Source of the DNA: Escherichia phage APECc02 | Direction: 5' to 3' (one strand) | Sequence record: NC_041869.1 | DNA length: 64,000 nt | Shown: piece by piece, positions 1 through 64,000 of the stretch | Layout of the letters: the number at the start of each line of letters is the position of its first letter | Position numbering within the stretch: the stretch's first letter is position 1 | Program-made: the position numbers and the translations under genes | The notes under the pieces: generated by a model | Seen by the model: only the letters and a program-made list of their open reading frames with translations | Databases searched by the model: none | Told to the model about the DNA's origin: nothing

Positions 1-501
1 GTGAAAATTAAGATCTTTGCTATTATTTTGAGCGCATTTTTATCGCTGCCTGTTGTTGCAGCACCAAAACAAAAAGTATATCATACTTGCAAGCCCTCAG
101 ATACTAAGGAAAACATTCTGGCATGCAATATCTACAGGGAGGCTAGAGGGGATGGCACGATGGGTATGCTGGCATCAGGATTTGCCACACTAAACAGGAA
201 ATCTCACCCCAAATACCCAGACACTATAAGAAAGATTGTCTACCAACCTAACCAGTTTTCGTGGACAAACCACGGCAAAACTTTTAAGGTGACAGAAAAA
301 GATTCATGGGATCACGCTAAAAGTCTTGCAAAGATGCTTCTAAAGGTCTATAATAACAACCATGTTGCATACATGGCTATGGACATAACAGGTGGAGCAA
401 CACACTACCATACAACCAAAGTACGACCGAAATGGGCAAAAAAGATGCAGAGGACAGCTCAATTCGGGAGCCATATCTACTACAAGGAGCGCAATAAATG
501 A
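1..501 (+). CDS. SleB-like cell-wall hydrolase with signal peptide
   Basis: GTG-initiated ORF at window edge (could extend upstream); N-terminal hydrophobic signal peptide MKIKIFAIILSAFLSLPVVAAP; motifs NIYREARG, LNRKSHPKYPDTI, QPNQFSW typical of SleB/Hydrolase_2; stop overlaps next ATG. Confidence 0.6.
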   Translation: MKIKIFAIILSAFLSLPVVAAPKQKVYHTCKPSDTKENILACNIYREARGDGTMGMLASGFATLNRKSHPKYPDTIRKIVYQPNQFSWTNHGKTFKVTEKDSWDHAKSLAKMLLKVYNNNHVAYMAMDITGGATHYHTTKVRPKWAKKMQRTAQFGSHIYYKERNK

Positions 502-2480
502 TCGTAAACAGTAATGAAACTAAAGCGGTACTAACCGGGAATATGGAGGTCACCAGGGGCTCAATTTCTCTGAACAAAGAGACTTTTGGGCTAATCATTA
601 AAGGGATTTACGAAGATAAGGTGCTGGCAAGCTGCCGTGAACCAATCTTCAATGCCGTGGACTCCCATGTTGAGTCTGGACGGGGTGATGTACCGATCAT
701 TATTCACTCTCCTACAGACCTTGAACCATACTTCTTTGTGCAGGACGTTGGATTGGGCATGTCAGAAGAGATGGTCCGCAACACTTTCATGAACCTCGGG
801 GAGTCAACCAAGCGCAACAGCAACGCTCTGGTAGGTAATAAAGGTGTTGGTTCAAAGGCTCCGTTCAGCATGGTGGACACTTTCGATGTTATCAGTGTGC
901 ACAATGGTGTTGAAAGCACATATCTATTGTTCTTGGATCAGGGTATCCCAAACGTTACCAAGATCCGCGAGCGGAAGACTGAAGAGCACAACGGGGTAAA
1001 AGTTCAGTTCCATGTTAAGAAAGAGCATGTCCTGAAATATCGCACTGCTATTGCATCGTGCTTACGCTATGCGAAGTTTCCGTTCATCGTCACCGATCCT
1101 ATGACCAGTAAGATGTTAGAAGGTGACAAGGTTGAGGCACAGTATCATTACGAGAAGGATGGCTGGAAAATGACCATCCTGAAAGGTTATACCAGTTCTG
1201 ATGAGAGCCGTGTTGTGATGGGTCACCAACCTTACCGCTCCAAGTTCCTGGAGACATTGACCGATTACCCTGCAATCTGCGTGGAAATTCCTATTGGGGA
1301 TTGCAATATTAACCCTGGGCGTGAATGGACCATAGAGGGCCATGACGACGGTGGATTCCAGGATCGCCTGGAGGCCTTTGTCAAAGAAGGTATACGTCTT
1401 CGCGGGGCAGAAGTTATTGCAGAACTGGAGACGGCAAAAACCTCCGCAGAAGCACGTGAAATGATGAAGAATAGTGGAGTGTTCGGACACATCTTCGGCA
1501 AAAACTTTATGTGGAACCGTTGGGAAGAAACAGGGCTTGGCGACTTAGGCGATTGTGAAATTTTCGCTGGCGGCTTAAATAAAGGCCGCATAGGCTATGC
1601 TCGTTACGGAAAGTCGGAGTTCTTACGAGGTGTATACCTTGTATTTAACGACGGAGATGGTAAATATAACCGAAATAAGTGTAACTACTTAAGCGAAATC
1701 ACCGGACGCAACGTTTTCTATTGCCGGAACACGGATCTGGTGAAAGAGTTTAAAGAGGCGGCACACCATCCGTTCTTTGCAGATACTGTCAAATTGTTAT
1801 CAGAGCTCCCTCGCCGACCTGCGAAGAAAGGTGAAACAAAAACTCATTACGAGCCAGGTTATTGGGTTAAAAAGCTTGAGAAGGATGGTTACTTCCGTCG
1901 TGAACGTATTACTAAGGCAGAGTTCAAGAAGATTAAGCACTGCATTCCTTATGAGGGTGATATCCAACGTGGAAGTTGTTGGCTGGGACAGCTGAGTAAC
2001 ATCTACCAGCAAAATTATGACCGTGTGCGTGCTGCACTCCAGATTCCTGAAGGTGAAGATCTGTACTTGGTATCAGAATCTCGTCTGCTTTGGACTGATC
2101 CTGATTGCCAGTATGTTACAGAGAAGAATGTGGAACATTTGTTGAAAGAGGATGCTTGGAAATTCTTACTGACTCGCGCAGCAAATGAAACTTCATATGA
2201 CAGCTTGTATAGACAATTAGGGAAAATTATCCCCATGCAGGATTTTGGAAATTATCGGCCACATTTCCACAAGTGGGAAGGTAACACCGCGTGGAAGCAC
2301 AGTGAGCTAAATCATCGTGCCAAAATCTTAATCGCCAACCGGGTTAAGTGCGGGAAGGCCTATATTGCAAGATTGGAAAAGAAATATCCACTTTTGAAGC
2401 ATGTGGGCTTGAAATATTGGGACACCCCTGCTATGATTGAATACCGTGAGCTGATCGATACAAAGAATAACATCAAATAA
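498..2480 (+). CDS. GHKL-family ATPase (MORC/Hsp90-like Bergerat fold), 660 aa
   Basis: N-box EPIFNAVDS, G1-box DVGLGM, G2-box GNKGVGSKAPFS in the first 150 residues; RBS AAGGAG upstream; remainder of protein unassigned. Confidence 0.6.
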   Translation: MIVNSNETKAVLTGNMEVTRGSISLNKETFGLIIKGIYEDKVLASCREPIFNAVDSHVESGRGDVPIIIHSPTDLEPYFFVQDVGLGMSEEMVRNTFMNLGESTKRNSNALVGNKGVGSKAPFSMVDTFDVISVHNGVESTYLLFLDQGIPNVTKIRERKTEEHNGVKVQFHVKKEHVLKYRTAIASCLRYAKFPFIVTDPMTSKMLEGDKVEAQYHYEKDGWKMTILKGYTSSDESRVVMGHQPYRSKFLETLTDYPAICVEIPIGDCNINPGREWTIEGHDDGGFQDRLEAFVKEGIRLRGAEVIAELETAKTSAEAREMMKNSGVFGHIFGKNFMWNRWEETGLGDLGDCEIFAGGLNKGRIGYARYGKSEFLRGVYLVFNDGDGKYNRNKCNYLSEITGRNVFYCRNTDLVKEFKEAAHHPFFADTVKLLSELPRRPAKKGETKTHYEPGYWVKKLEKDGYFRRERITKAEFKKIKHCIPYEGDIQRGSCWLGQLSNIYQQNYDRVRAALQIPEGEDLYLVSESRLLWTDPDCQYVTEKNVEHLLKEDAWKFLLTRAANETSYDSLYRQLGKIIPMQDFGNYRPHFHKWEGNTAWKHSELNHRAKILIANRVKCGKAYIARLEKKYPLLKHVGLKYWDTPAMIEYRELIDTKNNIK

Positions 2481-2490
2481 GGAGACCAAG

Positions 2491-3699
2491 ATGATTTTCA
2501 TCTACGAACATTTCAAAACCCGTAAAGAAGCACGAGACCGCCGTGCAGAACTTGAGAAGAAGGGTTTCACATGTGCCATTGAGAAAGGCGACACAACCTG
2601 GACACTGGCAGTTGGTGCCCCAGAGTTGTTCGATCCTGACCGTGACAGCGTCTGCTACACCCGTGAGGATTTTGAAACCCGCGAAGAGGCCCGTTTATTT
2701 CGATACGGTCTGGAAGATAACGGTAAGTACGCTATGATCTTAGATTTAGGCGAAGGTTCCGTTAAACGTTGGGGCGTGGTATACCCACTGTGTGTTGTTC
2801 ACGGTGTGGGGTTCACTGGAGTAGCAATCAAGTCAGAAGAACCTTTAGTAGAAGTCAAAGATCCGGTGCTGGAAGTGGTGAGTAGTGTGTCTCAGCAACA
2901 GACTCGAAGCATCGAACCTTTGGTAGTTATTTGCGGGGAACTCCTCCAGATCACCTGCAACGAAGGCATTTTTGAAATTCGCCGCAGCGAAAGTGAGGAA
3001 GTTTACCAGAAAGTCTTCGACCATATCTCTGTTCAGGAATATGATGAGGCAATTGGTGAAATCCTTGTCTGGCTGGAACGCAAGAATGAGTTCACCACAC
3101 TTGCAGACAACCTGATCATGAAAGATGGTAAGCTCTACTACTACGGTGTAGAGATGCGATCCACCATTGCAAAGAAAATTGAGAAAGATTATGCAGACGG
3201 AACACTGGATGACCGCTATGTGAAATTCCTCGTTCGCCTGCTACGCAATCCTTCTGCAAAATCTGTAAACATGCTCTACGACTTTATGCAGGCCAACGAT
3301 ATCCAGATTGCAGAAGATGGTCGAATCATTTGCTACAAAGGGGTTCAGTTTAACGGCAGCAAGTGGGTGGATTGGCACAGTGGTAAAGTCCCACAATACC
3401 AAGGTGCTTTTGTATCCATGCCTCGTAACTTTGTAGAGGATGATCCTGAAGCTGCGTGCTCCTATGGCTTACACTGCGCCAGCAAAGAGTATGCAAAGAG
3501 CTACGGCACTGTAATGACTGTTATGGTTGACCCTGCAGATGTGGTTAGTGTGCCATACCAACACAATAGCGCTAAGTGCCGTGCATGCCGCTATGAGATT
3601 GTGGTAGCTCCTCCGGAAGCACGCAAAGATGGAGACCCTATTGAATATGTAGTTGATCGTGACGGTAACACTATCGACATTCTTTACGAGGAGGCGTAA
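2491..3699 (+). CDS. hypothetical protein, 402 aa; two N-terminal SPOR/RRM-like repeats and Cys/His-rich C-terminus (tentative)
   Basis: ATG 11 nt after GHKL gene with AAGGAGA RBS; internal duplication of F.TR.EAR...L...G...W motif; C-terminal CSYGLHCASKEY and KCRACRY; function not assignable. Confidence 0.55.
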   Translation: MIFIYEHFKTRKEARDRRAELEKKGFTCAIEKGDTTWTLAVGAPELFDPDRDSVCYTREDFETREEARLFRYGLEDNGKYAMILDLGEGSVKRWGVVYPLCVVHGVGFTGVAIKSEEPLVEVKDPVLEVVSSVSQQQTRSIEPLVVICGELLQITCNEGIFEIRRSESEEVYQKVFDHISVQEYDEAIGEILVWLERKNEFTTLADNLIMKDGKLYYYGVEMRSTIAKKIEKDYADGTLDDRYVKFLVRLLRNPSAKSVNMLYDFMQANDIQIAEDGRIICYKGVQFNGSKWVDWHSGKVPQYQGAFVSMPRNFVEDDPEAACSYGLHCASKEYAKSYGTVMTVMVDPADVVSVPYQHNSAKCRACRYEIVVAPPEARKDGDPIEYVVDRDGNTIDILYEEA

Positions 3700-5069
3700 T
3701 GGAAAAAGGGCAGTATGATGTAGGCACAGATGCTGCCCTCGTTGCAATCATGAGTGGTGAGAATGTCTTCGTTTCAGGACCCGCAGGTTGTGGGAAGACG
3801 TACCTCATCAACATGATCCAGTCAATGTATGGAGACTCTTGCATAACGGTTGCCCCGACAGGGGTAGCCGCTTTAAACGTTAATGGAGCAACAGCACACC
3901 GAACCTTCGATCTTGCAGCAGGTGTGAGCATGGAGTCAGACTGGACCGCAATAAGGGCAAAAACAGCAAAGCCTTTGAAAAGCAAGGCATTTACCATCCT
4001 AATTATCGATGAAATCTCTATGATCCGTGCTGATAAGTTTATAGAGATGGATAGGAAACTCCGCTTCCTTCGAAAAAATGACAAACCTTTCGGAGGCATA
4101 CAGGTCATATTGTTTGGCGATTTTTACCAGGCCCCTCCTGTTGTCTCTTCTATGGAGAAGGAGGCCTATTTCAACTTCTACCATACGGACCTGTGTTGCT
4201 ATACCGAATCTTGGAAAGAGCTTGACCTCCACAACATAGCCCTAATAGATCAGTTCCGACAGGAGTCTATTCGATTTGCCACAATGCTCAACTGTGTTCG
4301 TGAGGGTCGTCGCATAAAAGAGGTTGTAGCAGAACTTAATGCTCGCTGTTACAAAGGAGGTGTACCAACAGACGCTCTCACAATTTGCGCCACCAACAAA
4401 CAAGCAGAGGAAGTGAACAGAAGGTTCTATGATGCCATCAACGCCCCAGAGAAGGTATACACTGGTGAAATGAAGGGTAAGTTTCCCTCCACCTTGCCAG
4501 TTGAGCAGGAGATGAAGTTGAAAATTGGCATGAAAGTTATGATAACCGCCAACGATGTTGACCCGACGCACAAAGTACCTTATTATGTTAACGGAACACG
4601 TGCCACAATTGTTAAATTTAAGAACAAGGCAGTGGTGGTAGAGCTTGAAGATGGAACACAGGTTGACATAGAGCAAAGGTTGTGGGAGAATAACGAGTAT
4701 AAGCCATCTCAGAGATACAACATTGCAGAAAGGAAGATGGAGAAGTTTATAGAGAGGGTAGTGATTGGGTCATACAGGCAACTTCCTCTGAAATCTGGGT
4801 ATGCCGTAACATCTCATAAAAGTCAAGGACTTACGCTAGATTGTTACAACCTGGACCTTGGAAAGAACGGAGCTTTCTCTCCTGGGATGACGTATGTTGC
4901 TTTGAGTCGGGTTAAGACAATACAAGGAATAAACTTGTTGCGTCCACTAAGAGAAGTTGACATTATTGTTGACCCGCGAGTCGTAGAGTTTTACAATACA
5001 ACATTCCCTGACTTAGACAAAATTGTCAGGAAAGATTTTGAAACCAGAGCCGAAGAGGGGGACGTATGA
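3699..5069 (+). CDS. SF1B DNA helicase, Dda/Pif1/RecD-like
   Basis: Walker A GPAGCGKT near N-terminus, C-terminal VTSHKSQGLTLD motif, size and motif order as T4 Dda; start overlaps upstream stop (TAATG). Confidence 0.75.
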   Translation: MEKGQYDVGTDAALVAIMSGENVFVSGPAGCGKTYLINMIQSMYGDSCITVAPTGVAALNVNGATAHRTFDLAAGVSMESDWTAIRAKTAKPLKSKAFTILIIDEISMIRADKFIEMDRKLRFLRKNDKPFGGIQVILFGDFYQAPPVVSSMEKEAYFNFYHTDLCCYTESWKELDLHNIALIDQFRQESIRFATMLNCVREGRRIKEVVAELNARCYKGGVPTDALTICATNKQAEEVNRRFYDAINAPEKVYTGEMKGKFPSTLPVEQEMKLKIGMKVMITANDVDPTHKVPYYVNGTRATIVKFKNKAVVVELEDGTQVDIEQRLWENNEYKPSQRYNIAERKMEKFIERVVIGSYRQLPLKSGYAVTSHKSQGLTLDCYNLDLGKNGAFSPGMTYVALSRVKTIQGINLLRPLREVDIIVDPRVVEFYNTTFPDLDKIVRKDFETRAEEGDV

Positions 5070-5407
5070 GTTTGTGGAGAAATATAGTTAACTACGTGTG
5101 TGGCAATCCAACTCCTGAAGAGAAGGATGTTGTGATTCACGATTTTACTAAAAGATCCCGTGAAAAAGATCTACTGTTAACAAAGGTGACTGATAAAGAC
5201 CCTGCAGTAGGGGACTGGGCAGGTTTTGCGTTTACATCGGACAAATACACCTTTAACAAAGGTGACTACCTTGTTGTGGATTTTAACGAAGACATTGAGG
5301 GTGCTGAACCTTACTATCAGACCCTTATTGTTGCAGGGTGTGTTAATCTATCTGCAGGCATGCACAGTTTGATTCTTTTTGAGCTTGACTCTGAAGACCT
5401 TGAGTAG
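5066..5407 (+). CDS. hypothetical protein
   Basis: 113-aa ORF, ATGA overlap with helicase stop; no recognisable motif. Confidence 0.5.
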   Translation: MSLWRNIVNYVCGNPTPEEKDVVIHDFTKRSREKDLLLTKVTDKDPAVGDWAGFAFTSDKYTFNKGDYLVVDFNEDIEGAEPYYQTLIVAGCVNLSAGMHSLILFELDSEDLE

Positions 5408-5413
5408 TAAGAT
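5385..5413 (+). promoter_or_regulatory. putative sigma70-like promoter TTGACT-N17-TAAGAT
   Basis: -35 TTGACT at 5385-5390 inside end of upstream ORF, 17-nt spacer, weak -10; would drive MTase gene. Confidence 0.3.
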
Positions 5414-5424
5414 GTGAGTATAAA

Positions 5425-5441
5425 GGGGAGGCCTCCTCCCC
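5425..5441 (+). promoter_or_regulatory. 5' UTR stem-loop GGGGAGG/CCTCCCC
   Basis: 7-bp GC stem with 3-nt loop followed by CA-rich leader and SD AAGGAGA before ATG 5469; same architecture as the early-gene leaders downstream. Confidence 0.4.
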
Positions 5442-5468
5442 ACAAAAAACTAAGGAGAGCACCAAACG

Positions 5469-6794
5469 ATGAGCAAAACCAAATTAGAACTTACCTGGAT
5501 AGGTAAAAACGAGCGCAAAAAGTTAGAGCCACACATTTTGTTAGAAGATTCTAGCAAATCTTACCACAGCCAGAAAGTGACCGAAAACGATATTTTTGAT
5601 AATAAACTGATTTTTGGAGATAACTTATTAGCATTGAAGGCGCTAGAGCAAGAGTATGCAGGCAAAGTGAAGTGTGTTTACATAGACCCACCATTCAATA
5701 CCGGGAGGGCTTTTGAGCATTACGATGATAGCCTGGAGCATTCCATTTGGCTGGGCTTAATGAGGGATAGGTTAGAAATAATTCGTAATCTTCTAAGTGA
5801 TGATGGGGTAATATTCGTTCACTTAGATGATTGCGAAATGGCGTATTTAAAAGTTTTGATGGACGAGATTTTTGGTCGTGCAAATCAGTTAAATACTATA
5901 TCGATGACCACAAATTCCCCTTCGGGATTTAAGGCAACAGGAGCCACAGTTTTCTCCACAGCAAACTTTTTGCTTGTATATGCAAAAGATCGCACCCAGA
6001 AACCGCTTAACAAAATCTATATACCTAAAGGGTATGATACAGGATATAACAAATACCTATTAAACCCGGATGACCATTATAAAAATTGGACGTGGTGCGG
6101 TATTGCCGATGCGTTTGCAAAGGCCAATGGCTATAAAGATGCAAAAGAAGCCAAGAAAAAACTGCCTGATACATTCGATGATGAATTAGCACAATTCGCA
6201 ATTGATAATGCAGAACGTGTATTTCAATCTGTTGCAATTGGTGGTGGTGCTAAAATAAAGAGAAAAGAAACTATCGAGAAGTCAAAGAAAGATAGGGATA
6301 AGGTTTATGTACATCCAAATGAGGATGTTGAAGGATTTTATATCGCAAATGGTAGGCAAATGGTCTTTTACTCCAATAGGCTTTTGGAAATTGACGGTGA
6401 GATGCAACCTGCGGAACTAATAACTGATGTTTGGACAGACATTAGTTGGAATGGAATAGCAAATGAAGGCGGCGTTAGTTTCAAAAATGGGAAAAAACCA
6501 GAAGCGCTTTTGAAGCGGATTTTCGAAATGTGCACGCGAGAAGGCGATTTGGTATTGGATTCATTCGGTGGTTCGGGAACTACTGCTGCTGTAGCTCATA
6601 AGATGAAAAGACGCTGGATCTCAATCGAGCTAGGTGATCATTGTCATACCCATATTATTCCGCGCTTGGAAAAAGTGATCGATGGCGAAGATCAAGGTGG
6701 TATTTCTAAGTCTGTAAACTGGCAAGGTGGTGGTGGCTTCCGTTATTACAAACTTGCCCCGGCCTTAGTTGCGAAAGATAAGTCTGATCAATAA
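5469..6794 (+). CDS. DNA methyltransferase, beta-class amino-MTase (N6-adenine or N4-cytosine)
   Basis: motif IV DPPFNTG precedes motif I DSFGGSGTT (circular permutation typical of beta class / Mod-like MTases). Confidence 0.75.
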   Translation: MSKTKLELTWIGKNERKKLEPHILLEDSSKSYHSQKVTENDIFDNKLIFGDNLLALKALEQEYAGKVKCVYIDPPFNTGRAFEHYDDSLEHSIWLGLMRDRLEIIRNLLSDDGVIFVHLDDCEMAYLKVLMDEIFGRANQLNTISMTTNSPSGFKATGATVFSTANFLLVYAKDRTQKPLNKIYIPKGYDTGYNKYLLNPDDHYKNWTWCGIADAFAKANGYKDAKEAKKKLPDTFDDELAQFAIDNAERVFQSVAIGGGAKIKRKETIEKSKKDRDKVYVHPNEDVEGFYIANGRQMVFYSNRLLEIDGEMQPAELITDVWTDISWNGIANEGGVSFKNGKKPEALLKRIFEMCTREGDLVLDSFGGSGTTAAVAHKMKRRWISIELGDHCHTHIIPRLEKVIDGEDQGGISKSVNWQGGGGFRYYKLAPALVAKDKSDQ

Positions 6795-6807
6795 AGAGTA
6801 CAATCAA

Positions 6808-7113
6808 ATGATGAAACGTTATAAACCATACACTTTTGAAATCGATTTTGAACTTGACGATATGTTCACTGTGGAAGCTCAGGCAGTTGTCCAGTTGCCA
6901 GACCCAGAGTGTCGTGATTCTGATGTTGACTATTATGGATTTAGACAGATCACTGATGTGCATGTTTACCACAACGGTGAAGAGGTGGACTTCCACAAAC
7001 TGCCAAACGATATGCGCCACTCAATTTACAAACGTGCAGCCCGTGAACTAGAGTCCTATCTTGATGCAGCGACGACAGCAGCTGCATTTGCCGAAGAAGT
7101 GGGAGGTTTCTGA
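6808..7113 (+). CDS. hypothetical protein
   Basis: ORF track 6769..7113; start moved to first ATG after MTase stop (in frame). Confidence 0.45.
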   Translation: MMKRYKPYTFEIDFELDDMFTVEAQAVVQLPDPECRDSDVDYYGFRQITDVHVYHNGEEVDFHKLPNDMRHSIYKRAARELESYLDAATTAAAFAEEVGGF

Positions 7114-7508
7114 TGATTACAGATGTGAAGATTGTCCAATACCACTTAACCAAGTTGGAAGATGCTGAGAAAGAGCTTGCAGAAGTTCTGAATAGTGGAT
7201 ATACTTTGCTATCATGCGCCTGCTCAGACACCTACGCTGTGTGGACACTTATCAGGAAGGAAGAGCCTGCAGGGATCTTGGTGCCAAACCCTAAGATTAT
7301 TAGTGAGGTGGATGACTACCCCCAGGACGGCCTGCCAGAAGGCTGGGAAGTATGGGAAGGTGGTGAAAACCCTGCACCAGGTAAGTGGGTAAAATACAAA
7401 CTACGTAGTGGTGCACAGTACGCTGACTACTCTGATGACCTAGACTGGAGTCATTCTTCACCAGGATCATCTGCAAGTTCATATGATATCGTTGCTTTTC
7501 AGGAATAA
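7113..7508 (+). CDS. hypothetical protein
   Basis: 131-aa ORF, GGGAGG RBS, ATGA overlap with upstream stop. Confidence 0.5.
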   Translation: MITDVKIVQYHLTKLEDAEKELAEVLNSGYTLLSCACSDTYAVWTLIRKEEPAGILVPNPKIISEVDDYPQDGLPEGWEVWEGGENPAPGKWVKYKLRSGAQYADYSDDLDWSHSSPGSSASSYDIVAFQE

Positions 7509-7520
7509 GGAGAGGGTGTT

Positions 7521-8003
7521 ATGTCAGATTTTATGTGGAAAGTAGGCTATGCCACTCCTGAAATGTGCGAGGCTTGCTTTGTGAAAATAGGCCGCGAGGA
7601 TATCGACAAAGTGATCCTTAAGTTTCGTGATGTGGCTGTGATCGGCAACCGAGTGCTTAAGCACTTAAAGAATCTGAAGCTCACCAAAAAGAAGTTCTTC
7701 GGGCTTTTCGAAGAGAAAGTTGATGCTTGGACCCATTGCATTCAGGAAGCTAAATCTCACTACAGTGCTATCGTTACTCCAGAACGGGTAGCTAAGATGG
7801 AAGGATTCATTAACAGCACAGAATTTGAGTGTCTGAAAGCTGCACTCGATAGTTATCCGAAATGCCTTAAGCACTTGGACAAGTATGCAGAAAAGGATGG
7901 GGAAATGTATCTAACCCTGGACGCATATTATGAGATGCAAGAAATTTTAAATTTAGATTTGACATTGGTATCCACCGAGTATACAATAGGTATCCGGGTT
8001 TAA
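7521..8003 (+). CDS. hypothetical protein
   Basis: 160-aa ORF with GGAGAGGG RBS; followed by terminator. Confidence 0.5.
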   Translation: MSDFMWKVGYATPEMCEACFVKIGREDIDKVILKFRDVAVIGNRVLKHLKNLKLTKKKFFGLFEEKVDAWTHCIQEAKSHYSAIVTPERVAKMEGFINSTEFECLKAALDSYPKCLKHLDKYAEKDGEMYLTLDAYYEMQEILNLDLTLVSTEYTIGIRV

Positions 8004-8010
8004 CACTAGG

Positions 8011-8036
8011 CCCTGCCCGAAAGGGTGGGGCTTTTT
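8011..8036 (+). terminator. rho-independent terminator
   Basis: hairpin CCCTGCCC-GAAA-GGGTGGGG followed by CTTTTT; near-identical copy at 19032. Confidence 0.65.
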
Positions 8037-8054
8037 GCATTAGGAGACAGCAAA

Positions 8055-8819
8055 TTGAAATTTATCTACAAAGAACACTACCACAAAGGTGTTGTGTGGA
8101 GTCTATTTGACGGGTCTGGTGGTGCAGTCATTGACTGGGCAAAAGCTGGGTACCTGTGCCTGTGCTTTAATGCAGAAGGCGCTGATCACGGCAGTTATGC
8201 AGAGGTGATCACCGATCATCCCAACATTCACTATGTGGACTATTGGATTGACCCGTGGTTCCCTCAGGAAACTTTTTGCATGTATCCGGCTCCAGATTTT
8301 ATTCTTGCATTTCCTCCGTGCACGCATTTAGCGGTATCAGGTGCTGCACATTTTAAGAAAAAACTGGCTAAGGACCCCATGATCCAAATTAATGCTGTAA
8401 AGGATGCTCGGGTTGCGGAAGAGCTGGGAGAGATTTACGATTGCCCGTGGCATGTAGAGAATCCTGTGGGTGTTATGTCCACACTGTGGCGCAAACCTGA
8501 TTACCGTTTTCACCCTTCGGATTATGGCGGGTATTTACCGGAAGATGATGTAAACCCATGGTTTCCTGAATTTATAGCTCCACGTGATGCCTATCCAAAA
8601 ATAACTTGCGGCTGGATAGGTAATGGATTTATAATCCCAGCCACAAAACCTGTCCCGCAAATAGTTGACGCGGTTAGCGGGTATTCCATGCAACACGCCA
8701 AGCTGGGTGGGAAGAGTGCAAGAACGAAGATGATCCGAAGCCTCACACCACGTGGCTGGGCAAAAGCTGTATTCTTAGCAAACGAGCCTGTAGTAAGGAG
8801 CAGAATTAATGGGAAGTAA
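8055..8819 (+). CDS. DNA (cytosine-5) methyltransferase
   Basis: motif I LFDGSGG, PC motif FPPCTHLAVSG, ENV motif HVENPVG; likely TTG start at 8055 after GGAGA (track start 8025 is a GTG inside the terminator hairpin). Confidence 0.6.
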   Translation: MKFIYKEHYHKGVVWSLFDGSGGAVIDWAKAGYLCLCFNAEGADHGSYAEVITDHPNIHYVDYWIDPWFPQETFCMYPAPDFILAFPPCTHLAVSGAAHFKKKLAKDPMIQINAVKDARVAEELGEIYDCPWHVENPVGVMSTLWRKPDYRFHPSDYGGYLPEDDVNPWFPEFIAPRDAYPKITCGWIGNGFIIPATKPVPQIVDAVSGYSMQHAKLGGKSARTKMIRSLTPRGWAKAVFLANEPVVRSRINGK

Positions 8820-10887
8820 ATTTATGGCATCTGCATACAACCGTTTCGGTGAGCCAAACCCGAAAGCAACTAAGTATAAAAGTGGGGGAAGTGTGAAACG
8901 AGACTATCGTGATGAAAAAGAAGTTGAAACTGTAGAGACTGTTTTAGAAAATACTAAAATTGTCCCTGTCCCACAACAAAATATCGGTCTGATGGCTGCA
9001 CAATATTTTGGTGTGCGATCAGCATTGTCCCAAGAAGACGGTGTGACAGTCACTGCAACATATTTCCCATATTACGACCGCTACGGAAATCTGTCCGGTT
9101 TCAAAAAGCGCGACTGGACGATTCCTAAAGAGCAAAGGGGCCATTTCTCCGTTGTTGGCATCGTAAAGGCTAACTCCCAGATGTTTGGTCAAAAGCTGTG
9201 TGCATCTTCCAACAACCGTAAGCAGATTAACGTTTGCGAGGGAGAAGGTGATGTTATTGCAGCATGGCAGGCTGCATATCAGATACAAGTAAAAGGGATT
9301 CTCACCAACGCTAAAGCCCCGGCAAAGGTGAAGCAGTGGGCTAAAGAGGTACAGGACGGGATCGATGCAGTTATCAACGGTGGTGATCTGGCAGGAAAAC
9401 CCTGCCTACCTTTTGTTGGAATTAACTGCGGATGTGCAAACGCAGTAGATACTTTTGCAAACAATGAGAAGTTTATCCGTAGCTATGGAACAGTTGTGCT
9501 GGCAATGGATAACGATGCAGCTAACGAGGTAGAGAAGCAAAAACACGTCATTAAAGGTGTTGAGGCTACGCACAATATCGCAGCATTTTTGATGGCTGAT
9601 AACGTTTACCACGTAGAGTACCCTGGTGAAGTAAACGATCCTGACGGTGTAAAAGATATCCGTGACATGCTGAAGGCTAAAAAGCTGGAAGATATTGTAA
9701 ACATGTTCCGGCATCCTGTTAAGTATGTACCGGATGCTGTATCGGATTTAGAAGACTTCTCTATCGAATCTTTGCGGAAAAAGACTTCCAACGGGGTAGA
9801 TATCAGCGCAGAGTTCCCAAAACTGCAAAAAATGCTAAAAGGCTTGCACAAAGGGACACTCGTAATGCTTACAGGTCCATCAGGAGGCGGTAAAACAACT
9901 GTAGCTAAAAAACTGGAACACTGTATTGCAAGATACCTAATGGACCCGACATGTCCAAAGGCTGATGATTACGAAGAGGATGATCGTCTATGCATGATTC
10001 ATCTTGAGGAGGACCCAGAGGAAGCAATTAACTCCTTGTATGCAAACCAGTTAGGGTTTGATGTTAAAGAGTTTGTTGAAGATCCTAGCCAGTTTTTAAC
10101 TGATCAAGAACACGCAGAGATTCACCAATCATGGGCAAAAGCTGGAAAAATCAAAGTGTTCAAACATTTCGGGTCTATTCCAGTGGACGAGTTGATTACC
10201 AAGCTTAAGCAAATGGTTTGCCTGTACCATTGTCGTTATATTGTGCTGGATCACCTGTCCATGGTAATTTCAGGGCTTAATGTTAAGGATGAGCGAAAAG
10301 AACTGGACATGGCTATGACCCAACTGGCTGCGTTTTGTAAGCAGTTTAACGTGTTTATCTTGGTGATCGCTCACCTCAAACGTACAGAGATTGTGCCCCC
10401 TAAGGACAAGGATGGTAACCCATTACCTTTCTGGTATCCTGTGCGAAAAGAGAATTTGCGAGGATCGGCGGGGCTTGAACAGTTGAGTTGGGTAGTCATA
10501 GGTGTCGAGGCCGAAGAAATGGTGGATCGTTCTCGTGGACGTGTCCGTCTGGTAGGTCTTAAAAACCGTCCAGCAAAAACTCTAGGTATTGCTGACACTT
10601 TGGTTATGGACCCGCACACAGGTAAGTTCCATGATGCCAGTAATTGGTACTGGGACAAAGAAATGCAAATGTTTACAGACGGAGAAGGTGGGGAGGTTGT
10701 TTGGAGACCTCAGGCTATGTTTGAGGATCAGGAGCATGCAGTTGTAGAAACACCTATGGGCAAGGTTGTGGCTGATAAGGTTGTAACTCCTACTGTTAAG
10801 CCTGTTGACACGCAGGAAGACCTCCAGTACGATGATCCATCCTCTGACCCGGTCCCTGGTTTTGAGGATGATGAAACGCCTTTTTAA
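8809..10887 (+). CDS. bifunctional primase-helicase (TOPRIM primase + DnaB-family helicase, T7 gp4-like)
   Basis: acidic TOPRIM-like motifs EGEGD and MDNDAAN in N-terminal half; Walker A LTGPSGGGKTT and helicase C-terminal half; acidic tail ending EDDETPF; RBS AAGGAG; start overlaps MTase stop. Confidence 0.75.
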   Translation: MGSKFMASAYNRFGEPNPKATKYKSGGSVKRDYRDEKEVETVETVLENTKIVPVPQQNIGLMAAQYFGVRSALSQEDGVTVTATYFPYYDRYGNLSGFKKRDWTIPKEQRGHFSVVGIVKANSQMFGQKLCASSNNRKQINVCEGEGDVIAAWQAAYQIQVKGILTNAKAPAKVKQWAKEVQDGIDAVINGGDLAGKPCLPFVGINCGCANAVDTFANNEKFIRSYGTVVLAMDNDAANEVEKQKHVIKGVEATHNIAAFLMADNVYHVEYPGEVNDPDGVKDIRDMLKAKKLEDIVNMFRHPVKYVPDAVSDLEDFSIESLRKKTSNGVDISAEFPKLQKMLKGLHKGTLVMLTGPSGGGKTTVAKKLEHCIARYLMDPTCPKADDYEEDDRLCMIHLEEDPEEAINSLYANQLGFDVKEFVEDPSQFLTDQEHAEIHQSWAKAGKIKVFKHFGSIPVDELITKLKQMVCLYHCRYIVLDHLSMVISGLNVKDERKELDMAMTQLAAFCKQFNVFILVIAHLKRTEIVPPKDKDGNPLPFWYPVRKENLRGSAGLEQLSWVVIGVEAEEMVDRSRGRVRLVGLKNRPAKTLGIADTLVMDPHTGKFHDASNWYWDKEMQMFTDGEGGEVVWRPQAMFEDQEHAVVETPMGKVVADKVVTPTVKPVDTQEDLQYDDPSSDPVPGFEDDETPF

Positions 10888-10945
10888 TGTTTAACAAAGA
10901 GTGGGAGGGGTAGTACAACCGCCTCCCCTTTAAGGAGAACTGTAT

Positions 10946-13369
10946 ATGAGTATGTGGTCTTTCGATTTTGAGTCATCCGGTTTGCTGGAAGACCCAGATC
11001 TTTATTATCACTGCGGTCTGTTTAAAGAGCTGAATAAGAACCGTTTTATGCTGTTCCTTCCTCTAAATGACCGCACACACTACTCCGAGGAGGATATAGA
11101 AAAGGCTAAGAACTTCATTCTGGCAAAGAAAACTCTTTATAAAGATTTTGAAGTTCGCATAGCAGATTTTTCGGAGTTGGAAGGTTGGCTTACAGGCAAT
11201 TCTGACTGGTCACCAACAGCTTTGAACTGCCATAACTGCTACAGTTATGACTTTATGCTAATGGAAAGATTATCCGGTATTCATTTTGATATGTTCCGTG
11301 ATCCTAAATGCATGGGGACTATCAACGACCACCAGGTTAATCTGTTTGATACGTTGGCTATGAGCCGAATATTGTGGCCTGATCGCCCTTTACCAAAAGG
11401 TTGTCCGGACGCTGTATTCAACCCGGTTACTAAGAAAATGCAACCTGTTGGTCCTCACGGCCTTATGGCATGGGGCTACGCCCTTGGTAACCAGAAAGTT
11501 CAAATTGATGACTGGCGCGATCTTCCGCTGTGGAAATATGTGGATCGTGTGTTCGAGGACGTTATCATCCAGGAGTTGCTCTGGAAAGAGCTGGTAGCGG
11601 AATCAAAAGGTGTATTCTACGGCAAATCTGACATGCAGAACTTTATGTACGATCCAGCCAAAGAGAAGCCGAAAGGGTTCAAGAAAATCACCTGGAAGAA
11701 CGCATTACGCCGAGGCATGCTGCAGCACTTCCTGATGGAGCTGCAGGCCCGTCAGGGTGTGTATTTCGACATAGATGGGGCTATTGCTTTACGTGACCGT
11801 TGCGATGCGTGGATGAAAGAGATCGCTGATCGTGTTGAACCTCAACTTCCTTTAAAAGAGTTGTCAATGTCTCAGCGGCCCAAGTTCCCTGAAAAGCCGT
11901 TTAACCAAGACGGGACAATCTCCAATAATGGTTGGAAATGGTTAAAAGATAAGCTTGGCTATCCTGTAGACATGAGCGCTTTAGAATTCAAAGCCCCGCC
12001 TAAGCGAGCATTTACCTCCACAGGAGATGTCAGCAAGATGGGGATAAAATGGTGCGAAGAGATGGGCTGCAAAGACCCCGACAAGATGGCTGATTTCTTG
12101 AGAGGTTATATTAAGGGCACCTCCACACCACAACCTTTACCTAAAGAGCTGATGGATCAGGCAATAAGTGATCTGCAGCAGAAGCGAATGCCTGACTGCA
12201 AGATACCTATGAAAATCAGCAATCAGGACGACATTAAGCGATACCTGATCAGTGCTGGTTGGCTTCCGACAATGTGGAGAACTAAGGATGTAACTAAGGA
12301 CAGCAAGAAGAAAGCTCTACCTGATGCAGATGTTGATGCACGAGTATATGCATACATGGACGAGCTTTTAGAGTCAGAGTATTGTGACCTAATTATCAAC
12401 TTCTGGAACAAAACTGATGCTAAGTTTCAGACAACAGTGCACAAGTTCCGAAGCTTTCCTAACTCCGAAAGGATTAAAAAGGAAGTGTTCGGGAAAATAC
12501 GCAGAAAAGCCAGGGCACTTATTACTTCTCCGCAACTGAAAGATACGTTTGGACACCTATGTCCGAATCTTGAAAAATTGAACGGAGAGATGGCTAAAGA
12601 TATCGTCTTGTGGTTATCATTGCGAAACCGCAGATCGGTCCTTGATCCAATCAAGGAGGATAAGGTTGATACTGGTCTTCTTAATCACCCACGTTTGAAG
12701 ATTGACCATAAGCTTCCTGCTAAAAGCTCTGGATTAACAAACACTTCCCGACAGAAACACAGTATTTGTGCAAACATGCCTAAACCATCTCCTAAAGTGG
12801 TTATGGGTAAAGAGATGCGTAGCTTGTGGGGTGTTCCTCCTGGATACTTTGAGATCGGTATTGACGGGTCCAACTTGGAGCAGCTTATCGGGGCTTGGGG
12901 TGCCTTTGAGTTCGACAACGGCTTGTACTATGATGTTGTAAGTAACGGGGACGCACACCAAAACAATGCTGAGGCATATACAAAAGTAGCAGGCAGAGAG
13001 GTGTCTCGTAACGACGGTAAACCTATCACGTATGGGGTTATGTACGGGGCACAAAAAGATAAAGTTGCAGATATGCTGGATATCTCCCCAGAGTTGGGGC
13101 AAAGGGTGATCGATGCACTTTGGGATGCCAACCCCGGTCTTAAGGGGCGCAAAGAGGATCTGGAGAAATTCTGGGAAGCAACAGGTAAGAAGTTTATCTA
13201 CTCTTTTGATGGTCATGCTATCTGGACCCGATCTAAACACTCTTTACTTAATGCATACCAACAAAATGGTGGTGCATCGCTGTGTGACTTAGTTGGGATA
13301 CTCATGCACCACCAAATGGTGAAGCGTGGGTGGTACGATGAAGGTGTCCGTCGTATTATCTATTACCAT
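10946..13369 (+). CDS. DNA polymerase family A, exon 1 (3'-5' exonuclease and polymerase motifs A and B)
   Basis: Exo I FDFESSG at N-terminus, motif A GIDGSNLEQ, motif B KPITYGVMYGAQ; RBS AAGGAG; track ORF runs 6 nt further to an in-frame TAA that I place inside the intron. Confidence 0.8.
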
Positions 13370-14211
13370 AAATAACATTGTGGCTTCGTGCAGTGATGCA
13401 CGTCGAAAACCTCTTTAATTGACGGGAAGGCTAAGTTGACTTTTACACCTGAACATGGTAAAAGCTCAATATGCTAATCCGCAGCGAAGACTAAAGGGGT
13501 GTAGTTAAAATGGCTAGATCAGCTGATTATCACGGGTATACCGTGTTTGATGATGGAACAATACCTTTATCGAAACGTGATCATACAACAATGTTTTGTT
13601 TTGATAATGGTAGAGGTTACCTTTGCGTAACCATGCTCATCGAGGGGAAGCAGTGCACAAAAGGTGTCCACCACTTGGTTGCTGAATGCTTTGTACCGAA
13701 CCCTGATCCTGAAAAGCTCACATGGGTGAACCATAAGGATGGAAATAAGTACAACAATGCACACTGGAACCTGGAATGGACTACCCCTGGTGGAAATATC
13801 AAACACGCCTACGATAATGAACTCAGAGTAAGGCCAGTCGGTGAGTATAATGCCAACGCTGTGCTGACCGAGGATGAGGTAACGGAGATTTGCGAACTGT
13901 TGCAGAGTGGTCTACGACAATGCGAGATTAGGGATCTTGGGTATCCTTATGAGACGGTCAGAGCCATAAAGCAAAGAAGACAGTGGAAACATATCTCTAA
14001 AAACTACACCTGGTAGTAACGTTCAGAGACTATCGAAAGCATAGCTCCAACATAGTTTGGTGTGAAGAAGCGAGTAGAGTAGGCCAGCAAGTGCGGTCGA
14101 AATGAGAGGTGCCTTGGTAACAAGGTAATGAGATAGTCCGATCCATACAGGAAACCGTATGGCTGTGCACGTAATGGTGCGGGGTAGCTTAACGACCTAC
14201 CTGAACTATTG
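13370..14211 (+). mobile_element. group I self-splicing intron with embedded HNH homing endonuclease ORF
   Basis: P1 pairing CCAU(13366-13369)/GUGG(13380-13383) with U.G at 5' splice site; conserved P-like AATTGACGGGAAGG (13417-13430), Q AATCCGCAGC (13476-13485), R GTTCAGAGACTA (14021-14032), S AGATAGTCCG (14131-14140); terminal G at 14211. Confidence 0.7.
13510..14016 (+). CDS. HNH homing endonuclease (intron-encoded)
   Basis: motifs VHHLVAECF and VNHKDGNKYNNAHWNLEW; lies between intron Q and R elements. Confidence 0.75.
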   Translation: MARSADYHGYTVFDDGTIPLSKRDHTTMFCFDNGRGYLCVTMLIEGKQCTKGVHHLVAECFVPNPDPEKLTWVNHKDGNKYNNAHWNLEWTTPGGNIKHAYDNELRVRPVGEYNANAVLTEDEVTEICELLQSGLRQCEIRDLGYPYETVRAIKQRRQWKHISKNYTW

Positions 14212-14565
14212 GATGAGTACCAACTTCAGGTCCCTGACACGCCTAAGTATAAGACTGTGTACACCTTCGACACAATTGAAGAGCTGGAAGCATTTAAGGC
14301 AGAGCAGGAAGCCAAACTTCATGTGTTCGACGGTCATAAGTACAAAAAGGCACGCAAGGATGAAGACGGAAACGAAGTGGTTGACAGAGACGGAAACACG
14401 GTGTACGATCCTATCCTGAACGATGACGGAAAGCTTGAACTTATCTGGAGCCCTGTGGGTGAAATGGTGGTGCATTGCTTCTGGCAAGCTTCTAAAATGA
14501 TGGGCGTCCCGTTCCAGATCACAGGTGAATACCTGTGTGGTCGTAATTGGGGTGATTGTCACTAA
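14212..14565 (+). CDS. DNA polymerase family A, exon 2 (motif C and C-terminus)
   Basis: predicted splice junction gives ...IIYYH|DEYQLQV, restoring the HDE motif C; C-terminus GRNWGDCH matches the PolA terminal NW...H; track ORF begins at in-frame TTG 14209. Confidence 0.7.
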   Translation, partial: DEYQLQVPDTPKYKTVYTFDTIEELEAFKAEQEAKLHVFDGHKYKKARKDEDGNEVVDRDGNTVYDPILNDDGKLELIWSPVGEMVVHCFWQASKMMGVPFQITGEYLCGRNWGDCH

Positions 14566-14614
14566 TGTAAACTATCAACACATGGAAGTGTTGTTGAGCA
14601 AAGAGGAGACTTTT

Positions 14615-14932
14615 ATGGTAGTAGAACCAACAAAAACATTTACATCCATGACTATCCCTGTTATTATGCAGGTGGAGTGTGTTCAGGTATCTCAAGTGTG
14701 GCCAGGCACTAAAATCCCAACAGGGCCTGATTTCTTTCAGGTTGGGAAAGTGTACAATGTCTGGAAGGCACCAGATTGTCACCCTTTCATTAAAGAGAAG
14801 GCACCAAATTGCTACCCTTTCATCAAAGATGACCGTGGAATGCTGTGGTATCTTGGAAATGATTTGACACTGCACCTTGGGAATGCTATTATTGCAGTAT
14901 TCAGACTTAACAAGAAGGAGACTGATCAATGA
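14615..14932 (+). CDS. hypothetical protein
   Basis: ATG with AGAGGAG RBS just after polymerase stop; track ORF 14525..14932 trimmed to this start. Confidence 0.5.
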   Translation: MVVEPTKTFTSMTIPVIMQVECVQVSQVWPGTKIPTGPDFFQVGKVYNVWKAPDCHPFIKEKAPNCYPFIKDDRGMLWYLGNDLTLHLGNAIIAVFRLNKKETDQ

Positions 14933-15156
14933 CGACTTTGGTTAAAGCTACCTTTGTAGAAGAAAAGATGACAGACCTGTCATTCTTTAAAGAAGGAAAG
15001 ACCTACGAGGTTTATTACGATAAAGCTCGTGCAAACAAGATGATTAAAGACGAGGAAGGGATTGCCTGGTTTATCTCCCATCTGGCAAACGGTGAGTATC
15101 ATATCTACGGAACCACCCTGCTTGCCAAGTTTGTAGCTGTTGAAGAGGACCTATGA
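14929..15156 (+). CDS. hypothetical protein
   Basis: 75-aa ORF, AAGGAG RBS, overlapping stop/start. Confidence 0.5.
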   Translation: MTTLVKATFVEEKMTDLSFFKEGKTYEVYYDKARANKMIKDEEGIAWFISHLANGEYHIYGTTLLAKFVAVEEDL

Positions 15157-15347
15157 AAGTAAAGTATCTGGCTGAGGGTATGAGTAGGTATTTTACCCTT
15201 GGGGAAGAATATTGGCCCTTTACAAACAACGGTGATGTCTACGTGAAAGATAATTTCGGCACGCCGTGGTTTCTGCACTCTAATGGGCTGGGATACTCCA
15301 TTTACTGCGGTGCAGTGAACAACACAACTCTTGCAGAGTTCGTTTAG
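15153..15347 (+). CDS. hypothetical protein
   Basis: 64-aa ORF, ATGA overlap, GAAGAGGA upstream. Confidence 0.45.
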   Translation: MKVKYLAEGMSRYFTLGEEYWPFTNNGDVYVKDNFGTPWFLHSNGLGYSIYCGAVNNTTLAEFV

Positions 15348-15357
15348 AGGAGGTAGG

Positions 15358-15729
15358 ATGTTAGTAAAAGGTACCCACACAGTCAAACAACGTATTGAAG
15401 TTGAGATTGATGATTGTGAGCTGAAGCATATTTTACGGTCATGCTCCAACGTTTTGCTCCTTAGTATTCTTCAGGAGCGAGCGGAGAACGAGTTCTTAAA
15501 TGCATTGGCAGGCCGTCCCGGTGACTTCTGTGTGCGTAAGCGTGGTGACAACAAGTCATGGCTGTGGGAGATAGACGCAGAATGGGATTACCACAAAAAT
15601 GAGGGTATAGATGAACCTATTCGTGAATTGACGGACAACGAGGTTCAGATGTACAATGAAGTTTGTCAGTGGGCAAAAAGTCAACAAACTTATCTTGATC
15701 CTTGGTGGATGATCGAAAATAGTCGTTGA
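15358..15729 (+). CDS. hypothetical protein
   Basis: ATG after GAGGAGG RBS; track ORF 15331..15729 trimmed. Confidence 0.5.
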   Translation: MLVKGTHTVKQRIEVEIDDCELKHILRSCSNVLLLSILQERAENEFLNALAGRPGDFCVRKRGDNKSWLWEIDAEWDYHKNEGIDEPIRELTDNEVQMYNEVCQWAKSQQTYLDPWWMIENSR

Positions 15730-15805
15730 CAGGAAGTAAGATTAGATATAAGATGCTTCACACAAACAGAGCGTTGATTGTTTAACACTTAAGGAGACCG
15801 CTAAG

Positions 15806-16060
15806 ATGAAAATTACTCTGAAGCCAGAATGCGTTGAAAATGACCGAGCTTTTAAAGATTGCACAATCGGTGCGATTTATGAAGCAGAGTTTTGTGAGAA
15901 CCCTTTGGTAAAAGCCCTTTTGGAAGAAGGAGCTCCTCTATCACAGGAAGAGCTTGATGAGTTGGAAAACTCAGCACAGTGCCTTACCTTTAAAGATGAT
16001 GAAGGAGACTCTGTCTGGTGCACTGTTAATGAAGTAGTTTTTGTAAAACCTGAACATTAA
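15806..16060 (+). CDS. hypothetical protein (paralog of 16124..16396)
   Basis: shares KP.x.EKD.AF.DCT ... KDD.GD.V.CT motif with the next gene; RBS AAGGAGA. Confidence 0.55.
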   Translation: MKITLKPECVENDRAFKDCTIGAIYEAEFCENPLVKALLEEGAPLSQEELDELENSAQCLTFKDDEGDSVWCTVNEVVFVKPEH

Positions 16061-16063
16061 TGC

Positions 16064-16092
16064 TTGACAACAGTCATAGGGCCTACTATAAT
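16064..16092 (+). promoter_or_regulatory. consensus sigma70 promoter TTGACA-N17-TATAAT
   Basis: perfect -35 and -10 hexamers with 17-nt spacer between the two paralogous genes. Confidence 0.7.
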
Positions 16093-16123
16093 GGCCCTAT
16101 CAAAACGAAAGGGGACCACAGCA

Positions 16124-16396
16124 ATGACCAAACAATATCAACGAATTAAAGCCAAGGTTAAGCCAGACTATCTGGAGAAGGACTCTGCTTTTCGGGACTG
16201 CACAGCTGACAAAGTTTACACAGGGGCCGTCCTGTTGAACGATGAACTTGAAGTAGATATTCTGGGTAAAGAGGCCACTATTAAGGACGACCAAGGCGAT
16301 TATGTTTGCTGCACCACACGTGAGCTAGAAATCTTAGAATACTTCGGTGAAATCTTCACCTCTCTTGATGATTACTTAGATGATGAGGAAGCGTGA
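16124..16396 (+). CDS. hypothetical protein (paralog of 15806..16060)
   Basis: ATG downstream of consensus promoter with AAAGGGGA RBS; track ORF starts at TTG 16064 inside the promoter. Confidence 0.55.
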   Translation: MTKQYQRIKAKVKPDYLEKDSAFRDCTADKVYTGAVLLNDELEVDILGKEATIKDDQGDYVCCTTRELEILEYFGEIFTSLDDYLDDEEA

Positions 16397-16785
16397 TGAA
16401 AAATATTTGGGATATCGATATCTTTGAAGCCTCTAAGCTTGATGGTGCTGATGGAGTGATTATGGTGTCTGATAGCAAGGCAACACTAACTTCTGGAGAT
16501 ATCATCTATGCCTTGGACGAGCTGGCGCTTCTGAAATCTACCGGTAACACTTTGGAGGAGCGTCTCCAAGGCTTCGCTTTCAAAGAAGGTACAAATACCG
16601 CCATGATGTGCACCACACGGACAGTTCAGGTTGGTAACGGTGTCTATATGATCATTGCGGTGTGTCCTAAATTCAGCAACGTCAACAAAGATGATGCTGA
16701 CGCTGTCAACGATGTGGTTGTTCTCTTCGTAGGTGACGCTATGGCAGATCTGATGAATGCAGGAGAAGCAGCAAATGAAGACTGA
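16393..16785 (+). CDS. hypothetical protein
   Basis: 130-aa ORF overlapping upstream stop. Confidence 0.5.
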   Translation: MMKNIWDIDIFEASKLDGADGVIMVSDSKATLTSGDIIYALDELALLKSTGNTLEERLQGFAFKEGTNTAMMCTTRTVQVGNGVYMIIAVCPKFSNVNKDDADAVNDVVVLFVGDAMADLMNAGEAANED

Positions 16786-17077
16786 AAACATCACCCCCAC
16801 AGGGTTCTTAAAAGTATACCGTGAACTGCTATACACTACAGAGGACAGTGTTCTAGAGTATCCAGAATATCTTTTGCTGTATAAGTATATGCAGGAGGCT
16901 GGTGAAAATCTACCAGTTAGTGCAGAAGGTGGTCCGAACTGGATATACAGCGCATGGAGAAAGGTTGACATTCTCCCAGATCCAGGTAAAGATATGGTAG
17001 TTTGGCAGCTTATCAACAACATTGGGATTCCAATCTTTGATGAAGCTGTTAAAATCTATTTTGAACTTGACGATTAA
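16775..17077 (+). CDS. hypothetical protein
   Basis: ATG 8 nt after AGGAGA; track ORF 16757..17077 trimmed. Confidence 0.45.
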   Translation: MKTENITPTGFLKVYRELLYTTEDSVLEYPEYLLLYKYMQEAGENLPVSAEGGPNWIYSAWRKVDILPDPGKDMVVWQLINNIGIPIFDEAVKIYFELDD

Positions 17078-17094
17078 TATCAGGAGACCTTAAG

Positions 17095-17340
17095 ATGACT
17101 GAAGTAGTTGCTCGCGCAGGACAGAAAGTACGTTGTGTTGAAGTAGGTTTTGGTGGCAAAGGGTGTCAAAACTTGACTCAAGGTAAGGAATACGCTGTTA
17201 TTTCTGGTGGTGGCGACGAAAGTATTGTGTTCGAGGGCCACATCCTGGATGCTGAAAACTTTGAAATCTTTGACGACGATGGGGATCCGATCACCTGCCT
17301 GCTGGACGGGAATTGGGGAACTTTCGAAGTGATTGGCTAA
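17095..17340 (+). CDS. hypothetical protein
   Basis: 81-aa ORF with AGGAGA RBS. Confidence 0.5.
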   Translation: MTEVVARAGQKVRCVEVGFGGKGCQNLTQGKEYAVISGGGDESIVFEGHILDAENFEIFDDDGDPITCLLDGNWGTFEVIG

Positions 17341-17423
17341 CAAATACCTATTGTAATTTGCAGAAGGGGATGCTAAAATAGTGTCTCCTTCTATGTTGTT
17401 CAAATAAAATCGGAGATTCCATA

Positions 17424-17789
17424 ATGGAACAAATGAACGATCAAGCGTCGGTTGCGATGAACGAGCAAGAACAACCTCAAGAATTTTTCTTAGGGTTAAG
17501 TAAAGATCAAGTGTCTCTTCTGCTAGTGCTTTCTTCTTTCATGGGAAGACTTCAGGAGCTCACACAACAACCAGAGGCTGAACAATTATTTCAAGCTCTG
17601 CGTGAAGAAGAAAAATATCGTCGTTTGGACTATGCCTTAGGTTGGGTAGCTCAACAACGAGATATGCTGATGGCCCTCTCTGGGACCACAAGTTTTGCAA
17701 TGGGGCTGTTGGCTCAAGTTCAGGACAAATTAATTCAAGCAGGGTTTGCACACACGGCAAACACTAACGAAGAACAAGGAGACAAATAA
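17424..17789 (+). CDS. hypothetical protein
   Basis: 121-aa ORF, CGGAGA RBS. Confidence 0.5.
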   Translation: MEQMNDQASVAMNEQEQPQEFFLGLSKDQVSLLLVLSSFMGRLQELTQQPEAEQLFQALREEEKYRRLDYALGWVAQQRDMLMALSGTTSFAMGLLAQVQDKLIQAGFAHTANTNEEQGDK

Positions 17790-19015
17790 TGAGCGTTATT
17801 CAACAATTCGCTAACCCGATGAATCCGCGTGAAACTGTTTTACTGGCTCACGGCATGATTAAACGTGTCAGCATCAAGCCTATCAAAGGTGCTGATCCTA
17901 CAACAGGTATTAAAACCACTGTGTGGCAAGGTAAGAAAATTGAATCCAGCCACACCATCTCTTTACTGATTTCTGAACTGGATTCCTCTGATAACCTGCT
18001 TCAAGGTGGTGAAGAAGTTTGGATCAGCATGGGTGATAAGCTGCTTAAACCTGGTCATCAAGACTCTGTCTCTGTTAAAATTGATGACAAGTGGGAAACC
18101 GTAACGCCGGGATGGATCGTAAATATCCCTTTGAAGGCAAACGAGCATAACGGTAAGACCTATTACAAAGGCTCACTGGCTAAGATGGTCAAGCTGGGTG
18201 CAGGAGAGGCTCCAGCAGCGACTCAGCAGCAAAAACAGCAACAAGGTGCACAATCACAAGGCCAGAAGCAGAAACCTCAGCAGAATGCCAATCAGGACGT
18301 TTTACGCATCTATGGCGATGTGACTCAGATTGTTGGCAACGTGGTTACTGTTAATGACCACAAGATTGGCGAAGGTGCTATGGTTGTAACTGATGAGCAG
18401 CTTAAAGACCTGGTGGTAGGTGGTCGTGTTGCAGCCATTGTTGACAAAGACACCGGAAACATTATCAGTGGTTTCAAAGCCTATCCCCCTAAGGCAGAGA
18501 ACGGCACTCAAGGCTCCGGTGGCAAGCGTAAATCCTCTTACGACCCTATCGGTGTGGAAACGGGGCATAGCATCAATGCGTTGCAGATCATCCTGGATCG
18601 CGGGTTTAAGGTAGACGACCCACTGGGCGTGGCTAAAACACTGCACGTAGTCACCATTGAGCTTAAGAAAGAGTATGCTCAAGCCACCAACCGAACTGAA
18701 GATGAAGTAGGTGCCAGTGTCGGTAATGCGGTGTTGAACGCTTGTCGCCGTATTGACAAGAAAACGAAAGTTGATGATTTTGCAGCGGCAATTACTGCAG
18801 AAGCAAAAGATGTCTTGACTAATCTGGCTGAACCGTTGTACGATTGGATCAAGAACGGTGCTGGGTCAACTGACTATCAAGAACCCCAGGCTGCCAAACA
18901 GGAAGCAGCTCCACAGCAAAACACTGTAGACGCTCCTCCTGTAAATGATGAGGAAGATGACCCAATGGATCAGAATCCAGCACAGTATACCTTTGATGAT
19001 GACATCCCTTTTTAA
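17789..19015 (+). CDS. single-stranded DNA-binding protein-like, acidic C-terminal tip DDDIPF
   Basis: 408 aa; Gln/Gly-rich linker QQQKQQQGAQSQGQKQKPQQ; last residues FDDDIPF have the form of the bacterial SSB tail; sits in replication module. Confidence 0.55.
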   Translation: MSVIQQFANPMNPRETVLLAHGMIKRVSIKPIKGADPTTGIKTTVWQGKKIESSHTISLLISELDSSDNLLQGGEEVWISMGDKLLKPGHQDSVSVKIDDKWETVTPGWIVNIPLKANEHNGKTYYKGSLAKMVKLGAGEAPAATQQQKQQQGAQSQGQKQKPQQNANQDVLRIYGDVTQIVGNVVTVNDHKIGEGAMVVTDEQLKDLVVGGRVAAIVDKDTGNIISGFKAYPPKAENGTQGSGGKRKSSYDPIGVETGHSINALQIILDRGFKVDDPLGVAKTLHVVTIELKKEYAQATNRTEDEVGASVGNAVLNACRRIDKKTKVDDFAAAITAEAKDVLTNLAEPLYDWIKNGAGSTDYQEPQAAKQEAAPQQNTVDAPPVNDEEDDPMDQNPAQYTFDDDIPF

Positions 19016-19031
19016 CATCTAGTTAACATAG

Positions 19032-19058
19032 CCCTGCCCGAAAGGGTGGGGCATTTTT
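19032..19058 (+). terminator. rho-independent terminator
   Basis: same CCCTGCCC-GAAA-GGGTGGGG hairpin as at 8011, followed by T-run. Confidence 0.65.
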
Positions 19059-19077
19059 GTATAAGGAGATCTGAAAA

Positions 19078-19494
19078 ATGACATTAGAAGATATCATTGT
19101 TAAGCCTGAGAACTATGACCAATACAACCTGTCAACTCAATCTGTAGACCTTGGATGCGCCACGGTCAGTGCGTGGCTGCTTAACGGAAAAGAGCTGGAT
19201 AAATGCTTAGAAGCTCACATGTCTATTAACAAGTTTCTGGATGAAAATACTCACTGGCTTGAGGGTGCAGGCGTATATGCTTCATGGTTGGAGAGTATGG
19301 GATTCGACTACCAATCTGAAGAGGGGTGGTGGAGCTATTTAGCTATCTGTCCAGAGACGCTACAATGCTTCATGAAATATTCTGAAGATTTGGAGTACCG
19401 GGCGGTGGTTGATAGTGCTATTGCCCGTTATAGCCGTAAACCTTTTTCCCACGACATTAAAACTGTGGAAGAATTTGTTGAAGTTTTCTGTTGA
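19078..19494 (+). CDS. hypothetical protein
   Basis: 138-aa ORF with AAGGAGA RBS. Confidence 0.5.
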   Translation: MTLEDIIVKPENYDQYNLSTQSVDLGCATVSAWLLNGKELDKCLEAHMSINKFLDENTHWLEGAGVYASWLESMGFDYQSEEGWWSYLAICPETLQCFMKYSEDLEYRAVVDSAIARYSRKPFSHDIKTVEEFVEVFC

Positions 19495-19590
19495 CACAGA
19501 TTGAAAGGTGTGCAATTATAACTTCATAGAACGGGAGGACGTGATGAACGAAGAAAACTGGGATGTATAACTAACAGGAGGCCACTGCCC

Positions 19591-19788
19591 ATGATTTATC
19601 GAATCCGTGTAAGAGAAGATGCACCAGGCTGTTACTTTGACTGGCGTGGGTGGTGGTTTATCCACCCAATGGATGGACTCACAGATAGAATGCTGGATGC
19701 TGCCCTTTACACAGATACCGACATAGAATATAATCTCTATCTGAAGGACGGTATAGATAACGGCCTGTTTGAAGCAATTCCTGTGTAA
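19591..19788 (+). CDS. hypothetical protein
   Basis: 65-aa ORF with AGGAGG RBS. Confidence 0.45.
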   Translation: MIYRIRVREDAPGCYFDWRGWWFIHPMDGLTDRMLDAALYTDTDIEYNLYLKDGIDNGLFEAIPV

Positions 19789-19856
19789 GAGACTGTGATA
19801 GCTATGTTTTATGATCTTCCTGTAGCGCCACCACCTGTTGAACCAGGAGAACTAAG

Positions 19857-20282
19857 ATGATCTATGAAATGCCAAAACTGATTCGTGACGATGCCCAAAA
19901 CGCTCACACCATTATTATGGGCAAACGCATGGATATTATTTGTCATAAAGATTTCTGGGAAGGAAGTTACTTCACAGAGTATTTTGGTAAACTGGACAAT
20001 GGTCTGCTGATCCAGTTCTACACCGATGCGGAAAACAACATTCCCTGGGAGTTCGAAACTGAAGATGTCCATAAACTTTTCACCTTCCTCGGTATTAAGG
20101 TTAAGGCCAAGTTTGAAGAAGGTGAGTGCGACGATTGTGGATTTTATGAGGTAACAGATTTCTACCTTCCTAGCGGTAAGAACCTTTACTATGAAAGCCA
20201 CTTCGGTAACTCCAATATGCCACAGTGCTGGACTGAGTTTTTTGAAATTGCGGAAGAGGAGCTGGCTTACCGTGATTATTGA
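19857..20282 (+). CDS. hypothetical protein
   Basis: 141-aa ORF with AGGAGA RBS. Confidence 0.5.
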   Translation: MIYEMPKLIRDDAQNAHTIIMGKRMDIICHKDFWEGSYFTEYFGKLDNGLLIQFYTDAENNIPWEFETEDVHKLFTFLGIKVKAKFEEGECDDCGFYEVTDFYLPSGKNLYYESHFGNSNMPQCWTEFFEIAEEELAYRDY

Positions 20283-20730
20283 TACTGTAGAGGGAGATTT
20301 AATCTCCCTTTTTAAGAGCGGTGCTGGTCACCTGATCCACGGTTGTAACTGCTTCCACACAATGGGCAAGGGTATAGCAAAACAGATTGCCCGTGAGTTT
20401 CCTCAAGCACTGTCAGCCGACAAAGAGACTAGATACGGTTGCCTAAGTAAACTGGGTGCGTTATCCCGATGGGAGCACTTATCTCCGATAGGTATTGTCT
20501 ACGGAATCAATCTATATACCCAGTTCTACCCAGGACCTAATGCTGAGTATTTCTCAATCCTGAAAGGCTTTGAGCTAGTCAATGAAGTATTCAGCGGATC
20601 GACTTTACCATTCTACATCCCTAAGATCGGGTGCGGCATAGGCGGTTTGAAGTGGGAACACGTAGAGGACGTTATTAACCTTGCCACTTTCGACATAGAT
20701 ATTGTCGTGGTGGAGTACAAAAAGTGTTGA
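20272..20730 (+). CDS. macro-domain protein (putative ADP-ribose binding/hydrolase)
   Basis: motifs GDLISLF, HLIHGCNCFHTMGKGIAKQIAREF and IPKIGCGIGGL fit the macro-domain signature; probable GTG start at 20272 with GAGGAG 10 nt upstream (track ORF 20191..20730). Confidence 0.6.
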   Translation: MIIDTVEGDLISLFKSGAGHLIHGCNCFHTMGKGIAKQIAREFPQALSADKETRYGCLSKLGALSRWEHLSPIGIVYGINLYTQFYPGPNAEYFSILKGFELVNEVFSGSTLPFYIPKIGCGIGGLKWEHVEDVINLATFDIDIVVVEYKKC

Positions 20731-20981
20731 CGACCATCTTCTGAGGTGATATAGTTTCCACGACAACTAAGAGAGGAGAGCACTGTGGAGACTAAAATCT
20801 TAATTCTTGCTGTGGTAGATACAACCGAAGGAGCTATATTCGAATCTGCAGGAGGGTATTTCTACCTACCATACGGAAAAAGAACTTCCGAGCCAAGTAA
20901 AGATTCAATCCTCAAAGTGTTCCCGTGTGCTTTCTGGCTGGAGATTTTGGTATAAGATTGCAGAGGATTTGGGAGAGAATT

Positions 20982-21176
20982 ATGAGAAACAAGAAAGAAC
21001 TTTACTCCGGTGAGTGGATCAACGATCAACAGGTGGGAGAGGTAACCTGCTTCCGATGTTTTACCAGGTACAATCTTAAAACTGCACCAAAAAGTGTTCC
21101 AAAGACTGACGGTTACTACATAAAAGAACCTCATTGCCCAAAATGTAAATGCCGATTGTACTGGAGCAATCTGTAA
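20982..21176 (+). CDS. small zinc-ribbon protein
   Basis: CFRCF and CPKCKC pairs; ATG after GGGAGAGAA; track ORF 20925..21176 trimmed. Confidence 0.45.
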   Translation: MRNKKELYSGEWINDQQVGEVTCFRCFTRYNLKTAPKSVPKTDGYYIKEPHCPKCKCRLYWSNL

Positions 21177-21180
21177 GAGG

Positions 21181-21209
21181 TTGACATCTGAAAACTGCAG
21201 TGTATAATA
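21181..21209 (+). promoter_or_regulatory. sigma70-like promoter TTGACA-N17-ATAATA
   Basis: -35 TTGACA directly after upstream stop, 17-nt spacer, TATAAT-like -10. Confidence 0.65.
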
Positions 21210-21239
21210 TACGCATAAACTAACAGAGGGTGATGTATT

Positions 21240-21431
21240 ATGGTAATTTTTAACCGGGATGGTATCATAGTTAGACAGCACCCGTTCCTTGAATACTATC
21301 AAATTGAGCAATGGTGCTACGGGGATTGCAGTCACTCCTATGGGCAAAGTTGGGGATATCGTACAGTTTTTGAATCCACAGACCTTGACAAAGTAAAACA
21401 GAAAGTTTTAGAACTTCTTAACAACAAGTGA
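21240..21431 (+). CDS. hypothetical protein
   Basis: 63-aa ORF downstream of promoter, AGAGGG RBS. Confidence 0.45.
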   Translation: MVIFNRDGIIVRQHPFLEYYQIEQWCYGDCSHSYGQSWGYRTVFESTDLDKVKQKVLELLNNK

Positions 21432-21441
21432 GTATCGTGCC

Positions 21442-21774
21442 ATGGTAACATTGGAAAGACGTAAAGCTATTGCCGCCACACTGGCAGACATCTTTTGGGA
21501 TTGTAATTTAAAATCTACCCGAAATTGTGGTGCATCTGTAGATGTATTATTCCCACGGCCTACTATTGTTGCAATGGGCAACCTGCTCGATGTGGTATAT
21601 GGAGCATGGGACAAGGAAGGTGGATTCTATATCTGGCAACCTGACTACGGGACTTGGAAAGAGGTTAGTGGTTCTTCGGACTTCACTCCTGCAGTGGCTA
21701 AAATGGATGGCTGGAAAATCTATGTCGGTAACGACATGGAACTGAAAGGCGAAATTGTTTACTGGTTACCTTAA
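21442..21774 (+). CDS. hypothetical protein
   Basis: 110-aa ORF in co-directional array. Confidence 0.5.
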   Translation: MVTLERRKAIAATLADIFWDCNLKSTRNCGASVDVLFPRPTIVAMGNLLDVVYGAWDKEGGFYIWQPDYGTWKEVSGSSDFTPAVAKMDGWKIYVGNDMELKGEIVYWLP

Positions 21775-21795
21775 GAAAGTCCAGGAGATAAAGTT

Positions 21796-22041
21796 ATGAA
21801 CAAAGGGTGGACATTTGTAGACGGCGTTAAAAACATGCCTCTAGGAAAGTATATTGTAGCCATGGCAGATGAGAATGGCAAGGTTGATTTCGGAGTTTGC
21901 GAGGTTGTTCTTGCAGGATCTGGTGACTATGCTCACAAAACTGGGATAATTAACGGTCATTTCTACTTTGATTACAACCCTGTTGTGGCGTATATGGCTA
22001 TGCCAGAGTTCGAGCTCCCAAAGGAAGGTGCAGATGTTTAA
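21796..22041 (+). CDS. hypothetical protein
   Basis: 81-aa ORF with CAGGAGA RBS. Confidence 0.5.
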   Translation: MNKGWTFVDGVKNMPLGKYIVAMADENGKVDFGVCEVVLAGSGDYAHKTGIINGHFYFDYNPVVAYMAMPEFELPKEGADV

Positions 22042-22231
22042 GCTTAAATCTGCATGGAACATCGCTGTGGGGGACGAGATCCGTATCCCAGGTGGAAAGA
22101 CCATTATGAAAATATCTCGTATCGAGTACGAAGGTGATCGTGTATTTCATATCTTTGCAGAAGATGGTCGAGAAATTTATATACAGGCAGGCTCTCACAT
22201 CTATATTCGTAAGAAAGGGGAGGACAAATGA
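22034..22231 (+). CDS. hypothetical protein
   Basis: ATG overlapping upstream stop with AAGGAAGG RBS; track ORF 21968..22231 trimmed. Confidence 0.45.
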   Translation: MFKLKSAWNIAVGDEIRIPGGKTIMKISRIEYEGDRVFHIFAEDGREIYIQAGSHIYIRKKGEDK

Positions 22232-22557
22232 CAGAGATCATCATTTCAACTGCAGGGTATGTATTCCTGACAATCATTGCGCTGGCTATTCTGGTGGCGG
22301 TGTATGGATTTGTTATCCTTCCTATCCTTGAGACATTTAGTTTGTGTCGGTGTTGGAGAAAAGCTTACGGTCCACAACCATGGAAGGACTGGCCCCACCT
22401 GGTGCGCTTAGCGTTCTCTTATGCTTACGATCACTCCAGTAGTGCATGCATAACCGGATACCACGCCCACAACTGGAGCTGGGAAGGGTTGAGGAAATGG
22501 AATGTTACAAAGACCATACCTCTGCGCATGTACAAACCTAAAAACAAAGACAGCTGA
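22228..22557 (+). CDS. hypothetical membrane protein
   Basis: N-terminal hydrophobic helix YVFLTIIALAILVAVYGFVILPIL; GGGGAGGA RBS. Confidence 0.5.
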   Translation: MTEIIISTAGYVFLTIIALAILVAVYGFVILPILETFSLCRCWRKAYGPQPWKDWPHLVRLAFSYAYDHSSSACITGYHAHNWSWEGLRKWNVTKTIPLRMYKPKNKDS

Positions 22558-22869
22558 TACTTGAAAATTCCTGGCATATCAAGTGTAAGGGGGATTTCTA
22601 AAATGGATTTCCTCCTTTTGATATTTCACCAGGCTGGATATTTTAAAATTCTTAGAAAATCAGAAAATGGATCGAAAACTAAAATGGATTTTTCAGAGTA
22701 GGCGCGACAAGCTGAATAACTCATCCTATCGTTTGCACCATATTCCAGGCCACCATTATAGATTTCCCACACATGCTAACCTCCCTCTACTAGAACTTCC
22801 TCCACTTGCCCTTGACCTTCTATGGTAACAATCTAACCACTATCTTGAAGTTGCGGTGCAGCTTTCCAG

Positions 22870-22980
22870 GTACTCGATCTACTTTTCATTTCAGGGCTTG
22901 GATTTTCTGAAAATTTTTCTCGATAAATTTCTCAGTACTCGATCTGTTTTTCGTTTTCTGAATCGGATTTTCTGGAAATC
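22870..22980. repeat. about 65-bp imperfect tandem duplication in AT-rich ORF-free region
   Basis: GTACTCGATCT at 22870 and 22935; GGATTTTCTG(A/G)AAAT at 22900 and 22965; AAATGGAT repeated at 22601, 22665, 22682, 23035. Confidence 0.6.
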
Positions 22981-23165
22981 GTTCCGGATCTCGACCTGAA
23001 ATTTTTGGGGACGAAATCGATTTTTCGTTTTCAGAAATGGATTTTTAAAATTTCTATATGGGAATATTTTATGGGATACTGTTTTATAGGAAATTGTTAC
23101 GGAGGGTAATTAGCATGCTAACTAAATTTATGAAATGCGAAAAGTTCTCATTTAGAATTTTGAAT

Positions 23166-23352
23166 GATAATCATTCTCGTTTGCAGAATAACGGGCACCC
23201 CCGGTGATTGTCTCCCGGCCCCTACTGCCCCAGCTTGTTATTATAGTAACACACAGGACAAAGAAAGCAAGAAGTTTTTGCATAAATTTTTAGACGATAA
23301 TGATAATCGTTCTCATTTTATGCAGCGCCCATCCCCGGTGGTTGTCTCCCCC
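23166..23352. repeat. two copies of about 55-bp direct repeat
   Basis: GATAATC.TTCTC.TTT..GCAG...CCCCGGTG.TTGTCTCCC at 23166 and 23302. Confidence 0.55.
23278..23307 (+). promoter_or_regulatory. sigma70-like promoter TTGCAT-N17/18-GATAAT
   Basis: good -35/-10 pair reading into the second direct repeat; no ORF with RBS follows for about 250 nt. Confidence 0.4.
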
Positions 23353-23572
23353 GTCACCGGTGCCTGCCGTCCTTTCGATAGGTATATTGTGCCACCTGGC
23401 GTGGCCGCTGTCAACACTTTTCAAAAAATTTTTCTAACCTGATGCGCTAACCGCTGCAACCTGGCGGGGCCAGCCTGGCAGGACCTAACTGACCAGGTAG
23501 GAGAGAATGAAGGCTTATAATCTGGTGGGCCTATGCTATAGGATAGGTAACAATTGAAGAGGAGGTACAAAA

Positions 23573-23695
23573 ATGAAAGGTAATATGATCCCCCTGGAAA
23601 ATGTAGCGATTAATGACGCTGAGGCTATCGCCATGGTTGAAAGGCTATGGCGGGAGCGTTGGAACATAAAGAAGAGTACGAAAAATGGTGGTTAA
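23573..23695 (+). CDS. small protein, 40 aa (below ORF-track cutoff)
   Basis: ATG 8 nt after strong RBS GAAGAGGAGG; MKGNMIPLENVAINDAEAIAMVERLWRERW... Confidence 0.35.
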   Translation: MKGNMIPLENVAINDAEAIAMVERLWRERWNIKKSTKNGG

Positions 23696-23832
23696 CCTGG
23701 CGGGGGCGGCGGCTGGAGAATTCTGCCCAAAAAATAATTTTAACTAATGGTTGACAGCTCGGACAGTTCTTGTTATTCTTATCCTCGCAAGGTGAACAAC
23801 ACCAAACTAATTAACAGAGAGGATAAAAAATC

Positions 23833-24030
23833 ATGAACGCCTACGGAATCAAAGTACGTCGCAGCACTCGCCAGGTGGTCACCGATCAAATGGTTTGCCA
23901 GGTGGACGTAACCATCAACAACGGGCAAGGCCTTTATAAATTTCGTCGCGGTCATAGCTATACCCTGCAACAGCTTAATCGTTGCGCCCTGACAAAAGGT
24001 CAGATCAACCACTGGTTTAATAAAAAATAA
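23833..24030 (+). CDS. hypothetical protein
   Basis: 65-aa ORF with AGAGAGGA RBS. Confidence 0.5.
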   Translation: MNAYGIKVRRSTRQVVTDQMVCQVDVTINNGQGLYKFRRGHSYTLQQLNRCALTKGQINHWFNKK

Positions 24031-24033
24031 GTA

Positions 24034-24062
24034 TTGACATACAGTCTGAAACAAAATATACT
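24034..24062 (+). promoter_or_regulatory. sigma70-like promoter TTGACA-N17-TATACT
   Basis: -35 begins 4 nt after upstream stop; ATG 24095 lies 32 nt past -10. Confidence 0.65.
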
Positions 24063-24094
24063 GAAAGCACAAAAGACGCTAAGAGGATAAAATC

Positions 24095-24493
24095 ATGAAA
24101 ACCACAACCTTTAATTTTAATAATGCTGACTTCTCTTTTTCTGATGTTAAAAGCTGCCGCCGTGATCGCGGATTCTACAAGGCCTATAATCTGGTGGGCC
24201 TGGACGATGACAATAATTTGCACGAAGTAGCTGAGATCCGGTATTATGCCGCCGCCAGCGGTAACACTCATTACTGTGTATTTTGGATTCACGACAACAA
24301 GAACAATAAGTACGGTTATACTGGCGGCAAGGCGAGCGGTCACGGTTATGATAAAGCTAACGCAGCACTTGAGAGCGCATTAAATGCTATGGGGATCACT
24401 GCCGACGGCTGGATCTACGAAGAAGAGTTTTTGTCGGCACTTGCTGACCACCTAGGCTATAAAAAGCACATTGTAACATGCGCCCACGAATAA
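24095..24493 (+). CDS. hypothetical protein
   Basis: 132-aa ORF with AAGAGGA RBS. Confidence 0.5.
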   Translation: MKTTTFNFNNADFSFSDVKSCRRDRGFYKAYNLVGLDDDNNLHEVAEIRYYAAASGNTHYCVFWIHDNKNNKYGYTGGKASGHGYDKANAALESALNAMGITADGWIYEEEFLSALADHLGYKKHIVTCAHE

Positions 24494-24575
24494 AAATCAT
24501 TGACACGCTGCAAAATTTAAGTAAACTAGACACAAAAGGCGGGAATGTTTCCCGCCAGCACAAAGGAAAAAGATC

Positions 24576-24980
24576 ATGAATAAGAACGTACGCCGCATCA
24601 TGAACGAGTTGGCAAACGATGAAAAAATTATTGACATGCATTTGATCAACATTTGCCGCCGTTGTGTAACATATAACAACCGCGCCGCAAAAGCGCGTGA
24701 GATGAACGCAAAAGGCACCTTAAAGCCATTCCAGGTGGTGGTAAAGGCCATTAAAGATGTAACTAATACGGCAAACCAGGTACAGGGGAACACCAACGAG
24801 AGTACCAATATTGATCCGGCTTACATCATGAAACGGATCCGGACCTGCAAGAACAAAGAGCAAGTGTATAATGTCATAGACTGGTTGGATTCTATGGGAG
24901 ATGTGGTTTACAACAGGTTTTCTGCAGCTATCGAGATCCAGCTTGACAGGTTGGACGGTAAAGTACTGAAAACTTACTAA
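24576..24980 (+). CDS. hypothetical protein
   Basis: 134-aa ORF; upstream TTGACA, GGCGGGAA/TTCCCGCC 5' hairpin, AAAGGA RBS. Confidence 0.5.
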   Translation: MNKNVRRIMNELANDEKIIDMHLINICRRCVTYNNRAAKAREMNAKGTLKPFQVVVKAIKDVTNTANQVQGNTNESTNIDPAYIMKRIRTCKNKEQVYNVIDWLDSMGDVVYNRFSAAIEIQLDRLDGKVLKTY

Positions 24981-24982
24981 GT

Positions 24983-25028
24983 TTATTTTTAGATGGCCTT
25001 GACTTCAGGGCCATCAATAAAGTAAACT
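24983..25028. repeat. conserved palindromic intergenic element, copy 1
   Basis: TTATTTTTAGATGGCC-TTGACTTCAG-GGCCATCAATAAAGTAAACT; 7-bp arms GATGGCC/GGCCATC with TTGACT in loop; directly after stop codon. Confidence 0.7.
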
Positions 25029-25061
25029 AATCTCAACTAAGCGAAAAAGGGGGGCTTTAAG

Positions 25062-25181
25062 ATGAGCACTACACGCCAATACACAAAGGTAACTATTATC
25101 GTTTGCGTTGTCGGTTACATCCTGGCGCAAATGTTAATGAGTAGCGCTAACAGTTTTGCAAAATTTTTCTTAAATTTTTAA
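25062..25181 (+). CDS. small hydrophobic peptide, 39 aa (below ORF-track cutoff)
   Basis: ATG after AAAGGGGGG; MSTTRQYTKVTIIVCVVGYILAQMLMSSANSFAKFFLNF, one predicted TM helix. Confidence 0.35.
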   Translation: MSTTRQYTKVTIIVCVVGYILAQMLMSSANSFAKFFLNF

Positions 25182-25209
25182 TTGACAAACTAACTTAGAT
25201 CGATATACT
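25182..25209 (+). promoter_or_regulatory. sigma70-like promoter TTGACA-N16-TATACT
   Basis: followed by GGGAA/TTCCC hairpin, CA-rich leader, AAGGAGA SD and ATG 25261. Confidence 0.6.
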
Positions 25210-25260
25210 TAAACACGTAAACGGGAAAACTTCCCAGAGCACACAAAAGGAGAAAACACC

Positions 25261-25602
25261 ATGACTACTATGACCGCCGCAGAAAAAGCTATGCAGATCG
25301 CCGCGCTGAAAAAACAGATCGCAGACCTTGAGAACAAGATCGATAACTTTGAAATCGACGAGGACAAGTACGACGAAAACTATGATGAATGGTTAGACGA
25401 GATCTACGGCGAAATTATGATCGGAAACATTTCTTTTCTTCCGTCGCGTATCCTCAAGGAGCTAGATCCTATCGCTTACCGCTGCGGATTTAGCGACTAC
25501 ATCGACAGCCTGGATATTGAGGACGATGAAGAATACCAGGAACTACAGACAGAGTTAGAAGAAGCAAAAGAAGAGCTTGCGGAGCTGGAAGAAAACGAGT
25601 AA
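25261..25602 (+). CDS. hypothetical highly acidic protein
   Basis: 113 aa, Asp/Glu-rich second half (DIEDDEEYQELQTELEEAKEELAELEENE). Confidence 0.55.
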   Translation: MTTMTAAEKAMQIAALKKQIADLENKIDNFEIDEDKYDENYDEWLDEIYGEIMIGNISFLPSRILKELDPIAYRCGFSDYIDSLDIEDDEEYQELQTELEEAKEELAELEENE

Positions 25603-25604
25603 GA

Positions 25605-25650
25605 TTATTTTTAGATGGCCTTGACTTCAGGGCCATCAATAAAGTAAACT
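25605..25650. repeat. conserved palindromic intergenic element, copy 2
   Basis: identical to copy 1 over about 46 bp; directly after stop codon. Confidence 0.7.
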
Positions 25651-25691
25651 TTATACCGTTAACACTGAACTAATACAGAGGAGTTAAAACC

Positions 25692-25937
25692 ATGGCAGCA
25701 CTAATCACCAAATATTATGCCCCTACCAACACCAAAAGCGCCCGTATCATGGTAAAAGGCTTCGGACGTAAAAAGGTTTACACCTGGGATTATTCCCTAG
25801 ACATGGAAGACAACTACACCAACGCAATGACCGATTTTATTAATGAATTAAATAAGCAGATCTTGACAAGTTATAAAGTGACAGATATTGCTTATATAGG
25901 TGAAGGCGGGATCTGTTTTGTAGGCATTGTGAAATAG
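25692..25937 (+). CDS. hypothetical protein
   Basis: 81-aa ORF with AGAGGAG RBS. Confidence 0.5.
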   Translation: MAALITKYYAPTNTKSARIMVKGFGRKKVYTWDYSLDMEDNYTNAMTDFINELNKQILTSYKVTDIAYIGEGGICFVGIVK

Positions 25938-25985
25938 TTATTTTTTCGGTGGTCCTGGCTGCAGGGCCATCTATAAAGATAATTT
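25938..25985. repeat. diverged variant of the palindromic intergenic element
   Basis: TTATTTTTTCGGTGGTCCTGGCTGCAGGGCCATCTATAAAGATAATTTA; same position after stop codon, same flanks. Confidence 0.45.
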
Positions 25986-26011
25986 ATTAACACCATGAAA
26001 GGAGAAAGTAC

Positions 26012-26359
26012 ATGATCAGCGGGGCTAGTTTTATTATTGGCGCTATTGCTACGACTTTAATTGTAAACAAGATCCAATCTAAAAACGAAAAAGATAGCAA
26101 CGCGCTCACAGAATACCCATTTTGGGTATTCAACGACAACGAAGACTACATAATCAAGTACAAAGATGAGAGAGGCGACCAGGTAACACCGCGACCGATC
26201 CCAGCTTACAAGATGCAAGAAACACTCTACCGCCTAAAGGCCGGAGGCGCAAAGATCGTAGACTTTTGGGGATATGATTGCAAGGATCAGGAGGTCATAA
26301 AACGTCGTATCCGGGCGATTCAGGCAAATATTGAAATTAGTAAAGGGGGAAATTTATGA
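26012..26359 (+). CDS. hypothetical protein with N-terminal TM helix
   Basis: 115-aa ORF; AAAGGAGAAA RBS. Confidence 0.5.
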   Translation: MISGASFIIGAIATTLIVNKIQSKNEKDSNALTEYPFWVFNDNEDYIIKYKDERGDQVTPRPIPAYKMQETLYRLKAGGAKIVDFWGYDCKDQEVIKRRIRAIQANIEISKGGNL

Positions 26360-26553
26360 AAATTAATTTCGAAAAAATTGTAAAGCGCCGCCGCGATTCC
26401 GAAGAGCTGCCGGAACGCCGCCAGCGTAACAATAAACTGAATAAACCGAAAAGGTTCGGGAAGATCTGGAGGAATCACTATGATCGCAAATTACCGGGCC
26501 TGCTTTTGGAACGTGAACGACAGGCGGAACGATACCGCCACAAAGGCAAATAA
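26356..26553 (+). CDS. hypothetical small basic protein
   Basis: 65 aa, Arg/Lys-rich; ATGA overlap. Confidence 0.5.
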   Translation: MKINFEKIVKRRRDSEELPERRQRNNKLNKPKRFGKIWRNHYDRKLPGLLLERERQAERYRHKGK

Positions 26554-26561
26554 CAACCAAC

Positions 26562-26590
26562 GCCCCGCCATTGTGCGGGGCTTTTTATTT
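26562..26590 (+). terminator. rho-independent terminator
   Basis: hairpin GCCCCGC-CATTGT-GCGGGGC followed by TTTTTATTT. Confidence 0.65.
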
Positions 26591-26734
26591 CTATCCCGCC
26601 GATAGCGCCCCTGGTTGGCCCTACAAGCGCCATAAAGGCCCCTACCTATGCAATCCCCTTTCTTAACCTGAAAACAGCGTCTAGGGCCGTTTTATGGCGT
26701 TAAAAATATTATTGACAGTGATTCTATTTAAAGC

Positions 26735-26763
26735 TTGACACCTTGGGATAGTCCGGATATACT
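26735..26763 (+). promoter_or_regulatory. sigma70-like promoter TTGACA-N17-TATACT
   Basis: second of two tandem TTGACA boxes (first at about 26713). Confidence 0.6.
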
Positions 26764-26798
26764 AACCACATCAAAGCAAGAAGGAAGGAGTAAACGCC

Positions 26799-27059
26799 AT
26801 GCGTAAATTAAAAAATTTTGATAAAGTCGATGTTGTCCTGAATAATTTTTACTACTGCAATAATAAAGCCGTTTGGTGGCGTGATAGTTCCACCGATAAA
26901 GTTAAAGCGCGCTTTCTCCAAGGGCACTGGCAAGGCCGTCCAGTGATTAAAATCCTTGGGCAATTGGTAGCGTTTAAAAATTGCCGCCGTGTTGATGACG
27001 TTGAAGAGATTCTAAACATTTTACGCCACAATAATTTAAAAAATAGTGTTGACAAGTAA
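26799..27059 (+). CDS. hypothetical protein
   Basis: 86-aa ORF with GGAAGGAG RBS. Confidence 0.5.
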   Translation: MRKLKNFDKVDVVLNNFYYCNNKAVWWRDSSTDKVKARFLQGHWQGRPVIKILGQLVAFKNCRRVDDVEEILNILRHNNLKNSVDK

Positions 27060-27076
27060 GTCTCAATAAGTATACT
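27049..27076 (+). promoter_or_regulatory. sigma70-like promoter TTGACA-N16-TATACT
   Basis: -35 overlaps end of upstream ORF; followed by GGCGGGAA/TTCCCGCC hairpin and CA-rich leader. Confidence 0.6.
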
Positions 27077-27133
27077 TAAACACACAGGCGGGAAGTTTTC
27101 CCGCCACTAACAAAGAAAATAGGAGAAAATATC

Positions 27134-27757
27134 ATGACCACCGTTAACATTACTACAGGTTACAATTTATCTTTCGACGTGCTGACCGACGAACAAAAAG
27201 AAAAAGCTGTTGAAATGGTCCGCGAAAGAGAAGAACACAGCGGGGATAACTTTTTTGCAGAAAGTGTAATTGAGTACTATAAAGAATATGTTTTTCCAGA
27301 GTATGGCCTTGAAGATACCGAAATACATTGGTCCGGCTTTTGGTGTCAAGGCGACGGCGCATCAATTAGCGCTGAAAATGTAAACTTAGAAAAATTCTTG
27401 CGTAAAGTAAAGGCCCTGACCAAGTTCCGATCAATTCGTCACTTGTTCGGCACAATGCACGATGGCGAGTTATCAGCCAGTGTTGAACGCGACAAGTACA
27501 GCCATTATAGCCATGAAAACACTGTAAGCGGATACATTGATACCACCTGGCTAGATCTGACCGCCAAACAAGAAAACAAAGTGGAAGACCTGGAAGAGCT
27601 GATCACCGAGACGGTACGGGAGCTATCCCGCAAGGTTTACGTAGACCTGGAGGAGGCCTATCTTGAACAGTTTACTACCGAAAACCTGATCGGCCTTATT
27701 GAGGCCAATGATTGGCGGTTTGATGTGGATGAATATGGCGAGATGACTTTTTCATAA
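27134..27757 (+). CDS. hypothetical acidic protein
   Basis: 207-aa ORF; conserved-looking WSGFWCQGDGA segment; no confident family assignment. Confidence 0.55.
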   Translation: MTTVNITTGYNLSFDVLTDEQKEKAVEMVREREEHSGDNFFAESVIEYYKEYVFPEYGLEDTEIHWSGFWCQGDGASISAENVNLEKFLRKVKALTKFRSIRHLFGTMHDGELSASVERDKYSHYSHENTVSGYIDTTWLDLTAKQENKVEDLEELITETVRELSRKVYVDLEEAYLEQFTTENLIGLIEANDWRFDVDEYGEMTFS

Positions 27758-27765
27758 ATAAAGTG

Positions 27766-27793
27766 TTGCAATAACCTAAAAACCTGCTATATT
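27766..27793 (+). promoter_or_regulatory. sigma70-like promoter TTGCAA-N16-TATATT
   Basis: followed by GGGGCAA/TTGCCCC hairpin, CACAAAACAAAGAGGAA leader. Confidence 0.55.
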
Positions 27794-27846
27794 AAAACTC
27801 AAGGGGGCAAGACGTTTGCCCCACACAAAACAAAGAGGAAAACATT

Positions 27847-28227
27847 ATGAAAAACACTACCAAGGCTATTGACACCGTTATGTTTAACCTGGTTACCTTT
27901 CGCGAGGATATGAAAGATCTTCCACGTGAAACAGTGTGCGATCACATTGAAAACTATCGCAAACTAATCAAAGAGTTGCCCCTAAAACGTGACCAGTACG
28001 CGGCTAATGCTATGCTTAATGCCATGATCAAAAAGATGATTCAGTGTGATTTAACTCTGGCCTATGATTATGCAGGCGGTCGTTTTGCAGTATACAATCA
28101 GCCCGTGCCCGGTATGGGCACCACCGAAGAATTGCACGCGCTTAATCTAAAACAAGACGTATGGGATAACATGCCCCGCGTGGTGGTGTGGGCAGAAAGC
28201 GGAAAGATTTACGGCGATAATTTTTAA
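27847..28227 (+). CDS. hypothetical protein
   Basis: 126-aa ORF. Confidence 0.5.
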   Translation: MKNTTKAIDTVMFNLVTFREDMKDLPRETVCDHIENYRKLIKELPLKRDQYAANAMLNAMIKKMIQCDLTLAYDYAGGRFAVYNQPVPGMGTTEELHALNLKQDVWDNMPRVVVWAESGKIYGDNF

Positions 28228-28291
28228 TCAGGTAACAGGCGGCATATTTGCCGCCTTATTGTTAAACAGAACTGCAAAAGAGGTACATAGA

Positions 28292-28663
28292 ATGGAATTT
28301 ATTATTTTGGCTGTAGTAGTTGCCTTGTTCAACGCCTGGATCGCTGGCAAGATGGGTAGATCCGCCTTTTTATGGTTTATTATATCTATTTTCCTGGGGG
28401 TGGTTGCAACTATTGTACTTGTTATCCTTGCAATTGTTGACAAGGGGAATAATAGAAAGGGTAAAGTATTTTCAGACCTGTACGACGCTCAAACGTTTGT
28501 CAACGCCTATTATAGTGATCTTCCAGTCTCCCTACGCTGCAGCCTGGCACAACAGGTTTTTGATGAGGCTAAAACCAGAGATCAAGCCCATGAGATATGT
28601 TTAACTGAGGCGGATCGCCTATTTGAGAGGAATAGAAAATATGTGGGCCAACCGTTTAAATAA
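28292..28663 (+). CDS. hypothetical membrane protein
   Basis: two hydrophobic helices; ATG after AAAGAGG (track ORF 28259..28663 trimmed). Confidence 0.5.
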   Translation: MEFIILAVVVALFNAWIAGKMGRSAFLWFIISIFLGVVATIVLVILAIVDKGNNRKGKVFSDLYDAQTFVNAYYSDLPVSLRCSLAQQVFDEAKTRDQAHEICLTEADRLFERNRKYVGQPFK

Positions 28664-28886
28664 TGCCACGTTAATTAATCCCTTTAGTGAAGATTTGAAG
28701 CCAGCCGCCTGGCGTGACGGATTCAATAACGAACGCTTTATTTTCAAGCCTGATCTTGAGGAATTTTATAACAATGGATCGAACAACAGCGGAGATAATT
28801 TTTCTTGGGATGTGCGTGGTGATGGTACTCCTGGGGGCCATTGTAAACCACGTCACTACTACCAGGAGGAAAGGGGGAGACGATGA
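28641..28886 (+). CDS. hypothetical protein
   Basis: ATG after GAGAGGAA overlapping upstream gene end; track ORF 28623..28886. Confidence 0.4.
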   Translation: MWANRLNNATLINPFSEDLKPAAWRDGFNNERFIFKPDLEEFYNNGSNNSGDNFSWDVRGDGTPGGHCKPRHYYQEERGRR

Positions 28887-29002
28887 CAACCAAGGATAAG
28901 CCCCGTACCGATAAGGCGCGCCGGGTTATGGTATGGCTTGAGATCATCGCCCTTGAAATATTGCTAGGCGTAGGGATGTACTTTATCGCTGTAAGTAACT
29001 AA
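28883..29002 (+). CDS. small membrane peptide, 39 aa (below ORF-track cutoff)
   Basis: ATGA overlap with upstream stop; hydrophobic core VMVWLEIIALEILLGVGMYFIAV; followed by terminator. Confidence 0.3.
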   Translation: MTTKDKPRTDKARRVMVWLEIIALEILLGVGMYFIAVSN

Positions 29003-29006
29003 GAAC

Positions 29007-29034
29007 GGCCCCCGATCATGGGGGCCTATCTTTT
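29007..29034 (+). terminator. rho-independent terminator
   Basis: hairpin GGCCCCC-GATCAT-GGGGGCC followed by TATCTTTT then a 12-A run. Confidence 0.65.
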
Positions 29035-29060
29035 AAAAAAAAAAAATTTCTTCCGGGGTG

Positions 29061-29089
29061 TTGCAATCCGGTCCGGAATGTGGATAATA
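29061..29089 (+). promoter_or_regulatory. sigma70-like promoter TTGCAA-N17-ATAATA
   Basis: spacer contains TGTGGATAA (DnaA-box-like 9-mer); followed by GGGGA/TCCCC hairpin and leader. Confidence 0.6.
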
Positions 29090-29144
29090 ACAATCAACGG
29101 GGAGCTAATCCCCACCACCACAAAAACCAGAAAGGAGAAACAAA

Positions 29145-29345
29145 ATGAGCAACAATATCCGCGTTATTAACTTCAAAAAAGAAGAAAAAATTGCCGTGCT
29201 GATTGACGGTCAAGAAATCTTCAAGGGCGACTATGAAGATCATCAAACGGCGATTAGTATCACTCGCGTGATTGGTTACCATAATTTTTACCCCCAAGGC
29301 GCTGAGGCAGCGGTTAAACGAATCAAAGAGATTGTAGGCCTGTAA
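29145..29345 (+). CDS. hypothetical protein
   Basis: 66-aa ORF with AAAGGAGAAA RBS. Confidence 0.5.
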   Translation: MSNNIRVINFKKEEKIAVLIDGQEIFKGDYEDHQTAISITRVIGYHNFYPQGAEAAVKRIKEIVGL

Positions 29346-29348
29346 AAT

Positions 29349-29393
29349 TTATTTTTAGATGGCCTTGACTCCAGGGCCATCAATAAAGTAAAT
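29349..29393. repeat. conserved palindromic intergenic element, copy 3
   Basis: as copies 1 and 2 with one loop substitution (TTGACTCCAG) and AAAT end. Confidence 0.7.
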
Positions 29394-29439
29394 TTAAACC
29401 CTGTTAAAAATACCACGCAGTTAACAAGGAGTGATAGAC

Positions 29440-29739
29440 ATGTTTATCCAGGCTAATAATCTTTATTTCTTTGATGGTCAGATCGTAGACGGTGTGGAAG
29501 TGGAGATCACCGGGTGCCCTGGCGGTCAGGCTATGACTTTTCGGAATAATGCCTTTGATGATTCTCATATCGTTATGAGAATGGAAGTTACGAAGCTGGA
29601 CGACAAGAAAACACTTATTGACTATTCTGTGAAAGATCATCCAGACTACCGCATGATCCATGGCGATTTGTGCATTGTTGACCGTGACAAGGTGGGCGGC
29701 ATTGTGATCGCTATTGTGAACGATGTTTTCTCAAACTAA
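29440..29739 (+). CDS. hypothetical protein
   Basis: ATG 8 nt after AAGGAG; track ORF 29431..29739. Confidence 0.5.
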   Translation: MFIQANNLYFFDGQIVDGVEVEITGCPGGQAMTFRNNAFDDSHIVMRMEVTKLDDKKTLIDYSVKDHPDYRMIHGDLCIVDRDKVGGIVIAIVNDVFSN

Positions 29740-29756
29740 TTTCAGCAGGTGATTTT

Positions 29757-30107
29757 ATGAAAGTCAAACTATATTACCTTAATGAGCTTAACCCCCTTGC
29801 CCAGGTCCGCGCCCTGGCTAATACCTTGATTTGTGAGAAATCTGCATATTGTGTTGAGCTTAACGCCATGCGTGAACGTCTCAAAGGGGGTTACTTTGAC
29901 ATCCATGCTGCAATCAACGGCCTGAATATGGAATTTATACGCTTACGTAACAGCCGCCGGAATCTGGCAAGAATGGAACAAGATCCGGCCCACCTTCGTA
30001 AGCTGGTTATTGAAAATCATCTGATGTTTAATGCCGAGGGTGATTATTACCATTTTCACCGCAAACGCTGGTACCGTGGCGGCAATACAGGCAAGAATGC
30101 AAAATAA
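29757..30107 (+). CDS. hypothetical protein
   Basis: 116-aa ORF. Confidence 0.5.
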   Translation: MKVKLYYLNELNPLAQVRALANTLICEKSAYCVELNAMRERLKGGYFDIHAAINGLNMEFIRLRNSRRNLARMEQDPAHLRKLVIENHLMFNAEGDYYHFHRKRWYRGGNTGKNAK

Positions 30108-30142
30108 GGCCCCAGGCAGGGCCTGCAGCGATATAATCACAT

Positions 30143-30176
30143 AAAGGCTATGCGGTTGCATGGCCTTTATTATTTT
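30143..30176 (+). terminator. rho-independent terminator
   Basis: imperfect hairpin AAAGGC(T)ATGC-GGTT-GCATGGCCTTT followed by TTTATTATTTT. Confidence 0.5.
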
Positions 30177-30223
30177 AGCGTTACAGCGGCCCCAAGGCGC
30201 TTAAAAAATTTTTAAAGAAGTAC

Positions 30224-30252
30224 TTGCATCAAGTCCTACAATATGGATAATA
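30224..30252 (+). promoter_or_regulatory. sigma70-like promoter TTGCAT-N17-ATAATA
   Basis: followed by GGGGGC/GCCCCC hairpin and leader before ATG 30309. Confidence 0.55.
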
Positions 30253-30308
30253 GGACGTGTCAGGGGGGCGGCCCCCAATCATTAACCGGATAGATAGGAG
30301 TTAAAATC

Positions 30309-30593
30309 ATGGCTATTGTCACCGTTGGCGATGTAGTGGAAATGGAAGCAAAATACTTAAAAGCGGGTATGCATATCCTACGGAATGATCAAGAATTGTT
30401 ATTAACGATGGTAGACTATAATCCCGGCCAGGATTATCCAAGCATCGACTACTTTTTTGAGTATGTTGATGAAGAATTGAAAGAGGATGAGGCTTATCGG
30501 GGTGAATTCTGCAATTTCTTTTGCCCTGATGAGGTTGTAAAAGTTATCTATCAACCTGGAGTACCTTTCCCGCTGCACGCTATCAATAAATAA
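30309..30593 (+). CDS. hypothetical protein
   Basis: 94-aa ORF with ATAGGAG RBS. Confidence 0.5.
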   Translation: MAIVTVGDVVEMEAKYLKAGMHILRNDQELLLTMVDYNPGQDYPSIDYFFEYVDEELKEDEAYRGEFCNFFCPDEVVKVIYQPGVPFPLHAINK

Positions 30594-30647
30594 ACCTGGT
30601 GGGGCCGAAAAGGCCCCAATTATGAAAATAAAGAGAGGTAAATCATC

Positions 30648-30881
30648 ATGATGGAACAAATTAAACGCGCTGAGGCTATTAATGGCAATGTGATCTATTT
30701 TGTCAGCAAAAACGAAAAAGGCGTACCATATGCGGCGGTAATAGTACAACCTGACGGCGATTATTGGTTTACTGTATACGGATCTTATTCTTTCGGGCGT
30801 CCGGTTCATGATAGAATTTTGAAAGTAGCAAATCCGACCGGGAAAAATATCACAGCAGAAAAATTTTTTGAAAATAGTTGA
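30648..30881 (+). CDS. hypothetical protein
   Basis: 77-aa ORF with AGAGAGG RBS. Confidence 0.5.
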   Translation: MMEQIKRAEAINGNVIYFVSKNEKGVPYAAVIVQPDGDYWFTVYGSYSFGRPVHDRILKVANPTGKNITAEKFFENS

Positions 30882-30905
30882 CATGACCATATAAGACTGT
30901 AATAT
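30878..30905 (+). promoter_or_regulatory. sigma70-like promoter TTGACA-N16-TAATAT
   Basis: -35 overlaps upstream stop codon; followed by GGGGC/GCCCC hairpin and CACAAAGAGGA leader. Confidence 0.6.
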
Positions 30906-30957
30906 ATAAATCAAAGAGGGGCAACAAGCCCCACCAACCACAAAGAGGATAAAAATC

Positions 30958-31137
30958 ATGGCTATTATTGCAAAGACTGAGATCGTAGGCTTAGATTCTA
31001 TTCTCCTCGCATATGAGGAAGCTATAGAAATGTATGTGGTTTCCTATGGTGAGTATATTCGTGAATATAAATCTATTGATCTGGCTTTTGAATGTTATAT
31101 TCGCCAGGTAAATAAAGCATATGATGATTATCGTTAA
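30958..31137 (+). CDS. small protein, 59 aa (below ORF-track cutoff)
   Basis: full promoter-hairpin-leader-SD architecture upstream; MAIIAKTEIVGLDSILLAYEEAIEMYVVSYGEYIREYKSIDLAFECYIRQVNKAYDDYR. Confidence 0.45.
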   Translation: MAIIAKTEIVGLDSILLAYEEAIEMYVVSYGEYIREYKSIDLAFECYIRQVNKAYDDYR

Positions 31138-31143
31138 AATAGT

Positions 31144-31171
31144 TTGACAACAATTACAAATCGGGTAGAAT
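31144..31171 (+). promoter_or_regulatory. sigma70-like promoter TTGACA-N16-TAGAAT
   Basis: 6 nt after upstream stop. Confidence 0.6.
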
Positions 31172-31223
31172 GTATTTCGTAGGGCGGGGCAATAAGGCAA
31201 CGCCCATTAATGAGGGTAGAATC

Positions 31224-31328
31224 ATGTTAGAGAAAATTTTCACGGTTGTAGTAGTTGGCCTGGCATTATCGGTTGGATGGGTTGCAACTATGGCTAACAT
31301 GATCCTATCTTCCCACGGTATCGGTTAA
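31224..31328 (+). CDS. small membrane peptide, 34 aa (below ORF-track cutoff)
   Basis: ATG after GAGGGTAGAA; MLEKIFTVVVVGLALSVGWVATMANMILSSHGIG. Confidence 0.3.
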   Translation: MLEKIFTVVVVGLALSVGWVATMANMILSSHGIG

Positions 31329-31338
31329 GGTGAATCAA

Positions 31339-31554
31339 ATGATCACGAATAAAACAGGTAAAACGGAATTCTTGCGCGGCTTGCAGGTCGGCAAGCCTGA
31401 GATCTGGCATTGCACTAAAACACCACGTGACGAAATGAAAGACTTCACCGCCACGCTGCAACGGGTAAAGATATCCATCACGCAGAAAAAGGCCTTGATA
31501 GTGGTGGAAGGTGAGATCCCTCAAACCGTTGTTATAGTTGAGCGTACAGCATAG
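31339..31554 (+). CDS. hypothetical protein
   Basis: ATG after AAGGTGA; track ORF starts at GTG 31330. Confidence 0.45.
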   Translation: MITNKTGKTEFLRGLQVGKPEIWHCTKTPRDEMKDFTATLQRVKISITQKKALIVVEGEIPQTVVIVERTA

Positions 31555-31645
31555 TTTAATTTATACCGATACCCGAAAATTAACCAACAAAGCATAAACA
31601 GGCGGTTACCGCCGCCTTAAACGTAGCAGAAAGAGGATAGACACA

Positions 31646-31930
31646 ATGAAAAAGATGATCGCAGTGGTTGCCCTGGTTGTTGGACTTAATGCGCCTGTAA
31701 TGGCTAAAGAGCTGGCAAAAGAGGTTAATCTAACGGATATTCATGCCGTCAATCAAATCGGGGTTACTTATCGCTTATGCCTTGCCGCTAAAACTTTTAA
31801 TGACGGCACAACAGAGTACTACGGATTCGAGGGTATCCGGTGCGGTGAGCTTGCTCGCGACCTTAAGGAAGATCCAGACCTGGAAGATCTGCCCATCACC
31901 GTAAACGGTAAAGCTTACGTAAACCGTTAA
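31646..31930 (+). CDS. hypothetical secreted or periplasmic small protein
   Basis: signal peptide MKKMIAVVALVVGLNAPVMA; AAAGAGGA RBS. Confidence 0.55.
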   Translation: MKKMIAVVALVVGLNAPVMAKELAKEVNLTDIHAVNQIGVTYRLCLAAKTFNDGTTEYYGFEGIRCGELARDLKEDPDLEDLPITVNGKAYVNR

Positions 31931-31932
31931 CC

Positions 31933-32067
31933 ATGAGAAAGATAATCATCACCTTGGGGATTGTGGCGGGATCGCTGGCGCTCTTTCCCCTTATGGTTAG
32001 GCATGTGCTGATCAGTATTGTCCTGATGGTCAGTGATCTATTGGAAACGGTTGGCACCTTGTTTTAA
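31933..32067 (+). CDS. small membrane peptide, 44 aa (below ORF-track cutoff)
   Basis: ATG 2 nt after upstream stop; MRKIIITLGIVAGSLALFPLMVRHVLISIVLMVSDLLETVGTLF. Confidence 0.3.
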   Translation: MRKIIITLGIVAGSLALFPLMVRHVLISIVLMVSDLLETVGTLF

Positions 32068-32079
32068 AGAGCGGTAAAA

Positions 32080-32271
32080 ATGAATATCGAACAAGTTAGA
32101 AAGGTATTAGCGGTACTGCGTTACCATAATCATAGAAAGGTCATAGACGATCCTGATTATGTTGATTCAAGCCTGGAAGGGGATACACTACAAGCCATAA
32201 GTAACATGCAAGAATTGCTAAAGCGCATGACAGAGAAAAACCGACCGGACTACATAGGCGAAAAAATATAA
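32080..32271 (+). CDS. hypothetical protein
   Basis: 63-aa ORF with AGAGCGG RBS. Confidence 0.45.
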   Translation: MNIEQVRKVLAVLRYHNHRKVIDDPDYVDSSLEGDTLQAISNMQELLKRMTEKNRPDYIGEKI

Positions 32272-32288
32272 TCCTTATTGACTAGAAA

Positions 32289-32315
32289 ACAGGGCTTGCA
32301 ATGGTCCTGTTTTTT
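32289..32315 (+). terminator. putative rho-independent terminator
   Basis: stem ACAGG/CCTGT around TTGCAATGGT loop followed by TTTTTT. Confidence 0.4.
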
Positions 32316-32399
32316 GTTATACTTATTCCACGGCAGGCACCTGGTGACGGGGGGAGACAACCACCGGGCCTGCCTGTCATATAAGAACTATAAAAACCG

Positions 32400-32428
32400 T
32401 TGACATCTGCCAGGGGGTGGGGTAACAT
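32400..32428 (+). promoter_or_regulatory. sigma70-like promoter TTGACA-N17-TAACAT
   Basis: followed by GGGCA/TGCCC hairpin and CACACAACAACCAGAAGAGAGGAAAA leader. Confidence 0.5.
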
Positions 32429-32482
32429 TTATCTTGAAGGGGCAAAAGTGCCCACACAACAACCAGAAGAGAGGAAAACATT

Positions 32483-32755
32483 ATGTCAAGCTGGATTAAT
32501 CAAGAAGTCGAATCACGTTTTAATGCTATTTGGGATCTCATCGAAAAAGAAGACGGCACATCAAGCCCCTACCTCAACAATTTGGAATTCCATTTTGTGG
32601 AAGCGATGAACGCAGAACATGATCACGAAGGTGGCGCGGATGAGTTCGCTAAAGGTTATGGCTTTAACAATGCCAACGAAATGATCGAGGCGGTAGTACT
32701 CCAGGCTGAGGAAGATTATCAATTAAAAACGCTTGAATTCTGCCGCCGCAAGTAA
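32483..32755 (+). CDS. hypothetical acidic protein
   Basis: 90-aa ORF. Confidence 0.5.
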   Translation: MSSWINQEVESRFNAIWDLIEKEDGTSSPYLNNLEFHFVEAMNAEHDHEGGADEFAKGYGFNNANEMIEAVVLQAEEDYQLKTLEFCRRK

Positions 32756-32815
32756 TAAGATAATGACACGGGCCAAAAGGCCCACTAATCAGAACCACAC
32801 AAAGAGAGAAAGAAA

Positions 32816-33034
32816 ATGACAACCCGTAAAATTAAAGTTGTTTGCATTGAATCGACTGGGGGCGCTTTTGTAGTTGGTCAGGAATATAATGCGGTTTTAA
32901 TGGGTACGGATTGGAAGGTTAAAGGCCTTAATGGTTACGAGTACGGCACTACTTGCGGCTTGCGTGGTCGAATCGGATACGTGAGTTTAGACAATAAAGA
33001 AAAATTTGTTTTCGACACCGTTGTGAGTAAATAG
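32816..33034 (+). CDS. hypothetical protein
   Basis: 72-aa ORF; GGGCC/GGCCC hairpin and CACACAAAGAGAGAAAGAAA leader upstream. Confidence 0.5.
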   Translation: MTTRKIKVVCIESTGGAFVVGQEYNAVLMGTDWKVKGLNGYEYGTTCGLRGRIGYVSLDNKEKFVFDTVVSK

Positions 33035-33111
33035 CATGAATTGCTAAAGACTGATCTGCGAACTGCTGTATTATCAACTAATCAAAACGAACCACATAAA
33101 GAGGAAACATC

Positions 33112-33375
33112 ATGAAACGTCTGGATCAGCTTAAATTAGTTCAGTACATGGCCTACAGAATTCTTGAAGTCCAGAAAGGTAGCAAAAAAGAGGTTTGCGA
33201 GAAAGCTTATAAGATCTTCACTCGTAAAAAAGATGATTGGATGTTACGCCAGACCAAAAAGGCTGACATCTTGGGGTACCTGGAAGAAGAGATCCGCCTT
33301 GAAGAGCAAGAAGAGATCCGCCGTAGTGAGGCAGATTATCAGGCAGCTTGGGAAAACTGGATGAGCAACAAATAA
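33112..33375 (+). CDS. hypothetical protein
   Basis: 87-aa ORF with AAAGAGGAAA RBS; last plus-strand gene of the block. Confidence 0.5.
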   Translation: MKRLDQLKLVQYMAYRILEVQKGSKKEVCEKAYKIFTRKKDDWMLRQTKKADILGYLEEEIRLEEQEEIRRSEADYQAAWENWMSNK

Positions 33376-33394
33376 TACAACAAGGTGCACGGTC

Positions 33395-33420
33395 AGGGGC
33401 TTAAAGCCCCTTTCTTTTTG
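33395..33420 (+). terminator. rho-independent terminator
   Basis: hairpin AGGGGC-TTAAA-GCCCCT followed by TTCTTTTTG. Confidence 0.65.
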
Positions 33421-34028
33421 TCTCCTCTTTTCCTACCACAAATGGCCCCGCCTGGCAAATGGAATAATCAACAAGCCAGCAATTAACCCCACTGTACAAA
33501 CATACATATAAAATAACTATTGCATAATTTTTCATTGTGTGGTAGCAGGGCCATTTTTACACGTTTTTCCTTCCAAAATTGCACGTAATGCAGCATTTGC
33601 ACAAAATTTAACCTGATGCATATCTTCAATAGCTTGTCAACAACTAAAAATCTTTATAAGTCATACACTTACATAACTACAAAAGCGTTTTCTACGTGAA
33701 AAATCGAGTATAACTATAGCCGCCAGATCTCAGAATTTACGTACGCTCGCCATTCTATAGCCTGCTAAGCATTTATTCCAACCATAGAATAACGGAATAG
33801 TCAATACCTGCATAAAATAATTATTCGTGTAAACTGCATAACATAAATCGGCCCAGGTGTCAACATTTTTCGTAAACAGTCTGGAATTGTCACGTTAGGT
33901 TACCATAAGCAGAGAAATCTTTAGTCGTCTAATGTTTACTGTACGTTACTATACTAACTGAAATCATTAGATGACTAATAGAAAGATAAGAAATAATTAA
34001 CAATACAATTATTTTATCTGTAACAATA

Positions 34029-34205
34029 AGGCAACTATGCAAACGAATGGCATGGCGCGACGGAGTCGCGACATAATATAAAAGCAGTAACCATCACCCC
34101 CGTGATAGTTTGTCTGCAAACTATTAATCAGATCATAGTTGCCTTGTATTTAGTTAATCATGACATAACAAGCAAGGCAACTATAGATCTGCTAATAGTT
34201 GCCCT
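34029..34205. repeat. four copies of 11-mer AAGGCAACTAT in alternating orientation (candidate protein-binding sites)
   Basis: plus-orientation at 34029 and 34174, inverted at 34136 and 34195; 34135-34146/34173-34184 form a 12-bp perfect inverted repeat 26 bp apart. Confidence 0.6.
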
Positions 34206-34317
34206 GCTTTTATATTATGTCATAGAAACACCCGAAGGGGTGACCAAAGGTTACCTGGCATAGCCAGTGAAAGATTATTAACTTGCTAATCTTTATCATG
34301 CAAACGAATGGCATGGC
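34037..34317. repeat. 20-bp perfect direct repeat ATGCAAACGAATGGCATGGC
   Basis: copies at 34037-34056 and 34298-34317. Confidence 0.65.
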
Positions 34318-34338
34318 TTATCATTTCTGTGTAAATAG

Positions 34339-34390
34339 TCTATGCGTAAACTGTCAAGGCGTAAACAATCTATGCGTGAACAGTGAAACA
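34339..34390. repeat. short direct repeats TCTATGCGT(A/G)AAC and GCGTAAAC
   Basis: TCTATGCGTAAAC at 34339, GGCGTAAACA at 34359, TCTATGCGTGAAC at 34369. Confidence 0.5.
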
Positions 34391-34423
34391 TGAAATAATA
34401 ACAGTTGTTATTGTGTCATATTG

Positions 34424-34505
34424 TGCTGCAGCGTGTTGAGTATGTTTAAGGTGCCCAGTATGTCACCATTATGTCACTATTGTGTCATAGTGTCATAGTA
34501 TGTCA
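34424..34505. repeat. iteron-like array of TGTCA(C/T) pentamers at about 10-11 bp phasing
   Basis: TGTCA at 34424, 34461, 34472, 34483, 34491, 34501 (plus 34362, 34525). Confidence 0.6.
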
Positions 34506-35083
34506 GACAAGTTTTTCCCCTCTTTGTCAAGTGCTGCATGAAAAAATTTACAAGCTGGTATGGTAGCATTTTTGCGGCCTTGTTTACATTCAGTAATGTA
34601 TGTATAACCCTTGATGTGTGGGCGTTTAGACGTCTAGACGGTCAGAAGTCTGCAGGTCAATATCTAATCTATTGGCTGCTAACTATATCCCCCACAAATA
34701 ATAAGAAATATAATTGTTATGTGCGTAAACAGTAACTCATGTTATCAATCCCTGTATGGATCGCCAGTGGTGCGCATAATGGGTATTATGTTAAATTGCC
34801 CGTAATGATAACTATTCTCACAATGATAGGTATTCTCATTCACCCCCACAAGATAGGTTGCAAATGTTGTGCCACTGTGTGAACGGCCTAGCCTATTAAT
34901 TTGCCTCACTGCCTTGATATTTGAGAATTGTTATAAGAATGAGAAGTATTCCCATTTCGTCCGCCTGGCAGCACTCCTGTAGGTCCTGCAAGGACTCTAG
35001 CTGAAAGCTAGACCCTTCGGGCCTCCCTGTAGGTCAGGTCAAAATCGTGGTAGAATTGGGCCTGTTCAGATATTTCTGGCTGA

Positions 35084-35643
35084 CTCTTCAGGTCTGTGTG
35101 GGAAAAGCCAACCTCTCCGGCGGGGCAGGGGGTCATGACGGGAAAATTGCAGGTCAATTAAAAAATTTACGTGGTGTATGAAGCGCTCTTCAGGTAAGGC
35201 ATGTATTATGGGATGAAACCCTCTTCAGGCAATGATATTTGTGGGTGTGATATTTGCTGGAAAGCCAGATATGACGGGACTCCCGGCGGGGCAGGGGTAG
35301 TACAGACAGGGAAAATATGAGAATGTAGTTGGGGAAATTGATCAGACAGGTAGAGTATGGAATATGTTACAAGTATGTTAAATATGGAGGTTGAATATCT
35401 GTAGGATTTGTGTGTAAAATCAAAGACTTAAGGGGTGTTGTGGTATTTTCTATAAATAATTCAAGTTTAATAGGCAATATTTGTCTCTATCCGCTTTGTG
35501 TGGTAAACAGATTCAGATTAGATTGGTTTACAAGTGTATACATAATATACAAATTAAAGATACAAGAAACCCCCCTCCCCCCTTCGGCTACCATTCACCT
35601 TTTCCTCTGACTGGTACTTAAACACTTATTCAGACTCTTCAGG
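35084..35643. repeat. dispersed direct repeats CTCTTCAGG (x4), CCGGCGGGGCAGGGG (x2), CCTGTAGGTC (x2)
   Basis: CTCTTCAGG at 35084, 35186, 35221, 35635; CCGGCGGGGCAGGGG at 35117 and 35283, each followed by G-rich GGGAAAAT. Confidence 0.55.
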
Positions 35644-35993
35644 TTATCACCCATATATCATATGGCAGTGACTGGTGTCCTCCGGCCCCTCTTTCGTCAC
35701 CCGTCCGCTTCGCCATGCTAATGCCATAGCTAATGGTTCGGTTGTTCACCCTGTTCACTCAGGTGTATCTCTATACCCCTTCAAACCGAAGAGAACAGAA
35801 AACCCGAATTACTCGGTAAAAGAAAAGAGAAGAACTTAATTTTATCAGGATAGGCAAGAATGTCAAGGCATGACTGCTCACTAAACAAGCAAACAGTCAT
35901 GTGTGGGAGGTAAGTGATTGTGGTGGTAGGAAATTTAGTTGAAAGATGTGTTATAGGTGCTTCCAGCACTTTAGCCGGGCAGCTAATTGTGTG

Positions 35994-36209
35994 TCAGTCC
36001 AGCGGTTCATCCTCTACTTCACTGAAATCAATGTTCATGGTCTCTTCCCAACCATCGATCTCAGCACAAGAGTGGAGTTCTTTAGGGTTTACTCCCAAAG
36101 CCTCAGCAACAGAGTCTATATTTAACACCTCTGGCAGGTATGATTCATCGAATTCAAGGTAAATCAGGCCACGAGTGTTGTCAGCTCCACCAAATATCTC
36201 TATCTTCAT
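35994..36209 (-). CDS. hypothetical small acidic protein
   Basis: 71-aa ORF, last gene of minus-strand block. Confidence 0.5.
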   Translation of the reverse strand: MKIEIFGGADNTRGLIYLEFDESYLPEVLNIDSVAEALGVNPKELHSCAEIDGWEETMNIDFSEVEDEPLD

Positions 36210-36330
36210 AAAATCTCCTCTGGGAATGAAAGTGTGAACAGGGTTTTATACGTTCTAATGCACAGGAATTATACACGTTTGCCTCTTCAGGCCATGCTTC
36301 AGCATGAGGAACCTGTGTGGGCTCGGTGCT

Positions 36331-36744
36331 TCATAGTCTACCACCCCTGAACTCTTCGTGCTCAGGCATAATAGAGAACCAGATATCTACGATGTCTTCC
36401 CACGTCAGGTCATCAGCCTCAGGATCTACCTGGAGCGAAGATGAAGAATCTTCAGAATCGAAGTTTTCCTCTTGCACTGGCTCAGTCAAGGGACATATAG
36501 TCACTCCTTTGGATGTCTCTTCAGATGCATGTGTGTTTATCATGTTCCACCCGTGAGTATTCCGGCAACAGCCACTATGGACGTAATGATCATCAGGATC
36601 ACCACCAAAACCTCTGACAATGTTTTCATTGTGTATCCCATATTCTCCAAACGATGTGTGGATACTATCACTGGATCGGTAATGTGTCAACAGAAACGCC
36701 GCGAGGGTTTGGTTAAAATCCGAGCGTATGGTGATTTGGGTCAA
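36331..36744 (-). CDS. hypothetical acidic protein
   Basis: 137-aa ORF co-directional with neighbours; overlaps plus-strand shadow ORFs. Confidence 0.4.
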   Translation of the reverse strand: MTQITIRSDFNQTLAAFLLTHYRSSDSIHTSFGEYGIHNENIVRGFGGDPDDHYVHSGCCRNTHGWNMINTHASEETSKGVTICPLTEPVQEENFDSEDSSSSLQVDPEADDLTWEDIVDIWFSIMPEHEEFRGGRL

Positions 36745-36903
36745 AACGGACGTGCGTTCTCGCTACGCTCGAAATATGGAGTTGTTTGTAGGGAGCTCTT
36801 AAACGCTCTGTAATGAAATTAACTACCCAAGGTATGCAATCGTGCACCAGACAAAGAAAAGGACGCCACAGAGCGTCCTAGGTGTCTTAAATTTGATATT
36901 TTG

Positions 36904-37203
36904 CTATACCCACGAGGGCTTATCAAGGTTGGAGTAGCTGAAAGGTGTCAAAAGGTGACTGTCAAAATCTCTCAAACTATCCAAATCTTTTTCCTCGTCC
37001 TGACACCATCTGTGCCTACATTTGTTGTTGTAGTGCATGGAATGCATAGCGTTCTGCAACTTAACAGGCACAAGTGATTCAGGAGTAGATAGTATTGTTG
37101 GGTATGCCAGAACCACCTCAAACAGTGGAAACACATCGAAACTAAAGTCTACCTCTGCAGAGGTTGATGGCATATAGGAGTATTTAGCCGCCTTTGTAGA
37201 CAT
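36904..37203 (-). CDS. hypothetical protein
   Basis: ATG with GAGGTGG RBS; track ORF 36904..37215 trimmed. Confidence 0.45.
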   Translation of the reverse strand: MSTKAAKYSYMPSTSAEVDFSFDVFPLFEVVLAYPTILSTPESLVPVKLQNAMHSMHYNNKCRHRWCQDEEKDLDSLRDFDSHLLTPFSYSNLDKPSWV

Positions 37204-37211
37204 AATCCACC

Positions 37212-37544
37212 TCACACAGGTTTGATAATACCTTCACCGAATAGCTCTTCGTATCTAATCTTGTCCGGATCCCACTCCTGTATAATTTCGAAGACAATAT
37301 CCAACCCAGGAACAATCACTTCTCCAGTGTCAAGCTTAGCAAGAACAAAACCGGAAGGTTGAATGGTTTCCCAGTTACGGCGATCAGAATAAAATACTTC
37401 GAAAATATCACCAACCTCAATCCGTTTCTGTTGCTCAAGATGCTGAAGGTTCTCTTTCATACGGATGCAGCGTATTTTTCGTGCAGGCCATAGACCACCT
37501 GCATCACGTTCATTCAATTCTTTTACAGTGATCGGTATACCCAT
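37212..37544 (-). CDS. hypothetical protein
   Basis: 110-aa ORF with GAAGGAGA RBS. Confidence 0.5.
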   Translation of the reverse strand: MGIPITVKELNERDAGGLWPARKIRCIRMKENLQHLEQQKRIEVGDIFEVFYSDRRNWETIQPSGFVLAKLDTGEVIVPGLDIVFEIIQEWDPDKIRYEELFGEGIIKPV

Positions 37545-37561
37545 CTCAAGTCTCCTTCATG

Positions 37562-37595
37562 GATAGTAAAAAGAGGGGCCTAAGCCCCCCCTCTT
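37562..37595 (-). terminator. putative rho-independent terminator (minus strand)
   Basis: 8-bp stem AAGAGGGG/CCCCTCTT followed on the minus strand by TTTACTAT. Confidence 0.45.
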
Positions 37596-37600
37596 TGTCA

Positions 37601-37906
37601 TTATTCTACAGAGCGTTTGAACAGAATGTCTGCCTCAGACATGTGCTCAACCTCTTCTTCGATTTTAGCTCGACGTTTTTCAGCCTCATATCGAATATCG
37701 AACTCGGTAGCCACCAGAGATTTGATGAATTTAGGAGAATACAGATGATCCTGCTTCTCAACAAGAATGATATCCTTGATGGCATCTTTCAAATCTTTAA
37801 TCTGAAGCTGGAGTTCCACCAGTTCTTCAATTGTTTTGCGAAGGCGATCACGTTCTGCAGTGTCAGAAGGAAGAGAGGTGAACAGTTCAACTTTAGATTT
37901 AGCCAT
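37601..37906 (-). CDS. hypothetical coiled-coil protein
   Basis: 101 aa, heptad-like charged sequence. Confidence 0.5.
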   Translation of the reverse strand: MAKSKVELFTSLPSDTAERDRLRKTIEELVELQLQIKDLKDAIKDIILVEKQDHLYSPKFIKSLVATEFDIRYEAEKRRAKIEEEVEHMSEADILFKRSVE

Positions 37907-37934
37907 AGTAAGAGTCTCCTTATGTTGTTTTAAA

Positions 37935-38186
37935 TTAACGTTCTACAAAAATACCGTTCAGTTCAATAACCAGGAATTTCTGGTCTTCACTATCGTCTCG
38001 TGCCAGCACCTCACAGACGTATCGGTCATCCCCATCATCATCGCAGTCAAATACAAGACTGAGGACTTTATCATGATAAACCTTCGCCACTACCGCCTCG
38101 TAAGTATTGCCGATTGTGAATCCAAGATAATCTCCAATGCATTTGACAACAACATGATCACCAGCATTCAAGTCAATCTTCGTCAT
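37935..38186 (-). CDS. hypothetical acidic protein
   Basis: ATG after AAGGAG; track ORF 37935..38252 trimmed. Confidence 0.5.
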   Translation of the reverse strand: MTKIDLNAGDHVVVKCIGDYLGFTIGNTYEAVVAKVYHDKVLSLVFDCDDDGDDRYVCEVLARDDSEDQKFLVIELNGIFVER

Positions 38187-38341
38187 TACTGCGCTCCTTG
38201 GGTAATAATACTGTATGTAAAACTTTAACCAGAGATGTGAATAACGCCCCAAAACACACCGATAGCGCTAAAACAGACAAGGCCATCATTAAAGCTTCAG
38301 TAAAATCAGTCACTCCTCACCTCTTGTTAGTCACTATACTG

Positions 38342-38605
38342 TCATTTATCCTTGCCGTCAAGAACTTTTTTAAATCTTTCAGGGATATCGCCTGTTCTTA
38401 GATAGCTCATGACCTCACAAGGTTCCCACTTGAATTTCTTACAAAGCAGGGCGGCTGAGATTGTTTCATTGCGAAAAGAAAGGATATTAATATCCCATTC
38501 TGAGAATCCCAACTTCCGAAGGGTAGCTACAGAAATCCTCACCGCAACCCAGCAGCAAAAACATGCAACAAACGCCACTGCTATAACCCACATCAGGATG
38601 TTCAT
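38342..38605 (-). CDS. hypothetical membrane protein
   Basis: N-terminal TM helix MNILMWVIAVAFVACFCCWVAV. Confidence 0.5.
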   Translation of the reverse strand: MNILMWVIAVAFVACFCCWVAVRISVATLRKLGFSEWDINILSFRNETISAALLCKKFKWEPCEVMSYLRTGDIPERFKKVLDGKDK

Positions 38606-38694
38606 ACAAGCACCTCACTGAAATACAAGACACAGTGTTAAGGTTACAGACCAGCAAATAATTAACAGTGCCGTTGCAACCTTGGCAAGATTTA

Positions 38695-38982
38695 TCATAG
38701 TGCCTCTAAGATTTCATATCCTTCGGGTCGGAATACAAGCCACTCCGTGGCTCCGTTTGGTCGATACGCTTTATACAGAACAACCTGATCTCGGCACATG
38801 CACATAGCTACATAGTTTTCATCCACACCTGCAGCCTGCATTGCAGCTTCTTCTCCGGCAACTGCTTTGCTTACAACCTCCTTAGTAGGCAAGTGTGCGA
38901 TCAGCTCGTCACCATCCTTAATTCCAAAATGGCTGAGTTCTCCATTGGTATCTTTAATCTTAATCTTAACCAAATCTTTCAT
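38695..38982 (-). CDS. hypothetical protein
   Basis: 95-aa ORF. Confidence 0.5.
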   Translation of the reverse strand: MKDLVKIKIKDTNGELSHFGIKDGDELIAHLPTKEVVSKAVAGEEAAMQAAGVDENYVAMCMCRDQVVLYKAYRPNGATEWLVFRPEGYEILEAL

Positions 38983-39311
38983 TAGTCTTCCTCCAGGTTC
39001 AAAGGTCCTAAGATTTCATATGCCAGATTAGAAGTTACCAGAGGGTCTTCTGCATCTTTAGTATTATACCACCCGTGAATAACCAGAGTCCCACTTTGTT
39101 TCATGTCCAACTGTAACTCTTCTGCCGTTTCCTCATCCAGCTCCAAGATTTCCATAAGGTATTTGATGTTAGGAAGGTATGCAGCTGTTACAGTTCCCTC
39201 CACCAAACCTTCGGGCCAACCTACATCTGGATGACAAGTAGGAACCAGGTTGGTCAGCTTAATGGTGTACGCTTTTTCTGCACGAGCCTTCAGTAACGGG
39301 TCAATCTTCAT
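38982..39311 (-). CDS. hypothetical acidic protein
   Basis: 109-aa ORF, overlapping stop/start. Confidence 0.5.
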   Translation of the reverse strand: MKIDPLLKARAEKAYTIKLTNLVPTCHPDVGWPEGLVEGTVTAAYLPNIKYLMEILELDEETAEELQLDMKQSGTLVIHGWYNTKDAEDPLVTSNLAYEILGPLNLEED

Positions 39312-39661
39312 TATTCGTCCTCCTCTTCGGTGCCTGCTTCCAGTAATAAGTTAAGAATATCTTCTGCACAAGGCTCATAGAACTCTTGGCCTTCATTATC
39401 GATGATTTTGTAGTCATCTCCGCGAATAATCAGAGGATCACTCTCAAAATTATCGAGACCTTTAACAACGACAACACGATCGATTGCCATCATTGTAAGA
39501 ACTTTATCGACATCTTCCTCTGCTACACCATACTGCAGCAGAATGTCTTTGGTAGGAGGAACAGCATCCACCACAACACCGTTACCAAAACCTTCCGGTA
39601 AGTTAGCTAAAATATCTTCCGGAACCACACTAACATCAAAACCAGTAATTTCTACTTTCAT
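39311..39661 (-). CDS. hypothetical acidic protein
   Basis: 116 aa, C-terminal EAGTEEEDE. Confidence 0.5.
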   Translation of the reverse strand: MKVEITGFDVSVVPEDILANLPEGFGNGVVVDAVPPTKDILLQYGVAEEDVDKVLTMMAIDRVVVVKGLDNFESDPLIIRGDDYKIIDNEGQEFYEPCAEDILNLLLEAGTEEEDE

Positions 39662-39922
39662 TTACAGCACCTCTTCGTCAACTACTTCATAAAAATGGCC
39701 TGGGATTGCAATAGCGTTCTCACCTTCACCTACAAACACAGTTCCGTCAAGAATCAACATCATAAGAGTTTCTGGAATATCCTCTTCCTGAACGTTGCCA
39801 AAACCTTTAATCAGCTCGTAGGTTGGAAGATTTACCTCTAAGATGTCACCATCTTTAGAGCGGAAATCAACACCATCCTGAATCTCTGCCATTTCAAGGT
39901 TTTTCAGTTTAATCTTCATCAA
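39662..39922 (-). CDS. hypothetical acidic protein
   Basis: 86 aa, MMKIKL N-terminus, acidic C-terminus. Confidence 0.5.
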   Translation of the reverse strand: MMKIKLKNLEMAEIQDGVDFRSKDGDILEVNLPTYELIKGFGNVQEEDIPETLMMLILDGTVFVGEGENAIAIPGHFYEVVDEEVL

Positions 39923-39998
39923 TCAGTCTCCCGTCTTGTTAAGATGAAGGTATTATTTCACACAGGGTTGGTGTTGTCAACACCTGTGTGCAAGAAAA

Positions 39999-40394
39999 TT
40001 ACTGAAACAGTGCGGATAAATTACCTTCTGGTGGGAACTTATCTGCCAAAAACGGTGTTAGCACAGTAGCCTTCTGAAGATCTGGGGTCCACTCGTTGTT
40101 CAGAACATCCCAGTAGTACGCAATGTTGCTGTGTGGGTGCCGCATTACGAACTTTTTCCCTTCGTAGTCATCTGAAACCTCTACAGAAGAAATAACAACA
40201 GAATCTTCAAGGGTTTCTTCATAGAAAGATCCGCCTTCAAATTTCCAACGAGATGCAAGAGCCCCTGCCTTGAACGCTGCAGATAACGGACTGTCGGCAA
40301 GAACATACATTTCTTGCACTCTGTCGCTGCGATCTTTGCTTCTTACGTTGTATACAGTATCTGAGCTATACTCAACACGGTATAGGCTTACCAT
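39999..40394 (-). CDS. hypothetical protein (paralog of 42202..42612)
   Basis: shares V..HP.S....YW......WTP motif with 42202..42612. Confidence 0.55.
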   Translation of the reverse strand: MVSLYRVEYSSDTVYNVRSKDRSDRVQEMYVLADSPLSAAFKAGALASRWKFEGGSFYEETLEDSVVISSVEVSDDYEGKKFVMRHPHSNIAYYWDVLNNEWTPDLQKATVLTPFLADKFPPEGNLSALFQ

Positions 40395-40726
40395 TACCGC
40401 ACCTCCTCAATAACTTCCACATCTGAACCCACCACAAATGCAAAAGGACAGGTTTCATGAAAGACATCCGGATCGCCGCCAAGCTTGCTAACAATTTCTC
40501 CACCACTAATAAACACAAGCTCACCGATATTCATCAGATTGCTGAAATAGTATCCATAATGATTAAAGAATGCAGCAGGGTCAGGTAGACTAGTGGCCTC
40601 AAGCACTACATCGGTTGAGGTTACTTTCTTATCATAGCCTCTCGCCTTCTGAGATGCAAGATCTGCAGAATCCTCAGGCGACCGGAGATGCACAGGAATT
40701 GTTTCACCAATAAAGCGTACTTTCAT
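40394..40726 (-). CDS. hypothetical acidic protein, MKVK-family paralog
   Basis: likely ATG start giving MKVRFIGE (track start 40753 is TTG); VGSDVEVIEE tail. Confidence 0.5.
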   Translation of the reverse strand: MKVRFIGETIPVHLRSPEDSADLASQKARGYDKKVTSTDVVLEATSLPDPAAFFNHYGYYFSNLMNIGELVFISGGEIVSKLGGDPDVFHETCPFAFVVGSDVEVIEEVR

Positions 40727-40730
40727 ATTA

Positions 40731-40994
40731 TCACCCAACAACCATAGCTTCAAAAGGGGTCATGAACGAATAAACGGCATCATCATCTGCTTCAGGGAAT
40801 GCTCCCAAAGACTTCATGTCTGAGCCCTTGACAAATACAAGGTTTTGATCAAAGGCTTCTTGGGGGTCAATCCGATACATATCTCGTAGGATATCACTTA
40901 CCTCCTCATCAAGAGGTGAGTATGCTGTGCACGTTTTTCCGATCAAGCTTTGAGAATCAGGGTATCCACCTGAAGTTTTAAAATAAACAATCAT
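40731..40994 (-). CDS. hypothetical acidic protein, MKVK-family-related
   Basis: VFVKGSDMKSLGA resembles the G.DL(I/L)AAGA core of the family. Confidence 0.5.
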   Translation of the reverse strand: MIVYFKTSGGYPDSQSLIGKTCTAYSPLDEEVSDILRDMYRIDPQEAFDQNLVFVKGSDMKSLGAFPEADDDAVYSFMTPFEAMVVG

Positions 40995-41085
40995 ATAGTA
41001 TCACCTCTGGTAAGAGATTGGGATTCCTTTCCCACAAATAATTACAAACCTTCCTTGTCGAGGAAGTATGCTAATCCAAGCAGGA

Positions 41086-41355
41086 TTATTCCTCTACAAT
41101 CTCATACACATCCGGAGTTACAATCAACTCTTCTCCGTTACCCGGTGCAACAAACACCACCATTCCTTCAGGTGTGTGCTTTTTAGCCATCTCGATAACA
41201 TCTTCTCGCAGAGCTGGCTCCATCAGATCAAAACCTTCACCAAGGGCATCACGAACCACCTTCATATAGTCAACTGGTTGTGCTTCGACAATCATGCCTT
41301 CAACCAGTCCACAATTTTTGTCTGCCAGCTCAGTTTGGAATAATTTAATTTTCAT
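41086..41355 (-). CDS. hypothetical acidic protein
   Basis: MKIKLF start, YEIVEE end. Confidence 0.5.
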   Translation of the reverse strand: MKIKLFQTELADKNCGLVEGMIVEAQPVDYMKVVRDALGEGFDLMEPALREDVIEMAKKHTPEGMVVFVAPGNGEELIVTPDVYEIVEE

Positions 41356-41505
41356 TTAGAGGTCTCCTCAATTATTTGATATTAATAGCCGTAACCTAAC
41401 ACATTAACTACAACTGCGATTGCAAACATAATTTCAAAGCATGCAATCTCTACATTTGGGACTAATTTCTTAATCACACCCATTGTAGCACCTCATTCTC
41501 CAAAG

Positions 41506-41811
41506 TCAATCTTTACTTTGCCTCTCCCCCTTACCTTTCTTTCTACCGCACTTAGCCAGTTGACGTGCTGCAACATCTACCATACGGTCAGTTGCCTCGT
41601 AAGCATCACTGCCTTTAGCTTTGGCAATAACTTCTTTTCCAGAATTGTCAAAAATGAACGCCATAACTTCCTGGTGATCATTTTCAACTTTTACACTCAC
41701 ACGTGCATAGTTGGCAGAGGGGTGCAAACGCTCCAGCTTAGACATTTTGTTGGAAATGAAAGACACCATACCTTCAGTGATTTCTACGTTGCCAGTGATT
41801 TCAATTTGCAT
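41506..41811 (-). CDS. ribosome hibernation promoting factor / RaiA (YfiA) family protein
   Basis: MQIEITGNVEITEGMVSFISNKMSKLERL ... VSVKVEN ... NSGKEVIAKAKGSDAYEATDRMVDVAARQLAK aligns along its length with bacterial HPF (MQLNITG.NVEITEAL...KL...VKVEK...G.E..A.A.G.DMY.A.D...DKLARQL.K). Confidence 0.7.
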   Translation of the reverse strand: MQIEITGNVEITEGMVSFISNKMSKLERLHPSANYARVSVKVENDHQEVMAFIFDNSGKEVIAKAKGSDAYEATDRMVDVAARQLAKCGRKKGKGERQSKD

Positions 41812-41893
41812 AACGTGTTCCTTTTAAAGAAGAGGGGACCAAACCCTCTTTGAAAACAATGATACTAAATCTGAAGCGTTGTGTCAACAGTTT

Positions 41894-42184
41894 TTACAGA
41901 TTGTTGTCGATAGTTTTTAAAATATCCACAGCAAGATCTGCCATTTTTCGAACATACTCTGCAAACTCAACAGGATCCTTGATCAAAGAATTCACAGGGT
42001 CGTACCCTAGAGCGTTCAAAATGGTTGCAGCATCTACAACCTTCTCATCATTTGCGAAGATCTCTCCGTCAAACTTGTAGGTCCATTTTGAGTCAACCTT
42101 AGCAGAGCAGGGTTTGTCCATGCTTGTTACACCATCGTCTTTAAACTCTCCTGCGTTATCAATATTCAGAACTAAATCCATCAT
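41894..42184 (-). CDS. hypothetical acidic protein
   Basis: 96-aa ORF. Confidence 0.5.
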   Translation of the reverse strand: MMDLVLNIDNAGEFKDDGVTSMDKPCSAKVDSKWTYKFDGEIFANDEKVVDAATILNALGYDPVNSLIKDPVEFAEYVRKMADLAVDILKTIDNNL

Positions 42185-42201
42185 AGTGGCACCTCACTGT
42201 T

Positions 42202-42612
42202 TCAGTTTAGCTTTTCTTCAACAACCCCATAACTTGGGGCAGAGTCAAGAGCTTTCTGGTTTAAAAGTGGTGTAGCAGAATCTGCAAACGGTGTCCAAGT
42301 TTTTGTTCTGGCATTCCAGTAATGCTTCACTCTAGAATCTGGGTGCACTATAACAAAAACTTTTTCACTTGTCAACACATTAATTTCTTCCACACCTTTG
42401 CTGATAATTTCTCCGTCATATCCCCCGGTCTGGTATCCTTCGTACCAGGTTCTTGCATAGGCATAGCCAGCCTGCCAGCATGCAGCCTCCTCCGAGGTGG
42501 AGACTACGTAGAAGTCTTTCTCAAATTCTGGGATACGCCCTTGCTTTACGCTCCAAGCTCCGCGAATTTTCATTGTAACTTTGAACAGTTTATTTTTCAC
42601 AACGGTTACCAA
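42202..42612 (-). CDS. hypothetical protein (paralog of 39999..40394)
   Basis: VIVHPDSRVKHYWNARTKTWTP motif shared with 39999..40394. Confidence 0.55.
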   Translation of the reverse strand: MVTVVKNKLFKVTMKIRGAWSVKQGRIPEFEKDFYVVSTSEEAACWQAGYAYARTWYEGYQTGGYDGEIISKGVEEINVLTSEKVFVIVHPDSRVKHYWNARTKTWTPFADSATPLLNQKALDSAPSYGVVEEKLN

Positions 42613-42867
42613 TCACAGCTCTACAATATCTGCATCTGACCCTGCCCCAAAGGCATAATAGGACTCTTCCCCGAAATAATATTCCGGTGCACCAGCAGCG
42701 ATCAGGTCTGATCCCAAGATAAACACCACGTTGTGGCCTACATAACTGTGATGTTGCCGCACAGGATCATCCCACGGCAACCCTTCAAAGTATACCGCAG
42801 GAACGACCTTTCCCTTCAGGAAGGATTGTCCCAAGTAGACGTTAGAATCAAGAATTTTAACCTTCAT
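42613..42867 (-). CDS. hypothetical acidic protein, MKVK-family paralog
   Basis: MKVKILD ... GSDLIAAGA ... DADIVEL. Confidence 0.55.
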   Translation of the reverse strand: MKVKILDSNVYLGQSFLKGKVVPAVYFEGLPWDDPVRQHHSYVGHNVVFILGSDLIAAGAPEYYFGEESYYAFGAGSDADIVEL

Positions 42868-43084
42868 GATCGTCCTCCACTATCTCTACATCCTCACCAA
42901 GGGCAAAGTTGTAGGTCCACTGACTGTCAAAGCAGTCCTGAGATGCACCAGCGGCAATAAGATCTGCACCTTTTATTTTTAAAAGGTCAGGATAATCTTC
43001 GTTAGGGATAGCGGTAAACACTTTCCCCACTAAGGGCTCCTGACCAATATAGAAGCTTGAATCTAAAACTTTAACTTTCATCAA
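42857..43084 (-). CDS. hypothetical acidic protein, MKVK-family paralog
   Basis: MMKVKVLD ... GADLIAAGA ... EDVEIVEDD. Confidence 0.55.
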   Translation of the reverse strand: MMKVKVLDSSFYIGQEPLVGKVFTAIPNEDYPDLLKIKGADLIAAGASQDCFDSQWTYNFALGEDVEIVEDDHEG

Positions 43085-43368
43085 CGGTCTCCCTCAGGCG
43101 GTTGTGGGACGTAAACACTGTTACGAATATCGTCAGCAGTGTAGTAATAAGTGGTTCCAACCCTGTCTCGGGCTGCAATGTACTCTGCTATACCAATAAG
43201 TGCCATTGATTTGGTGGCGTATCTTCCCAACTCGTTAGCTCCCCAGTAGAATTTAGACCAGTAGGGAATAAGACCGAACAAATATACCTTTTGACGAACT
43301 TCCCAGTAAGTGCCTTTTCCGACAAGTTTAAACTCTACTTCACTACTGTTAATCTTTTTCATTATCAA
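43081..43368 (-). CDS. hypothetical protein
   Basis: 95-aa ORF. Confidence 0.5.
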   Translation of the reverse strand: MIMKKINSSEVEFKLVGKGTYWEVRQKVYLFGLIPYWSKFYWGANELGRYATKSMALIGIAEYIAARDRVGTTYYYTADDIRNSVYVPQPPEGDR

Positions 43369-43661
43369 TCTCCCTCTACCGTGGTCGGATTGTCAGTAAG
43401 AAATTGAGCATTGGCTGGAGGCACGCCTGACATTTTCCACACAACCATAAGTTTGTAACCAGGCACTCTATTAAGTGCAGATCGAGTAGAGTTTGTGCAC
43501 GTATACTTTCGCTTTCCAAACCCGTTCTCCATCATAATCCAGTACCCAGTATCTTTGTCACCAGGTATCGGTAGACCACCTTCATCAACCCACTGAATGG
43601 ACCACGGCACGATGGCTACAGCTTTATATTTAAACTTTTTAAACCACTCAAAAAGTTTCAT
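43365..43661 (-). CDS. hypothetical protein
   Basis: 98-aa ORF. Confidence 0.5.
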   Translation of the reverse strand: MKLFEWFKKFKYKAVAIVPWSIQWVDEGGLPIPGDKDTGYWIMMENGFGKRKYTCTNSTRSALNRVPGYKLMVVWKMSGVPPANAQFLTDNPTTVEGD

Positions 43662-43756
43662 AATTCAGCCTCGCATAGACATAATCACTATAAACAGGCA
43701 AACAATGAATCCGAATGCCACGCCACCCATAAACGTTAATATTGATGCAATCATAG

Positions 43757-43942
43757 TCAATCAGCCTCGCTTGGCAACTCTTCTACCTTAACATGCCGAA
43801 AAGTGTTACCGTAATGGTTGATCCATGACATCAGCTCGCTTTCTTGCTCTTCCTCTGGGATGAACTCTCGAATGCTGACAAGTTTTAAGAAAACCCAATC
43901 ACAATCTGCACCCATTCTACCAGACAGGCAATAGTGCTTCAT
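43757..43942 (-). CDS. hypothetical protein
   Basis: 61-aa ORF. Confidence 0.4.
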   Translation of the reverse strand: MKHYCLSGRMGADCDWVFLKLVSIREFIPEEEQESELMSWINHYGNTFRHVKVEELPSEAD

Positions 43943-43960
43943 AAAACCCTCCCGCCTGGT

Positions 43961-44155
43961 TTAGAATATTGCTTCTTCCATTGCGCCTGAGAGCAACAAA
44001 GAGGTGATCTGGCTAACATTCATCTCAGACTCTACTTCCTCCCCTTTGAAAGGTTCGCGGCAGAATAGGACTGTTTCAGGACTTTTACTTCGAACAATAT
44101 AATACAAATCATTCAATGTGTTGTAGTAATAAGTGTTAAAACGTAAGTTTTTCAT
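43961..44155 (-). CDS. hypothetical protein
   Basis: 64-aa ORF. Confidence 0.45.
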   Translation of the reverse strand: MKNLRFNTYYYNTLNDLYYIVRSKSPETVLFCREPFKGEEVESEMNVSQITSLLLSGAMEEAIF

Positions 44156-44439
44156 TTTCTAGTCCTCTTCTTAGATTTTTGGGGAGAAACGCTTTCTGCA
44201 ATACGAGACAGACGTTCTTCTGAAGCCTTACCTACTCCAGGTTTTTTGAGTGGATTATCTTTATGACCACAATCCAACTGGATATTGGATACCTCTCCAA
44301 CTTTGTAAGTCAATTCTAGCAAAAGGTTGTCGTCCTTGTCAAATGTTTTTACGATAAATTTTTTATCGTTCTCCTGAACTTCATATCTGGTACCTGCAGT
44401 ATACAGCATGGTGCCATCAGCATAGGATATCCAGATCAT
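44152..44439 (-). CDS. hypothetical protein
   Basis: 95-aa ORF with basic C-terminus. Confidence 0.5.
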   Translation of the reverse strand: MIWISYADGTMLYTAGTRYEVQENDKKFIVKTFDKDDNLLLELTYKVGEVSNIQLDCGHKDNPLKKPGVGKASEERLSRIAESVSPQKSKKRTRK

Positions 44440-44783
44440 TGAGCCTCCTTTTGCTGCAACAGCATTAACTCTTTGTTAGAGATCTTTACTGCTGTTTTTA
44501 TTGTTCCATCTTCACGAAACCACGACCAGAACTCTACAGTGTCACCACTATCAAGTAAAGCATGCCCATGGTAAAAATCTTTGTCCTTAGACAGTTTCTC
44601 ATCTATATCTGCATCAACACATTCGTGATCCATAGCATTTTGCCTGAACGCATCGGTTATGCCAATGCACGCCTTGCTCTCAAGACTGGTATATCCGATA
44701 TCTTTTAATTCAGTTTCCCAAGTCCAGTACCCTATAAAAGCTAAAACAGCTACCCACAGTAATAACGTTTTAATCTTTGGCAT
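44436..44783 (-). CDS. hypothetical protein with N-terminal signal/anchor
   Basis: N-terminal hydrophobic segment LLLWVAVLAFIGYWTW. Confidence 0.5.
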   Translation of the reverse strand: MPKIKTLLLWVAVLAFIGYWTWETELKDIGYTSLESKACIGITDAFRQNAMDHECVDADIDEKLSKDKDFYHGHALLDSGDTVEFWSWFREDGTIKTAVKISNKELMLLQQKEAQ

Positions 44784-44845
44784 TCTCTCTACCTCTTTCT
44801 TAGTTTATTTCACTATGGCACATCCTTTGTGCCATATCTCAACTA

Positions 44846-45316
44846 CTACTTAAATAGTAGTTCAAAATAGTGCAAAATTAACAGAAGTTGAACTACACCT
44901 AGTGCAACGGCAAGTATGTTAATCTTAGAATCGAAAAACTTCTTAACTTTTACTCTAAAAGGTTCCTTAATGTCCTTTACGATCCTATCTATAGATGACC
45001 TCATATCTCTGATTACCATCCTGAACATTAAAGACGGATGCTCCCCCATCTCTGTAACGGAATCGAAAACATACTCTCTTCGGTCATAAGGGCCGCCAGC
45101 TCTGCGTATTAACCTCTCCACAGAGACCTCGAACGTCACACCTGTAACGTAATCATCTATAACAAGTCGTGACGGGTCTTTACCTTTACTATCAAGAGGT
45201 ATCAAAGTTATCTTTCCAGATTTTGTTAAAATTTCCCCTTTTTCAAGCAAGGTGTACCAATGCTCTCTGCCAAGACTGTTGAGGCACGTTTTTACATATT
45301 TAACAAACATCGTCAC
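44846..45316 (-). CDS. hypothetical protein with C-terminal TM helix
   Basis: 156 aa; C-terminal ILAVALGVVQLLLILHYF. Confidence 0.5.
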   Translation of the reverse strand: MTMFVKYVKTCLNSLGREHWYTLLEKGEILTKSGKITLIPLDSKGKDPSRLVIDDYVTGVTFEVSVERLIRRAGGPYDRREYVFDSVTEMGEHPSLMFRMVIRDMRSSIDRIVKDIKEPFRVKVKKFFDSKINILAVALGVVQLLLILHYFELLFK

Positions 45317-45718
45317 CCCTCATCGCACGTCTGATATAACCACTCTATAAAATCTTGATACCATTCGCCCTCTGAGCGCTCCGTAGGCCAATAATCTTCA
45401 CCCTCTCGTGCATTAAAATCTGAGTATTCAACTTTCCACTCCTTTACCAGCTCGTGGAGAAGGTTTTCAGCCTGCTCTAAAGATTTATTTTTTTACCATT
45501 GCTGTCTCCTTTTTCAAGATAGTTATACATCAGAACTGCACCACCTAAGATGGCTACCAGTAACAATACCCCAGATAGCATCTCAATAAACATGGCTTGA
45601 AACACTGGAAGGCCTCCCTAAATTAACGCACCATTTTAAATACATGCTCTTTTCCCATAAAGGTGCCTGGCTAAGATCTGCGTAGAACGCAATCTCTTTA
45701 AGAACAGTATAAACAGTT

Positions 45719-45955
45719 TTAGGTGCGGTCTCCATCCCTACCCTCCTTTTTCTCCTTACGGATATTCTTGTAGTAATCAACCAAGCACATTATCACGATG
45801 AAGATAACAACAGGCCAAAAAGGTGCAGCAGTGATGATGGTGATAAAATCATCAAACTTCACCCTTCGTCTGGACACGATGCATACACCTGTCAAGAATA
45901 CCGCTGTTATAACGGACATTACCAGGTAACCTATTAGCACAACATTTATACTCAT
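45719..45955 (-). CDS. hypothetical membrane protein
   Basis: 78 aa, two hydrophobic helices. Confidence 0.45.
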   Translation of the reverse strand: MSINVVLIGYLVMSVITAVFLTGVCIVSRRRVKFDDFITIITAAPFWPVVIFIVIMCLVDYYKNIRKEKKEGRDGDRT

Positions 45956-45985
45956 TGGTCCTCCCTTTGTAGGTTAAATTGTATA

Positions 45986-46519
45986 CTACAAATGGTCGCT
46001 GAGGGTGTCAAGAAAATTATCCCGTTCTTTCTCAGAGTTTTCATGTGTGTAGCTGAAAAACATATCGAGAATAACCTTATTGATATATTCCAGCTCCTCT
46101 GTGTTCAGATGCTTAGCAGGATCTACAATGACATCCCAAATATCATACAGACCGCACTCATGATACCCATAACGCCACTCAATTGTCAAGCTGAGCGGCA
46201 AATCTTTACCTTCACAAACAACCTTCCATCTACATATGTTGGTATCTGGTCGTACCTGTGCACGGTACACCTGCACAAAATCCAATTTGAATTTGAGGTA
46301 CTCGTCATACAATTTAAGCACAAAGCTCTCGATTTGTGGAGACACTTTTGCAGCAAACTGTGCGTATTTGTACTTGCACTGGATGATCTTTCTGCGTTTT
46401 GCAGTTAAATTTTTTGCCGCCAGTTGTTCTTCAGTGTATCTCCACCTACGATCAACAAACGCAACAGGGTCTTTGTCCCCATAGAGGTCTTCCCAGTTAA
46501 TCAGAAGCATACCTGTCAC
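45986..46519 (-). CDS. hypothetical protein
   Basis: 177-aa ORF. Confidence 0.55.
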   Translation of the reverse strand: MTGMLLINWEDLYGDKDPVAFVDRRWRYTEEQLAAKNLTAKRRKIIQCKYKYAQFAAKVSPQIESFVLKLYDEYLKFKLDFVQVYRAQVRPDTNICRWKVVCEGKDLPLSLTIEWRYGYHECGLYDIWDVIVDPAKHLNTEELEYINKVILDMFFSYTHENSEKERDNFLDTLSDHL

Positions 46520-46749
46520 TCCTCCACAACTTCAAGGCCTTTACCGCCTCGCTCTGGCAGATTACTTAAAGATAGGTAATACATATAATCAGGAGAGATC
46601 CTGCCAGACTCTGCACCTGCAGCTAGTAAATCCTTCCCTTTAACCAGGACAACATTCTCGTTTGCAGATAGCCGTTTTGCTTCCACAATTTTACCAACAC
46701 AGTCAACCAAGGAAGGGTACCCTAAATCTGTAAGAAATTTAACTTTCAT
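46516..46749 (-). CDS. hypothetical acidic protein, MKVK-family paralog
   Basis: MKVKFLTD ... GKDLLAAGA ... GLEVVEE. Confidence 0.55.
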   Translation of the reverse strand: MKVKFLTDLGYPSLVDCVGKIVEAKRLSANENVVLVKGKDLLAAGAESGRISPDYMYYLSLSNLPERGGKGLEVVEE

Positions 46750-46786
46750 GCTACCTCCTACCTACCATCCCTGGTAAGATAAATTA

Positions 46787-47185
46787 TTACTGAACAGAGC
46801 GCGGTGCTGGGAAGGATAACTCTTCTAAAGAGAAGATTTCATTTCCTACCACCCAAGTTGCTGGGTCATCTGGATCAACAGGTTGGATAATCATTACCTC
46901 ATCCGCCTCGCACACACGTTTCCCACCCATAGTAGCGTCAGCCACTAACATACGCGGCTCTTCAGAAATGCACAGGTAGCCACCTCGGCCCACTGTTCCT
47001 TCCACGGGATCCTGCCCTTTGACCACAATGAATACCTTCTCTCCTGTGGCGATATTACTTTTCACACTAACAGTTTGACCAACTTTAGATGTACCGATCT
47101 TGGTGGCTTCAAACATTAAATCCCGAATTACTGTTGCATAGTTGCCGGACACTTTCTTACCTTCTTTAGTAATCTCAATCTTCAT
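46787..47185 (-). CDS. hypothetical protein
   Basis: 132-aa ORF, MKIEIT start. Confidence 0.5.
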   Translation of the reverse strand: MKIEITKEGKKVSGNYATVIRDLMFEATKIGTSKVGQTVSVKSNIATGEKVFIVVKGQDPVEGTVGRGGYLCISEEPRMLVADATMGGKRVCEADEVMIIQPVDPDDPATWVVGNEIFSLEELSFPAPRSVQ

Positions 47186-47457
47186 AATCTAGGCTCCTTA
47201 AATGAATCTATGTAATCAATTAAATCCCAAGCATCGCGATGGGCTGTCAGAGGGTATACTTCTCCGAGAGGGATCATAGCAATAAGTCTATCAAAAACCC
47301 AGTCTGGACGCAACATTTTATGGTGATATTCCCACTCACCTTCCACAGATTTTTTCTGAGTTATCAGGATCTCTGTGTAGTGTTTCTCCTGTCTTGAGTA
47401 GATTGAAAATGACTTGTACATAAATGACCCCCTCTTGTTGAAAACAACAATACACAA
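47182..47457 (-). CDS. hypothetical protein
   Basis: 91-aa ORF. Confidence 0.5.
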   Translation of the reverse strand: MCIVVFNKRGSFMYKSFSIYSRQEKHYTEILITQKKSVEGEWEYHHKMLRPDWVFDRLIAMIPLGEVYPLTAHRDAWDLIDYIDSFKEPRL

Positions 47458-47742
47458 CTACCAGGTTACTGTCAAGTAGGCAACCGTATTATTTTTCTCT
47501 GGGGAGATGCCAACAACATCTACCTGCAGACCTCCTGCCCTTAAATCTCCAACAATGTGAGGGAAGTAATCTGAGAGATGCGAGGGTAGATTTATCGAAA
47601 ATCCGCACCCCAGAAAGCCTGCTAACGCTTTATTTTGTATCTCCCCCACAATCGCATCATAAATGGAGTTAAGCTCGTCAGGGAGCGTTACAGGACGTTT
47701 TAGCGCTAACTGGTGTAATTTGTCCTTAGCACTCATTTTCAT
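47458..47742 (-). CDS. hypothetical protein
   Basis: ATGA overlap with MTase stop; track ORF 47458..47772 trimmed. Confidence 0.45.
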   Translation of the reverse strand: MKMSAKDKLHQLALKRPVTLPDELNSIYDAIVGEIQNKALAGFLGCGFSINLPSHLSDYFPHIVGDLRAGGLQVDVVGISPEKNNTVAYLTVTW

Positions 47743-48272
47743 TTCAGGTCTACCTCTGGAGGTGCCAACCACATAAACGGCGGCAAGTCTAAACGGTTTT
47801 TCTTATCCCACACAAAATATGCATATGCTTGCCCGTCAGTTCTGCCGTTTGATTGAAATGATGGACGCTTAGATATTGTGATCACAGTAGTAGGTGCATT
47901 ATCAAGCCACCATTCAAATCTGGCTTTGCTTTCCAGAAAATTAAGACGCAAAAGCATAATAACTACGTCAGCATCTTTCAACGCCTTGTCTACAAACTCA
48001 CGAGCCAGGCTGTATGGTGGGTTGGTGATAATACAGTCAACATGGTTGTATTCTGTATTCAGATAGTCAACACCTTCTTGTATTTCTCCCCATGCAGATC
48101 CTAACGGCATACGGGAGTAGAACACACCTGAGGCACTATTCCTGCAAGGCTCTAAGTAGGTCCAGTCTTCTGGGAACGGAATAAGGTCATACAGCCCTTC
48201 TGCACACCACTCCGGTGTCACATACTCATCGTAGGCGTTACGTTGTTCATCAGGTTTTCGAGCACAAGTCAT
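47739..48272 (-). CDS. small DNA N6-adenine methyltransferase (phage T1 Dam-like)
   Basis: catalytic motif DCIITNPPYS; 177 aa, size typical of phage stand-alone Dam-type MTases. Confidence 0.6.
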   Translation of the reverse strand: MTCARKPDEQRNAYDEYVTPEWCAEGLYDLIPFPEDWTYLEPCRNSASGVFYSRMPLGSAWGEIQEGVDYLNTEYNHVDCIITNPPYSLAREFVDKALKDADVVIMLLRLNFLESKARFEWWLDNAPTTVITISKRPSFQSNGRTDGQAYAYFVWDKKNRLDLPPFMWLAPPEVDLK

Positions 48273-48282
48273 GCAAATCTCC

Positions 48283-48312
48283 AGATCATAAAAGCCCTCC
48301 GAAGAGGGCTTT
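48283..48312 (-). terminator. putative rho-independent terminator (minus strand)
   Basis: hairpin AAAGCCCTC-CGAAG-AGGGCTTT followed on minus strand by TTTTAT. Confidence 0.5.
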
Positions 48313-48323
48313 AGAATTAATGT

Positions 48324-49373
48324 TTAAGCTTCTTCGACAATTCCTGCACCCAGGATTTTTTCATTGAGCTCTTTTGCTGTTTTAATAATATTGTCCACCA
48401 GACGCTTGCGAGTCTTATCTTTTACCTTAACCTCTTCACCGCCGTTTAGGGTTGTCTTCAATTGGGACAAAATGTCTTGAAGTTCAACGACAGAGAATCG
48501 CTGCAGATCTTCTGAGGTAATCTCACCTAAGGCAATCTTAACGGTCTCACCACTTTCCATCTGCAGGTTCAGGAACACAGTGTGAACATCACCTTTCGAA
48601 CCACCAGCTTTTGCAGATTCAACAGCATGAACTAACTCATCTAAAGAGGTACACTGGTGAATCTCCGGGAGACCTGCTTCACCTAACACACCTTCTTCAT
48701 CACCTTTTGCCAGAAGCTTTTTCGGTTTTTGTCCGTTCTGGATGCGTTGTATGTTACCTTCATCCAGAATGATAGCTCCAGTTCGAGCTGCCAGCTCCTC
48801 TCCGTCCAACCACACTTCACCACCAGCTGTGATGGATGCGATCTCATCTTCTGTCAGCACCCAACCGTAGTATTTTTCGATCAGGCGTTCGAAACGCTTT
48901 TTCCAGTAGCTGACCTGAGTATTCATGTTCACACCGTTACCATAAGTGCCACCTTGATAGTAGTGGAACATAAATTCTGTGTCCGGAGCCACAGTACGTT
49001 CTTTGCAACCCAGCCATAAGATTGTTCCCGCAGAGCAGCACATCCCTTCCGCATGTGCAACAACGCTTGCCTGAGACTCGCGGAATGCCTGCAGATAAGC
49101 CATCGCAATGTGCACGCAACCACCAGGGCTGTTAATGATCACTCGAATGCTTTCTTCAGGCTGAGCCATACGGATCGTCTGCAGGCGAGACATATGATCC
49201 TGCAGGTCTTCCAAATCGTCGATATAAAGAACGTGGTCAACAACAGGTGTTGGGTAGCTGTATGTCTCCATAATACCACCCGGCATACCGAACATTTTAT
49301 TACTCATAGGTTCGAAACCGTTCTGTTTTTCTTTCATGCCGTGTACCATGGTGCTGCGAGGTGTTAAATTCAT
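48324..49373 (-). CDS. ClpP-like serine protease with C-terminal extension of about 120 aa
   Basis: INSPGG motif, catalytic-Ser context GMCCSAGT, His context FMFHYYQGG, as in ClpP/S14 peptidases. Confidence 0.65.
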   Translation of the reverse strand: MNLTPRSTMVHGMKEKQNGFEPMSNKMFGMPGGIMETYSYPTPVVDHVLYIDDLEDLQDHMSRLQTIRMAQPEESIRVIINSPGGCVHIAMAYLQAFRESQASVVAHAEGMCCSAGTILWLGCKERTVAPDTEFMFHYYQGGTYGNGVNMNTQVSYWKKRFERLIEKYYGWVLTEDEIASITAGGEVWLDGEELAARTGAIILDEGNIQRIQNGQKPKKLLAKGDEEGVLGEAGLPEIHQCTSLDELVHAVESAKAGGSKGDVHTVFLNLQMESGETVKIALGEITSEDLQRFSVVELQDILSQLKTTLNGGEEVKVKDKTRKRLVDNIIKTAKELNEKILGAGIVEEA

Positions 49374-49433
49374 GAGAAATCCTTAATATTGGAAGTTGAA
49401 AGCTATTTATTTAAACCTGATTCACATTTACCT

Positions 49434-49745
49434 TTATTTAGCAATCACTAGTGAATACTTACGATTGTCAGAAGCATCACAGCTCAATGATTGCCAGTCT
49501 ACCACATACCACGTATCATTGTCAACAATTACTTTATCGCCTGTTCTGTAGCAGGTACTGCTTTCAATAATCCGAGACTCGATAAAGAATCTGTGTCGGC
49601 GCTCACGTAGCAACGCTAAGTTGATTATATTACCACCGCTGTCCTTGATCCACACATTCTTGGATCCTTTATTTGCCAAAATTGTCTCGCCGTTGTAGAC
49701 AAACAGGCAGTATATTTTATTCAGTTTCTCTTGTATTGTAGCCAT
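49434..49745 (-). CDS. hypothetical protein
   Basis: 103-aa ORF downstream of minus-strand promoter. Confidence 0.5.
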   Translation of the reverse strand: MATIQEKLNKIYCLFVYNGETILANKGSKNVWIKDSGGNIINLALLRERRHRFFIESRIIESSTCYRTGDKVIVDNDTWYVVDWQSLSCDASDNRKYSLVIAK

Positions 49746-49773
49746 ACTGTCCTTCTCTCTGTTTTGTCCGATA

Positions 49774-49802
49774 ATAATATCTAAAGCTTACCTATTTGTC
49801 AA
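49774..49802 (-). promoter_or_regulatory. sigma70-like promoter (minus strand) TTGACA-N17-TATTAT
   Basis: read on minus strand; -35 at 49802-49797, -10 at 49779-49774; hairpin GGGTGG/CCACCC at 49821-49841 just upstream. Confidence 0.55.
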
Positions 49803-49846
49803 CAACTGTTTTAGATATTTAAGGGTGGAATAACCACCCTTCTGTA

Positions 49847-50635
49847 TTACTCGGAAACAGGGGTCCAAATATGATTTGCACGATCCTCAATAAGATTGAG
49901 TGCGATCTGACGACCCAACCCGGAACGAACGACATCGTCTGGACTATCAAAGCTGATCATTCCAACCTCAGGATCTGGATGACGAGTAAAGAAATCCGTC
50001 ACCCATGCAAGGCCAGATTTACCAGGGATGTCACGTTGGCTATTATCACCCATAATTACAAGGGTGGCCTGATCAGAGATCCTTGTGATAATTGACAACA
50101 TTTCTTCAGGGTTAGTTTGCTGTGCCTCGTCAATCAGGACAAAGCATCGCTCATCGAAACTACGACCACGAATGCTTTCAACTTCACAAATCTCGATACG
50201 ACTGTTCTGACCGTCTCCCAGCATTGCGGCAAAAGCACCTTTGCCAACACGACGACAAATCGTGTCCATCATGCTTCGAAGATAGGGCCACAGTTTCTGC
50301 ATTGCATTTCCGGGTTTAAATCCTGAAGTCTTTCCTGTCTGGACGTAAGGACGTGCAACAATGATCTTATCAATCTCGTTCTTACGCAGAAGATCACCTG
50401 CATATGCAGATGCCATAAATGTCTTACCGGATCCAAACACACCGTTTACAATAATAATCTTACGTGACCCCAGATAATCAAGATACTTTTGCTGCTTCTT
50501 ATTCATTGGTCGGAGAGCTGGAGCGGTGTGCTCTCTTTCGTCAGCAAATTTCTCAGCAGCCTTACGCAGGCGATCAGATTTGCGAGCCTCTCTAGCTTCA
50601 TCACGCATGCGTTTTGTTTCTTTAGCTCGACCCAT
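49847..50635 (-). CDS. phoH: PhoH-like ATPase
   Basis: Walker A GVFGSGKT, Walker B VLIDEAQ, PhoH-family length and motif spacing. Confidence 0.8.
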   Translation of the reverse strand: MGRAKETKRMRDEAREARKSDRLRKAAEKFADEREHTAPALRPMNKKQQKYLDYLGSRKIIIVNGVFGSGKTFMASAYAGDLLRKNEIDKIIVARPYVQTGKTSGFKPGNAMQKLWPYLRSMMDTICRRVGKGAFAAMLGDGQNSRIEICEVESIRGRSFDERCFVLIDEAQQTNPEEMLSIITRISDQATLVIMGDNSQRDIPGKSGLAWVTDFFTRHPDPEVGMISFDSPDDVVRSGLGRQIALNLIEDRANHIWTPVSE

Positions 50636-50673
50636 GTTGGGACTCCTTTCAGATTGAGATGTGCCAAGTACTT

Positions 50674-51024
50674 TTACTGCAACAGTTTTTCAATAGCCGC
50701 TTCCATGCTGCTTGCAACAGCCTGAACTCGGATATTCATCTCTTCTTGGTGGATCAGCTCCTTAAGCTCTTTAATGGTAAATTCTTTAGAGAAACCTTCC
50801 ACCATAATCTTGTGCAAGGCTTCTTGCGTGTCTACTTGCAAGAACTTTTCCAGTTTGTTGGCAGAGGCTTCTAAATCAGCCCGAATACGAGGGTCATCTG
50901 TGCGATTCAGCATTAGGCGTAAGCCATCAAGATTAGTAGAAATAGCATCTGCATGTTGAGTAACTAACCGTGGCAAAATGAGGTCTACAAACTTATTAGC
51001 CAAATCGATACGTTCTTGTGTCAC
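50674..51024 (-). CDS. hypothetical protein
   Basis: 116-aa ORF with GTG start overlapping upstream stop (GTGA). Confidence 0.45.
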   Translation of the reverse strand: MTQERIDLANKFVDLILPRLVTQHADAISTNLDGLRLMLNRTDDPRIRADLEASANKLEKFLQVDTQEALHKIMVEGFSKEFTIKELKELIHQEEMNIRVQAVASSMEAAIEKLLQ

Positions 51025-51134
51025 TGTTGCACCCCCTCTTCATCTTCATGATGTTTCTTTTCACGCTTGTGTTTTTTCTTAAGCTCAAGCGCAATCTCTT
51101 TCTTGTACGCCTTCTTCAAGGCTTTTTTAGCCAT
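51021..51134 (-). CDS. small Lys-rich basic peptide, 37 aa (below ORF-track cutoff)
   Basis: ATG 6 nt after AGGAGG, downstream of a minus-strand consensus-like promoter; MAKKALKKAYKKEIALELKKKHKREKKHHEDEEGVQQ. Confidence 0.45.
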   Translation of the reverse strand: MAKKALKKAYKKEIALELKKKHKREKKHHEDEEGVQQ

Positions 51135-51163
51135 TTGGCACCTCCTCTGCTTTCATTACGCTA

Positions 51164-51204
51164 ATTATAACCAACTTAACAAAACTTTGTCAACAATTAG
51201 TCAA
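51164..51204 (-). promoter_or_regulatory. sigma70-like promoter (minus strand), tandem -35 boxes TTGACT/TTGACA and -10 TATAAT
   Basis: read on minus strand: TTGACTAATTGTTGACA-N18-TATAAT; overlaps 3' end of nrdG. Confidence 0.55.
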
Positions 51205-51670
51205 CCTGAACCCAACCACCTGCTGCCTTTTTAAACATTCTTTGGTTATCACTACCTCTGAAGGGTTTTTTGGTTGGGTTATCTTTTTCGTACTTACCAT
51301 CCATAATGTAATCGACACTATCTTTAATGTAATCGGGAACCTCTTCAAACAAATACCCTGTGTACACCCAGATAGTTTTTGTGTTGCCGAAGTGTTCACG
51401 GATAGCGCTAATGATCGAGTACATACCCTCAATATTGTAAGGCGCTAAAGGTTCGCCACCGCATAATGTAACGCCAGTAATGTGTTTCGGCTCTATAGAG
51501 TGAAGTATACTCTCAATAGTGTCATTTGTTAACGGTTCCCCTTTAGCTGGTGACCAAACACTTTTGTTTTGGCAACCGACGCAGTGATGTGGGCAACCAG
51601 AACAGAACACCGTTGTCCTAATGCCTGGGCCGTCAACCATGCTACACTCTATAATATTAACAACATTCAT
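51197..51670 (-). CDS. nrdG: anaerobic ribonucleotide reductase activating protein (radical SAM)
   Basis: radical-SAM cluster CSGCPHHCVGC; adjacent to nrdD. Confidence 0.8.
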   Translation of the reverse strand: MNVVNIIECSMVDGPGIRTTVFCSGCPHHCVGCQNKSVWSPAKGEPLTNDTIESILHSIEPKHITGVTLCGGEPLAPYNIEGMYSIISAIREHFGNTKTIWVYTGYLFEEVPDYIKDSVDYIMDGKYEKDNPTKKPFRGSDNQRMFKKAAGGWVQVD

Positions 51671-51903
51671 TCCTTATCCTCTTTTAGGTAAGGATATTCA
51701 GGCCCACAATAAGCTCTATCCAAGAAAACAGCTTCTTCCCCTCTGGAATCAGTAGATCTATAATACCCATCACCATGGTAACTAACGAACCAGTGGCACC
51801 CATCATCGCTTTCTACTGTTGTGGCTCTGTCCGAATGAAAGATAATTTCGTAATCCTTACCGAATGTAAACCATCTGTTAGCTTTTACACAGACACCTAT
51901 CAT
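51667..51903 (-). CDS. hypothetical protein
   Basis: 78-aa ORF between nrdD and nrdG. Confidence 0.45.
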   Translation of the reverse strand: MIGVCVKANRWFTFGKDYEIIFHSDRATTVESDDGCHWFVSYHGDGYYRSTDSRGEEAVFLDRAYCGPEYPYLKEDKE

Positions 51904-52235
51904 AAGGAACCTCTCTTCTGTGGTGTGCTTCTATTCAAGATAAACCTATAAAAGTCCATTTGATGAAGCCGTATAACTTTTTATACTTACGCTTCAGTGC
52001 TAACAATTTTATCTTGATTTTCTTGATAGATTCCCGCATTTCGACCCCTTATGCTTATAAGTACTCCGCATCGCATTCAGGGCAATGCCAAATAAAATCG
52101 TCCAGTGCCTTGCACCAACGAAGATTGCAACGACAACCACACTTGCAAATTTTATAAATACCTTTAGACATACTGTACCCCCCTAGCTCACTGTGTGTCA
52201 ATAATATGCCACATCCTTGTGGCTTTTGTCAAGTA

Positions 52236-54359
52236 TCAGCAACTACAACTTCCATAGTGCTTAACTCGCTCGATAACTTCCGCTTGCTTACCTTTATTGT
52301 AAGGACGGGAGTTAGGACTGGAAAGGTATCCAGACACACGTCGAATTACACTGATCGTTCCCTCTTCATGGTTTCCACACTCTGGGCATACAAAGCCTTT
52401 AGCTGTTGCACTGAACTCACCAGAGAAACCACACTTGAGACATTTATCCACAGGTTGGTTAATACCAAAATACATAATATGTTTATACCCGAAGTCAACA
52501 AGAGCCTCTAAAGCATCCAGGTTGTTTTTCAGGTTAGGTGTCTCTACGTATCCAATGTTGCCACCAGAGGAGATCATAGCAAAACCTTCCTCATACTCCC
52601 ACTTATCAAAAGGAGAGCTATTTATCCACACTGGCTGATGGAAACTGTTGGTGAGATATTCATGCTCGTGCTTTAACACTTCTGGATATTCACGATCCAG
52701 ACAGGTTGCAGCTTTATAGCATAGACTCTCAGAAGGAGTGCCGTACAAGCTAAATGCTAGTCTACTTTCCTTCTTGTATCGCTCACAAGCATCTCTCATG
52801 TGCTGAAGGATTCCAAGAGCTAAAGCCTTGTCACCTTCTCTGCCCAAAATCTGACAGGTTTCATACACACCAATATACCCAATACTGATGGAAGCGTACC
52901 CGTCATAGAAGAGTTTATCAATACTTTCTTCGGGATCCAGGCGAGCAAGAGCGCCTTCACACCACATGATGGGGTTCTGCCCTGCCTTTGTTCCTTTTAG
53001 ACGGTTAACCCTTACAAGGTGAGCCTCGTATGCAAGATCCAAGTATTCGTCAAGAACTGCAAAGAAATCAACACCTTCCGTCTTAGCTTTTGCCGCAATC
53101 ATTGGCAGGTTAAGGCTAACAACGCCTAAGTTAAATCTGCCAAGGTATTTCTCCTCGCCTGTTTCCAAGTCATTGTATTTACTAAGAAAACTCCTGCAAC
53201 CCATGCTAGTTACTTTGCCATCTGTCGAGCCTGTCACTTTTCTATTTAGTGGTACAGATACGAAGTCAGGATAGATACGTTCTGCACAGCATTCCAGAGC
53301 TAATCGTTTCAAATCATAGTTAGGATCCCCAGGGTTCATGTTGACACCCTCTTCCAGGAAGAACAGCACTTTAGGGAACACAGGTGTGATACGTTCTTCA
53401 CCAAGACCCATTTTGTGGACTTTCAAGTAGTTTTTGGTAATCATTCTACCAAAGACCGAGGTATCTAGTCCTAAACTTAATGTGATGAATGGAGTTTGCC
53501 CGTTGACAGAGGTTAACGTATTGATTTGATAGAGCAAAGTCTGCATGCTGTCAAATACATCTTTATCTGTCATTTGCATTGCAACAGTTTCAGCATCCGG
53601 CAACCAATGTTCCTGGCAAAATTTAAGGTTCTTCTCATAGGTTGCTTCAGCATACTGTGCCAGATAATGATCAATATGGCTCATAGTCTGACCACCATAT
53701 TGAGCACTAGCTACCGCGCTAGAGATTTGACTAAGGATTGTTGTTGCAACCCCTATTGACTTCGGCTTACTGACATGGGCGTTGCCAATGTTGAATCCGT
53801 TTTCCAACATATCTGGATAATTTACCAAACAACAGTTTGTTAACGGGCTGATCAAGTAGTCAAGATCATGCACATGGATGAAGCCTTTATTGTGCTCTTC
53901 TGAAACACGGTCTGGCAGGATCTGTGTTGATGCAAGGTGTTTGCTAAGGATGCCTGCAAGCAGGTCACGATGAGTGTGTACATGATTAGTGGGCTTATTT
54001 GCGTTTTCTTTTGTAAATTCATCACAAGTTCGATCCAAGAAGCCACTAATATCTGCAAGCAGTTTTCCACCTGCCTCTCTGTTATTATCTCTTGTCTGTC
54101 TATACTGGATGTATTCTCTGGCTGCACATTTTAAACCCATATCCATAAGAGCATCTTCAACAAGGATATGGATATTTTTTACAGAGATCGTGCACTGGTC
54201 GGTTGGCAGATTGTTAGCAACAACTTCATTAACCGCACAAGCGATCCGGTAAGCTTCTTCTTCAGTATGCCCAGACTCAAGTAAGGCGGACTCTGCCGCC
54301 TTGATCACCTTAATTCCGTTATAGAACTCTTCTCTACCGTCCCGTTTTACAACTTTCAC
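52236..54359 (-). CDS. nrdD: anaerobic ribonucleoside-triphosphate reductase
   Basis: 707 aa; glycyl-radical motif RVSGY near C-terminus; C-terminal Cys cluster CLKCG...CPECG. Confidence 0.85.
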   Translation of the reverse strand: MKVVKRDGREEFYNGIKVIKAAESALLESGHTEEEAYRIACAVNEVVANNLPTDQCTISVKNIHILVEDALMDMGLKCAAREYIQYRQTRDNNREAGGKLLADISGFLDRTCDEFTKENANKPTNHVHTHRDLLAGILSKHLASTQILPDRVSEEHNKGFIHVHDLDYLISPLTNCCLVNYPDMLENGFNIGNAHVSKPKSIGVATTILSQISSAVASAQYGGQTMSHIDHYLAQYAEATYEKNLKFCQEHWLPDAETVAMQMTDKDVFDSMQTLLYQINTLTSVNGQTPFITLSLGLDTSVFGRMITKNYLKVHKMGLGEERITPVFPKVLFFLEEGVNMNPGDPNYDLKRLALECCAERIYPDFVSVPLNRKVTGSTDGKVTSMGCRSFLSKYNDLETGEEKYLGRFNLGVVSLNLPMIAAKAKTEGVDFFAVLDEYLDLAYEAHLVRVNRLKGTKAGQNPIMWCEGALARLDPEESIDKLFYDGYASISIGYIGVYETCQILGREGDKALALGILQHMRDACERYKKESRLAFSLYGTPSESLCYKAATCLDREYPEVLKHEHEYLTNSFHQPVWINSSPFDKWEYEEGFAMISSGGNIGYVETPNLKNNLDALEALVDFGYKHIMYFGINQPVDKCLKCGFSGEFSATAKGFVCPECGNHEEGTISVIRRVSGYLSSPNSRPYNKGKQAEVIERVKHYGSCSC

Positions 54360-54634
54360 TTTTTCTCTCCAAAACCATTCTTAACAAAAGAGATGAAATC
54401 GTCGGCACCGCCTATATGGATACTGTCAAGATTGCTTTCTAAGAAGATTTGCGGCAACGTTCTGGGGACAATTGGACTACACTTCTCAATAAGCTCTTCT
54501 TTTGTGTAGCCCTCGCCAAGTGTCTTATATACAAAAGGCAGACCTTTGCTGATTGCAAATTCTTTTGCTCTGACACAATGTGGGCAGTTATCCTTACCGT
54601 AAATGATGATGAAAAAAGATTTTTCGCAGCTCAT
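54356..54634 (-). CDS. glutaredoxin-like protein
   Basis: active site CPHC, TLPQIF and GGADD motifs; located between nrdB and nrdD. Confidence 0.7.
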   Translation of the reverse strand: MSCEKSFFIIIYGKDNCPHCVRAKEFAISKGLPFVYKTLGEGYTKEELIEKCSPIVPRTLPQIFLESNLDSIHIGGADDFISFVKNGFGEKK

Positions 54635-54637
54635 ATA

Positions 54638-55726
54638 TTAAAACTCCCAAATTTCTTCTTCAGCGTCGTTAACAGTTGTGTTGACGCGGTAGTCAGTGTT
54701 CGACATTTCTTGGTTCGCCGTCTGTTGCAATGAAGGTTTCATCCACACCTGCATAAACGGTAGCGGGTCCTTTGCTGGCGGCACAAAGTCTTTGTCGATG
54801 TCGTAGTAATCATAAATTGGTGAGCAGTTATAGTCAACCCACTCTTTAAGCAACGGTGAGTTAAGACCTATAATCGCTCTTCCTTCGCTGAAAATATAGT
54901 CACTCCAACCGTACTCTTTGGTTCGTACTTCATCAAGAATCTCTTTTAACTCCCCCTTTATCTCAAGGAAGCTTTTCTCCCATGCGGGATCATTAAGCAG
55001 GATATCAATGATGGCAAAATCACCTTTCGAATGTAGCATTTCGTCAAGCATGATTTTTTGAACAAGCTGCGCCACCTGAACAAAGATACCCTGTTCAGCT
55101 ACTGCGAAAGTGCATGCAAAACTTGCAATAAACTCAATACTTTCCAGAGCTAAAAGTGCAAAAAGCGCTCTAAGAATGCATTTCCGCACAACATCTTCTT
55201 CAACACTAGAAGGATCCAGTCGGTATTTTGCACCAATAACCTCTAGCTCTTGCATGTATTTGACAATAACACCGGATCTGCTCAGAACGTTTTGGTTTTC
55301 CTGAATCTCTTCTATAATCTCACGGGCATTGGGGAGGCATTGTCTAACAATCTCTGAGTAAGTTAGTGCGTGAAGAACTTCAATCTCCGACTGTTTCATC
55401 AATAGAGTGAAAAGCTCACTATTAGTGATGAACGGTGAAAAGAGGCAGATGATCGATCTTGCCGCAACGCTATCAGCCTCCCATTGCCACATCAAGGTCT
55501 GTACCATCACGTCATAAGTTGACTTTGAGCATGTTACAAAATCTGAAATAGATTGCGACAAATCCACTTCATCCTCTGCCCAATCTTGTTCTTTTTGTTT
55601 TTTGTATAGTTCAAACAGTTGTGGATATTTTTTGTTGATAGAGTCGTACATACCCATTTGCTGTCCTAAAAACAGCGGATAGTCACCAGTTTTATGAGCG
55701 GTGTTCTCAGCATTAAATACAGCCAT
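54638..55726 (-). CDS. nrdB: ribonucleotide reductase class I beta subunit
   Basis: 362 aa, ferritin-like; immediately downstream of nrdA. Confidence 0.75.
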   Translation of the reverse strand: MAVFNAENTAHKTGDYPLFLGQQMGMYDSINKKYPQLFELYKKQKEQDWAEDEVDLSQSISDFVTCSKSTYDVMVQTLMWQWEADSVAARSIICLFSPFITNSELFTLLMKQSEIEVLHALTYSEIVRQCLPNAREIIEEIQENQNVLSRSGVIVKYMQELEVIGAKYRLDPSSVEEDVVRKCILRALFALLALESIEFIASFACTFAVAEQGIFVQVAQLVQKIMLDEMLHSKGDFAIIDILLNDPAWEKSFLEIKGELKEILDEVRTKEYGWSDYIFSEGRAIIGLNSPLLKEWVDYNCSPIYDYYDIDKDFVPPAKDPLPFMQVWMKPSLQQTANQEMSNTDYRVNTTVNDAEEEIWEF

Positions 55727-55765
55727 TATTCTAACCTCTAAAATGGGGCCGAAGCCCCTTTAAAA

Positions 55766-58081
55766 TTATAGTGCACAACTTTCGCAATACGGATCTTCAA
55801 CTGAACTATCTGCAATCAAAGGATAGTTCTTTCTGGTTTCATCTTCAGCCTGTTTCTTGGCATGAAGTTCCTCTGCCAAGGAGTCACCAGCACCAACCCT
55901 AGAGTTTAAATAATACCATGTCTTCATCCCGAATTTAGTGGCACGGATAAGGTACCCTAGCTGCTCCTTCATTGAAATTTTACCATCTTTCAACTTGGTG
56001 TAGTCTATGTATAAATCCGCGCTGATTGCCTGACCTGTGAATTTTTGAATCACGGCATACATATCGATCATGTCGTTAGTATCAACGTCCCAAGCCGAAG
56101 TGTAATACTCTTTCAACTCATCATAGTCAGGAACGATAAACAGCACCTGCCCTTGTGGCGACTTTTTAAAGATAATGTGCTCACGGACAGGATAAACCCC
56201 GTTAGTGGTGTTTGTTGCCAGCGAAGAGCTTTCATTAGGCATATATGCTTCAAGAACGCTATTACGTAGCCCACCATTCTCAATGATTTCTTTACGTAAC
56301 CCTTCCCAATCCTGTTTAAGAGAAGGATCTTTCACCACGCTATCGACCTCTTTGTTATAGGTGTCGATTGGTAACCAACCTTCTGGATATTTTGTTTTAT
56401 GCATCCACTCGCAGACACCACGCTCTTTTGCCAACCGTAAACTTGCCTTATGCAAGCTGTAGCTGTGAAGTTCTGCAAGATCGTGAACGAGCTGTTTACT
56501 TTCAGGAGACCCGTAAGTAACCTTGTGGCTGGCAATAAAATGTGCAACATTGGTAAGGCCAACCCCGATGGATCTGCGTTTTTTAACTGTGCTTTCCATA
56601 TTTTCATACGGATATGTCATGATTTCCATAACATTGTCAATCATAAGCACCGTATAGTATGCAACATCCTCATACTCCTCTGGAGTAACCCTCCCAGCTA
56701 CAAGAGATGACAGGAAGCACAATGCAACCTCTCCATCATCAGCATCGTACTTGAAGATATTACGCATATCTGAATAGCCTTTTGTCGGGAGGGCTATTTC
56801 TGCACACAGGTTGCTTGAATAGATCACATCTTTAAAAGGTGTATGTCTATTCATCTCATCTGTCCAGTATACGTACAGCCTTCCCACCTCAGTGCGCTGC
56901 GTGATCAGTTCAACAGCAAGATCTCTAGCTCGGATCCATGTTTTAGGAATACTGTCATCTTTAGCAATACGATCAACCTCTGCATCAAACTCCTCCATAG
57001 ACATGGTGAAGATACCCTCATGCAGTTGAGGCGCGTGCTTATAAGAAACAAGCATCCAATCTAAATTCTTAGCCACACGGTTGATAAACGACCTATTAAT
57101 ACCGATGGAGTAGTCCATGGTGTTGATTCTTTTTGAAGCAACAGTCATAGGGTTTCTCAAACGGATTAGCTCATCAATCTGCGGGTCCAGTGCAAGGAAT
57201 GATACTGTTGCAGAACCACCACGTGATTGTTGTCTGTTCTCCTTAACCCCAGCATCAATACCTCGATAATATGGAATCTTACCCATGTGTTTAATAGTGT
57301 TACCACGAACACCATCGCCTGCAGATCTTGAGGATAAGTAGTAGCCGATACCTGCTTGATTAACCGTCATTGTGTACGCAACTTCACGTGCCACACCAAT
57401 AGATTTTGCTGTATCGTCAGCTTTTATTACACAACAAGATGCATACCCTGTCTTACCTGTGCGCAGCCCGTTTAAGTACGGTGTCGGGGCATTGATCTTT
57501 AAGTCGGACAGATACGTGTATAATTTTACAACATCGTTGATACGACGTTCTTTCGGCATATTCTTCATGACAGCCATTGCTATCCCCATAAACATCATCT
57601 GGGGAGATTCAAACAAGGTGTCTTTAAGAGTATCCTTGATCCCATATTTGTCGCGAAACTGTTTAAGGACTGCATAGCCATAACCGAGATCTTTACTGTG
57701 GTCAATAACAGCGTCTAAAGTGTTTAGCTCGGTAAAGCTATAGCCCATATCCTCCCAATACCCTTTCTCAACCATGGTATTGTAAAATGATGGTAAGGAA
57801 GGGATCTTTGTAAACCCTCCAAAAGCCTCTTTATAAATCTGACCAATAAGAACACGACCAGCCATACGGGAATGTGCTTCGTCTTTACGGCTAACACAGG
57901 AGTCTATGATAGCTTGGTTAACTTCTTTGGTTGTACATCCATCATACAGTCGTTTGTATGCATCCAGTGCAATGTGTGACCAATTGCCGTTACCGTCGTC
58001 ACCGAAAATAGCTGCCTTATTTAAACGTTCTGGATCGAATGCCACTTCACATCCGTTGCTTTTAATTACCTTGGTGATCAA
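55766..58081 (-). CDS. nrdA: ribonucleotide reductase class I alpha subunit
   Basis: 771 aa; active-site NLCAEIALPT; C-terminal Cys pair YCESCAL. Confidence 0.85.
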   Translation of the reverse strand: MITKVIKSNGCEVAFDPERLNKAAIFGDDGNGNWSHIALDAYKRLYDGCTTKEVNQAIIDSCVSRKDEAHSRMAGRVLIGQIYKEAFGGFTKIPSLPSFYNTMVEKGYWEDMGYSFTELNTLDAVIDHSKDLGYGYAVLKQFRDKYGIKDTLKDTLFESPQMMFMGIAMAVMKNMPKERRINDVVKLYTYLSDLKINAPTPYLNGLRTGKTGYASCCVIKADDTAKSIGVAREVAYTMTVNQAGIGYYLSSRSAGDGVRGNTIKHMGKIPYYRGIDAGVKENRQQSRGGSATVSFLALDPQIDELIRLRNPMTVASKRINTMDYSIGINRSFINRVAKNLDWMLVSYKHAPQLHEGIFTMSMEEFDAEVDRIAKDDSIPKTWIRARDLAVELITQRTEVGRLYVYWTDEMNRHTPFKDVIYSSNLCAEIALPTKGYSDMRNIFKYDADDGEVALCFLSSLVAGRVTPEEYEDVAYYTVLMIDNVMEIMTYPYENMESTVKKRRSIGVGLTNVAHFIASHKVTYGSPESKQLVHDLAELHSYSLHKASLRLAKERGVCEWMHKTKYPEGWLPIDTYNKEVDSVVKDPSLKQDWEGLRKEIIENGGLRNSVLEAYMPNESSSLATNTTNGVYPVREHIIFKKSPQGQVLFIVPDYDELKEYYTSAWDVDTNDMIDMYAVIQKFTGQAISADLYIDYTKLKDGKISMKEQLGYLIRATKFGMKTWYYLNSRVGAGDSLAEELHAKKQAEDETRKNYPLIADSSVEDPYCESCAL

Positions 58082-58308
58082 TTTGCTTCCTCCACTTCAT
58101 TAACGTATTTATCAAGGCAGGTATCAGTATCTTGCTGGATAAAGGTATCCTCTTCTACAGAGATATTTATAATTTTACCTGTATACTCGTCATAATAAAC
58201 ATCATCATACATTTTAATATCGTTTGTCAGGCCGTTGAACCAAAGCCAACCAACATATTCTGCCCGACTTGCAAAACCAAGATCCTTCCACTTGGAGTTA
58301 TGACTCAT
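58078..58308 (-). CDS. hypothetical protein
   Basis: ATG after GGTGGTGA; track ORF 58078..58386 trimmed. Confidence 0.45.
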   Translation of the reverse strand: MSHNSKWKDLGFASRAEYVGWLWFNGLTNDIKMYDDVYYDEYTGKIINISVEEDTFIQQDTDTCLDKYVNEVEEAN

Positions 58309-58318
58309 CTTCACCACC

Positions 58319-58792
58319 TTAGCTTTCAATACCGAATAATTTTTCCAGGCGATGCAGATCTTCAAAATTGAAAGGTTCATCAACAATATGAATATCTTCA
58401 GCCTTTTCAGATTGTTTTGTATACTTTCTTACATTAACACGATCCTCTACGGGGATATCATACGGGAGATCTTGAACAAGCATTGCCTCACCAGGTGCTT
58501 TATCTACATCTAAAATATCTACACCGTTATACATTTGTGGGTATCTAAAGTCTGCACGCATGACACCAGCAAATACATCTGCCTTTCGATAATGTGTTGG
58601 CTTATTTTTGCATCGAACGTTTTTTCCACGAAGAACATCAATACTTTTTAAATCAAACCCTACGGCAAAGAGTGCAGCTCGGAGACCGTTTCGTGTGCGA
58701 ACGTTAAACCCGGGGACGGTAGATAGAAAATCTAAAGTAACTGAAATAAATGTCTTTTTAGGAATCATAACATTACTCATATCTGTCTCCAT
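58319..58792 (-). CDS. hypothetical protein
   Basis: track ORF 58319..58819; start moved downstream of the predicted transcription start of the promoter at 58821-58849. Confidence 0.45.
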   Translation of the reverse strand: METDMSNVMIPKKTFISVTLDFLSTVPGFNVRTRNGLRAALFAVGFDLKSIDVLRGKNVRCKNKPTHYRKADVFAGVMRADFRYPQMYNGVDILDVDKAPGEAMLVQDLPYDIPVEDRVNVRKYTKQSEKAEDIHIVDEPFNFEDLHRLEKLFGIES

Positions 58793-58820
58793 TTCTGGCT
58801 CACCAACAAAGTGAGCCATT

Positions 58821-58849
58821 ATTATAGATTATCTAATACTATTAGTCAA
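58821..58849 (-). promoter_or_regulatory. consensus sigma70 promoter (minus strand) TTGACT-N17-TATAAT
   Basis: read on minus strand: -35 at 58849-58844, -10 at 58826-58821; lies between thyX stop and next gene. Confidence 0.65.
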
Positions 58850-58878
58850 CACAAAAGTTACCTATCGCTGTGATAGGA

Positions 58879-59862
58879 TTAACCTTTCACGAAGTGGTTA
58901 TTAAGCAGTTGTCTGTGCTGAACCCACCCACAAAAGTTGGCAGACCAGAATTTACCATCACGGTCTTGATGGGTTACACCTTCCTGCCAAGTACTGATGT
59001 CTTGTGTGATTTCACATGAAGACAGGTAGTAGTTTAAACGTTCCATTGCGTTATCGTGATCCATAGGTGTTGCCTGGTGCTCGTAAGGGCTTGCATGAAT
59101 ACGATCCCCACCAATCAATTTTTTAGCCACACTATCTGCCTTTTCAAACGTGCTGTCAATATTTCGATAAGATACTTGTGCACAGCAACTAGCACTGATA
59201 GACAGAGCTTCTTTAGTATCGAGAATGCAGAGCTTTCCTTCTGTGTCACGTACAGCGTAGTTAAACTCTCCGTCCAAATAAACGTGCTCTACATATGGGG
59301 TGTGCCATTGACCCGGTTTAAGGATTTCAGGAGTGCTATTCTCAAGAGCCTCCCACATACAACTAGCTAACATCTGAATCGTAGGATCCGCATCGTGCCA
59401 GCAACGGAGGTGGAAAAAATTATTCCACTCGGTGCTTGTTACAACTGTTTTCATGCGCTGGAACGGCTCCACTAAGCGGTTACATACTTGCTTATGGTAA
59501 CCAGCAAGGGCGAACTTCTCTGCATGCCAAGCGGCGTTTTTTGCAGCTTCTTTCCAAAACTCTTCAGGAGTTAGCTCCATGTCAGTGTACTCTACACGGA
59601 TCTTTTGATCGTGTTCCCCACCATCTTCCATTCCTCGCTTATTTACACCGAAGCGAACTGGCATTGCCGGATTCTCCACAATCTGTTGCAGCATCTTGCC
59701 GACAGGTACTGCACGGGAAGACATGGCGTTTCGGCTGAACACTCGGTGCGTCATAAGCTCTGAGTGAATAATTCGAGGATACTCTAGTTCAAAAGTGGTG
59801 ATACGCTTACCTTTCTCGGAAATGCTGTCAGCAATAATCTTTGCAGTGCACAGTTTTAGCAT
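58879..59862 (-). CDS. thyX: flavin-dependent thymidylate synthase
   Basis: ThyX signature HRVFSRNAMSSR (RHR...S.R). Confidence 0.8.
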   Translation of the reverse strand: MLKLCTAKIIADSISEKGKRITTFELEYPRIIHSELMTHRVFSRNAMSSRAVPVGKMLQQIVENPAMPVRFGVNKRGMEDGGEHDQKIRVEYTDMELTPEEFWKEAAKNAAWHAEKFALAGYHKQVCNRLVEPFQRMKTVVTSTEWNNFFHLRCWHDADPTIQMLASCMWEALENSTPEILKPGQWHTPYVEHVYLDGEFNYAVRDTEGKLCILDTKEALSISASCCAQVSYRNIDSTFEKADSVAKKLIGGDRIHASPYEHQATPMDHDNAMERLNYYLSSCEITQDISTWQEGVTHQDRDGKFWSANFCGWVQHRQLLNNHFVKG

Positions 59863-60062
59863 TATTTAGCTCTCCTTGTTTTAATTTTGGAAATTTCGTC
59901 TGGGTTTATGTTGGCCTTAAATGCAAGGTATCTGTTGAACATGTCAGAGCACATATCTTGGGTGATCCTAGAGGCATACACTAGCTTACCTCCTAGATCA
60001 TACACCTCTAGCCAGTCACCGTATCTGACTACAGGATCGCCACCTTTAGAACATCTGCCCAT
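59862..60062 (-). CDS. hypothetical protein
   Basis: 66-aa ORF. Confidence 0.45.
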   Translation of the reverse strand: MGRCSKGGDPVVRYGDWLEVYDLGGKLVYASRITQDMCSDMFNRYLAFKANINPDEISKIKTRRAK

Positions 60063-60063
60063 T

Positions 60064-60657
60064 TCAAATACCTTCTAAAAATTTTCCTATTTTATACCAG
60101 CTATTAGCGGTATAGTCAACACTGACCTTTAACTCCTCGAATTGCTCATAAGGCGTATCTTTTAGGATTTTAATAACTTCAGGTCGTGAAGCGAATTGGT
60201 TCAGGTATTCATGCCTGTCATCAATTATAACATCTACAGCCACATTTCCTTTGAAATGTGTGGCGTAGAATCCGTGGCCCTGGGTGTGATCGTCCAGATC
60301 CATAAAATCACTGGTCCAACGCTTTAAGAACCTTGATTTAGATGCAAGGTGACCTTTCTTGCATACCGAGATAAATGCAAGCTTGTGACCACGAGCCACC
60401 AAATCTTTCATAACCTCAATAGCCCCCTCTTCAGGCTTAAGGAAGTCGTAGAGGAACGGATCACTCCAGAAATCAAAAGGTCCTATGATGTTTTCTTTGG
60501 GACGATCAGGCCAATACTTTGACAGATCGTAATACATTAGCCCATTAGAAGGTTTAGCTACTGTCTTACTGGCTGGACCATACAAACGCTCCAACCACTC
60601 CCACCATGCTGTTCCTGAATCTACCAGTGTCAGATCTACATCAATTCCGATTAACAT
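60064..60657 (-). CDS. HAD-family 5'-(deoxy)nucleotidase
   Basis: HAD motif I DVDLT at residues 6-10; nucleotide-metabolism neighbourhood. Confidence 0.6.
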   Translation of the reverse strand: MLIGIDVDLTLVDSGTAWWEWLERLYGPASKTVAKPSNGLMYYDLSKYWPDRPKENIIGPFDFWSDPFLYDFLKPEEGAIEVMKDLVARGHKLAFISVCKKGHLASKSRFLKRWTSDFMDLDDHTQGHGFYATHFKGNVAVDVIIDDRHEYLNQFASRPEVIKILKDTPYEQFEELKVSVDYTANSWYKIGKFLEGI

Positions 60658-61265
60658 TCTTCTTGGGCCTCTTTAGCATCAATATACTTGCACACAATCT
60701 CCGATGCACACTCCCAAGGTGCACCTTCAGGGTTTACAACATCAAACTCAACCCCTTTTATTCCGTTCTTTTCCAGACTTAGATAGGTTCTGGAATCATT
60801 TCCCCAGTCATATCCTACACGGTGAATACGGAACAACAACAGATCTCCACCTGTGCTGTATGCGTACTCGCTAAGGCATGCCAGCTCCTCTTTGAATCCC
60901 CCATCGGAGTAAACAATAACCCCTTTACCTTCAGGGAAATCTTTCTTCAAAGATGCGACTGCGGCTTTACCGAAAGCATCTTCACCAAAGATAGGTTTAA
61001 TCAGATTTTCACTACAATGGATCATCCATTCTCGCGGAGAAACATGCTTGCCGTCTATCATTAAGAAAGGGCAAGGCTCTTCTTTGTAGTGACGGTCATA
61101 AAGTGCATTCCAGAGTTGAGGAGTTACACCAGCTGCCTTAATTGCCACACTGAAGAGCATTTCCTTAACCTCGCGGTGGTGTGAGTTAGGAATAGCTTCC
61201 AACAAGAGATCTGCAATGTGATCCTTACCACTGCTGGGTGGGGCGTTAAGAACAATAATATCCAT
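60651..61265 (-). CDS. deoxynucleoside monophosphate kinase
   Basis: P-loop NAPPSSGKD at N-terminus as in T4 gp1-type dNMP kinases. Confidence 0.65.
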   Translation of the reverse strand: MDIIVLNAPPSSGKDHIADLLLEAIPNSHHREVKEMLFSVAIKAAGVTPQLWNALYDRHYKEEPCPFLMIDGKHVSPREWMIHCSENLIKPIFGEDAFGKAAVASLKKDFPEGKGVIVYSDGGFKEELACLSEYAYSTGGDLLLFRIHRVGYDWGNDSRTYLSLEKNGIKGVEFDVVNPEGAPWECASEIVCKYIDAKEAQEEC

Positions 61266-61468
61266 TAAAAACCTCCGTGGTATTCTTCAACTGCATCAAT
61301 AATACTTTTACACTTATCTACCAGCTCGTTAGCCACTACAGAATCGTCTTCCCAAACAGCCTCCTCAATCTGATCAAGCAATGATCGCATCTTACTCATC
61401 ATTTCTGGGATAAAGTTTTCTGAAAAGCTGTCTGGAATTGTTAACTCTAGTGTCATTTCGGTCTCCAA
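61265..61468 (-). CDS. hypothetical acidic protein
   Basis: 67-aa ORF. Confidence 0.45.
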   Translation of the reverse strand: METEMTLELTIPDSFSENFIPEMMSKMRSLLDQIEEAVWEDDSVVANELVDKCKSIIDAVEEYHGGF

Positions 61469-61483
61469 TCATACTATGCGTTA

Positions 61484-61942
61484 TTAGAAGTTTGTTTTTA
61501 CACGTCCCTTCTCATCAACCTCGTTGTTAGCTAAAAGCGTTACAAAGTCTGTGAAACGAACATGAAGAACCCTTTTCTTATCAAGGTATCCTAAAGCCAC
61601 CCCTGAGAAATTTAGCATCAAAGGGGCTAAAGAAGCTCTGGCACTGAAATGCTGTTGTTCTACCCTTCCAACACCCTTAGTGTAGGATGGGTTAAGATTG
61701 TAAGTTCTGAATCCCAGTTTTGTTGGAGCTTTAGAATTAAAAACGACTTTATAGCGTTTCTTACTCAACTTATGCTCCAGGATAAGCATTCCCTTATCAC
61801 CTTTGATAAGTTGAAAATCTGTAAAGTGCTCTTTTAAGACGAAAGGTAGTGCCAGTCCCATCGCCTGTCCTCTTTGTACCGCTGTCTCACCAAAAGCTTT
61901 TGCATCAGTAAGTTCTTTGGTCAAGTCTATGCTTTTGATCAT
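61484..61942 (-). CDS. hypothetical protein
   Basis: 152-aa ORF; start may be downstream of track start (overlaps MTase end by 38 nt). Confidence 0.45.
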   Translation of the reverse strand: MIKSIDLTKELTDAKAFGETAVQRGQAMGLALPFVLKEHFTDFQLIKGDKGMLILEHKLSKKRYKVVFNSKAPTKLGFRTYNLNPSYTKGVGRVEQQHFSARASLAPLMLNFSGVALGYLDKKRVLHVRFTDFVTLLANNEVDEKGRVKTNF

Positions 61943-62753
61943 ACCTGGTCTCCAAAATGTATTGTAGTTCTTTCTTACCTATACTCTTCATTCCAGCAGT
62001 CTTACCTGCTTCTTCTTGAAAAGAAGAATAGCATTCAGCAAACACTCTGTCAACACCGTTAACTAAAGATTTTATGAAATATGTTGATTCTTCAGATTTT
62101 GGGTCATCATCCCCCAATACTTTTCCAGCATTATACCCAACACGTCTTACACAGAAGTCGTAGTCATCTGGTGTGCTAAAAGAAAATAACTTATTCTCTC
62201 CAATCTCTACAGGATCCCTATTGCACGCCTTTTTCTCCCAAATTTGGAAAACACATGGCACGTCATAAGGTTTGCCATTAAGTAAAAACGAATTCTTAGG
62301 GCACCTTTCGCTGTAGACAAGGTGCATCGACATGTCCAGTTTGTTTGCAAAAAATATTTTTTCAAATGTCCGTGGCAAGATGAAGGCTATAGCCCCTCCA
62401 AGCTCTAGCAATGATGCACAATGGTTAAAGAATTTGCAAGCTAAGGATGAATTCTTGCCAAATGGTGGGTTACCTATGAAGACATCTGCCTTGGGATGCA
62501 CCTCCAAGAAGTTTGCCTGAATGCACGGTGTTGGTCCTTCAAATTCAGGATCTGGTACTAAATCGTACGACAGTATCTCTGAAAATAGTTTTGAAAAAGA
62601 ACCCCTTCCAGCAGAAGGCTCAACGTATGCACAATTCCCATACTTATCTTTTACTTTACCAACAAGATATTCTGCATACTCAGGGTTTGTGTAGTATTTG
62701 TCGTTGGACTCTTTCTTGCTCAAAGTGCCTCCAAAAGGAAAAGGGAGGCGCAA
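61905..62753 (-). CDS. DNA N6-adenine methyltransferase, gamma-class
   Basis: motif I VEPSAGRGSF precedes motif IV GNPPFG. Confidence 0.7.
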   Translation of the reverse strand: MRLPFPFGGTLSKKESNDKYYTNPEYAEYLVGKVKDKYGNCAYVEPSAGRGSFSKLFSEILSYDLVPDPEFEGPTPCIQANFLEVHPKADVFIGNPPFGKNSSLACKFFNHCASLLELGGAIAFILPRTFEKIFFANKLDMSMHLVYSERCPKNSFLLNGKPYDVPCVFQIWEKKACNRDPVEIGENKLFSFSTPDDYDFCVRRVGYNAGKVLGDDDPKSEESTYFIKSLVNGVDRVFAECYSSFQEEAGKTAGMKSIGKKELQYILETRYDQKHRLDQRTY

Positions 62754-62768
62754 GCCTCCCTATAATTG

Positions 62769-63752
62769 TTAGATTATCTGAATCAGGGTATTTTTCATTT
62801 CTTCTCTGGTTCGGATGTTGTTACGGTCACGAACAACAGATCCACAACCTTCGCAGCGGTATGTTTTAAATGCACTCAGTTGAGTATACGCCAAAGCTTC
62901 TTCCTCGTGAAGGTGTTCTCCACCACAGCGTGGGCAACGAACTTTTGGCTCCTCATCCTGGTAGTACAATGACATGTTGGGGTGCTGCTTAGCAAACGGG
63001 CGAGCCAGCAAATACAGGCCTTCCAGAGATAGGATATCGCCAACATTGTACTCCCGCATCTGTTTAAACGCCTCAAGATCACCGTGAACACACTTGATCC
63101 ACATTTCAAATGTGTGGTCAATCAGTTTCTGTCGGGCAAGTTGGAAGTATTTGCATGCATACTCCAAAGTGTTTGCATTCAAACGGAATGCCTTCTTGAT
63201 CATTTTAAGGGTGTCAACCTCTTTGTAGGGGCTTGTTGGAGGCAATCCGTGAAATGCAAATCGTTGGTTGGCCCACCCACAGTCAAAACCTGAATTGTGG
63301 GCTACTGCGATATCACATTTATCCAGATAATACCACAAATCCTGAATCAATTCGAGATCATTGTGAATATCCTCATCCCACATTTTGTAATCAGGAAGAG
63401 CGCAGTCAACCACACTAGGACTGTCTAACCACTTACCTGCGAAAGTTAGCATGTAGGGCATAATTTCAATACCGCAGGTTTGAATGTTGGTCTTATAGTG
63501 CCCAAAGAACCAGCCGTTTGTTGGAGATGTCTCTGTATCATACACCCAAACTTTAGCACCTTTGTGCTCTTCAAGGAAACGCTCCGTTGCTTCTCCTACA
63601 ATCTCTGACATATTCTCTTGTGCACGTTTAAGCTGTAGTCGGATCCAGCTCTCACGTGACTCACGGCCTAAAAATTCACGAGCAATTTGTCTATTAGTGT
63701 ATCCCTGTTGCTTTAGTGTTAAAATTTGCTCAAGAGTTAACTTTGTCATCAT
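62769..63752 (-). CDS. DnaQ-like (DEDD) 3'-5' exonuclease with N-terminal HTH and C-terminal zinc ribbon
   Basis: HTH-like YTNRQIAREF; Exo I VYDTETS, Exo II VAHNSGFDCGW, Exo III-like HGDLEAF; CPRCGG...CEGCG. Confidence 0.6.
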   Translation of the reverse strand: MMTKLTLEQILTLKQQGYTNRQIAREFLGRESRESWIRLQLKRAQENMSEIVGEATERFLEEHKGAKVWVYDTETSPTNGWFFGHYKTNIQTCGIEIMPYMLTFAGKWLDSPSVVDCALPDYKMWDEDIHNDLELIQDLWYYLDKCDIAVAHNSGFDCGWANQRFAFHGLPPTSPYKEVDTLKMIKKAFRLNANTLEYACKYFQLARQKLIDHTFEMWIKCVHGDLEAFKQMREYNVGDILSLEGLYLLARPFAKQHPNMSLYYQDEEPKVRCPRCGGEHLHEEEALAYTQLSAFKTYRCEGCGSVVRDRNNIRTREEMKNTLIQII

Positions 63753-63764
63753 CGTTAAGATTCC

Positions 63765-63986
63765 TTAGTAAAACTGAAGAATGTCTTTTAAAGCGAAGTC
63801 ACGATATTCGCCCTTGTCTACATCGAAGGCACGCATCAACCACTGCTCTTCTTTATGATACTCTGTAGAGCCAAACCATAAATTAGGCTCAGTAACGCAG
63901 CGATCTGCAACAACACCTTTCCAGTTACGGTATTTCATCCTGATCAGGACTGAGTCGCAAGGATTGAATACCTTTTTCATCCCCAT
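63765..63986 (-). CDS. hypothetical protein
   Basis: 73-aa ORF near window edge. Confidence 0.45.
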   Translation of the reverse strand: MGMKKVFNPCDSVLIRMKYRNWKGVVADRCVTEPNLWFGSTEYHKEEQWLMRAFDVDKGEYRDFALKDILQFY

Positions 63987-64000
63987 AGAAATCTCTCTCC

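Follow-up and report, generated by a model that had tools for sequence, protein, structure and literature searches.

Why should a run of small phage genes carry, again and again, a promoter, a short hairpin and a leader ahead of the start codon, and what might the hairpin do? The question is raised by positions 23750-33420 of a 64,000-nucleotide stretch of Escherichia phage APECc02 (NC_041869.1; the window), which belongs to Vequintavirus (rV5-like) and is 94-96% identical to Vequintavirus phages. The region holds 28 small genes of unknown function, annotated in the rV5 record as hypothetical ORFs 196-165. Their ten largest products matched only PHROG families of unknown function, and a Pfam scan of 15 products (nine of the ten largest, all except that of 30309-30593, and six others) returned a single match, the Phage_1_1 domain protein encoded at 26356-26553. 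No Rfam family was matched anywhere in the window.

The architecture described in the earlier note is real, and the number of units given there is too high. Against its "about 25 transcription units", the 28 genes are served by some 17 sigma70-like promoter sites (at least 8 of 12 matches), and just ten of these have a hairpin downstream; four others are copies of a 51-nt repeat with the hairpin across the -35 (one copy has no usable -35), and three are bare. Three further hairpins precede genes without a promoter (Table 1). The ten downstream hairpins have G-rich/C-rich stems that start 8-13 nt past the -10, most often 10. The hairpins singled out earlier were all found, GGCGGGAA/TTCCCGCC at 24538-24556 and 27087-27105, GGGGCAAG/TTTGCCCC at 27803-27822 and GGGGA/TCCCC at 29099-29113, each 10 nt past a TTGACA/TTGCAA-N16-17-TAnnnT promoter and followed by an A/C-rich leader, a Shine-Dalgarno (SD) site and ATG. 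The leaders, called CA-rich in that note, are better described as A-rich and U-poor: A makes up 55% and T 11% of the sequence after the hairpin, where the region as a whole has 25% T. The proposal that the layout recurs at a methyltransferase gene also holds, the gene at 5469 encoding a DNA methylase (Pfam N6_N4_Mtase, E 4e-42).

Table 1. Cassettes, promoters, hairpins and terminators of positions 23750-33420, with the cassette of the methylase gene (promoters written as -35, spacer length, -10; offset, nt from the -10 to the hairpin).
Feature	Coordinates	Strand	Elements
Cassette with downstream hairpin	24500..24575	+	-35 TTGACA 24500; -10 TAAACT to 24527; hairpin GGCGGGAAtgtTTCCCGCC 24538-24556, dG -13.1; A-rich leader, SD; ATG 24576
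Cassette with downstream hairpin	25182..25260	+	TTGACA-16-TATACT; hairpin GGGAAaacTTCCC 25223-25235, offset 13; leader; ATG 25261
Cassette with downstream hairpin	27049..27133	+	TTGACA-16-TATACT; hairpin GGCGGGAAgttTTCCCGCC 27087-27105, offset 10; family D7; ATG 27134
Cassette with downstream hairpin	27766..27846	+	TTGCAA-16-TATATT; hairpin GGGGGCAAGacgTTTGCCCC 27803-27822, offset 10; ATG 27847
Cassette with downstream hairpin	29061..29144	+	TTGCAA-16-GATAAT; hairpin GGGGAgctaaTCCCC 29099-29113, offset 10; ATG 29145; preceded by terminator 29007-29026
Cassette with downstream hairpin	30224..30308	+	TTGCAT-16-GATAAT (8/12); hairpin GGGGGGcgGCCCCC 30263-30276, offset 11; ATG 30309
Cassette with downstream hairpin	30878..30957	+	TTGACA-16-TAATAT, -35 overlapping the upstream gene's stop codon; hairpin GGGGCaacaaGCCCC 30918-30932, offset 12; ATG 30958
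Cassette with downstream hairpin, recombination hot spot	31144..31223	+	TTGACA-16-TAGAAT; hairpin GGGCG...CGCCC 31182-31205, offset 10; ATG 31224
Cassette with downstream hairpin	32400..32482	+	TTGACA-17-TAACAT; hairpin GGGCAaaagTGCCC 32440-32453, offset 11; ATG 32483
Weak-promoter cassette with downstream hairpin	32733..32815	+	TTGAAT-17-TAAGAT (8/12); hairpin GGGCCaaaaGGCCC 32770-32783, offset 8; ATG 32816
Same layout outside the region	5385..5468	+	TTGACT 5385, spacer 17, TAAGAT 5408; hairpin GGGGAGGcctCCTCCCC 5425-5441, offset 11; leader; ATG 5469 of DNA methylase
Repeat-class cassette D1a	24978..25061	+	51-nt repeat 24978-25028; hairpin GATGGCCTTGacttCAGGGCCATC 24992-25015 enclosing -35 TTGACT; -10 TAAACT; ATG 25062
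Repeat-class cassette D1b	25600..25691	+	98% identical to D1a; hairpin 25614-25637; ATG 25692
Diverged repeat copy D1c	25934..26011	+	Hairpin GGTGGTCCTGgctgCAGGGCCATC 25948-25971; -35 lost (CTGGCT); -10-like GATAAT; ATG 26012
Repeat-class cassette D1d	29344..29439	+	Hairpin 29358-29381 over -35 TTGACT; -10 TAAATT; ATG 29440
Promoter without hairpin	23751..23832	+	TTGACA-17-TATTCT; ATG 23833
Promoter without hairpin	24034..24094	+	TTGACA-17-TATACT; ATG 24095
Tandem promoters without hairpin	26707..26798	+	TTGACA at 26713 and 26735; -10 TATACT to 26763; ATG 26799
Hairpin, gene without promoter	28237..28256	+	Followed by TTATTGTT, and so may be a weak terminator
Intergenic hairpin GGGGCCgaaaaGGCCCC	30601..30617	+	No promoter, no U tract
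Intergenic hairpin AGGCGGttacCGCCGCCT	31600..31617	+	No promoter
Ordinary intrinsic terminator	26562..26590	+	GC stem and TTTTTATTT; closes first cassette block
Terminator-like hairpin	29007..29036	+	T-rich tail
Terminator-like hairpin	30141..30180	+	13 pairs; T-rich tail
Terminator hairpin with T run	32283..32323	+	Promoter -35 (TTGCAA) inside loop; -10 TATACT ends 32323
Terminator	33395..33420	+	End of rightward gene block

The pattern is far beyond chance. Strictly defined hairpins 8-13 nt past the -10 occur in 8 of 17 leaders, whereas 2000 shuffles gave 0.09 on average and never more than 2. Promoter units with such a hairpin number 10 of 17 in the region and 3 of 35 in the rest of the window (Fisher p = 2e-4). 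The hairpins are also conserved as structures on the sense-strand RNA. Across 48 variants in related phages the mean dG is -11.4 kcal/mol, compared with -6.3 kcal/mol after equally many random substitutions (Wilcoxon p = 1e-13), and 19 hairpins are more stable as plus-strand RNA versus 4 as minus-strand RNA (p = 3e-4), the variants and cassettes sharing descent, so that these p-values overstate independence. A role in sense-strand RNA is indicated because this stability survives freely varying loops, compensatory changes (in the hairpins at 24538, 27803, 29099 and 30263, the last changing from GGGGG/CCCCC to GGAGG/CCTCC in relatives) and 14 G·U pairs.

On balance we favor, with moderate confidence, the reading that this is a hyperplastic small-gene block built of cassettes of the promoter-early stem-loop (PeSL) type, in which the hairpin serves both as a 5′-proximal protector of the mRNA and as an intergenic barrier. 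Each cassette would run from an A/T-rich upstream stretch through a sigma70 promoter, presumably read by the host polymerase, to a Gn-loop-Cn hairpin, an A-rich, U-poor leader and the Shine-Dalgarno site and ATG. In 23 of 29 cassettes the seventh nucleotide past the -10 is C and the eighth a purine, and a pyrimidine at -1 with a purine at +1 is the usual start context. With +1 predicted solely from the -10 and this C-A context, about three unpaired 5′ nucleotides, three to four at the predicted start, would precede a main-class hairpin, placing it as a 5′-proximal stem-loop on the cassette's own mRNA, where it would most likely slow 5′-end-dependent decay by RppH and RNase E. In transcripts reading through from upstream cassettes, the main, repeat-class and promoter-less hairpins would all sit between genes, where they could block 3′ exonucleases and shield the ribosome-binding leader from its upstream context.

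Stabilization by a 5′ hairpin, as suggested in the earlier note, gains partial support from the fixed spacing, the start context, the selection on sense RNA and the likeness to the 5′-terminal stem-loop stabilizers of ompA and papA, and leaves the repeat-class and promoter-less hairpins unexplained. Protection of the 5′ end fails for seven hairpins, since the four of the repeat class lie upstream of their own start and three have no promoter. RNase E, once engaged with a 5′ end, readily bypasses an ordinary stem-loop (PMC9943677); protection would therefore hinge on a very short 5′ overhang, for which 3-4 nt is borderline. The idea may hold for the PeSL-type main class and does not reach the other hairpins. 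Neither transcript starts nor mRNA half-lives of rV5-like phages were found in the literature searched.

Could the hairpins instead be nothing but intergenic barriers, acting in read-through transcripts as 3′ exonuclease stops or processing sites, their position at the start site being a functionless inheritance from an ancestral cassette? Such a role would accommodate the promoter-less hairpins at 28237, 30601 and 31600 and the repeat-class hairpins upstream of the start site, and would suit D1c, whose hairpin has kept its pairing through two G·U pairs while its -35 was lost; in E. coli, stem-loops are known to stabilize particular segments of an operon selectively (PMC10667835). What speaks against it is the spacing. 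In 30 distinct cassettes from four genera (Vequintavirus, Justusliebigvirus, Certrevirus and Seunavirus), spanning two phage subfamilies, the hairpin offset has a mode of 10 nt and an sd of 1.5, with start regions otherwise diverged beyond recognition. A constraint tied to the promoter is indicated, because small insertions and deletions should otherwise have blurred the 10-nt distance, and we judge the barrier-only reading unlikely.

Less probable still is that the hairpins terminate or attenuate transcription arriving from upstream cassettes and so isolate each gene. This role was proposed by the authors who described PeSLs, who report that one RB49 stem-loop reduced downstream lacZ expression as much as rrnB T1 (PMC2839356), which favors an attenuator role in RB49; moreover, the repeat-class and promoter-less hairpins are met only by read-through transcripts. 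All 17 hairpins, whether in cassettes or between genes, lack a U tract, however, and each is followed by A and then an A/C-rich tail. These tails, and the presence in the same region of five separate, ordinary terminators with U tracts, show that the cassette hairpins are not canonical terminators. The main-class hairpin also stands between its own promoter and its gene, and an efficient terminator 25 nt past a strong promoter would silence the gene behind it.

The best-documented property of these elements here is a different one: the cassette repeats are sites at which genes are gained, lost and swapped through recombination between copies. Among 11 relatives, gains and losses have their junctions within cassettes and are flanked by cassette-derived repeats. 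In magaca, the two genes between D1a and D1b are absent and a single chimeric repeat copy is left by a D1a x D1b deletion. The site at 31144 holds one to three cassette-plus-gene units depending on the phage; crossovers there fall within the -35, the -10/start region or the leader, and the junctions share 22-53 nt. Many relatives do without the gene at 32816-33034, which has dropped out by recombination between leader repeats of 26-36 nt; in rV5, naswa, RudolfGeigy, A51.2 and inoa, an extra gene is flanked by two copies of the terminator at 33395; MiataMamis carries a 538-bp insertion at the first -35 of the tandem promoters at 26707..26798; and many relatives have an extra 312-nt gene at the terminator site 32283..32323. 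In one case, the indel of the gene at 29754-30096, the junctions involve no cassette. Junction positions alone are weak evidence, because a viable phage needs most of them to lie between genes, where cassettes take up most of the room; the real evidence is the flanking repeats.

Might the inverted repeats act as DNA, either as an operator for a phage regulator that shuts off early promoters or as the target of a recombination protein? The repeat-class stems GATGGCC/GGCCATC, invariant across copies and phages and overlapping the -35, would suit such a site. Yet no common recognition sequence exists, the main-class stems varying in sequence and length from cassette to cassette; G·U pairs and strand asymmetry suit RNA rather than duplex DNA; and crossovers in the -35, -10, hairpin or leader point to plain homology, not a specific site, so that we consider action on DNA quite improbable. 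Sites for a dedicated factor, whether boxB-like antitermination or hairpin promoters of the N4 type, used by a phage RNA polymerase, would match the short stems, 3-5-nt loops and closeness to transcript starts, and are hardly credible given loops that vary freely in sequence and length between cassettes and related phages (UGU, AAC, GUU, GCUAA, GCGG, AACAA, AAAG, AAAA), a near-consensus sigma70 promoter upstream of each hairpin, and the lack of any Rfam match.

To judge from its parts, the closest known kind is the PeSL cassette of RB49 and phi1, and the APECc02 cassettes appear to be the same kind in another lineage. PeSLs have been described in the T4-like phages RB49/phi1, T4/PST and KVP40/nt-1, with Gn-loop-Cn stems and with hairpins at five positions, among them one that covers the -35 and one past the -10 (Arbiol et al., 2010, PMC2839356; Comeau et al., 2014, PMC4122927). 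The parts of the RB49 cassettes, which we examined directly, match those found here: a composite intergenic cassette of A/T-rich stretch, near-consensus sigma70 promoter, Gn-loop-Cn hairpin, A/C-rich leader, SD and ATG. In both, too, the cassettes cluster where small orphan genes form a variable block, the hairpins fall into several positional classes, those covering the -35 and those lying past the -10 among them, and gene gains and losses between close relatives come with crossovers inside cassettes. The lineages differ, Vequintavirinae and Stephanstirmvirinae here and Straboviridae for PeSLs; the two cassette sets have no sequence homology; and the hairpin here lies mostly 10 nt past the -10, in the transcript, whereas its usual place in RB49 is the spacer separating the two promoter hexamers or the -10 itself. 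One gene is shared with RB49 at 36% identity; in RB49 its promoter and leader are of the RB49 type and no hairpin accompanies them. The earlier note had missed both PeSL cassettes, the closest known system, and the recombination role.

Two other systems bear comparison. The 5′ UTRs of ompA and papA carry the 5′-terminal stem-loops that stabilize mRNAs in E. coli (Emory, Bouvet, Arnold, Bricker, and Belasco, cited in PMC3997798), and likewise have a stable hairpin a few nucleotides from the 5′ end, followed by a leader without structure and a strong ribosome-binding site. The 5′ ends here are predicted, however, an overhang of some 3-4 nt lies at the reported limit of protection, and the element recurs ahead of many genes and is also a substrate for recombination. 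The morons of lambdoid phages, units of promoter, gene and terminator (Hendrix et al., 2000, discussed in PMC2839356), similarly comprise single accessory genes, each with a promoter to itself, that differ from one related phage to another. Morons, as characterized in that discussion, end in true terminators and are without flanking conserved repeats that mediate their movement, whereas here the hairpin stands ahead of the gene, has no U tract, and belongs to cassettes that are themselves the crossover sites.

The pairing of promoters with short hairpins in the flagged region (23750-33420) is real and non-random. Inspection of the sequence upstream of each of 28 curated small genes (23833-33375; 34-207 aa) for a promoter and a hairpin yielded about 17 sigma70-like sites with at least 8 of 12 matches (range 8-11/12) and spacers of 16-18, accompanied in the cassette alignments by upstream A/T stretches such as aaaaatagtg, ttatttttag, and aaaatagt. 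At 10 of these ~17 promoters, a G/C hairpin begins 8-13 nt after the -10 (the main class); four promoter-like sites lie in copies of a 51-nt repeat, TTATTTTTAGATGGCCTTGACTTCAGGGCCATCAATAAAGTAAAC, in which the hairpin surrounds the -35; three are bare, and three further hairpins precede genes without a promoter (Table). The 10 main-class and four over--35 hairpins all combine a G-rich 5′ arm with a C-rich 3′ arm (dG -4 to -16 kcal/mol), and A makes up 55% and T 11% of the leaders 3′ of the hairpin. By a strict definition, eight main-class hairpins occupy the 8-13 nt window versus 0.09 in shuffled leaders, and the cassette layout characterizes 10 of 17 units in the flagged region versus 3 of 35 in the rest of the window (p = 2e-4). 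The "about 25 units" of the earlier note was thus an over-count, while every example that it quoted lies where it had placed it, and the gene at 5469, which it had called a methyltransferase, is a DNA methylase preceded by the same layout.

Table. Coordinates of cassettes, hairpins, and neighboring features
Feature	Position	Remarks
Main-class promoters (starts)	24500, 25182, 27049, 27766, 29061, 30224, 30878, 31144, 32400, 32733	hairpin downstream of -10
Repeat copy D1a	24978-25028	hairpin over -35
Repeat copy D1b	25600 (start)	hairpin over -35
Repeat copy D1c	25934 (start)	-35 lost; hairpin 25948-25971
Repeat copy D1d	29344 (start)	hairpin over -35
Bare promoters	23751, 24034, 26735	no hairpin
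Promoter-less hairpins	28237, 30601, 31600	ahead of genes
Hairpins with T-rich tails	26562, 29007, 30141, 32283, 33395	promoter/terminator scan
Promoter and structured element, first copy	32296-32385 (+)	promoter TTGCAA-16-TATACT
Promoter and structured element, second copy	23334-23414 (-)	promoter 23414-23386 (-)
Gene-poor stretch	22560-23570	~1 kb
Degenerate direct repeats	22860-23045	three, ~65 bp each
Gene with Pfam match	26356-26553	65 aa
Largest gene of the block	27134-27757	207 aa; PHROG 5162
Leftward promoter-like sites	41887-41830 (-), 37632-37570 (-)	

Over 95-100% of its length, the flagged stretch is 94-96% identical to the Vequintavirus phages naswa, pangalan, slur16, and rV5. Its counterpart in the rV5 record, ORFs 196 to 165, is annotated as hypothetical throughout, with only five promoters and two terminators marked; the rV5 genome paper catalogs sigma70-type promoters along with terminators and leaves promoter-adjoining hairpins unmentioned, and a literature search found no transcript mapping for Vequintavirus or rV5-like phages. 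Genes run rightward to ~33400 and leftward past that point. The ten largest products match solely PHROG families of unknown function, and a Pfam scan of 15 products from the region returned a single match, to Phage_1_1 (T7 gene 1.1 protein; E 9e-10). The largest gene, likewise of unknown function, encodes a protein whose distant relatives, at 25-31% identity, lie on contigs from uncultivated viruses, and its DNA matches the jumbo phages Salmonella SD-6_S16 and Escherichia G17 at 67-69% identity, so that single genes of this block are common to very different phages. The gene-poor stretch that directly precedes the cassette block, and within which the degenerate repeats fall, may be the "non-coding" box on the rV5 genome map.

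The hairpin is under selection as a structure of the sense-strand RNA. Each cassette was aligned with its counterparts in 13 related phages; covariation was limited to these relatives and to paralogous cassettes, because an IMG/VR scan with the 207-aa protein for related loci gave only two close ones. Loops vary freely (tgt/aaca/aca/tac at 24538; gctaa/aca/aaca/gaca at 29099; aaaa/ggga at 32770), and the stems keep their pairing across relatives, including through compensatory changes from GGGGG/CCCCC to GGAGG/CCTCC at 30263 and from GGCGGGAA/TTCCCGCC to GGCGGTTGA/TCAGCCGCC at 24538, and the stem at 29099 is extended to GGGGAG/CTCCCC in relatives. The 48 variant hairpins, which are not independent of one another, average -11.4 kcal/mol, versus -6.3 kcal/mol for an equal number of random substitutions (Wilcoxon p = 1e-13). 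The stems contain 14 G·U pairs, and 19 of 31 distinct hairpins are more stable as + strand RNA versus four as - strand RNA (p = 3e-4). Relative to the other copies, the diverged repeat at 25948 has three transitions, all in the same arm, that preserve pairing only on + strand RNA, and the -35 of this copy has been lost. These results favor a function for the hairpin in the sense transcript over one in duplex DNA, and we consider an RNA-level role of the hairpin probable.

The position of the hairpin relative to the promoter is fixed as well. It was measured in 30 distinct cassettes, which were taken from the window, its Vequintavirus relatives, a Certrevirus, a Seunavirus, and, from another subfamily, a Justusliebigvirus. 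The hairpin lies 10 nt from the -10 in 13 of them and 9-11 nt from it in 21 (sd 1.5), the intervening sequence being otherwise dissimilar. Of 29 cassettes, 20 have C at position 7 after the -10, 25 have a purine at position 8, and 23 have a pyrimidine at 7 followed by a purine at 8. As a pyrimidine followed by a purine is the usual E. coli start-site context, the predicted transcript start lies ~3 nt before the hairpin, which predicts that the main-class hairpin is within about 3-4 nt of the mRNA 5′ end.

What might a hairpin so placed accomplish? In the main class, it would be the 5′-proximal stem-loop of the cassette's own mRNA. Stabilizers of the ompA type have few unpaired nucleotides at the actual mRNA 5′ end, and removal of their stem-loop shortens half-life. 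Like the 5′-terminal stabilizers of ompA and papA, as covered by the references of PMC3997798, the main-class hairpin would be 5′-proximal, judged from predicted 5′ ends. The proposal of the earlier note that these hairpins protect mRNA is reasonable but unproven for the main positional class; that 5′-end protection is the main function of the downstream hairpins is a candidate reading toward which we lean slightly unfavorably. Protection would hinge on a short overhang, because a scanning RNase E gets past simple stem-loops (PMC9943677). Hairpins of the repeat class, like those that lack a promoter, can act only in read-through transcripts, a setting in which a 3′ exonuclease barrier or an insulating role is more likely. 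T4 Srd stimulates RNase E against host mRNA. An Srd-like protein is encoded by rV5-like phages (rV5 gp11; rV5 paper), and one might imagine a self-marking device in which a hairpin 3-4 nt into the transcript, together with a U-poor leader, would shield phage early mRNAs from phage-accelerated decay, the same cassette serving as a recombination handle for gene exchange. If so, 5′ structure would tell phage from host messages; we regard this composite as improbable.

Efficient termination is an unlikely role for the cassette hairpins. The rule for intrinsic (Rho-independent) terminators, a GC hairpin with a U tract directly after it, fits only the five hairpins with T-rich tails, which divide the flagged region into about five blocks. 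A U tract was sought after the cassette hairpins and found after none, an A and then an A/C-rich tail following in every case. Moreover, the main-class hairpin sits between a strong promoter and the gene served by that promoter, so that an efficient terminator at this place would silence its own gene. Judged from the sequence, both the absent U tract and the position downstream of its own promoter argue against efficient termination. Operator, boxB-like, and N4-type readings were rejected, since neither loops nor stems keep to a fixed sequence. Searched over its full length against Rfam at gathering thresholds, the window gave no match.

Two arrangements of other kinds occur in the window. The leftward promoter-like sites are followed by T-tailed hairpins, AAGAGGGtttggtcCCCTCTTcttt and GAGGGGGGGcttaGGCCCCTCTTTTT, before the next gene, a promoter-then-terminator-like order unlike that of the flagged-region cassettes. 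Bracketing the variable region are two copies of a 43-nt structured element, GGCAGGCACCTGGTGACGGGGGGAGACAACCACCGGGCCTGCC. The first starts 8 nt after a promoter whose -35 lies inside the loop of the terminator at 32283-32316; the 62 nt containing it (32324-32385) fold with a dG of -25.6 kcal/mol (z -2.5), and no ORF follows. The second, near-identical and on the opposite strand, lies behind a promoter that has 27 nt of upstream/-35 sequence in common with the 30878 promoter. Neither copy has an Rfam match, and the two may encode small RNAs.

Recombination takes place at the cassettes. Comparison of 22000-34500 with 11 relatives, in which the junctions were read, revealed 14 distinct indel or replacement events, about 10 with a junction in a cassette or regulatory hairpin and at least seven flanked by a cassette-derived repeat of 11-53 nt. 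Because a phage stays viable only with intergenic junctions, and most intergenic space is taken up by cassettes, junction positions alone were dropped as a statistical test, and the evidence for recombination is the flanking repeats. Phage magaca lacks the two genes between the repeat copies D1a and D1b and retains a single chimeric copy whose left flank comes from D1a and whose right flank comes from D1b. The 31144 site holds one cassette in the window, two in A51.2 and slur16, and three in naswa and nimi; each extra gene comes with a promoter and a hairpin of its own (GGCGGcaatgatGCCGC, GCGGGAAtacTTCCCGC), and the crossovers fall in the -35, the -10/start region, or the leader, with 22-53 nt of sequence in common. 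Gene 32816-33034, located between two leader repeats of 26-36 nt, is absent in seven relatives; five relatives have an extra 420-nt gene with a copy of the 33395 terminator on either side; and MiataMamis carries a 538-bp insertion at the -35 of 26713. The indel at 29754-30096 has no cassette at either end.

The closest described system is the promoter-early stem-loop (PeSL) cassette of T4-like phages, which combines an A/T-rich stretch with a near-consensus sigma70 promoter and a Gn-loop-Cn stem-loop and is closed by an orphan gene's SD and start codon (PMC2839356; PMC4122927). PeSLs cluster in hyperplastic regions, have their hairpin in one of five positions, two of which are over the -35 and downstream of the -10, and mediate gene insertion and deletion by recombination (PMC2839356; PMC4122927); a further trait of the kind is the formation of encapsidated mini-circles by recombination between neighboring cassettes, assayed by inverse PCR on infected cells and virions (PMC2839356). 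Four defining PeSL features recur here: 17 promoter-like sites with upstream A/T stretches; a Gn-loop-Cn stem-loop whose two positions, downstream of the -10 and over the -35, are both among the five PeSL subclasses; an intergenic setting before small orphan genes in a hyperplastic cluster; and crossovers within cassettes between close relatives. The PeSL stem-loop has been assigned a terminator or attenuator role, whereas the cassette hairpins here have no U tract and, in the main class, lie downstream of their own promoter; the sense-strand RNA evidence and the fixed place just after the predicted start site suggest a role other than the assumed terminator. A literature search, incomplete in coverage, found no report of PeSL-like cassettes in rV5-like phages or outside T4-like phages. 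The present cassettes extend the promoter-plus-hairpin arrangement from T4-like phages to a second, unrelated group, large phages that infect E. coli, Salmonella, and Pectobacterium. Many members of this group are in use in phage therapy collections, and the gain and loss of accessory genes at the cassettes can be seen directly in natural isolates. As compact, context-independent expression units, they also offer predictable gene-insertion sites for engineering these phages.

How far does the kinship with PeSLs reach? Eighteen RB49 cassettes, read directly, have the same parts, although their hairpin lies mostly between the -35 and -10 or over the -10, in contrast to the mainly downstream position here, and the cassette sequences here have no homology to them. 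A tBLASTn search with the product of gene 32483-32755, in which gene-plus-cassette transfer between T4-like and rV5-like phages was sought, did not place RB49 among its strong hits. A 36%-identical homologue, RB49p266, nevertheless exists. In RB49 9697-9830, compared with 32380-32485 of the window, it is preceded by a terminator and by a promoter and leader of the RB49 type that lack a hairpin. Such co-transfer was accordingly rejected; the cassettes are lineage-specific, each lineage having fitted the gene with its own. PeSLs were defined in T4-like myoviruses and the window belongs to a Vequintavirus; given this different phage lineage and the absence of homology to RB49, membership is by architecture and behavior, not by descent. 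With that understanding, the description of the flagged region as an array of PeSL-type cassettes is very probably correct, and the arrangement is best classed with the PeSLs, as a member of that kind in rV5-like phages.

Follow-up and report, generated by a model that had tools for sequence, protein, structure and literature searches.

A conserved two-tier RNA hairpin repeated between early genes of a Vequintavirus resembles the RNase III sites of phage T7

The DNA analysed here (the window, 64 kb in its entirety) comes from a Vequintavirus, that is, an rV5-like coliphage, and contains early operons in which four copies of a repeated element lie within a span of 4.4 kb. All four are intercistronic; in each of the operons a strong sigma-70 promoter lies upstream of them, and a hairpin that is canonical or terminator-like lies downstream. 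On the + strand, a 46-mer occurs at 24983-25028 (copy 1) and 25605-25650 (copy 2) with 0 mismatches and at 29349-29394 (copy 3) with 2 mismatches, and a diverged version occupies 25938-25984 (copy 4, the variant); the chance expectation for the 46-mer, from 100 shuffles, is none. The three near-identical copies and one diverged copy reported in the initial annotation are therefore confirmed, all of them on the + strand. The spacings given there, 1-3 nt after a stop codon and 35-45 nt before the next start, need correction, as we measured (in map order) 2, 2, 0 and 3 nt from the stop codon and 33, 41, 27 and 46 nt to the ATG. The features of the locus are listed below, with scores in bits referring to a model of T7 RNase III sites described further on.

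24500..24527, + strand: early sigma-70 promoter TTGACA-16-TAAACT, driving a transcript into copy 1 (P194, rV5 paper Table S4).
24980..25028, + strand: copy 1 hairpin (-25 kcal/mol, z = -7.1; T7-site model 26.4 bits); lower stem 24980-24989 with 25019-25028, upper stem 24992-25001 with 25006-25015; internal loop 24990-24991 and 25016-25018 (AAU), ACUU tetraloop 25002-25005; predicted RNase III cut between 25018 and 25019; preceded by ORF 24576-24980 and followed by ORF 25062-25181.
24999..25028, + strand: sigma-70-like hexamers in copy 1, TTGACT, 18 nt, TAAACT (consensus scan 9/12).
25029..25650, + strand: 622-bp cassette bounded by copies 1 and 2, missing in some relatives; holds a 39-aa ORF (25062-25181), a strong promoter (25182-25209) and a 113-aa ORF (25261-25602).
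25182..25209, + strand: that early sigma-70 promoter, TTGACA-16-TATACT, of the operon with copies 2 and 4 (P192, rV5 record).
25602..25650, + strand: copy 2 hairpin (-21.1 kcal/mol, z = -5.3; T7-site model 25.7 bits), with 46 nt identical to copy 1; upper stem 25614-25623 with 25628-25637, AAU at 25638-25640; predicted RNase III cut between 25640 and 25641; preceded by ORF 25261-25602 and followed by ORF 25692-25937.
25621-25650, + strand: sigma-70-like hexamers in copy 2, arranged as in copy 1.
25936..25984, + strand: copy 4 hairpin (-22.4 kcal/mol, z = -4.2; T7-site model 22.3 bits); lower stem 25936-25945 with 25975-25984, upper stem 25948-25957 with 25962-25971; GCUG tetraloop, internal loop UC / UAU, no -35-like hexamer; predicted RNase III cut between 25974 and 25975.
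26562..26590, + strand: canonical intrinsic terminator, GCCCCGCCATTGTGCGGGGC then TTTTTATTTC, closing the operon with copies 2 and 4.
29345..29395, + strand: copy 3 hairpin (-23.6 kcal/mol, z = -5.5; T7-site model 27.0 bits, the best in the window); upper stem 29358-29367 with 29372-29381, loop ACUC, AAU at 29382-29384; predicted RNase III cut between 29384 and 29385; preceded by ORF 29145-29345 and followed by an ORF with its start at 29441.
29365-29394, + strand: sigma-70-like hexamers in copy 3, with TAAATT as the -10.

Searches with a profile HMM and with a covariance model, each derived from the copies, identified only the four elements in the 64-kb window and none in the remaining 73 kb of pangalan, a colinear phage. 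Blastn placed the element at about three places per genome in 119 Vequintavirus records, returned no match outside Vequintavirus and found none in 5,426 complete E. coli genomes. Rfam gave no match at gathering score in the window, and only weak, chance-level matches within 24500-29800.

All four copies fold into a 49-51-nt hairpin of two tiers. The lower stem is AU-rich and the upper stem GC-rich (counting one U.G pair), each with 10 bp; a 2/3-nt internal loop separates the two, and a tetraloop caps the upper one. The structure had been described as a 7-bp stem with a 10-nt loop; we find two stacked 10-bp stems instead, the earlier description having missed both the lower stem and the U.G pair that extends the upper stem to 10 bp. 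On the + strand the four copies fold at -21 to -25 kcal/mol with z from -4.2 to -7.1, whereas the minus strand folds much worse, to the point that copy 4 has no fold there (z = -0.5). An alignment of 36 distinct copies, taken from 16 Vequintavirus sequences, has 98.8% of its cells paired, compared with 35-57% after shifting the partners by 1-3 columns. Compensatory changes occur at four lower-stem pairs (G-C/A-U, U-A/C-G, U-A/A-U and A-U/U-A), and four upper-stem pairs vary solely via G.U, with G.U making up 95 of the 720 cells (13% of paired cells), including one invariant lower-stem pair. Likewise, copy 4 differs from copies 1-3 solely by wobble or compensatory changes. This combination of compensatory changes and G·U wobbles indicates that the folded molecule is the sense-strand RNA rather than a symmetric DNA operator, and we conclude that the element is a conserved two-tier RNA hairpin between early genes.

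The copies are also crossover points for the loss of a small cassette, a role that had escaped the initial annotation. The 622-bp cassette is missing in 4 of 15 related loci (those of phages ime, ECP32 and phiWec189 and of an IMG/VR contig) through an exact copy-to-copy crossover, on three distinct left-flank haplotypes. In these loci the alignment to the window ends at 25028 and restarts at 25591/25602, and a single chimeric element is retained, whose left flank is that of copy 1 and whose right flank is that of copy 2. Within genomes, the loops of the copies agree in 13 of 30 pairs against 6.8 expected (P about 0.009). A crossover between copies 1 and 2 has thus removed the cassette repeatedly, and the copies evolve in concert; being near-identical direct repeats, they act as homology patches.

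A DNA-level site, whether an operator for a dimeric regulator or the target of a palindrome-recognising site-specific recombinase or nuclease, would fit the imperfect dyad, the near-identity of the copies and the fact that they do recombine, and such a protein was the subject of speculation by the authors of the PeSL paper (PMC2839356). However, homology alone suffices for the crossovers, and copy 4 was never a deletion end point in the loci examined. Furthermore, the G.U pairs kept on the + strand would be A-C mismatches of the dyad on the other strand or in duplex DNA, and the minus strand of copy 4 lacks a fold. We consider a DNA-level site very improbable, and the dimeric-regulator operator proposed in the initial annotation is disfavoured by the same pairing, which holds for the + strand only, and by the poor folding of the minus strand.

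Intrinsic (rho-independent) termination is suggested by the record of phage Murica, in which 45-bp features labelled 'terminator' coincide with copies 4 and 3, and by the stability and GC richness of the hairpin. Yet the stem is followed by AAUAAAG (in DNA, AAUAAAGUAAAC) and not by the U-tract of an intrinsic terminator, and the T-run lies on the 5' side. A terminator scan omits the elements even though it detects canonical terminators nearby at 26562 and 30141, the elements do not appear in the terminator list of the rV5 paper, and termination would leave the genes beyond copies 2 and 4 without a strong promoter. Termination of this kind is the least credible of the explanations that we weighed, and the earlier statement that the element is not a canonical intrinsic terminator stands, given the missing U-tract and the absence of the elements from the scan.

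Copies 1-3 contain TTGAC[T/A/G]-N18-TAAACT or TAAATT, with 5/6 matches at the -35 and 4/6 at the -10, so that the TTGACT and TAAACT boxes noted initially are present, although separated by 18 nt and not 17. The window's genuine early promoters, TTGACA-N16/17-TATACT with a 5'-UTR hairpin after them, are clearly better, and copy 4 keeps the fold with the -35 box gone. Copies 1-3 may embed a weak, putative sigma-70-like promoter. Under a PeSL-type composite model, the stem-loop would attenuate or terminate upstream transcription and the embedded promoter would restart it for the small ORF downstream. In the published PeSL layout (PMC2839356), AT-rich DNA holding a stop codon leads into a G-T-paired stem-loop that overlaps the -35 box; a -10 box comes next, and then a Shine-Dalgarno sequence with the beginning of a small ORF. 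The layout of the element fits this description. Copies 1-3 keep TTGAC, including the A and C of the loop, while loop positions 3-4 vary, as would be expected if the conserved loop AC were constrained by a TTGAC -35 box; the elements of some relatives read TTGACA, and TAAACT also serves as the -10 of a predicted rV5 promoter. In addition, the elements bound the lost cassette, and in a related subfamily member many early promoters have their -35 and -10 separated by a stem-loop. Several observations go against this model. Copy 4 lacks the -35 box and keeps the whole fold; the 18-nt spacer and 4/6 -10 depart from the phage's own early promoters; the 5'-UTR hairpin that follows those promoters is lacking at the elements; intrinsic termination is not expected because no U-tract follows the hairpin; a promoter has no role for the covarying lower stem; and there are 4 copies per genome compared with about 50 PeSLs in RB49, the dozens of motifs typical of a T4-like genome, where they cluster in hyperplastic regions, not being found in the window or the remainder of the pangalan genome. 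Overall, a PeSL-type function appears unlikely, though it is an alternative of some weight. A PeSL-type element need not exclude cutting by RNase III.

The hairpin has the architecture of the early RNase III sites of phage T7, which fold on the same plan. We trained a covariance model on T7 R0.3, R0.5, R1, R1.1 and R1.3 only and searched the whole window with it on both strands with filters off. The T7 site coordinates, which we take to be those of Dunn and Studier 1983, were cross-checked only by folds and the 28-nt product. The top four matches in the window are the four elements, at full length and on the + strand (27.0, 26.4, 25.7 and 22.3 bits), the fifth-ranked match reaching 17.9 bits. 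In controls, scores were at most 17.2 bits in 269 kb of DNA from other phages (leaving aside the T7 training sites) and at most 13.6 bits in the remaining 73 kb of this type of genome, and the background over about 400 kb of controls did not exceed 17.9 bits. By contrast, a sequence-only model from the same T7 alignment found 0 of the 4 elements at E up to 10. Since the likeness is structural only and the sequence-only model drew a blank, it is to be read as an analogy and not as shown homology. The reported 28-nt product implies that R1.1 is cut 13 nt past the tetraloop, and a helix equivalent to at least 11 bp is needed from the scissile bond to the loop (PMC1540722). The element offers 10 bp plus one non-canonical pair, with 13 nt from the loop through AAU or UAU, and the T7 cut, UAU|GAU, aligns with AAU|AAA of the element.

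Individual base pairs agree less uniformly. With the R1.1 numbering of the minimal substrate, mapped as far as the text of PMC1540722 conveys it, only some positions of the element would be favourable under the R1.1 box rules. By this mapping, copies 1-3 have A-U at proximal-box position 2, where copy 4 has G.U, and they have U.G at distal-box position 2; proximal-box position 4 is a non-canonical A.A or C.U and would therefore not present a G-C catalytic antideterminant. The pairs U-A and G-C at proximal positions 1 and 3, and C-G at distal position 1, are, on the same mapping, not optimal. This partial fit is compatible with a structured RNA that acts without RNase III, such as a passive REP-like 3' stabiliser, an RNase E site adjacent to the hairpin or the site of a phage RNA-binding protein, as are the conserved sense-strand hairpin directly after stop codons and the high identity of the copies, which could reflect sequence-specific recognition by a protein. 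However, a GC stem alone suffices for a simple stabiliser, which would not explain why a lower stem of 10 bp exists and covaries, nor why the internal loop has a T7-like geometry; loop bases 3-4 are free to vary, gene conversion explains the copy identity, and no likeness to host repeats emerged in the 5,426 E. coli genomes. An RNA of this sort strikes us as quite unlikely.

Taken together, the elements most likely mark host RNase III cuts in long early transcripts, as in T7, a reading that we favour with somewhat better than even confidence. It was among those raised in the initial annotation and appears the best supported, to a moderate degree, by the T7 architecture and the match to a model trained on T7 sites only. 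Host RNA polymerase transcribes the early operons holding the four intercistronic hairpins, and the sense transcript of each element folds into a quasi-continuous helix of ~21 bp. Under the RNase III model, we infer that the host enzyme would make a single cut 13 nt beyond the tetraloop, in the 3' strand of the internal loop, directly following AAU (copies 1-3) or UAU (copy 4), and would so split the polycistronic transcript. The GC hairpin would stay on the upstream mRNA, shielding it against 3' exonucleases, and the downstream mRNA would gain a new 5' end 27-46 nt ahead of its start codon. Our literature search found no paper on cleavage or transcript ends in Vequintavirus.

Three known systems invite comparison. 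The REP hairpins of E. coli operons are extragenic palindromes after stop codons, able to shield upstream mRNA from 3' exonucleases. The elements are likewise palindromes just past stop codons inside operons, but they are phage-specific, without a sequence match in E. coli genomes, and have a second, AU-rich stem that is not a REP feature. With the PeSL cassettes of the T4-like phages RB49/phi1 (PMC2839356, PMC4122927), they share AT-rich DNA that contains the upstream stop codon, a G-T-paired stem-loop that overlaps sigma-70-like boxes, a downstream Shine-Dalgarno sequence and small ORF without assigned function, and the gain or loss of ORF cassettes between relatives by exchange between two motifs. 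However, PeSLs carry consensus-strength promoters and diverse stem-loops at about 50 per genome, whereas the elements number four, form one defined two-tier hairpin with a weak or absent promoter and reside in a non-T4-like phage. The T7 sites differ from the elements in primary sequence, to which no similarity extends, in the size of the internal loop (4/5 nt in the T7 consensus, 2/3 nt in the elements) and in a lower stem shorter than the 10 bp found here. Unlike T7, the phage carrying the elements is a myovirus of 137 kb that lacks an RNA polymerase of its own, and its copies are near-identical to one another and recombine, their cleavage being predicted. Both are nevertheless irregular hairpins of about two helical turns in which the upper stem is GC-rich and 9-10 bp long, the loop has 4-5 nt and the lower stem is AU-rich; the internal loop is small and asymmetric, with AAU or UAU on its 3' side, and the loop-to-cut distance is 13 nt (for the predicted cut of the element), and both are intercistronic in early operons transcribed by the host polymerase.

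The element is a conserved RNA hairpin of the sense strand, with the architecture of T7-type RNase III signals, placed between the cistrons of early operons, and its copies are recombination points at which a gene cassette is lost. The four copies sit in a plus-strand block of small early genes, where consensus sigma-70 promoters and canonical terminators are numerous, and the surrounding ORFs, promoters and terminators make all four intercistronic:

24980-25028, plus strand: copy 1, within the transcript begun at 24500
25602-25650, plus strand: copy 2, in the operon from promoter 25182 to terminator 26562
25936-25984, plus strand: copy 4, diverged, in the same operon as copy 2
29345-29395, plus strand: copy 3, in the operon ending at hairpin 30141

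The initial annotation had described a repeated 46-bp palindrome, and the repeat is real: the 46-mer recurs at 24983 and 25605 without mismatch and at 29349 with two mismatches, where none is expected by chance, and the diverged copy reported at 25938 is also present. The proposed count, made with a profile of the four copies, found only these in the 64-kb window, as did a covariance model of 36 distinct copies, which had no match in the 73 kb that make up the rest of the colinear phage pangalan. Placement just behind stop codons and ahead of start codons holds with wider ranges than first given, each copy starting 0-3 nt past the stop (previously 1-3) and ending 27-46 nt before the next ATG (previously 35-45).

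Positions 24000-30000 are 94-96% identical to more than 100 genomes of Vequintavirus (rV5-like) coliphages, and about three places per genome carry the element in 119 records of the genus, with no blastn match outside Vequintavirus or in 5,426 complete E. coli genomes. Neither an element copy nor a T7-type hairpin was found in the early region of Salmonella phage SSBI34, a more distant member of Vequintavirinae. Seventeen unannotated ‘Campylobacter phage’ records (MG0656xx, flagged UNVERIFIED) are 94-100% identical here to E. coli Vequintavirus genomes and are likely coliphage contaminants or mislabelled. In phage rV5_ev146, copy 1 has been removed by a deletion whose ends do not lie at the repeats (relative to 24563-25073), and the phage's sequence past position 26503 is unrelated to 20000-31500 of the window, so that copy 3 is missing too. 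A divergent patch just 3′ of copy 3 was considered as a swapped cassette and rejected, as relatives align through it at 92-94% identity; the alignments place it as a variable patch in the 5′ UTR only.

The fold is larger than the 7-bp stem with a 10-nt loop originally described, which under-reads a structure of two stacked stems formed by the plus strand of each copy. In every copy, the final base of the stop codon opens a 10-bp AU-rich lower stem; above it come an asymmetric internal loop (2 nt on the 5′ side, with AAU or UAU as the 3 nt opposite) and a GC-rich upper stem, also of 10 bp and counting one U.G pair, which is capped by a tetraloop. Free energies of the plus-strand copies range from -21 to -25 kcal/mol (z-scores -4.2 to -7.1); folding is much poorer on the reverse strand and, for the variant copy 4, absent. 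In a gap-free alignment of 36 distinct sequences taken from 15 related loci, 98.8% of cells are paired under this structure, compared with 35-57% for partners displaced by 1-3 columns. In the lower stem, four pairs show pair-keeping changes on both sides and one U.G is invariant; in the upper stem, four pairs vary through G.U alone. G.U accounts for 95 of the 720 cells, where the other strand would have A-C mismatches. Because of this covariation and the G.U asymmetry between strands, the selected object is the single-stranded fold of the sense strand, for which mRNA is the simplest reading. The palindrome had also been proposed as an operator for a dimeric regulator; pairing maintained on the sense strand, the abundance of G.U cells and the poor reverse-strand fold argue against a symmetric DNA site and make this role unlikely. 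No Rfam family matched, either at gathering score across the whole window or, meaningfully, by E-value in 24500-29800.

The same design recurs in the early RNase III sites of phage T7. We folded five of them (R0.3, R0.5, R1, R1.1 and R1.3), placed at coordinates that we take to be those of Dunn and Studier (1983), and used these sites, and no others, to train a covariance model. In the T7 sites, as in the element, the lower stem is AU-rich and the internal loop is small and asymmetric, with UAU or AAU on its 3′ side; their GC-rich upper stem (9-10 bp) ends in a loop of 4-5 nt. Run on the whole window, both strands, with filters off, the T7-site model returned the four copies, full length and on the plus strand, as its top four matches (27.0, 26.4, 25.7 and 22.3 bits; rough E-values 0.0015-0.019), with a fifth match at 17.9 bits. 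Control scores stayed at or below 17.2 bits across 269 kb of other phage loci (the T7 training sites excepted), 13.6 bits in the rest of the pangalan genome and 11 bits in the distant subfamily member and Pseudomonas phage loci. A pair-free model from the same T7 alignment misses all element copies; therefore, the match is one of architecture, not sequence. We take this likeness as support for the element working like a T7 site, not for common descent.

The model alignment sets the T7 cut UAU|GAU against AAU|AAA, or UAU|AAA in copy 4. One study (PMC1540722) gives an 11-bp helix from cut to tetraloop as the minimum for good reactivity, and reports that R1.1[WC] is cut at both sites to yield a 28-nt stem-loop. 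By that length, the 3′ cut falls 13 nt beyond the loop, and the element has the same 13-nt spacing between loop and predicted cut. Under an approximate mapping of the box rules of that study, the picture is mixed, proximal position 2 (A-U), proximal position 4 (non-canonical, as in R1.1) and distal position 2 (U.G in copies 1-3) being favourable and three further positions non-optimal. The predicted cleavage by RNase III is the most likely mechanism, and we hold it to be somewhat more probable than not. A role at the RNA level independent of RNase III is a less probable alternative.

The fifth match of the T7-site model, also the second best of the sequence-only model, is a 13-bp hairpin at 30141-30170, at the end of the copy 3 operon, whose 3′ arm (UGGCCUUUAU, followed by UAUUUU) is the same as that of T7 R0.5 and R1.1; it may act in termination, in RNase III processing or in both. 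In T7 itself, the minor E. coli promoters C (3113) and B (1514) are annotated within or adjoining the hairpins R1 (3138) and R0.5 (1468), which sets a precedent for host-type promoters of low strength that overlap processing hairpins.

The 10-bp upper stem (GAUGGCCUUG...CAGGGCCAUC) is found exactly in a conserved hairpin at the early-operon head of Pseudomonas temperate phages. This two-tier hairpin occurs in about 20 GC-rich viral contigs from IMG/VR and in temperate phages of Pseudomonas syringae (psageK9, Medea1, phiPSA1 and others), once per genome, after a stop codon, 10-25 nt before a Shine-Dalgarno sequence and ATG, downstream of cI. In most, the upper stem is that of the rV5 element (GATGGCCTTG-GNRA-CAGGGCCATC), with a different lower stem (GATTTCC...GGGAAAyC), and psageK9 carries a compensatory G-C to C-G change. 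Its position in two of the phage loci is as follows:

3498-3548: two-tier lookalike hairpin, first locus
~3501-3552: two-tier lookalike hairpin, second locus

We did not adopt these hairpins as the same family, given the lack of a T7-site model match, the GNRA loops, the different lower stem, the single copy per genome and the other context. The common upper stem could be coincidence or a shared recognition stem.

Two copies are labelled terminators in the Murica record. As the initial annotation held, the element is not a canonical intrinsic terminator: no U-tract stands behind any copy, a terminator scan omits all four and such a role is unlikely. The embedded promoter that it suggested fares less clearly. 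Copies 1-3 carry TTGAC(T/A/G)-18 nt-TAAACT or TAAATT, TAAACT is also the -10 box of another predicted promoter, and the loop bases that complete TTGAC are kept while the other two vary, which hints at a -35 constraint. Against it, the boxes are weaker than every genuine early promoter and their spacer is long, no 5′-UTR hairpin follows them and copy 4 keeps the fold though its -35 box is lost. A weak restart promoter is thus possible as a secondary function. The genuine early promoters of the window all follow TTGACA-N16/17-TAtaCT, and in most cases the 5′ UTR forms a small GC-rich hairpin within about 10-20 nt downstream of the promoter (for example GGCGGGAAnnTTTCCCGCC):

24538-24556: small hairpin behind an early promoter
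25223-25235: small hairpin behind an early promoter
27087-27105: small hairpin behind an early promoter
30918-30932: small hairpin behind an early promoter
31177-31200: small hairpin behind an early promoter
32437-32450: small hairpin behind an early promoter

At predicted transcript 5′ ends, these are probably 5′-end stabilisers. Their layout corresponds to the class of promoter-early stem-loops (PeSLs) with the stem-loop after the -10 box; PeSL cassettes are known from T4-like phages (PMC2839356; PMC4122927). Early intergenic regions of SSBI34 are laid out as stop codon, TTGACA, GC stem-loop and ATAAT:

6363-6428: SSBI34 intergenic example
8625-8689: SSBI34 intergenic example
10883-10940: SSBI34 intergenic example

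A promoter paper on Certrevirus reports a promoter consensus and does not mention stem-loops (PMC7344957).

Cassette loss is visible in the phages ime, ECP32 and phiWec189 and in one IMG/VR contig, whose alignment to the window ends at 25028 and restarts at 25591 or 25602, leaving a single chimeric element, flanked as copy 1 is on the left and as copy 2 is on the right. What these relatives lack is a 622-bp stretch comprising a 39-aa ORF, promoter 25182 and a 113-aa ORF. Three different left-flank haplotypes among the cassette-less phages suggest more than one loss event. Within genomes, loop sequences of the three similar copies agree in 13 of 30 pairs (6.8 expected, P ~0.009), which indicates gene conversion among copies and explains their near-identity. 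The 113-aa ORF (25261-25602) has homologues at 33-55% identity in Vibrio, Aeromonas, Pseudomonas (PAK_P3-like), Proteus and Providencia phages and seems to be a small early gene that travels widely; an IMG/VR protein search with it returned one Vequintavirus locus and seven distant loci, the latter seven lacking the element.

Phages of the rV5 type are in wide use as candidates for E. coli O157 biocontrol and therapy. To our knowledge, their early gene expression is essentially unstudied, genome papers listing sigma-70 promoters and terminators only. The 33 promoters and 20 terminators of the rV5 genome paper do not include the element, which is unannotated in the rV5 and HdK5 records, and our literature search found no Vequintavirus transcriptome or RNase III paper and none linking PeSLs to rV5-like phages. 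If the copies are RNase III sites, a large myovirus would process early transcripts of the host polymerase in T7 style, infection would rely in part on host rnc, and terminator labels for these elements should be dropped from annotation pipelines. Exact repeat-to-repeat cassette loss offers a testable case of regulatory repeats driving gene-content variation outside T4-like phages and a practical warning that engineered inserts between such repeats may be lost.

Like a PeSL, the element has an AT-rich stretch behind a stop codon, then a stem-loop that overlaps promoter boxes, a Shine-Dalgarno sequence and a start codon, and it behaves like one in cassette loss, but it lacks the consensus-strength promoter of PeSLs and their dozens of copies per genome; a PeSL-like promoter or attenuator role is a less probable alternative to RNase III cleavage. 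A speculative combination, which we consider improbable, would make the 50-nt sequence a self-homogenising boundary with several uses: as RNA, a site for RNase III; as DNA, a weak restart promoter; and, in addition, the preferred crossover at which small early-gene cassettes leave the genome, possibly as mini-circles, and are inserted again. By a further stretch, the upper stem could be recognised by a factor common with Pseudomonas phages. Were such a dual-purpose cassette boundary true, PeSL-type shuffling would extend from T4-like phages to an unrelated myovirus lineage with a different hairpin.

Follow-up and report, generated by a model that had tools for sequence, protein, structure and literature searches.

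The 2.6-kb ORF-poor region examined here, part of a 64-kb window (the whole stretch of DNA analysed) from Escherichia phage APECc02, is very probably the terminal region of the linear phage chromosome, seen as the junction of right and left ends that a concatemer or a circularly closed assembly would contain. Alignment with relatives shows that positions 34506-34965 correspond to a single internal copy of the direct terminal repeat (DTR) of about 460 bp that these relatives carry at both virion ends. The region is not a new kind of element. Its core identity as a terminal repeat is already known from close relatives, while the anatomical details are new.

Since 2013, maps of rV5-type genomes have shown this 2.6-kb 'non-coding region' as a grey box with no explanation, and most of the roughly 120 public genomes have been deposited as if circularly permuted and opened at arbitrary points. 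A physical end with a 460-bp DTR fixes the genome start, and explains assembly breaks and duplications at this position. rV5-type phages are widely used in therapy and typing, and recognition of the DTR shows engineers which DNA to keep for packaging. It also provides concrete, testable sequences, namely the TGYCA^GRC cut sites (the caret marks the cut), the repeat arrays, the palindromes and an orphan promoter.

Genomic context and layout of the region

The window belongs to a Vequintavirus (rV5-like coliphage) and matches 120 phage records at approximately 90-96% identity by megablast, with this genus found where taxonomy was checked. A 'distant' blastn search toward other genera returned Vequintavirus matches only. 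The region corresponds to positions 104013-106618 of rV5, a stretch without CDS. The rV5 and Murica papers label the same 2.6-kb stretch "non-coding region" without explaining it, and the EdH4 papers contain no treatment of it. As the initial annotation described, the region is poor in ORFs and lies between converging gene blocks, with the + strand block stopping at 33375 and the - strand block at 35994. Across 15 related genomes, none of four candidate ORFs stays open and none has a third-codon-position bias. The four included the Murica 'novel gene' frame and a 'membrane protein' frame; all were rejected as genes, as they contain stops or frameshifts in relatives and lack this bias. The two candidate ORFs in the left flank are interrupted by stop codons in relatives, and the other short ORFs of the region were judged implausible. 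The flanking 71-aa gene is genus-restricted, and a 23-mer from the most conserved block was matched by only 2 contigs in IMG/VR. The features of the region are as follows.

33395..33420 (hairpin 33395-33411), + strand: Rho-independent terminator closing the left (+) transcription unit, AGGGGCTTAAAGCCCCT then TTCTTTTT; corresponds to t164 in rV5 Table S4
33421..34020, no strand: AT-rich conserved non-coding left flank, identity 0.8-0.99 across 15 genomes
34021..34317, no strand: repeat cluster, in which two 20-bp direct repeats bracket four AAGGCAACTAT sites
34225..34505, + strand: hypervariable array zone directly outside the left DTR edge, identity 0.26-0.75 and gap fraction 0.07-0.63
34501..34509, + strand: putative left cut site TGTCA^GACA (TGTCA^GACAAG), palindromic around the central A and invariant in 17 genomes
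34506..34965, no strand: DTR of 460 bp, matching the repeat found at either end in the records of HdK5 and YN3
34804, 34822 and 34938 (34804..34956), no strand: three copies of a 19-bp palindrome, AATGA(G/T)AA-NNN-TT(C/A)TCATT, a candidate protein-binding site found by repeat search
34963..34970, - strand: putative right cut site GCC^TGGCA (TGCCA^GGC on the - strand), placing the chromosome end at 34965
34966..35300, + strand: G-rich, partly hypervariable right flank with GATATTT repeats, CCTGTAGGTC, CTCTTCAGG and CCGGCGGGGCAGGGG
35540..35900, - strand: most conserved block, a putative untranslated transcript or cis element with no conserved ORF
35839..35866, - strand: orphan sigma-70 promoter, TTGACA-16-TAAAAT with an extended -10 (TG), matching 11/12 consensus positions plus the TG

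The direct terminal repeat and the mode of packaging

Records of related phages place the chromosome ends precisely. In HdK5, bases 1-459 are 100% identical to the last 459 bases and map to window positions 34965-34506, while bases 1-458 of YN3 are 100% identical to its last 458 bases, with the same edges as in HdK5. The window DTR is 97.2% identical to the 459-bp end repeat of HdK5 and 95.4% identical to the 458-bp repeat of YN3. Supporting this, the opening base of the Pr121LW record is exactly window position 34506, the ECP2309 record stops at query position 1107, and those of bov11CS3 and bov25_3 begin at 1566, which are the same two edge coordinates. For EdH4 and HdK5, 'short terminal redundancies of 458 bp' had been reported (Korf 2019, PMC6563267). 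These redundancies (PMC6563267; MK373780) represent the same element, being 95-97% identical, 458-460 bp long and bounded by identical edges, and they occupy the same place relative to the converging gene blocks. The 2019 report gave the length only, and made no connection to the rV5 'non-coding region', the cut-site symmetry, the arrays, the palindromes or the promoter. The chromosome ends of the window phage are placed here by comparison with relatives whose repeats are 95-97% identical to its own. Among the functions first proposed for the region, that of a packaging or terminus locus holds up, as the DTR and both cut sites lie inside it, as in relatives with recorded physical ends (PMC6563267).

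The DTR occurs once in the 64-kb window, with right-end and left-end unique DNA on either side. Its length is 459-460 bp in all 17 genomes compared, and both edge sequences are fixed. Identity within the repeat is 0.90-1.0, conservation steps sharply at both edges, and the DNA directly outside either edge is indel-hypervariable. At the left edge, the HdK5 and YN3 records end in AAAAACTTGTC and the Pr121LW record begins with GACAAGTTTTT, which puts the chromosome start at 34506. At the right edge, the HdK5 and YN3 records begin with GGCGGACGAAATGGG. The inner side of the right cut, CGTCCGCC, is invariant in the 17 genomes (CGTCCGCC^TGGCA), with an outer flank of TGGCA in 14 genomes, AGGCA in rV5 and TAGCA in WalterGehring. 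Both cut sites follow one pattern, TGYCA^GRC, in inverted orientation, with TGTCA^GACA read on the + strand and TGCCA^GGCG on the - strand. A 523-bp tandem duplication in CM1 abuts the first copy of the right site.

An opposing explanation, which appears very unlikely, holds that these phages have no fixed ends. They would be circularly permuted and headful-packaged, the region would be a convergence spacer with terminators or regulator sites, and the repeat an artefact of assembly or software. The rV5 paper does use the wording 'circularly permuted', but it took this solely from a closed 3.6x Sanger assembly. One paper obtained a PhageTerm call of 'headful with partial permutation' for Vequintavirus BpE1AUH, and the same program called ICP1 headful. 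phiTE, of a sister genus, has been described as permuted and carries out generalized transduction, and most GenBank records are opened elsewhere than at the DTR edges. In addition, the CM1 duplication of 523 bp is not the expected 460 bp; its right edge is canonical and its left edge lies 65 bp upstream of the canonical cut. However, three laboratories put the ends at identical nucleotides, both repeat copies have been deposited for HdK5 and YN3, and KPP-1 has approximately twofold read coverage over its repeat. A fixed length of 459-460 bp with invariant edges beside hypervariable flanks is also hard to explain for an arbitrary spacer. The + and - strand termini of ICP1 (431 and 891) are separated by 460 bp, a spacing that resembles a short terminal repeat in its own right.

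When the C-terminal part of phiTE TerL was used in tblastn, matches were found in the rV5, KB57 and phi92 groups, as well as in Felix O1-like phages, PAK_P3-like phages and ICP1. Short DTRs have been reported in these TerL-matched groups for KPP-1 and for the phi92-like BME3 (342 bp by PhageTerm), in contrast to the headful call for ICP1. KPP-1, a Klebsiella phage of Mydovirus, has a 514-bp DTR according to both coverage and PhageTerm (PMC9862379), and this repeat aligns with the window DTR at a z-score of approximately 4.7 versus shuffles. It begins with GACGGAC (GGCGGAC in the window) and ends with TTGACAA, a purine tract and TTGT. It likewise lies in a gene-poor convergence zone (1.8 kb), with TGCTA^ in inverted orientation outside both edges and AATGAnAA...TCATT palindromes nearby. 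However, the KPP-1 DTR is 54 bp longer, has other short repeats in place of the TGTCA and GTAAAC arrays, and on its GGCGGAC side has a flank of only about 335 bp that lacks the conserved 340-bp block. A stretch beside the KPP-1 DTR is weakly homologous to window positions 35226-35314 (66% identity over 95 nt, E 0.007). ICP1 (Barth et al. 2020, PMC7145576) also resembles the window phage in its related TerL, T7-type replisome, ORF-less terminus and palindrome copies, but it differs in its pac/headful call by PhageTerm, in the lack of overall DNA homology, and in flanking genes that diverge instead of converging.

With fixed ends as the preferred reading, packaging could proceed much as in the T7 model. 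The terminase would cut opposite strands at the two DTR edges, at the inverted TGYCA^GRC copies, and strand-displacement synthesis would then duplicate the 460 bp between the cuts. Because this interval would be duplicated, each packaged chromosome would receive a DTR copy at both ends. The rV5 group has a T7-type replisome, consisting of a gp4-like helicase-primase and a family A polymerase. The 160/230-bp terminal repeats of T7/T3 are reportedly flanked by short-repeat arrays, SRL and SRR. The region shares with T7/T3 a single short DTR per concatemer unit, phased short-repeat arrays directly outside it, promoters reading toward or through the junction and a T7-type replisome. Unlike T7, a 40-kb podovirus, the window phage represents a 137-kb myovirus group with a repeat three times longer, no phage RNA polymerase and no sequence similarity, and the staggered-cut mechanism is one that we infer.

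The cos site of lambda provides another point of comparison. It combines a cosN nicking site with cosB terminase- and IHF-binding sites, and generates 12-nt cohesive ends without terminal duplication. The likeness lies in site-specific terminase cleavage beside an array of protein-binding repeats; in the window phage, unlike lambda, the cuts would be 460 bp apart and the interval between them duplicated.

Repeat arrays and palindromes around the termini

All repeats listed in the initial annotation were recovered in place, with small corrections, and exceed chance expectation. On the left side, the A+T content of the region peaks in a 50-mer at 33980-34029 (84%), which directly adjoins the first AAGGCAACTAT site. 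Four such sites alternate in orientation at 34028 (+), 34135 (-), 34174 (+) and 34195 (-), the fourth with one mismatch (ATAGTTGCCCT), compared with 0.13 expected at up to one mismatch given the density of the motif elsewhere in the window. The 20-bp perfect direct repeat ATGCAAACGAATGGCATGGC occurs at 34037 and 34298, 261 bp apart. The cluster also contains an 18-bp perfect inverted repeat (34070-34087 and 34204-34221) and, on the - strand, two hairpins that resemble terminators (34089-34110 and 34229-34242). It has matches in 116 records. In FV3, a clean deletion of 34057-34317 between the 20-bp repeats has left one of them.

Closer to the DTR, phased TGTCA units start at 34461, 34472, 34483, 34491 and 34501 (spacings of 11, 11, 8 and 10), with one more at 34414. 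This array stops exactly at the left cut, and its last TGTCA forms the outer half of the cut site. GTAAAC units of the GCGTAAAC type recur at 15-nt spacing from 34331 to 34387, and GTAAACAGT is found nine times in the region at up to one mismatch, compared with 1.0 expected. Among 18 sequences, the spacer outside the left DTR edge ranges from 95 to 305 bp and holds 1-6 TGT[CG]A units and 0-9 GTRAAY units; of the TGTCA units, only the terminal one is invariant. A strict requirement for the arrays is excluded by FV3, with its single TGTCA unit, and by V18, in which GTAAAC units are absent. The initial description of these repeats as iterons was an interpretation and not an observation: AAGGCAACTAT alternates in orientation, and the copy number of the short arrays varies among relatives.

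On the right side, CCTGTAGGTC occurs twice (34976 and 35026) and CCGGCGGGGCAGGGG twice (35117 and 35283). CTCTTCAGG is present four times, always on the + strand (35084, 35186, 35221 and 35635; 0.17 expected), and a fifth copy just outside the region at 36283 means that five copies share one strand. Indels in this flank are modular (34976-35025 and 35125-35150), and GC skew is +0.33 to +0.43 across 35050-35499.

Inside the DTR, the third copy of the 19-bp palindrome (34938) lies 10 bp from the right cut. The motif has 17 matches in the window compared with 1.24 expected, including a second cluster at 23134-23317, and related motifs are found in the terminus regions of KPP-1, BME3 and ICP1. As to the earlier proposal of a binding platform for a phage regulator, this operator-like palindrome was absent from the first listing of repeats but is present in the DTR. 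The ORF-poor stretch at 23.1 kb that holds the second cluster has no homology to the region beyond the palindrome. Host Fur boxes were considered as an identity for the DTR palindromes and rejected, with one site matching the Fur consensus at 14/19 and two falling below this cut-off. Better matches to the Fur consensus occur elsewhere, at 23296 and at the BME3 DTR edge, and Fur is kept only as a lead.

From this arrangement, we infer roles for the arrays, the palindromes and the staggered cuts. The TGTCA array and the GTAAAC units may be accessory elements on which the packaging enzyme lands, or may be a slippage by-product at an end that is repeatedly cut and copied. The DTR palindromes could be bound by the small terminase subunit or by a host factor. 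Replication or transcription at the end of the chromosome is the probable role of the outer conserved blocks, among them the orphan promoter directed toward the DTR.

Possible replication and transcription functions at the chromosome end

Among full-length matches listed, the block at 35540..35900 has an identity of at least 97.9%; it is covered by 116 of 117 matching records and has an alignment identity of 0.93-1.0. It contains C6TC6 at 35570-35582 (G6AG6 on the - strand), followed by AT-rich DNA. The orphan promoter within it points left, in the direction of the DTR, and transcription is predicted to start near 35832. It is conserved in 15 of 15 genomes (one with a 5/6 match to the -35 box), and has the architecture of rV5 promoters P036, P051 and P074, but is absent from the list in the rV5 paper.

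That the region is or contains a replication origin, as initially suggested, is a tentative possibility that would be compatible with its being a terminus. Two locations could be considered. The first (33980-34320) comprises the AT-rich 50-mer with the AAGGCAACTAT and inverted-repeat cluster, where 84% A+T DNA adjoins four 11-bp sites and long inverted repeats, all within a cluster that is matched in 116 records. The second comprises the orphan promoter, a transcript of about 260 nt that would be G-rich, the G6AG6 tract (35582-35570) and AT-rich DNA (35560-35400). Conservation in the region is highest at the promoter and the block downstream of it, and the phage group has a T7-type replisome. 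T7 origins consist of a promoter and AT-rich DNA, and secondary origins lie near the T7 ends. ICP1 has a TerL with approximately 35% identity across the C-terminal 356 residues. Its terminus is found in an ORF-less space of 1.3 kb, and a late coverage peak at the terminus end has been read as a rolling-circle origin beside the packaging site (PMC7145576).

Against an origin, the region contains no perfect DnaA box (TTATNCACA), and its six one-mismatch boxes compare with 3.5 expected, which is no enrichment. IHF sites and GATC are not enriched in the region either, and GATC is depleted. The AAGGCAACTAT sites are 11 bp long and run +,-,+,-, unlike direct iterons of 17-22 bp. The whole cluster is missing in FV3 and hence not present in all viable members. 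There is no initiator gene nearby and no conserved ORF in the region, the GC skew of rV5 follows the direction of transcription, and the ORF-less DNA of ICP1 has no overall homology to the region (z 1.4).

It is rather unlikely that the region is mainly a non-coding RNA locus, in which the orphan promoter would drive a conserved untranslated RNA and the arrays would act as RNA. The product could be either short, with a 5' end rich in C and U and carrying a terminator-like hairpin at 35816-35804, or about 260 nt long and ending at G6AG6-UUUCUU. Consistent with such a locus, the extended -10 promoter has no gene behind it, the near-invariant block has no conserved ORF, all five CTCTTCAGG copies are on one strand, and the only two internal terminator-like hairpins of the left part are both on the - strand. 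However, no match to Rfam (Rfam 15) was found in the whole window at gathering thresholds or in 33300-36100 at E<=1. ARAGORN found no tRNA or tmRNA in the window. Folded as a single sequence, the conserved block has z-scores of -1.0 (- strand) and -0.13 (+ strand). It is unremarkable in a sliding alignment-fold scan, and its sequence variation is too low for a covariation test. The strongest fold signals lie at 34000-34300 and are equal on both strands, as expected of DNA palindromes. The initial idea of structured RNAs therefore finds no support in Rfam or fold statistics, although the conservation of the orphan promoter makes some non-coding transcript likely.

Several RNA-based parallels were also discarded. 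The pseudo-ToxI of phiTE, considered as a model for an RNA decoy here, is located in a group of tRNA genes upstream of the terminase gene and not in a convergence zone. Mimicry of a type III toxin-antitoxin antitoxin does not fit, as the repeats here have a period of 10-15 nt and are not tandem 36-nt ToxI-like units. A hammerhead-like reading of CUGAAGAG is without Rfam support.

A more specific proposal, and a distinctly improbable one, is a transcription-primed late origin composed of the orphan promoter, the RNA of about 260 nt, G6AG6-UUUCUU (35582-35564) and approximately 160 bp of AT-rich DNA; alternatively, the conserved block would encode a new phage non-coding RNA. A transcript through G6AG6 would form an R-loop primer beside the left genome end. 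Through such priming, packaging would be tied to rolling-circle or concatemer synthesis, as the ICP1 coverage suggests. The mitochondrial replisome is of T7-phage ancestry, and the LSP-CSBII primer module of mitochondria has a layout similar to that of the promoter-G6AG6 element.

Repeats between converging gene blocks

The ORF-poor region at 33400-35990 is flanked by converging gene blocks, the + strand block ending at 33375 and the - strand block at 35994. Blastn matches to it come from 120 phage records, roughly 90-96% identical and all Vequintavirus (rV5-like coliphages) where taxonomy was checked. In rV5 it corresponds to 104013-106618, between ORF163 and ORF164, with no feature annotated. 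The rV5 paper draws it as a grey box marked 'non-coding' and reports a skew change there, and the Murica announcement refers to 'the 2,604-bp noncoding region in rv5'; no proposal for its function was found in the literature on the region. None of four candidate ORFs stays open across 15 related genomes or has codon-position bias at variable positions, and the other short ORFs of the region look implausible.

Features of the region (coordinates, strand where assigned, description)
33395-33411: terminator closing the + strand block
34021-34317: cluster of two 20-bp direct repeats, four AAGGCAACTAT sites and an 18-bp inverted repeat
34028 (+), 34135 (-), 34174 (+), 34195 (-, one mismatch): AAGGCAACTAT
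34037 and 34298: 20-bp perfect direct repeat
34331 to 34387: GCGTAAAC-type units, spacing 15 nt
34414, 34461, 34472, 34483, 34491, 34501 (starts): TGTCA units
34804, 34822, 34938: 19-bp palindrome AATGA(G/T)AA-NNN-TT(C/A)TCATT in the candidate terminal repeat, the last copy 10 bp from the right cut
Right end of 35540-35900 (-): sigma-70 promoter TTGACA-16-TAAAAT with TG extension, a consensus match
About 250 nt downstream of that promoter: G6AG6, then AT-rich DNA
36283 (+): fifth copy of CTCTTCAGG
Within the region: two copies of CCGGCGGGGCAGGGG

The repeats listed in the initial annotation are all present, confirming that observation, and their counts lie well above those expected from their density elsewhere in the window: four AAGGCAACTAT sites vs 0.13, nine GTAAACAGT sites at up to one mismatch vs 1.0, and four CTCTTCAGG copies, all on the + strand, vs 0.17. 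All five CTCTTCAGG copies, including the one outside the region, share this strand and fall inside 1.2 kb (35084-36291). One is intergenic, between the first and second genes of the - strand block, and leftward transcripts would carry them as CCUGAAGAG.

Two side observations concern the matching records. A 139-aa gene (rV5 ORF164) is missing from the window, JeffSchatz and FV3 (window 33112-33400 vs 3553-3972 of comparison sequence L002). In most relatives its homologue, annotated 'Rel homology domain' in Murica, is the last gene before the non-coding region, making this a gene-content polymorphism at the very edge of the terminus region. In addition, 19 'UNVERIFIED Campylobacter phage' records (GenBank MG0656xx, e.g. 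L006) are Vequintavirus genomes about 90-94% identical to the E. coli phage of the window, and their labels likely reflect mislabelling or contamination.

A direct terminal repeat in relatives

Two query positions, 1107 and 1566, recur in the blastn table as starts or ends of several records inside the region. In the HdK5 record, the first and last 459 bp are identical and map to window 34965-34506, and both ends of the YN3 record share 458 bp with the same edges. The Pr121LW record opens at GACAAGTTTTT, equivalent to window 34506, and closes with ...TATGTCA. Korf 2019 (PMC6563267) described 'short terminal redundancies of 458 bp' in EdH4 and HdK5.

The alternative, headful packaging of permuted Vequintavirus DNA instead of fixed ends, appears very improbable. 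One paper obtained a PhageTerm call of 'headful, partial permutation' for a Vequintavirus, and phiTE, from a sister genus, has been called permuted and performs generalized transduction. Shigella phage CM1 (MK962749, L012 1576-2621) carries a 523-bp perfect tandem duplication whose left edge lies 65 bp upstream of the canonical cut. Its right edge is the exact terminus of the repeat (...CGTCCGCC), and the duplication probably arose when the terminal repeat was misassembled. The circular permutation claimed for rV5 has the closure of a 3.6x Sanger assembly as its sole basis. Together with the recurring positions, the record ends and the published redundancies, this leads us to read 34506-34965, present once in the window and 97.2% identical to the HdK5 repeat, as a single internal copy of a direct terminal repeat (DTR). 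The ends of the window's own phage are thus predicted from its relatives. The suggestion of a packaging or terminus locus in the initial annotation was right, as relatives' record ends place the DTR and both edges within the region. The identity of this core is already in the literature and GenBank for the genus, so novelty is low; the explicit link of the rV5 'non-coding region' to the DTR is new.

Similar arrangements occur elsewhere. In Klebsiella phage KPP-1 (Mydovirus), a 514-bp DTR backed by about 2x coverage and PhageTerm (PMC9862379) is likewise found in gene-poor DNA, a 1.8-kb zone on which gene blocks converge. Its end-to-end alignment with the window DTR, in reverse orientation, scores 217.5 vs 161.5 +/- 11.9 in shuffles. 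The KPP-1 repeat opens with GACGGAC, the counterpart of GGCGGAC in the window, and closes with TTGACAA-purine tract-TTGT. The phi92-like BME3 has a 342-bp DTR by PhageTerm, although the record is messy. A short DTR set in gene-poor DNA thus seems characteristic of the wider rV5 group. The KPP-1 DTR also holds CCTCTTCAGG (L021, about 3597).

Predicted cut sites and unstable flanks

Conservation was followed in an alignment of the window and 14 GenBank relatives. Edge and array counts also took in two IMG/VR contigs, and array counts additionally the Pr121LW right end. Across the 15-sequence alignment, DTR conservation is 0.90-1.0, with sharp steps at both edges. Just to the left, 34225-34497 is hypervariable, with many indels, identity of 0.26-0.75 and a gap fraction of up to 0.63; 34976-35025 and 35125-35150, to the right, are similarly indel-rich. 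In all 17 genomes the DTR is 459-460 bp long, with invariant edges, TGTCA|GACAAGTTT on the left and CGTCCGCC|(T/A)(G/A)GCAGC on the right. Going inwards from the flanks, the left site reads TGTCA|GACA (+ strand) and the right one TGCCA|GGCG (- strand); these predicted cut sites are inverted copies of TGYCA|GRC. KPP-1 has TGCTA| directly outside both DTR edges, also in inverted orientation. The inverted TGYCA|GRC sites, which a second genus shares, are new. The 25 bp that open the DTR at its left end keep one layout in both genera (34506-34530; L021 4000-4030): |RACA..., an ~11-nt polypyrimidine tract, then TTGTCAAG. The tract is flanked by GACAA and TTGTC, a short inverted repeat.

Among relatives, the left spacer ranges from 95 to 305 bp. 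GTRAAY units number 0-9 in it and TGT[CG]A units 1-6, the latter often spaced at 10-11 or about 20 nt. FV3 has one TGTCA unit and V18 has 0 GTAAAC units, so a fixed array cannot be a requirement. The phased TGTCA pentamers of the initial annotation are therefore present, but as an unstable array in which the last unit alone is fixed, as the outer half of the left cut site. Also new is the contrast between the fixed 459-460-bp length and the arrays, which are unstable flanks.

The replisome of the rV5 group is of the T7 type and includes a gp4-like helicase-primase and a family A polymerase. Under a T7-type scheme, terminase would cut opposite strands at the two inverted sites within a concatemer, and the 460-bp interval would then be copied, leaving a DTR at both ends of each chromosome. 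T7 and T3 carry short-repeat arrays, SRL and SRR, directly outside their terminal repeats, and the arrays here adjoin the DTR in the same way. By analogy, the TGTCA/GTAAAC arrays may be accessory landing sites for terminase; just as well, they may have arisen by slippage at an end that is cut and copied again and again.

Conserved elements around the proposed terminus

Two unannotated conserved features are new: an orphan promoter with its conserved block, and palindromes. No part of the region is better conserved than the block, 35540-35900 (at least 97.9% identity among the full-length matches listed), which 116 of 117 matching records cover. The promoter is kept in 15/15 genomes and has no gene behind it; it belongs in one class with rV5 promoters P036, P051 and P074, but the rV5 paper's promoter list omits it. 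A discrete non-coding RNA from this promoter is unlikely, as Rfam and ARAGORN gave no match in the region and the fold of the block is unremarkable (z = -1.0). The initial interpretation is partly supported: the terminus proposal stands, and the structured RNAs and replication origin also put forward fare less well. The region has no DnaA boxes, same-orientation iterons or initiator gene. An origin here, which would be compatible with a terminus, is plausible if somewhat doubtful, on analogy with Vibrio phage ICP1, the closest studied analogue (TerL ~35% identical over the C-terminal 356 residues). The ICP1 terminus lies in a 1.3-kb ORF-less space, and a late-infection coverage peak at the terminus end was taken to mark a rolling-circle origin adjacent to the packaging site (PMC7145576), yet this DNA has no overall homology to the region (z 1.4). 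The published PhageTerm termini of ICP1 (HQ641347), 431 on the + strand and 891 on the - strand, are 460 bp apart, equal to the Vequintavirus DTR length; ICP1 is classed as a headful packager (PMC7145576), and a short DTR may have been missed.

Of all 50-mers in the region, the one that leads into the 34021-34317 cluster is the richest in AT (84% A+T). The cluster has the strongest consensus-fold signal, equal on both strands, as DNA palindromes would give. It has matches in 116 records and was lost in FV3 by a clean deletion between the 20-bp repeats; it is therefore conserved, yet dispensable in at least one deposited genome.

The 19-bp palindrome of the DTR, absent from the initial annotation, has 17 matches vs 1.24 expected in total, including three further copies in another ORF-poor stretch, at 23134-23317. 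Related motifs occur in the terminus regions of KPP-1 (L021 3914-4660), BME3 (Justusliebigvirus; L026+L025) and ICP1 (L027 860-1450). This recurrence across distant phages hints at either a conserved protein associated with terminase or a factor supplied by the host, for instance Fur. The motif looks like a Fur box, but the fit of the DTR copies to the Fur consensus is weak, with one copy at 14/19 and the other two under the 14/19 cut-off. The second ORF-poor stretch, 23100-23780, contains two roughly 54-nt repeat units (76% identical). Each opens with the DTR-type palindrome (23134, 23163, 23299), after which comes the C-rich sequence CCCCGGTG(A/G)TTGTCTCCC. At 23296, 17 of 19 positions agree with the E. 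coli Fur-box consensus.
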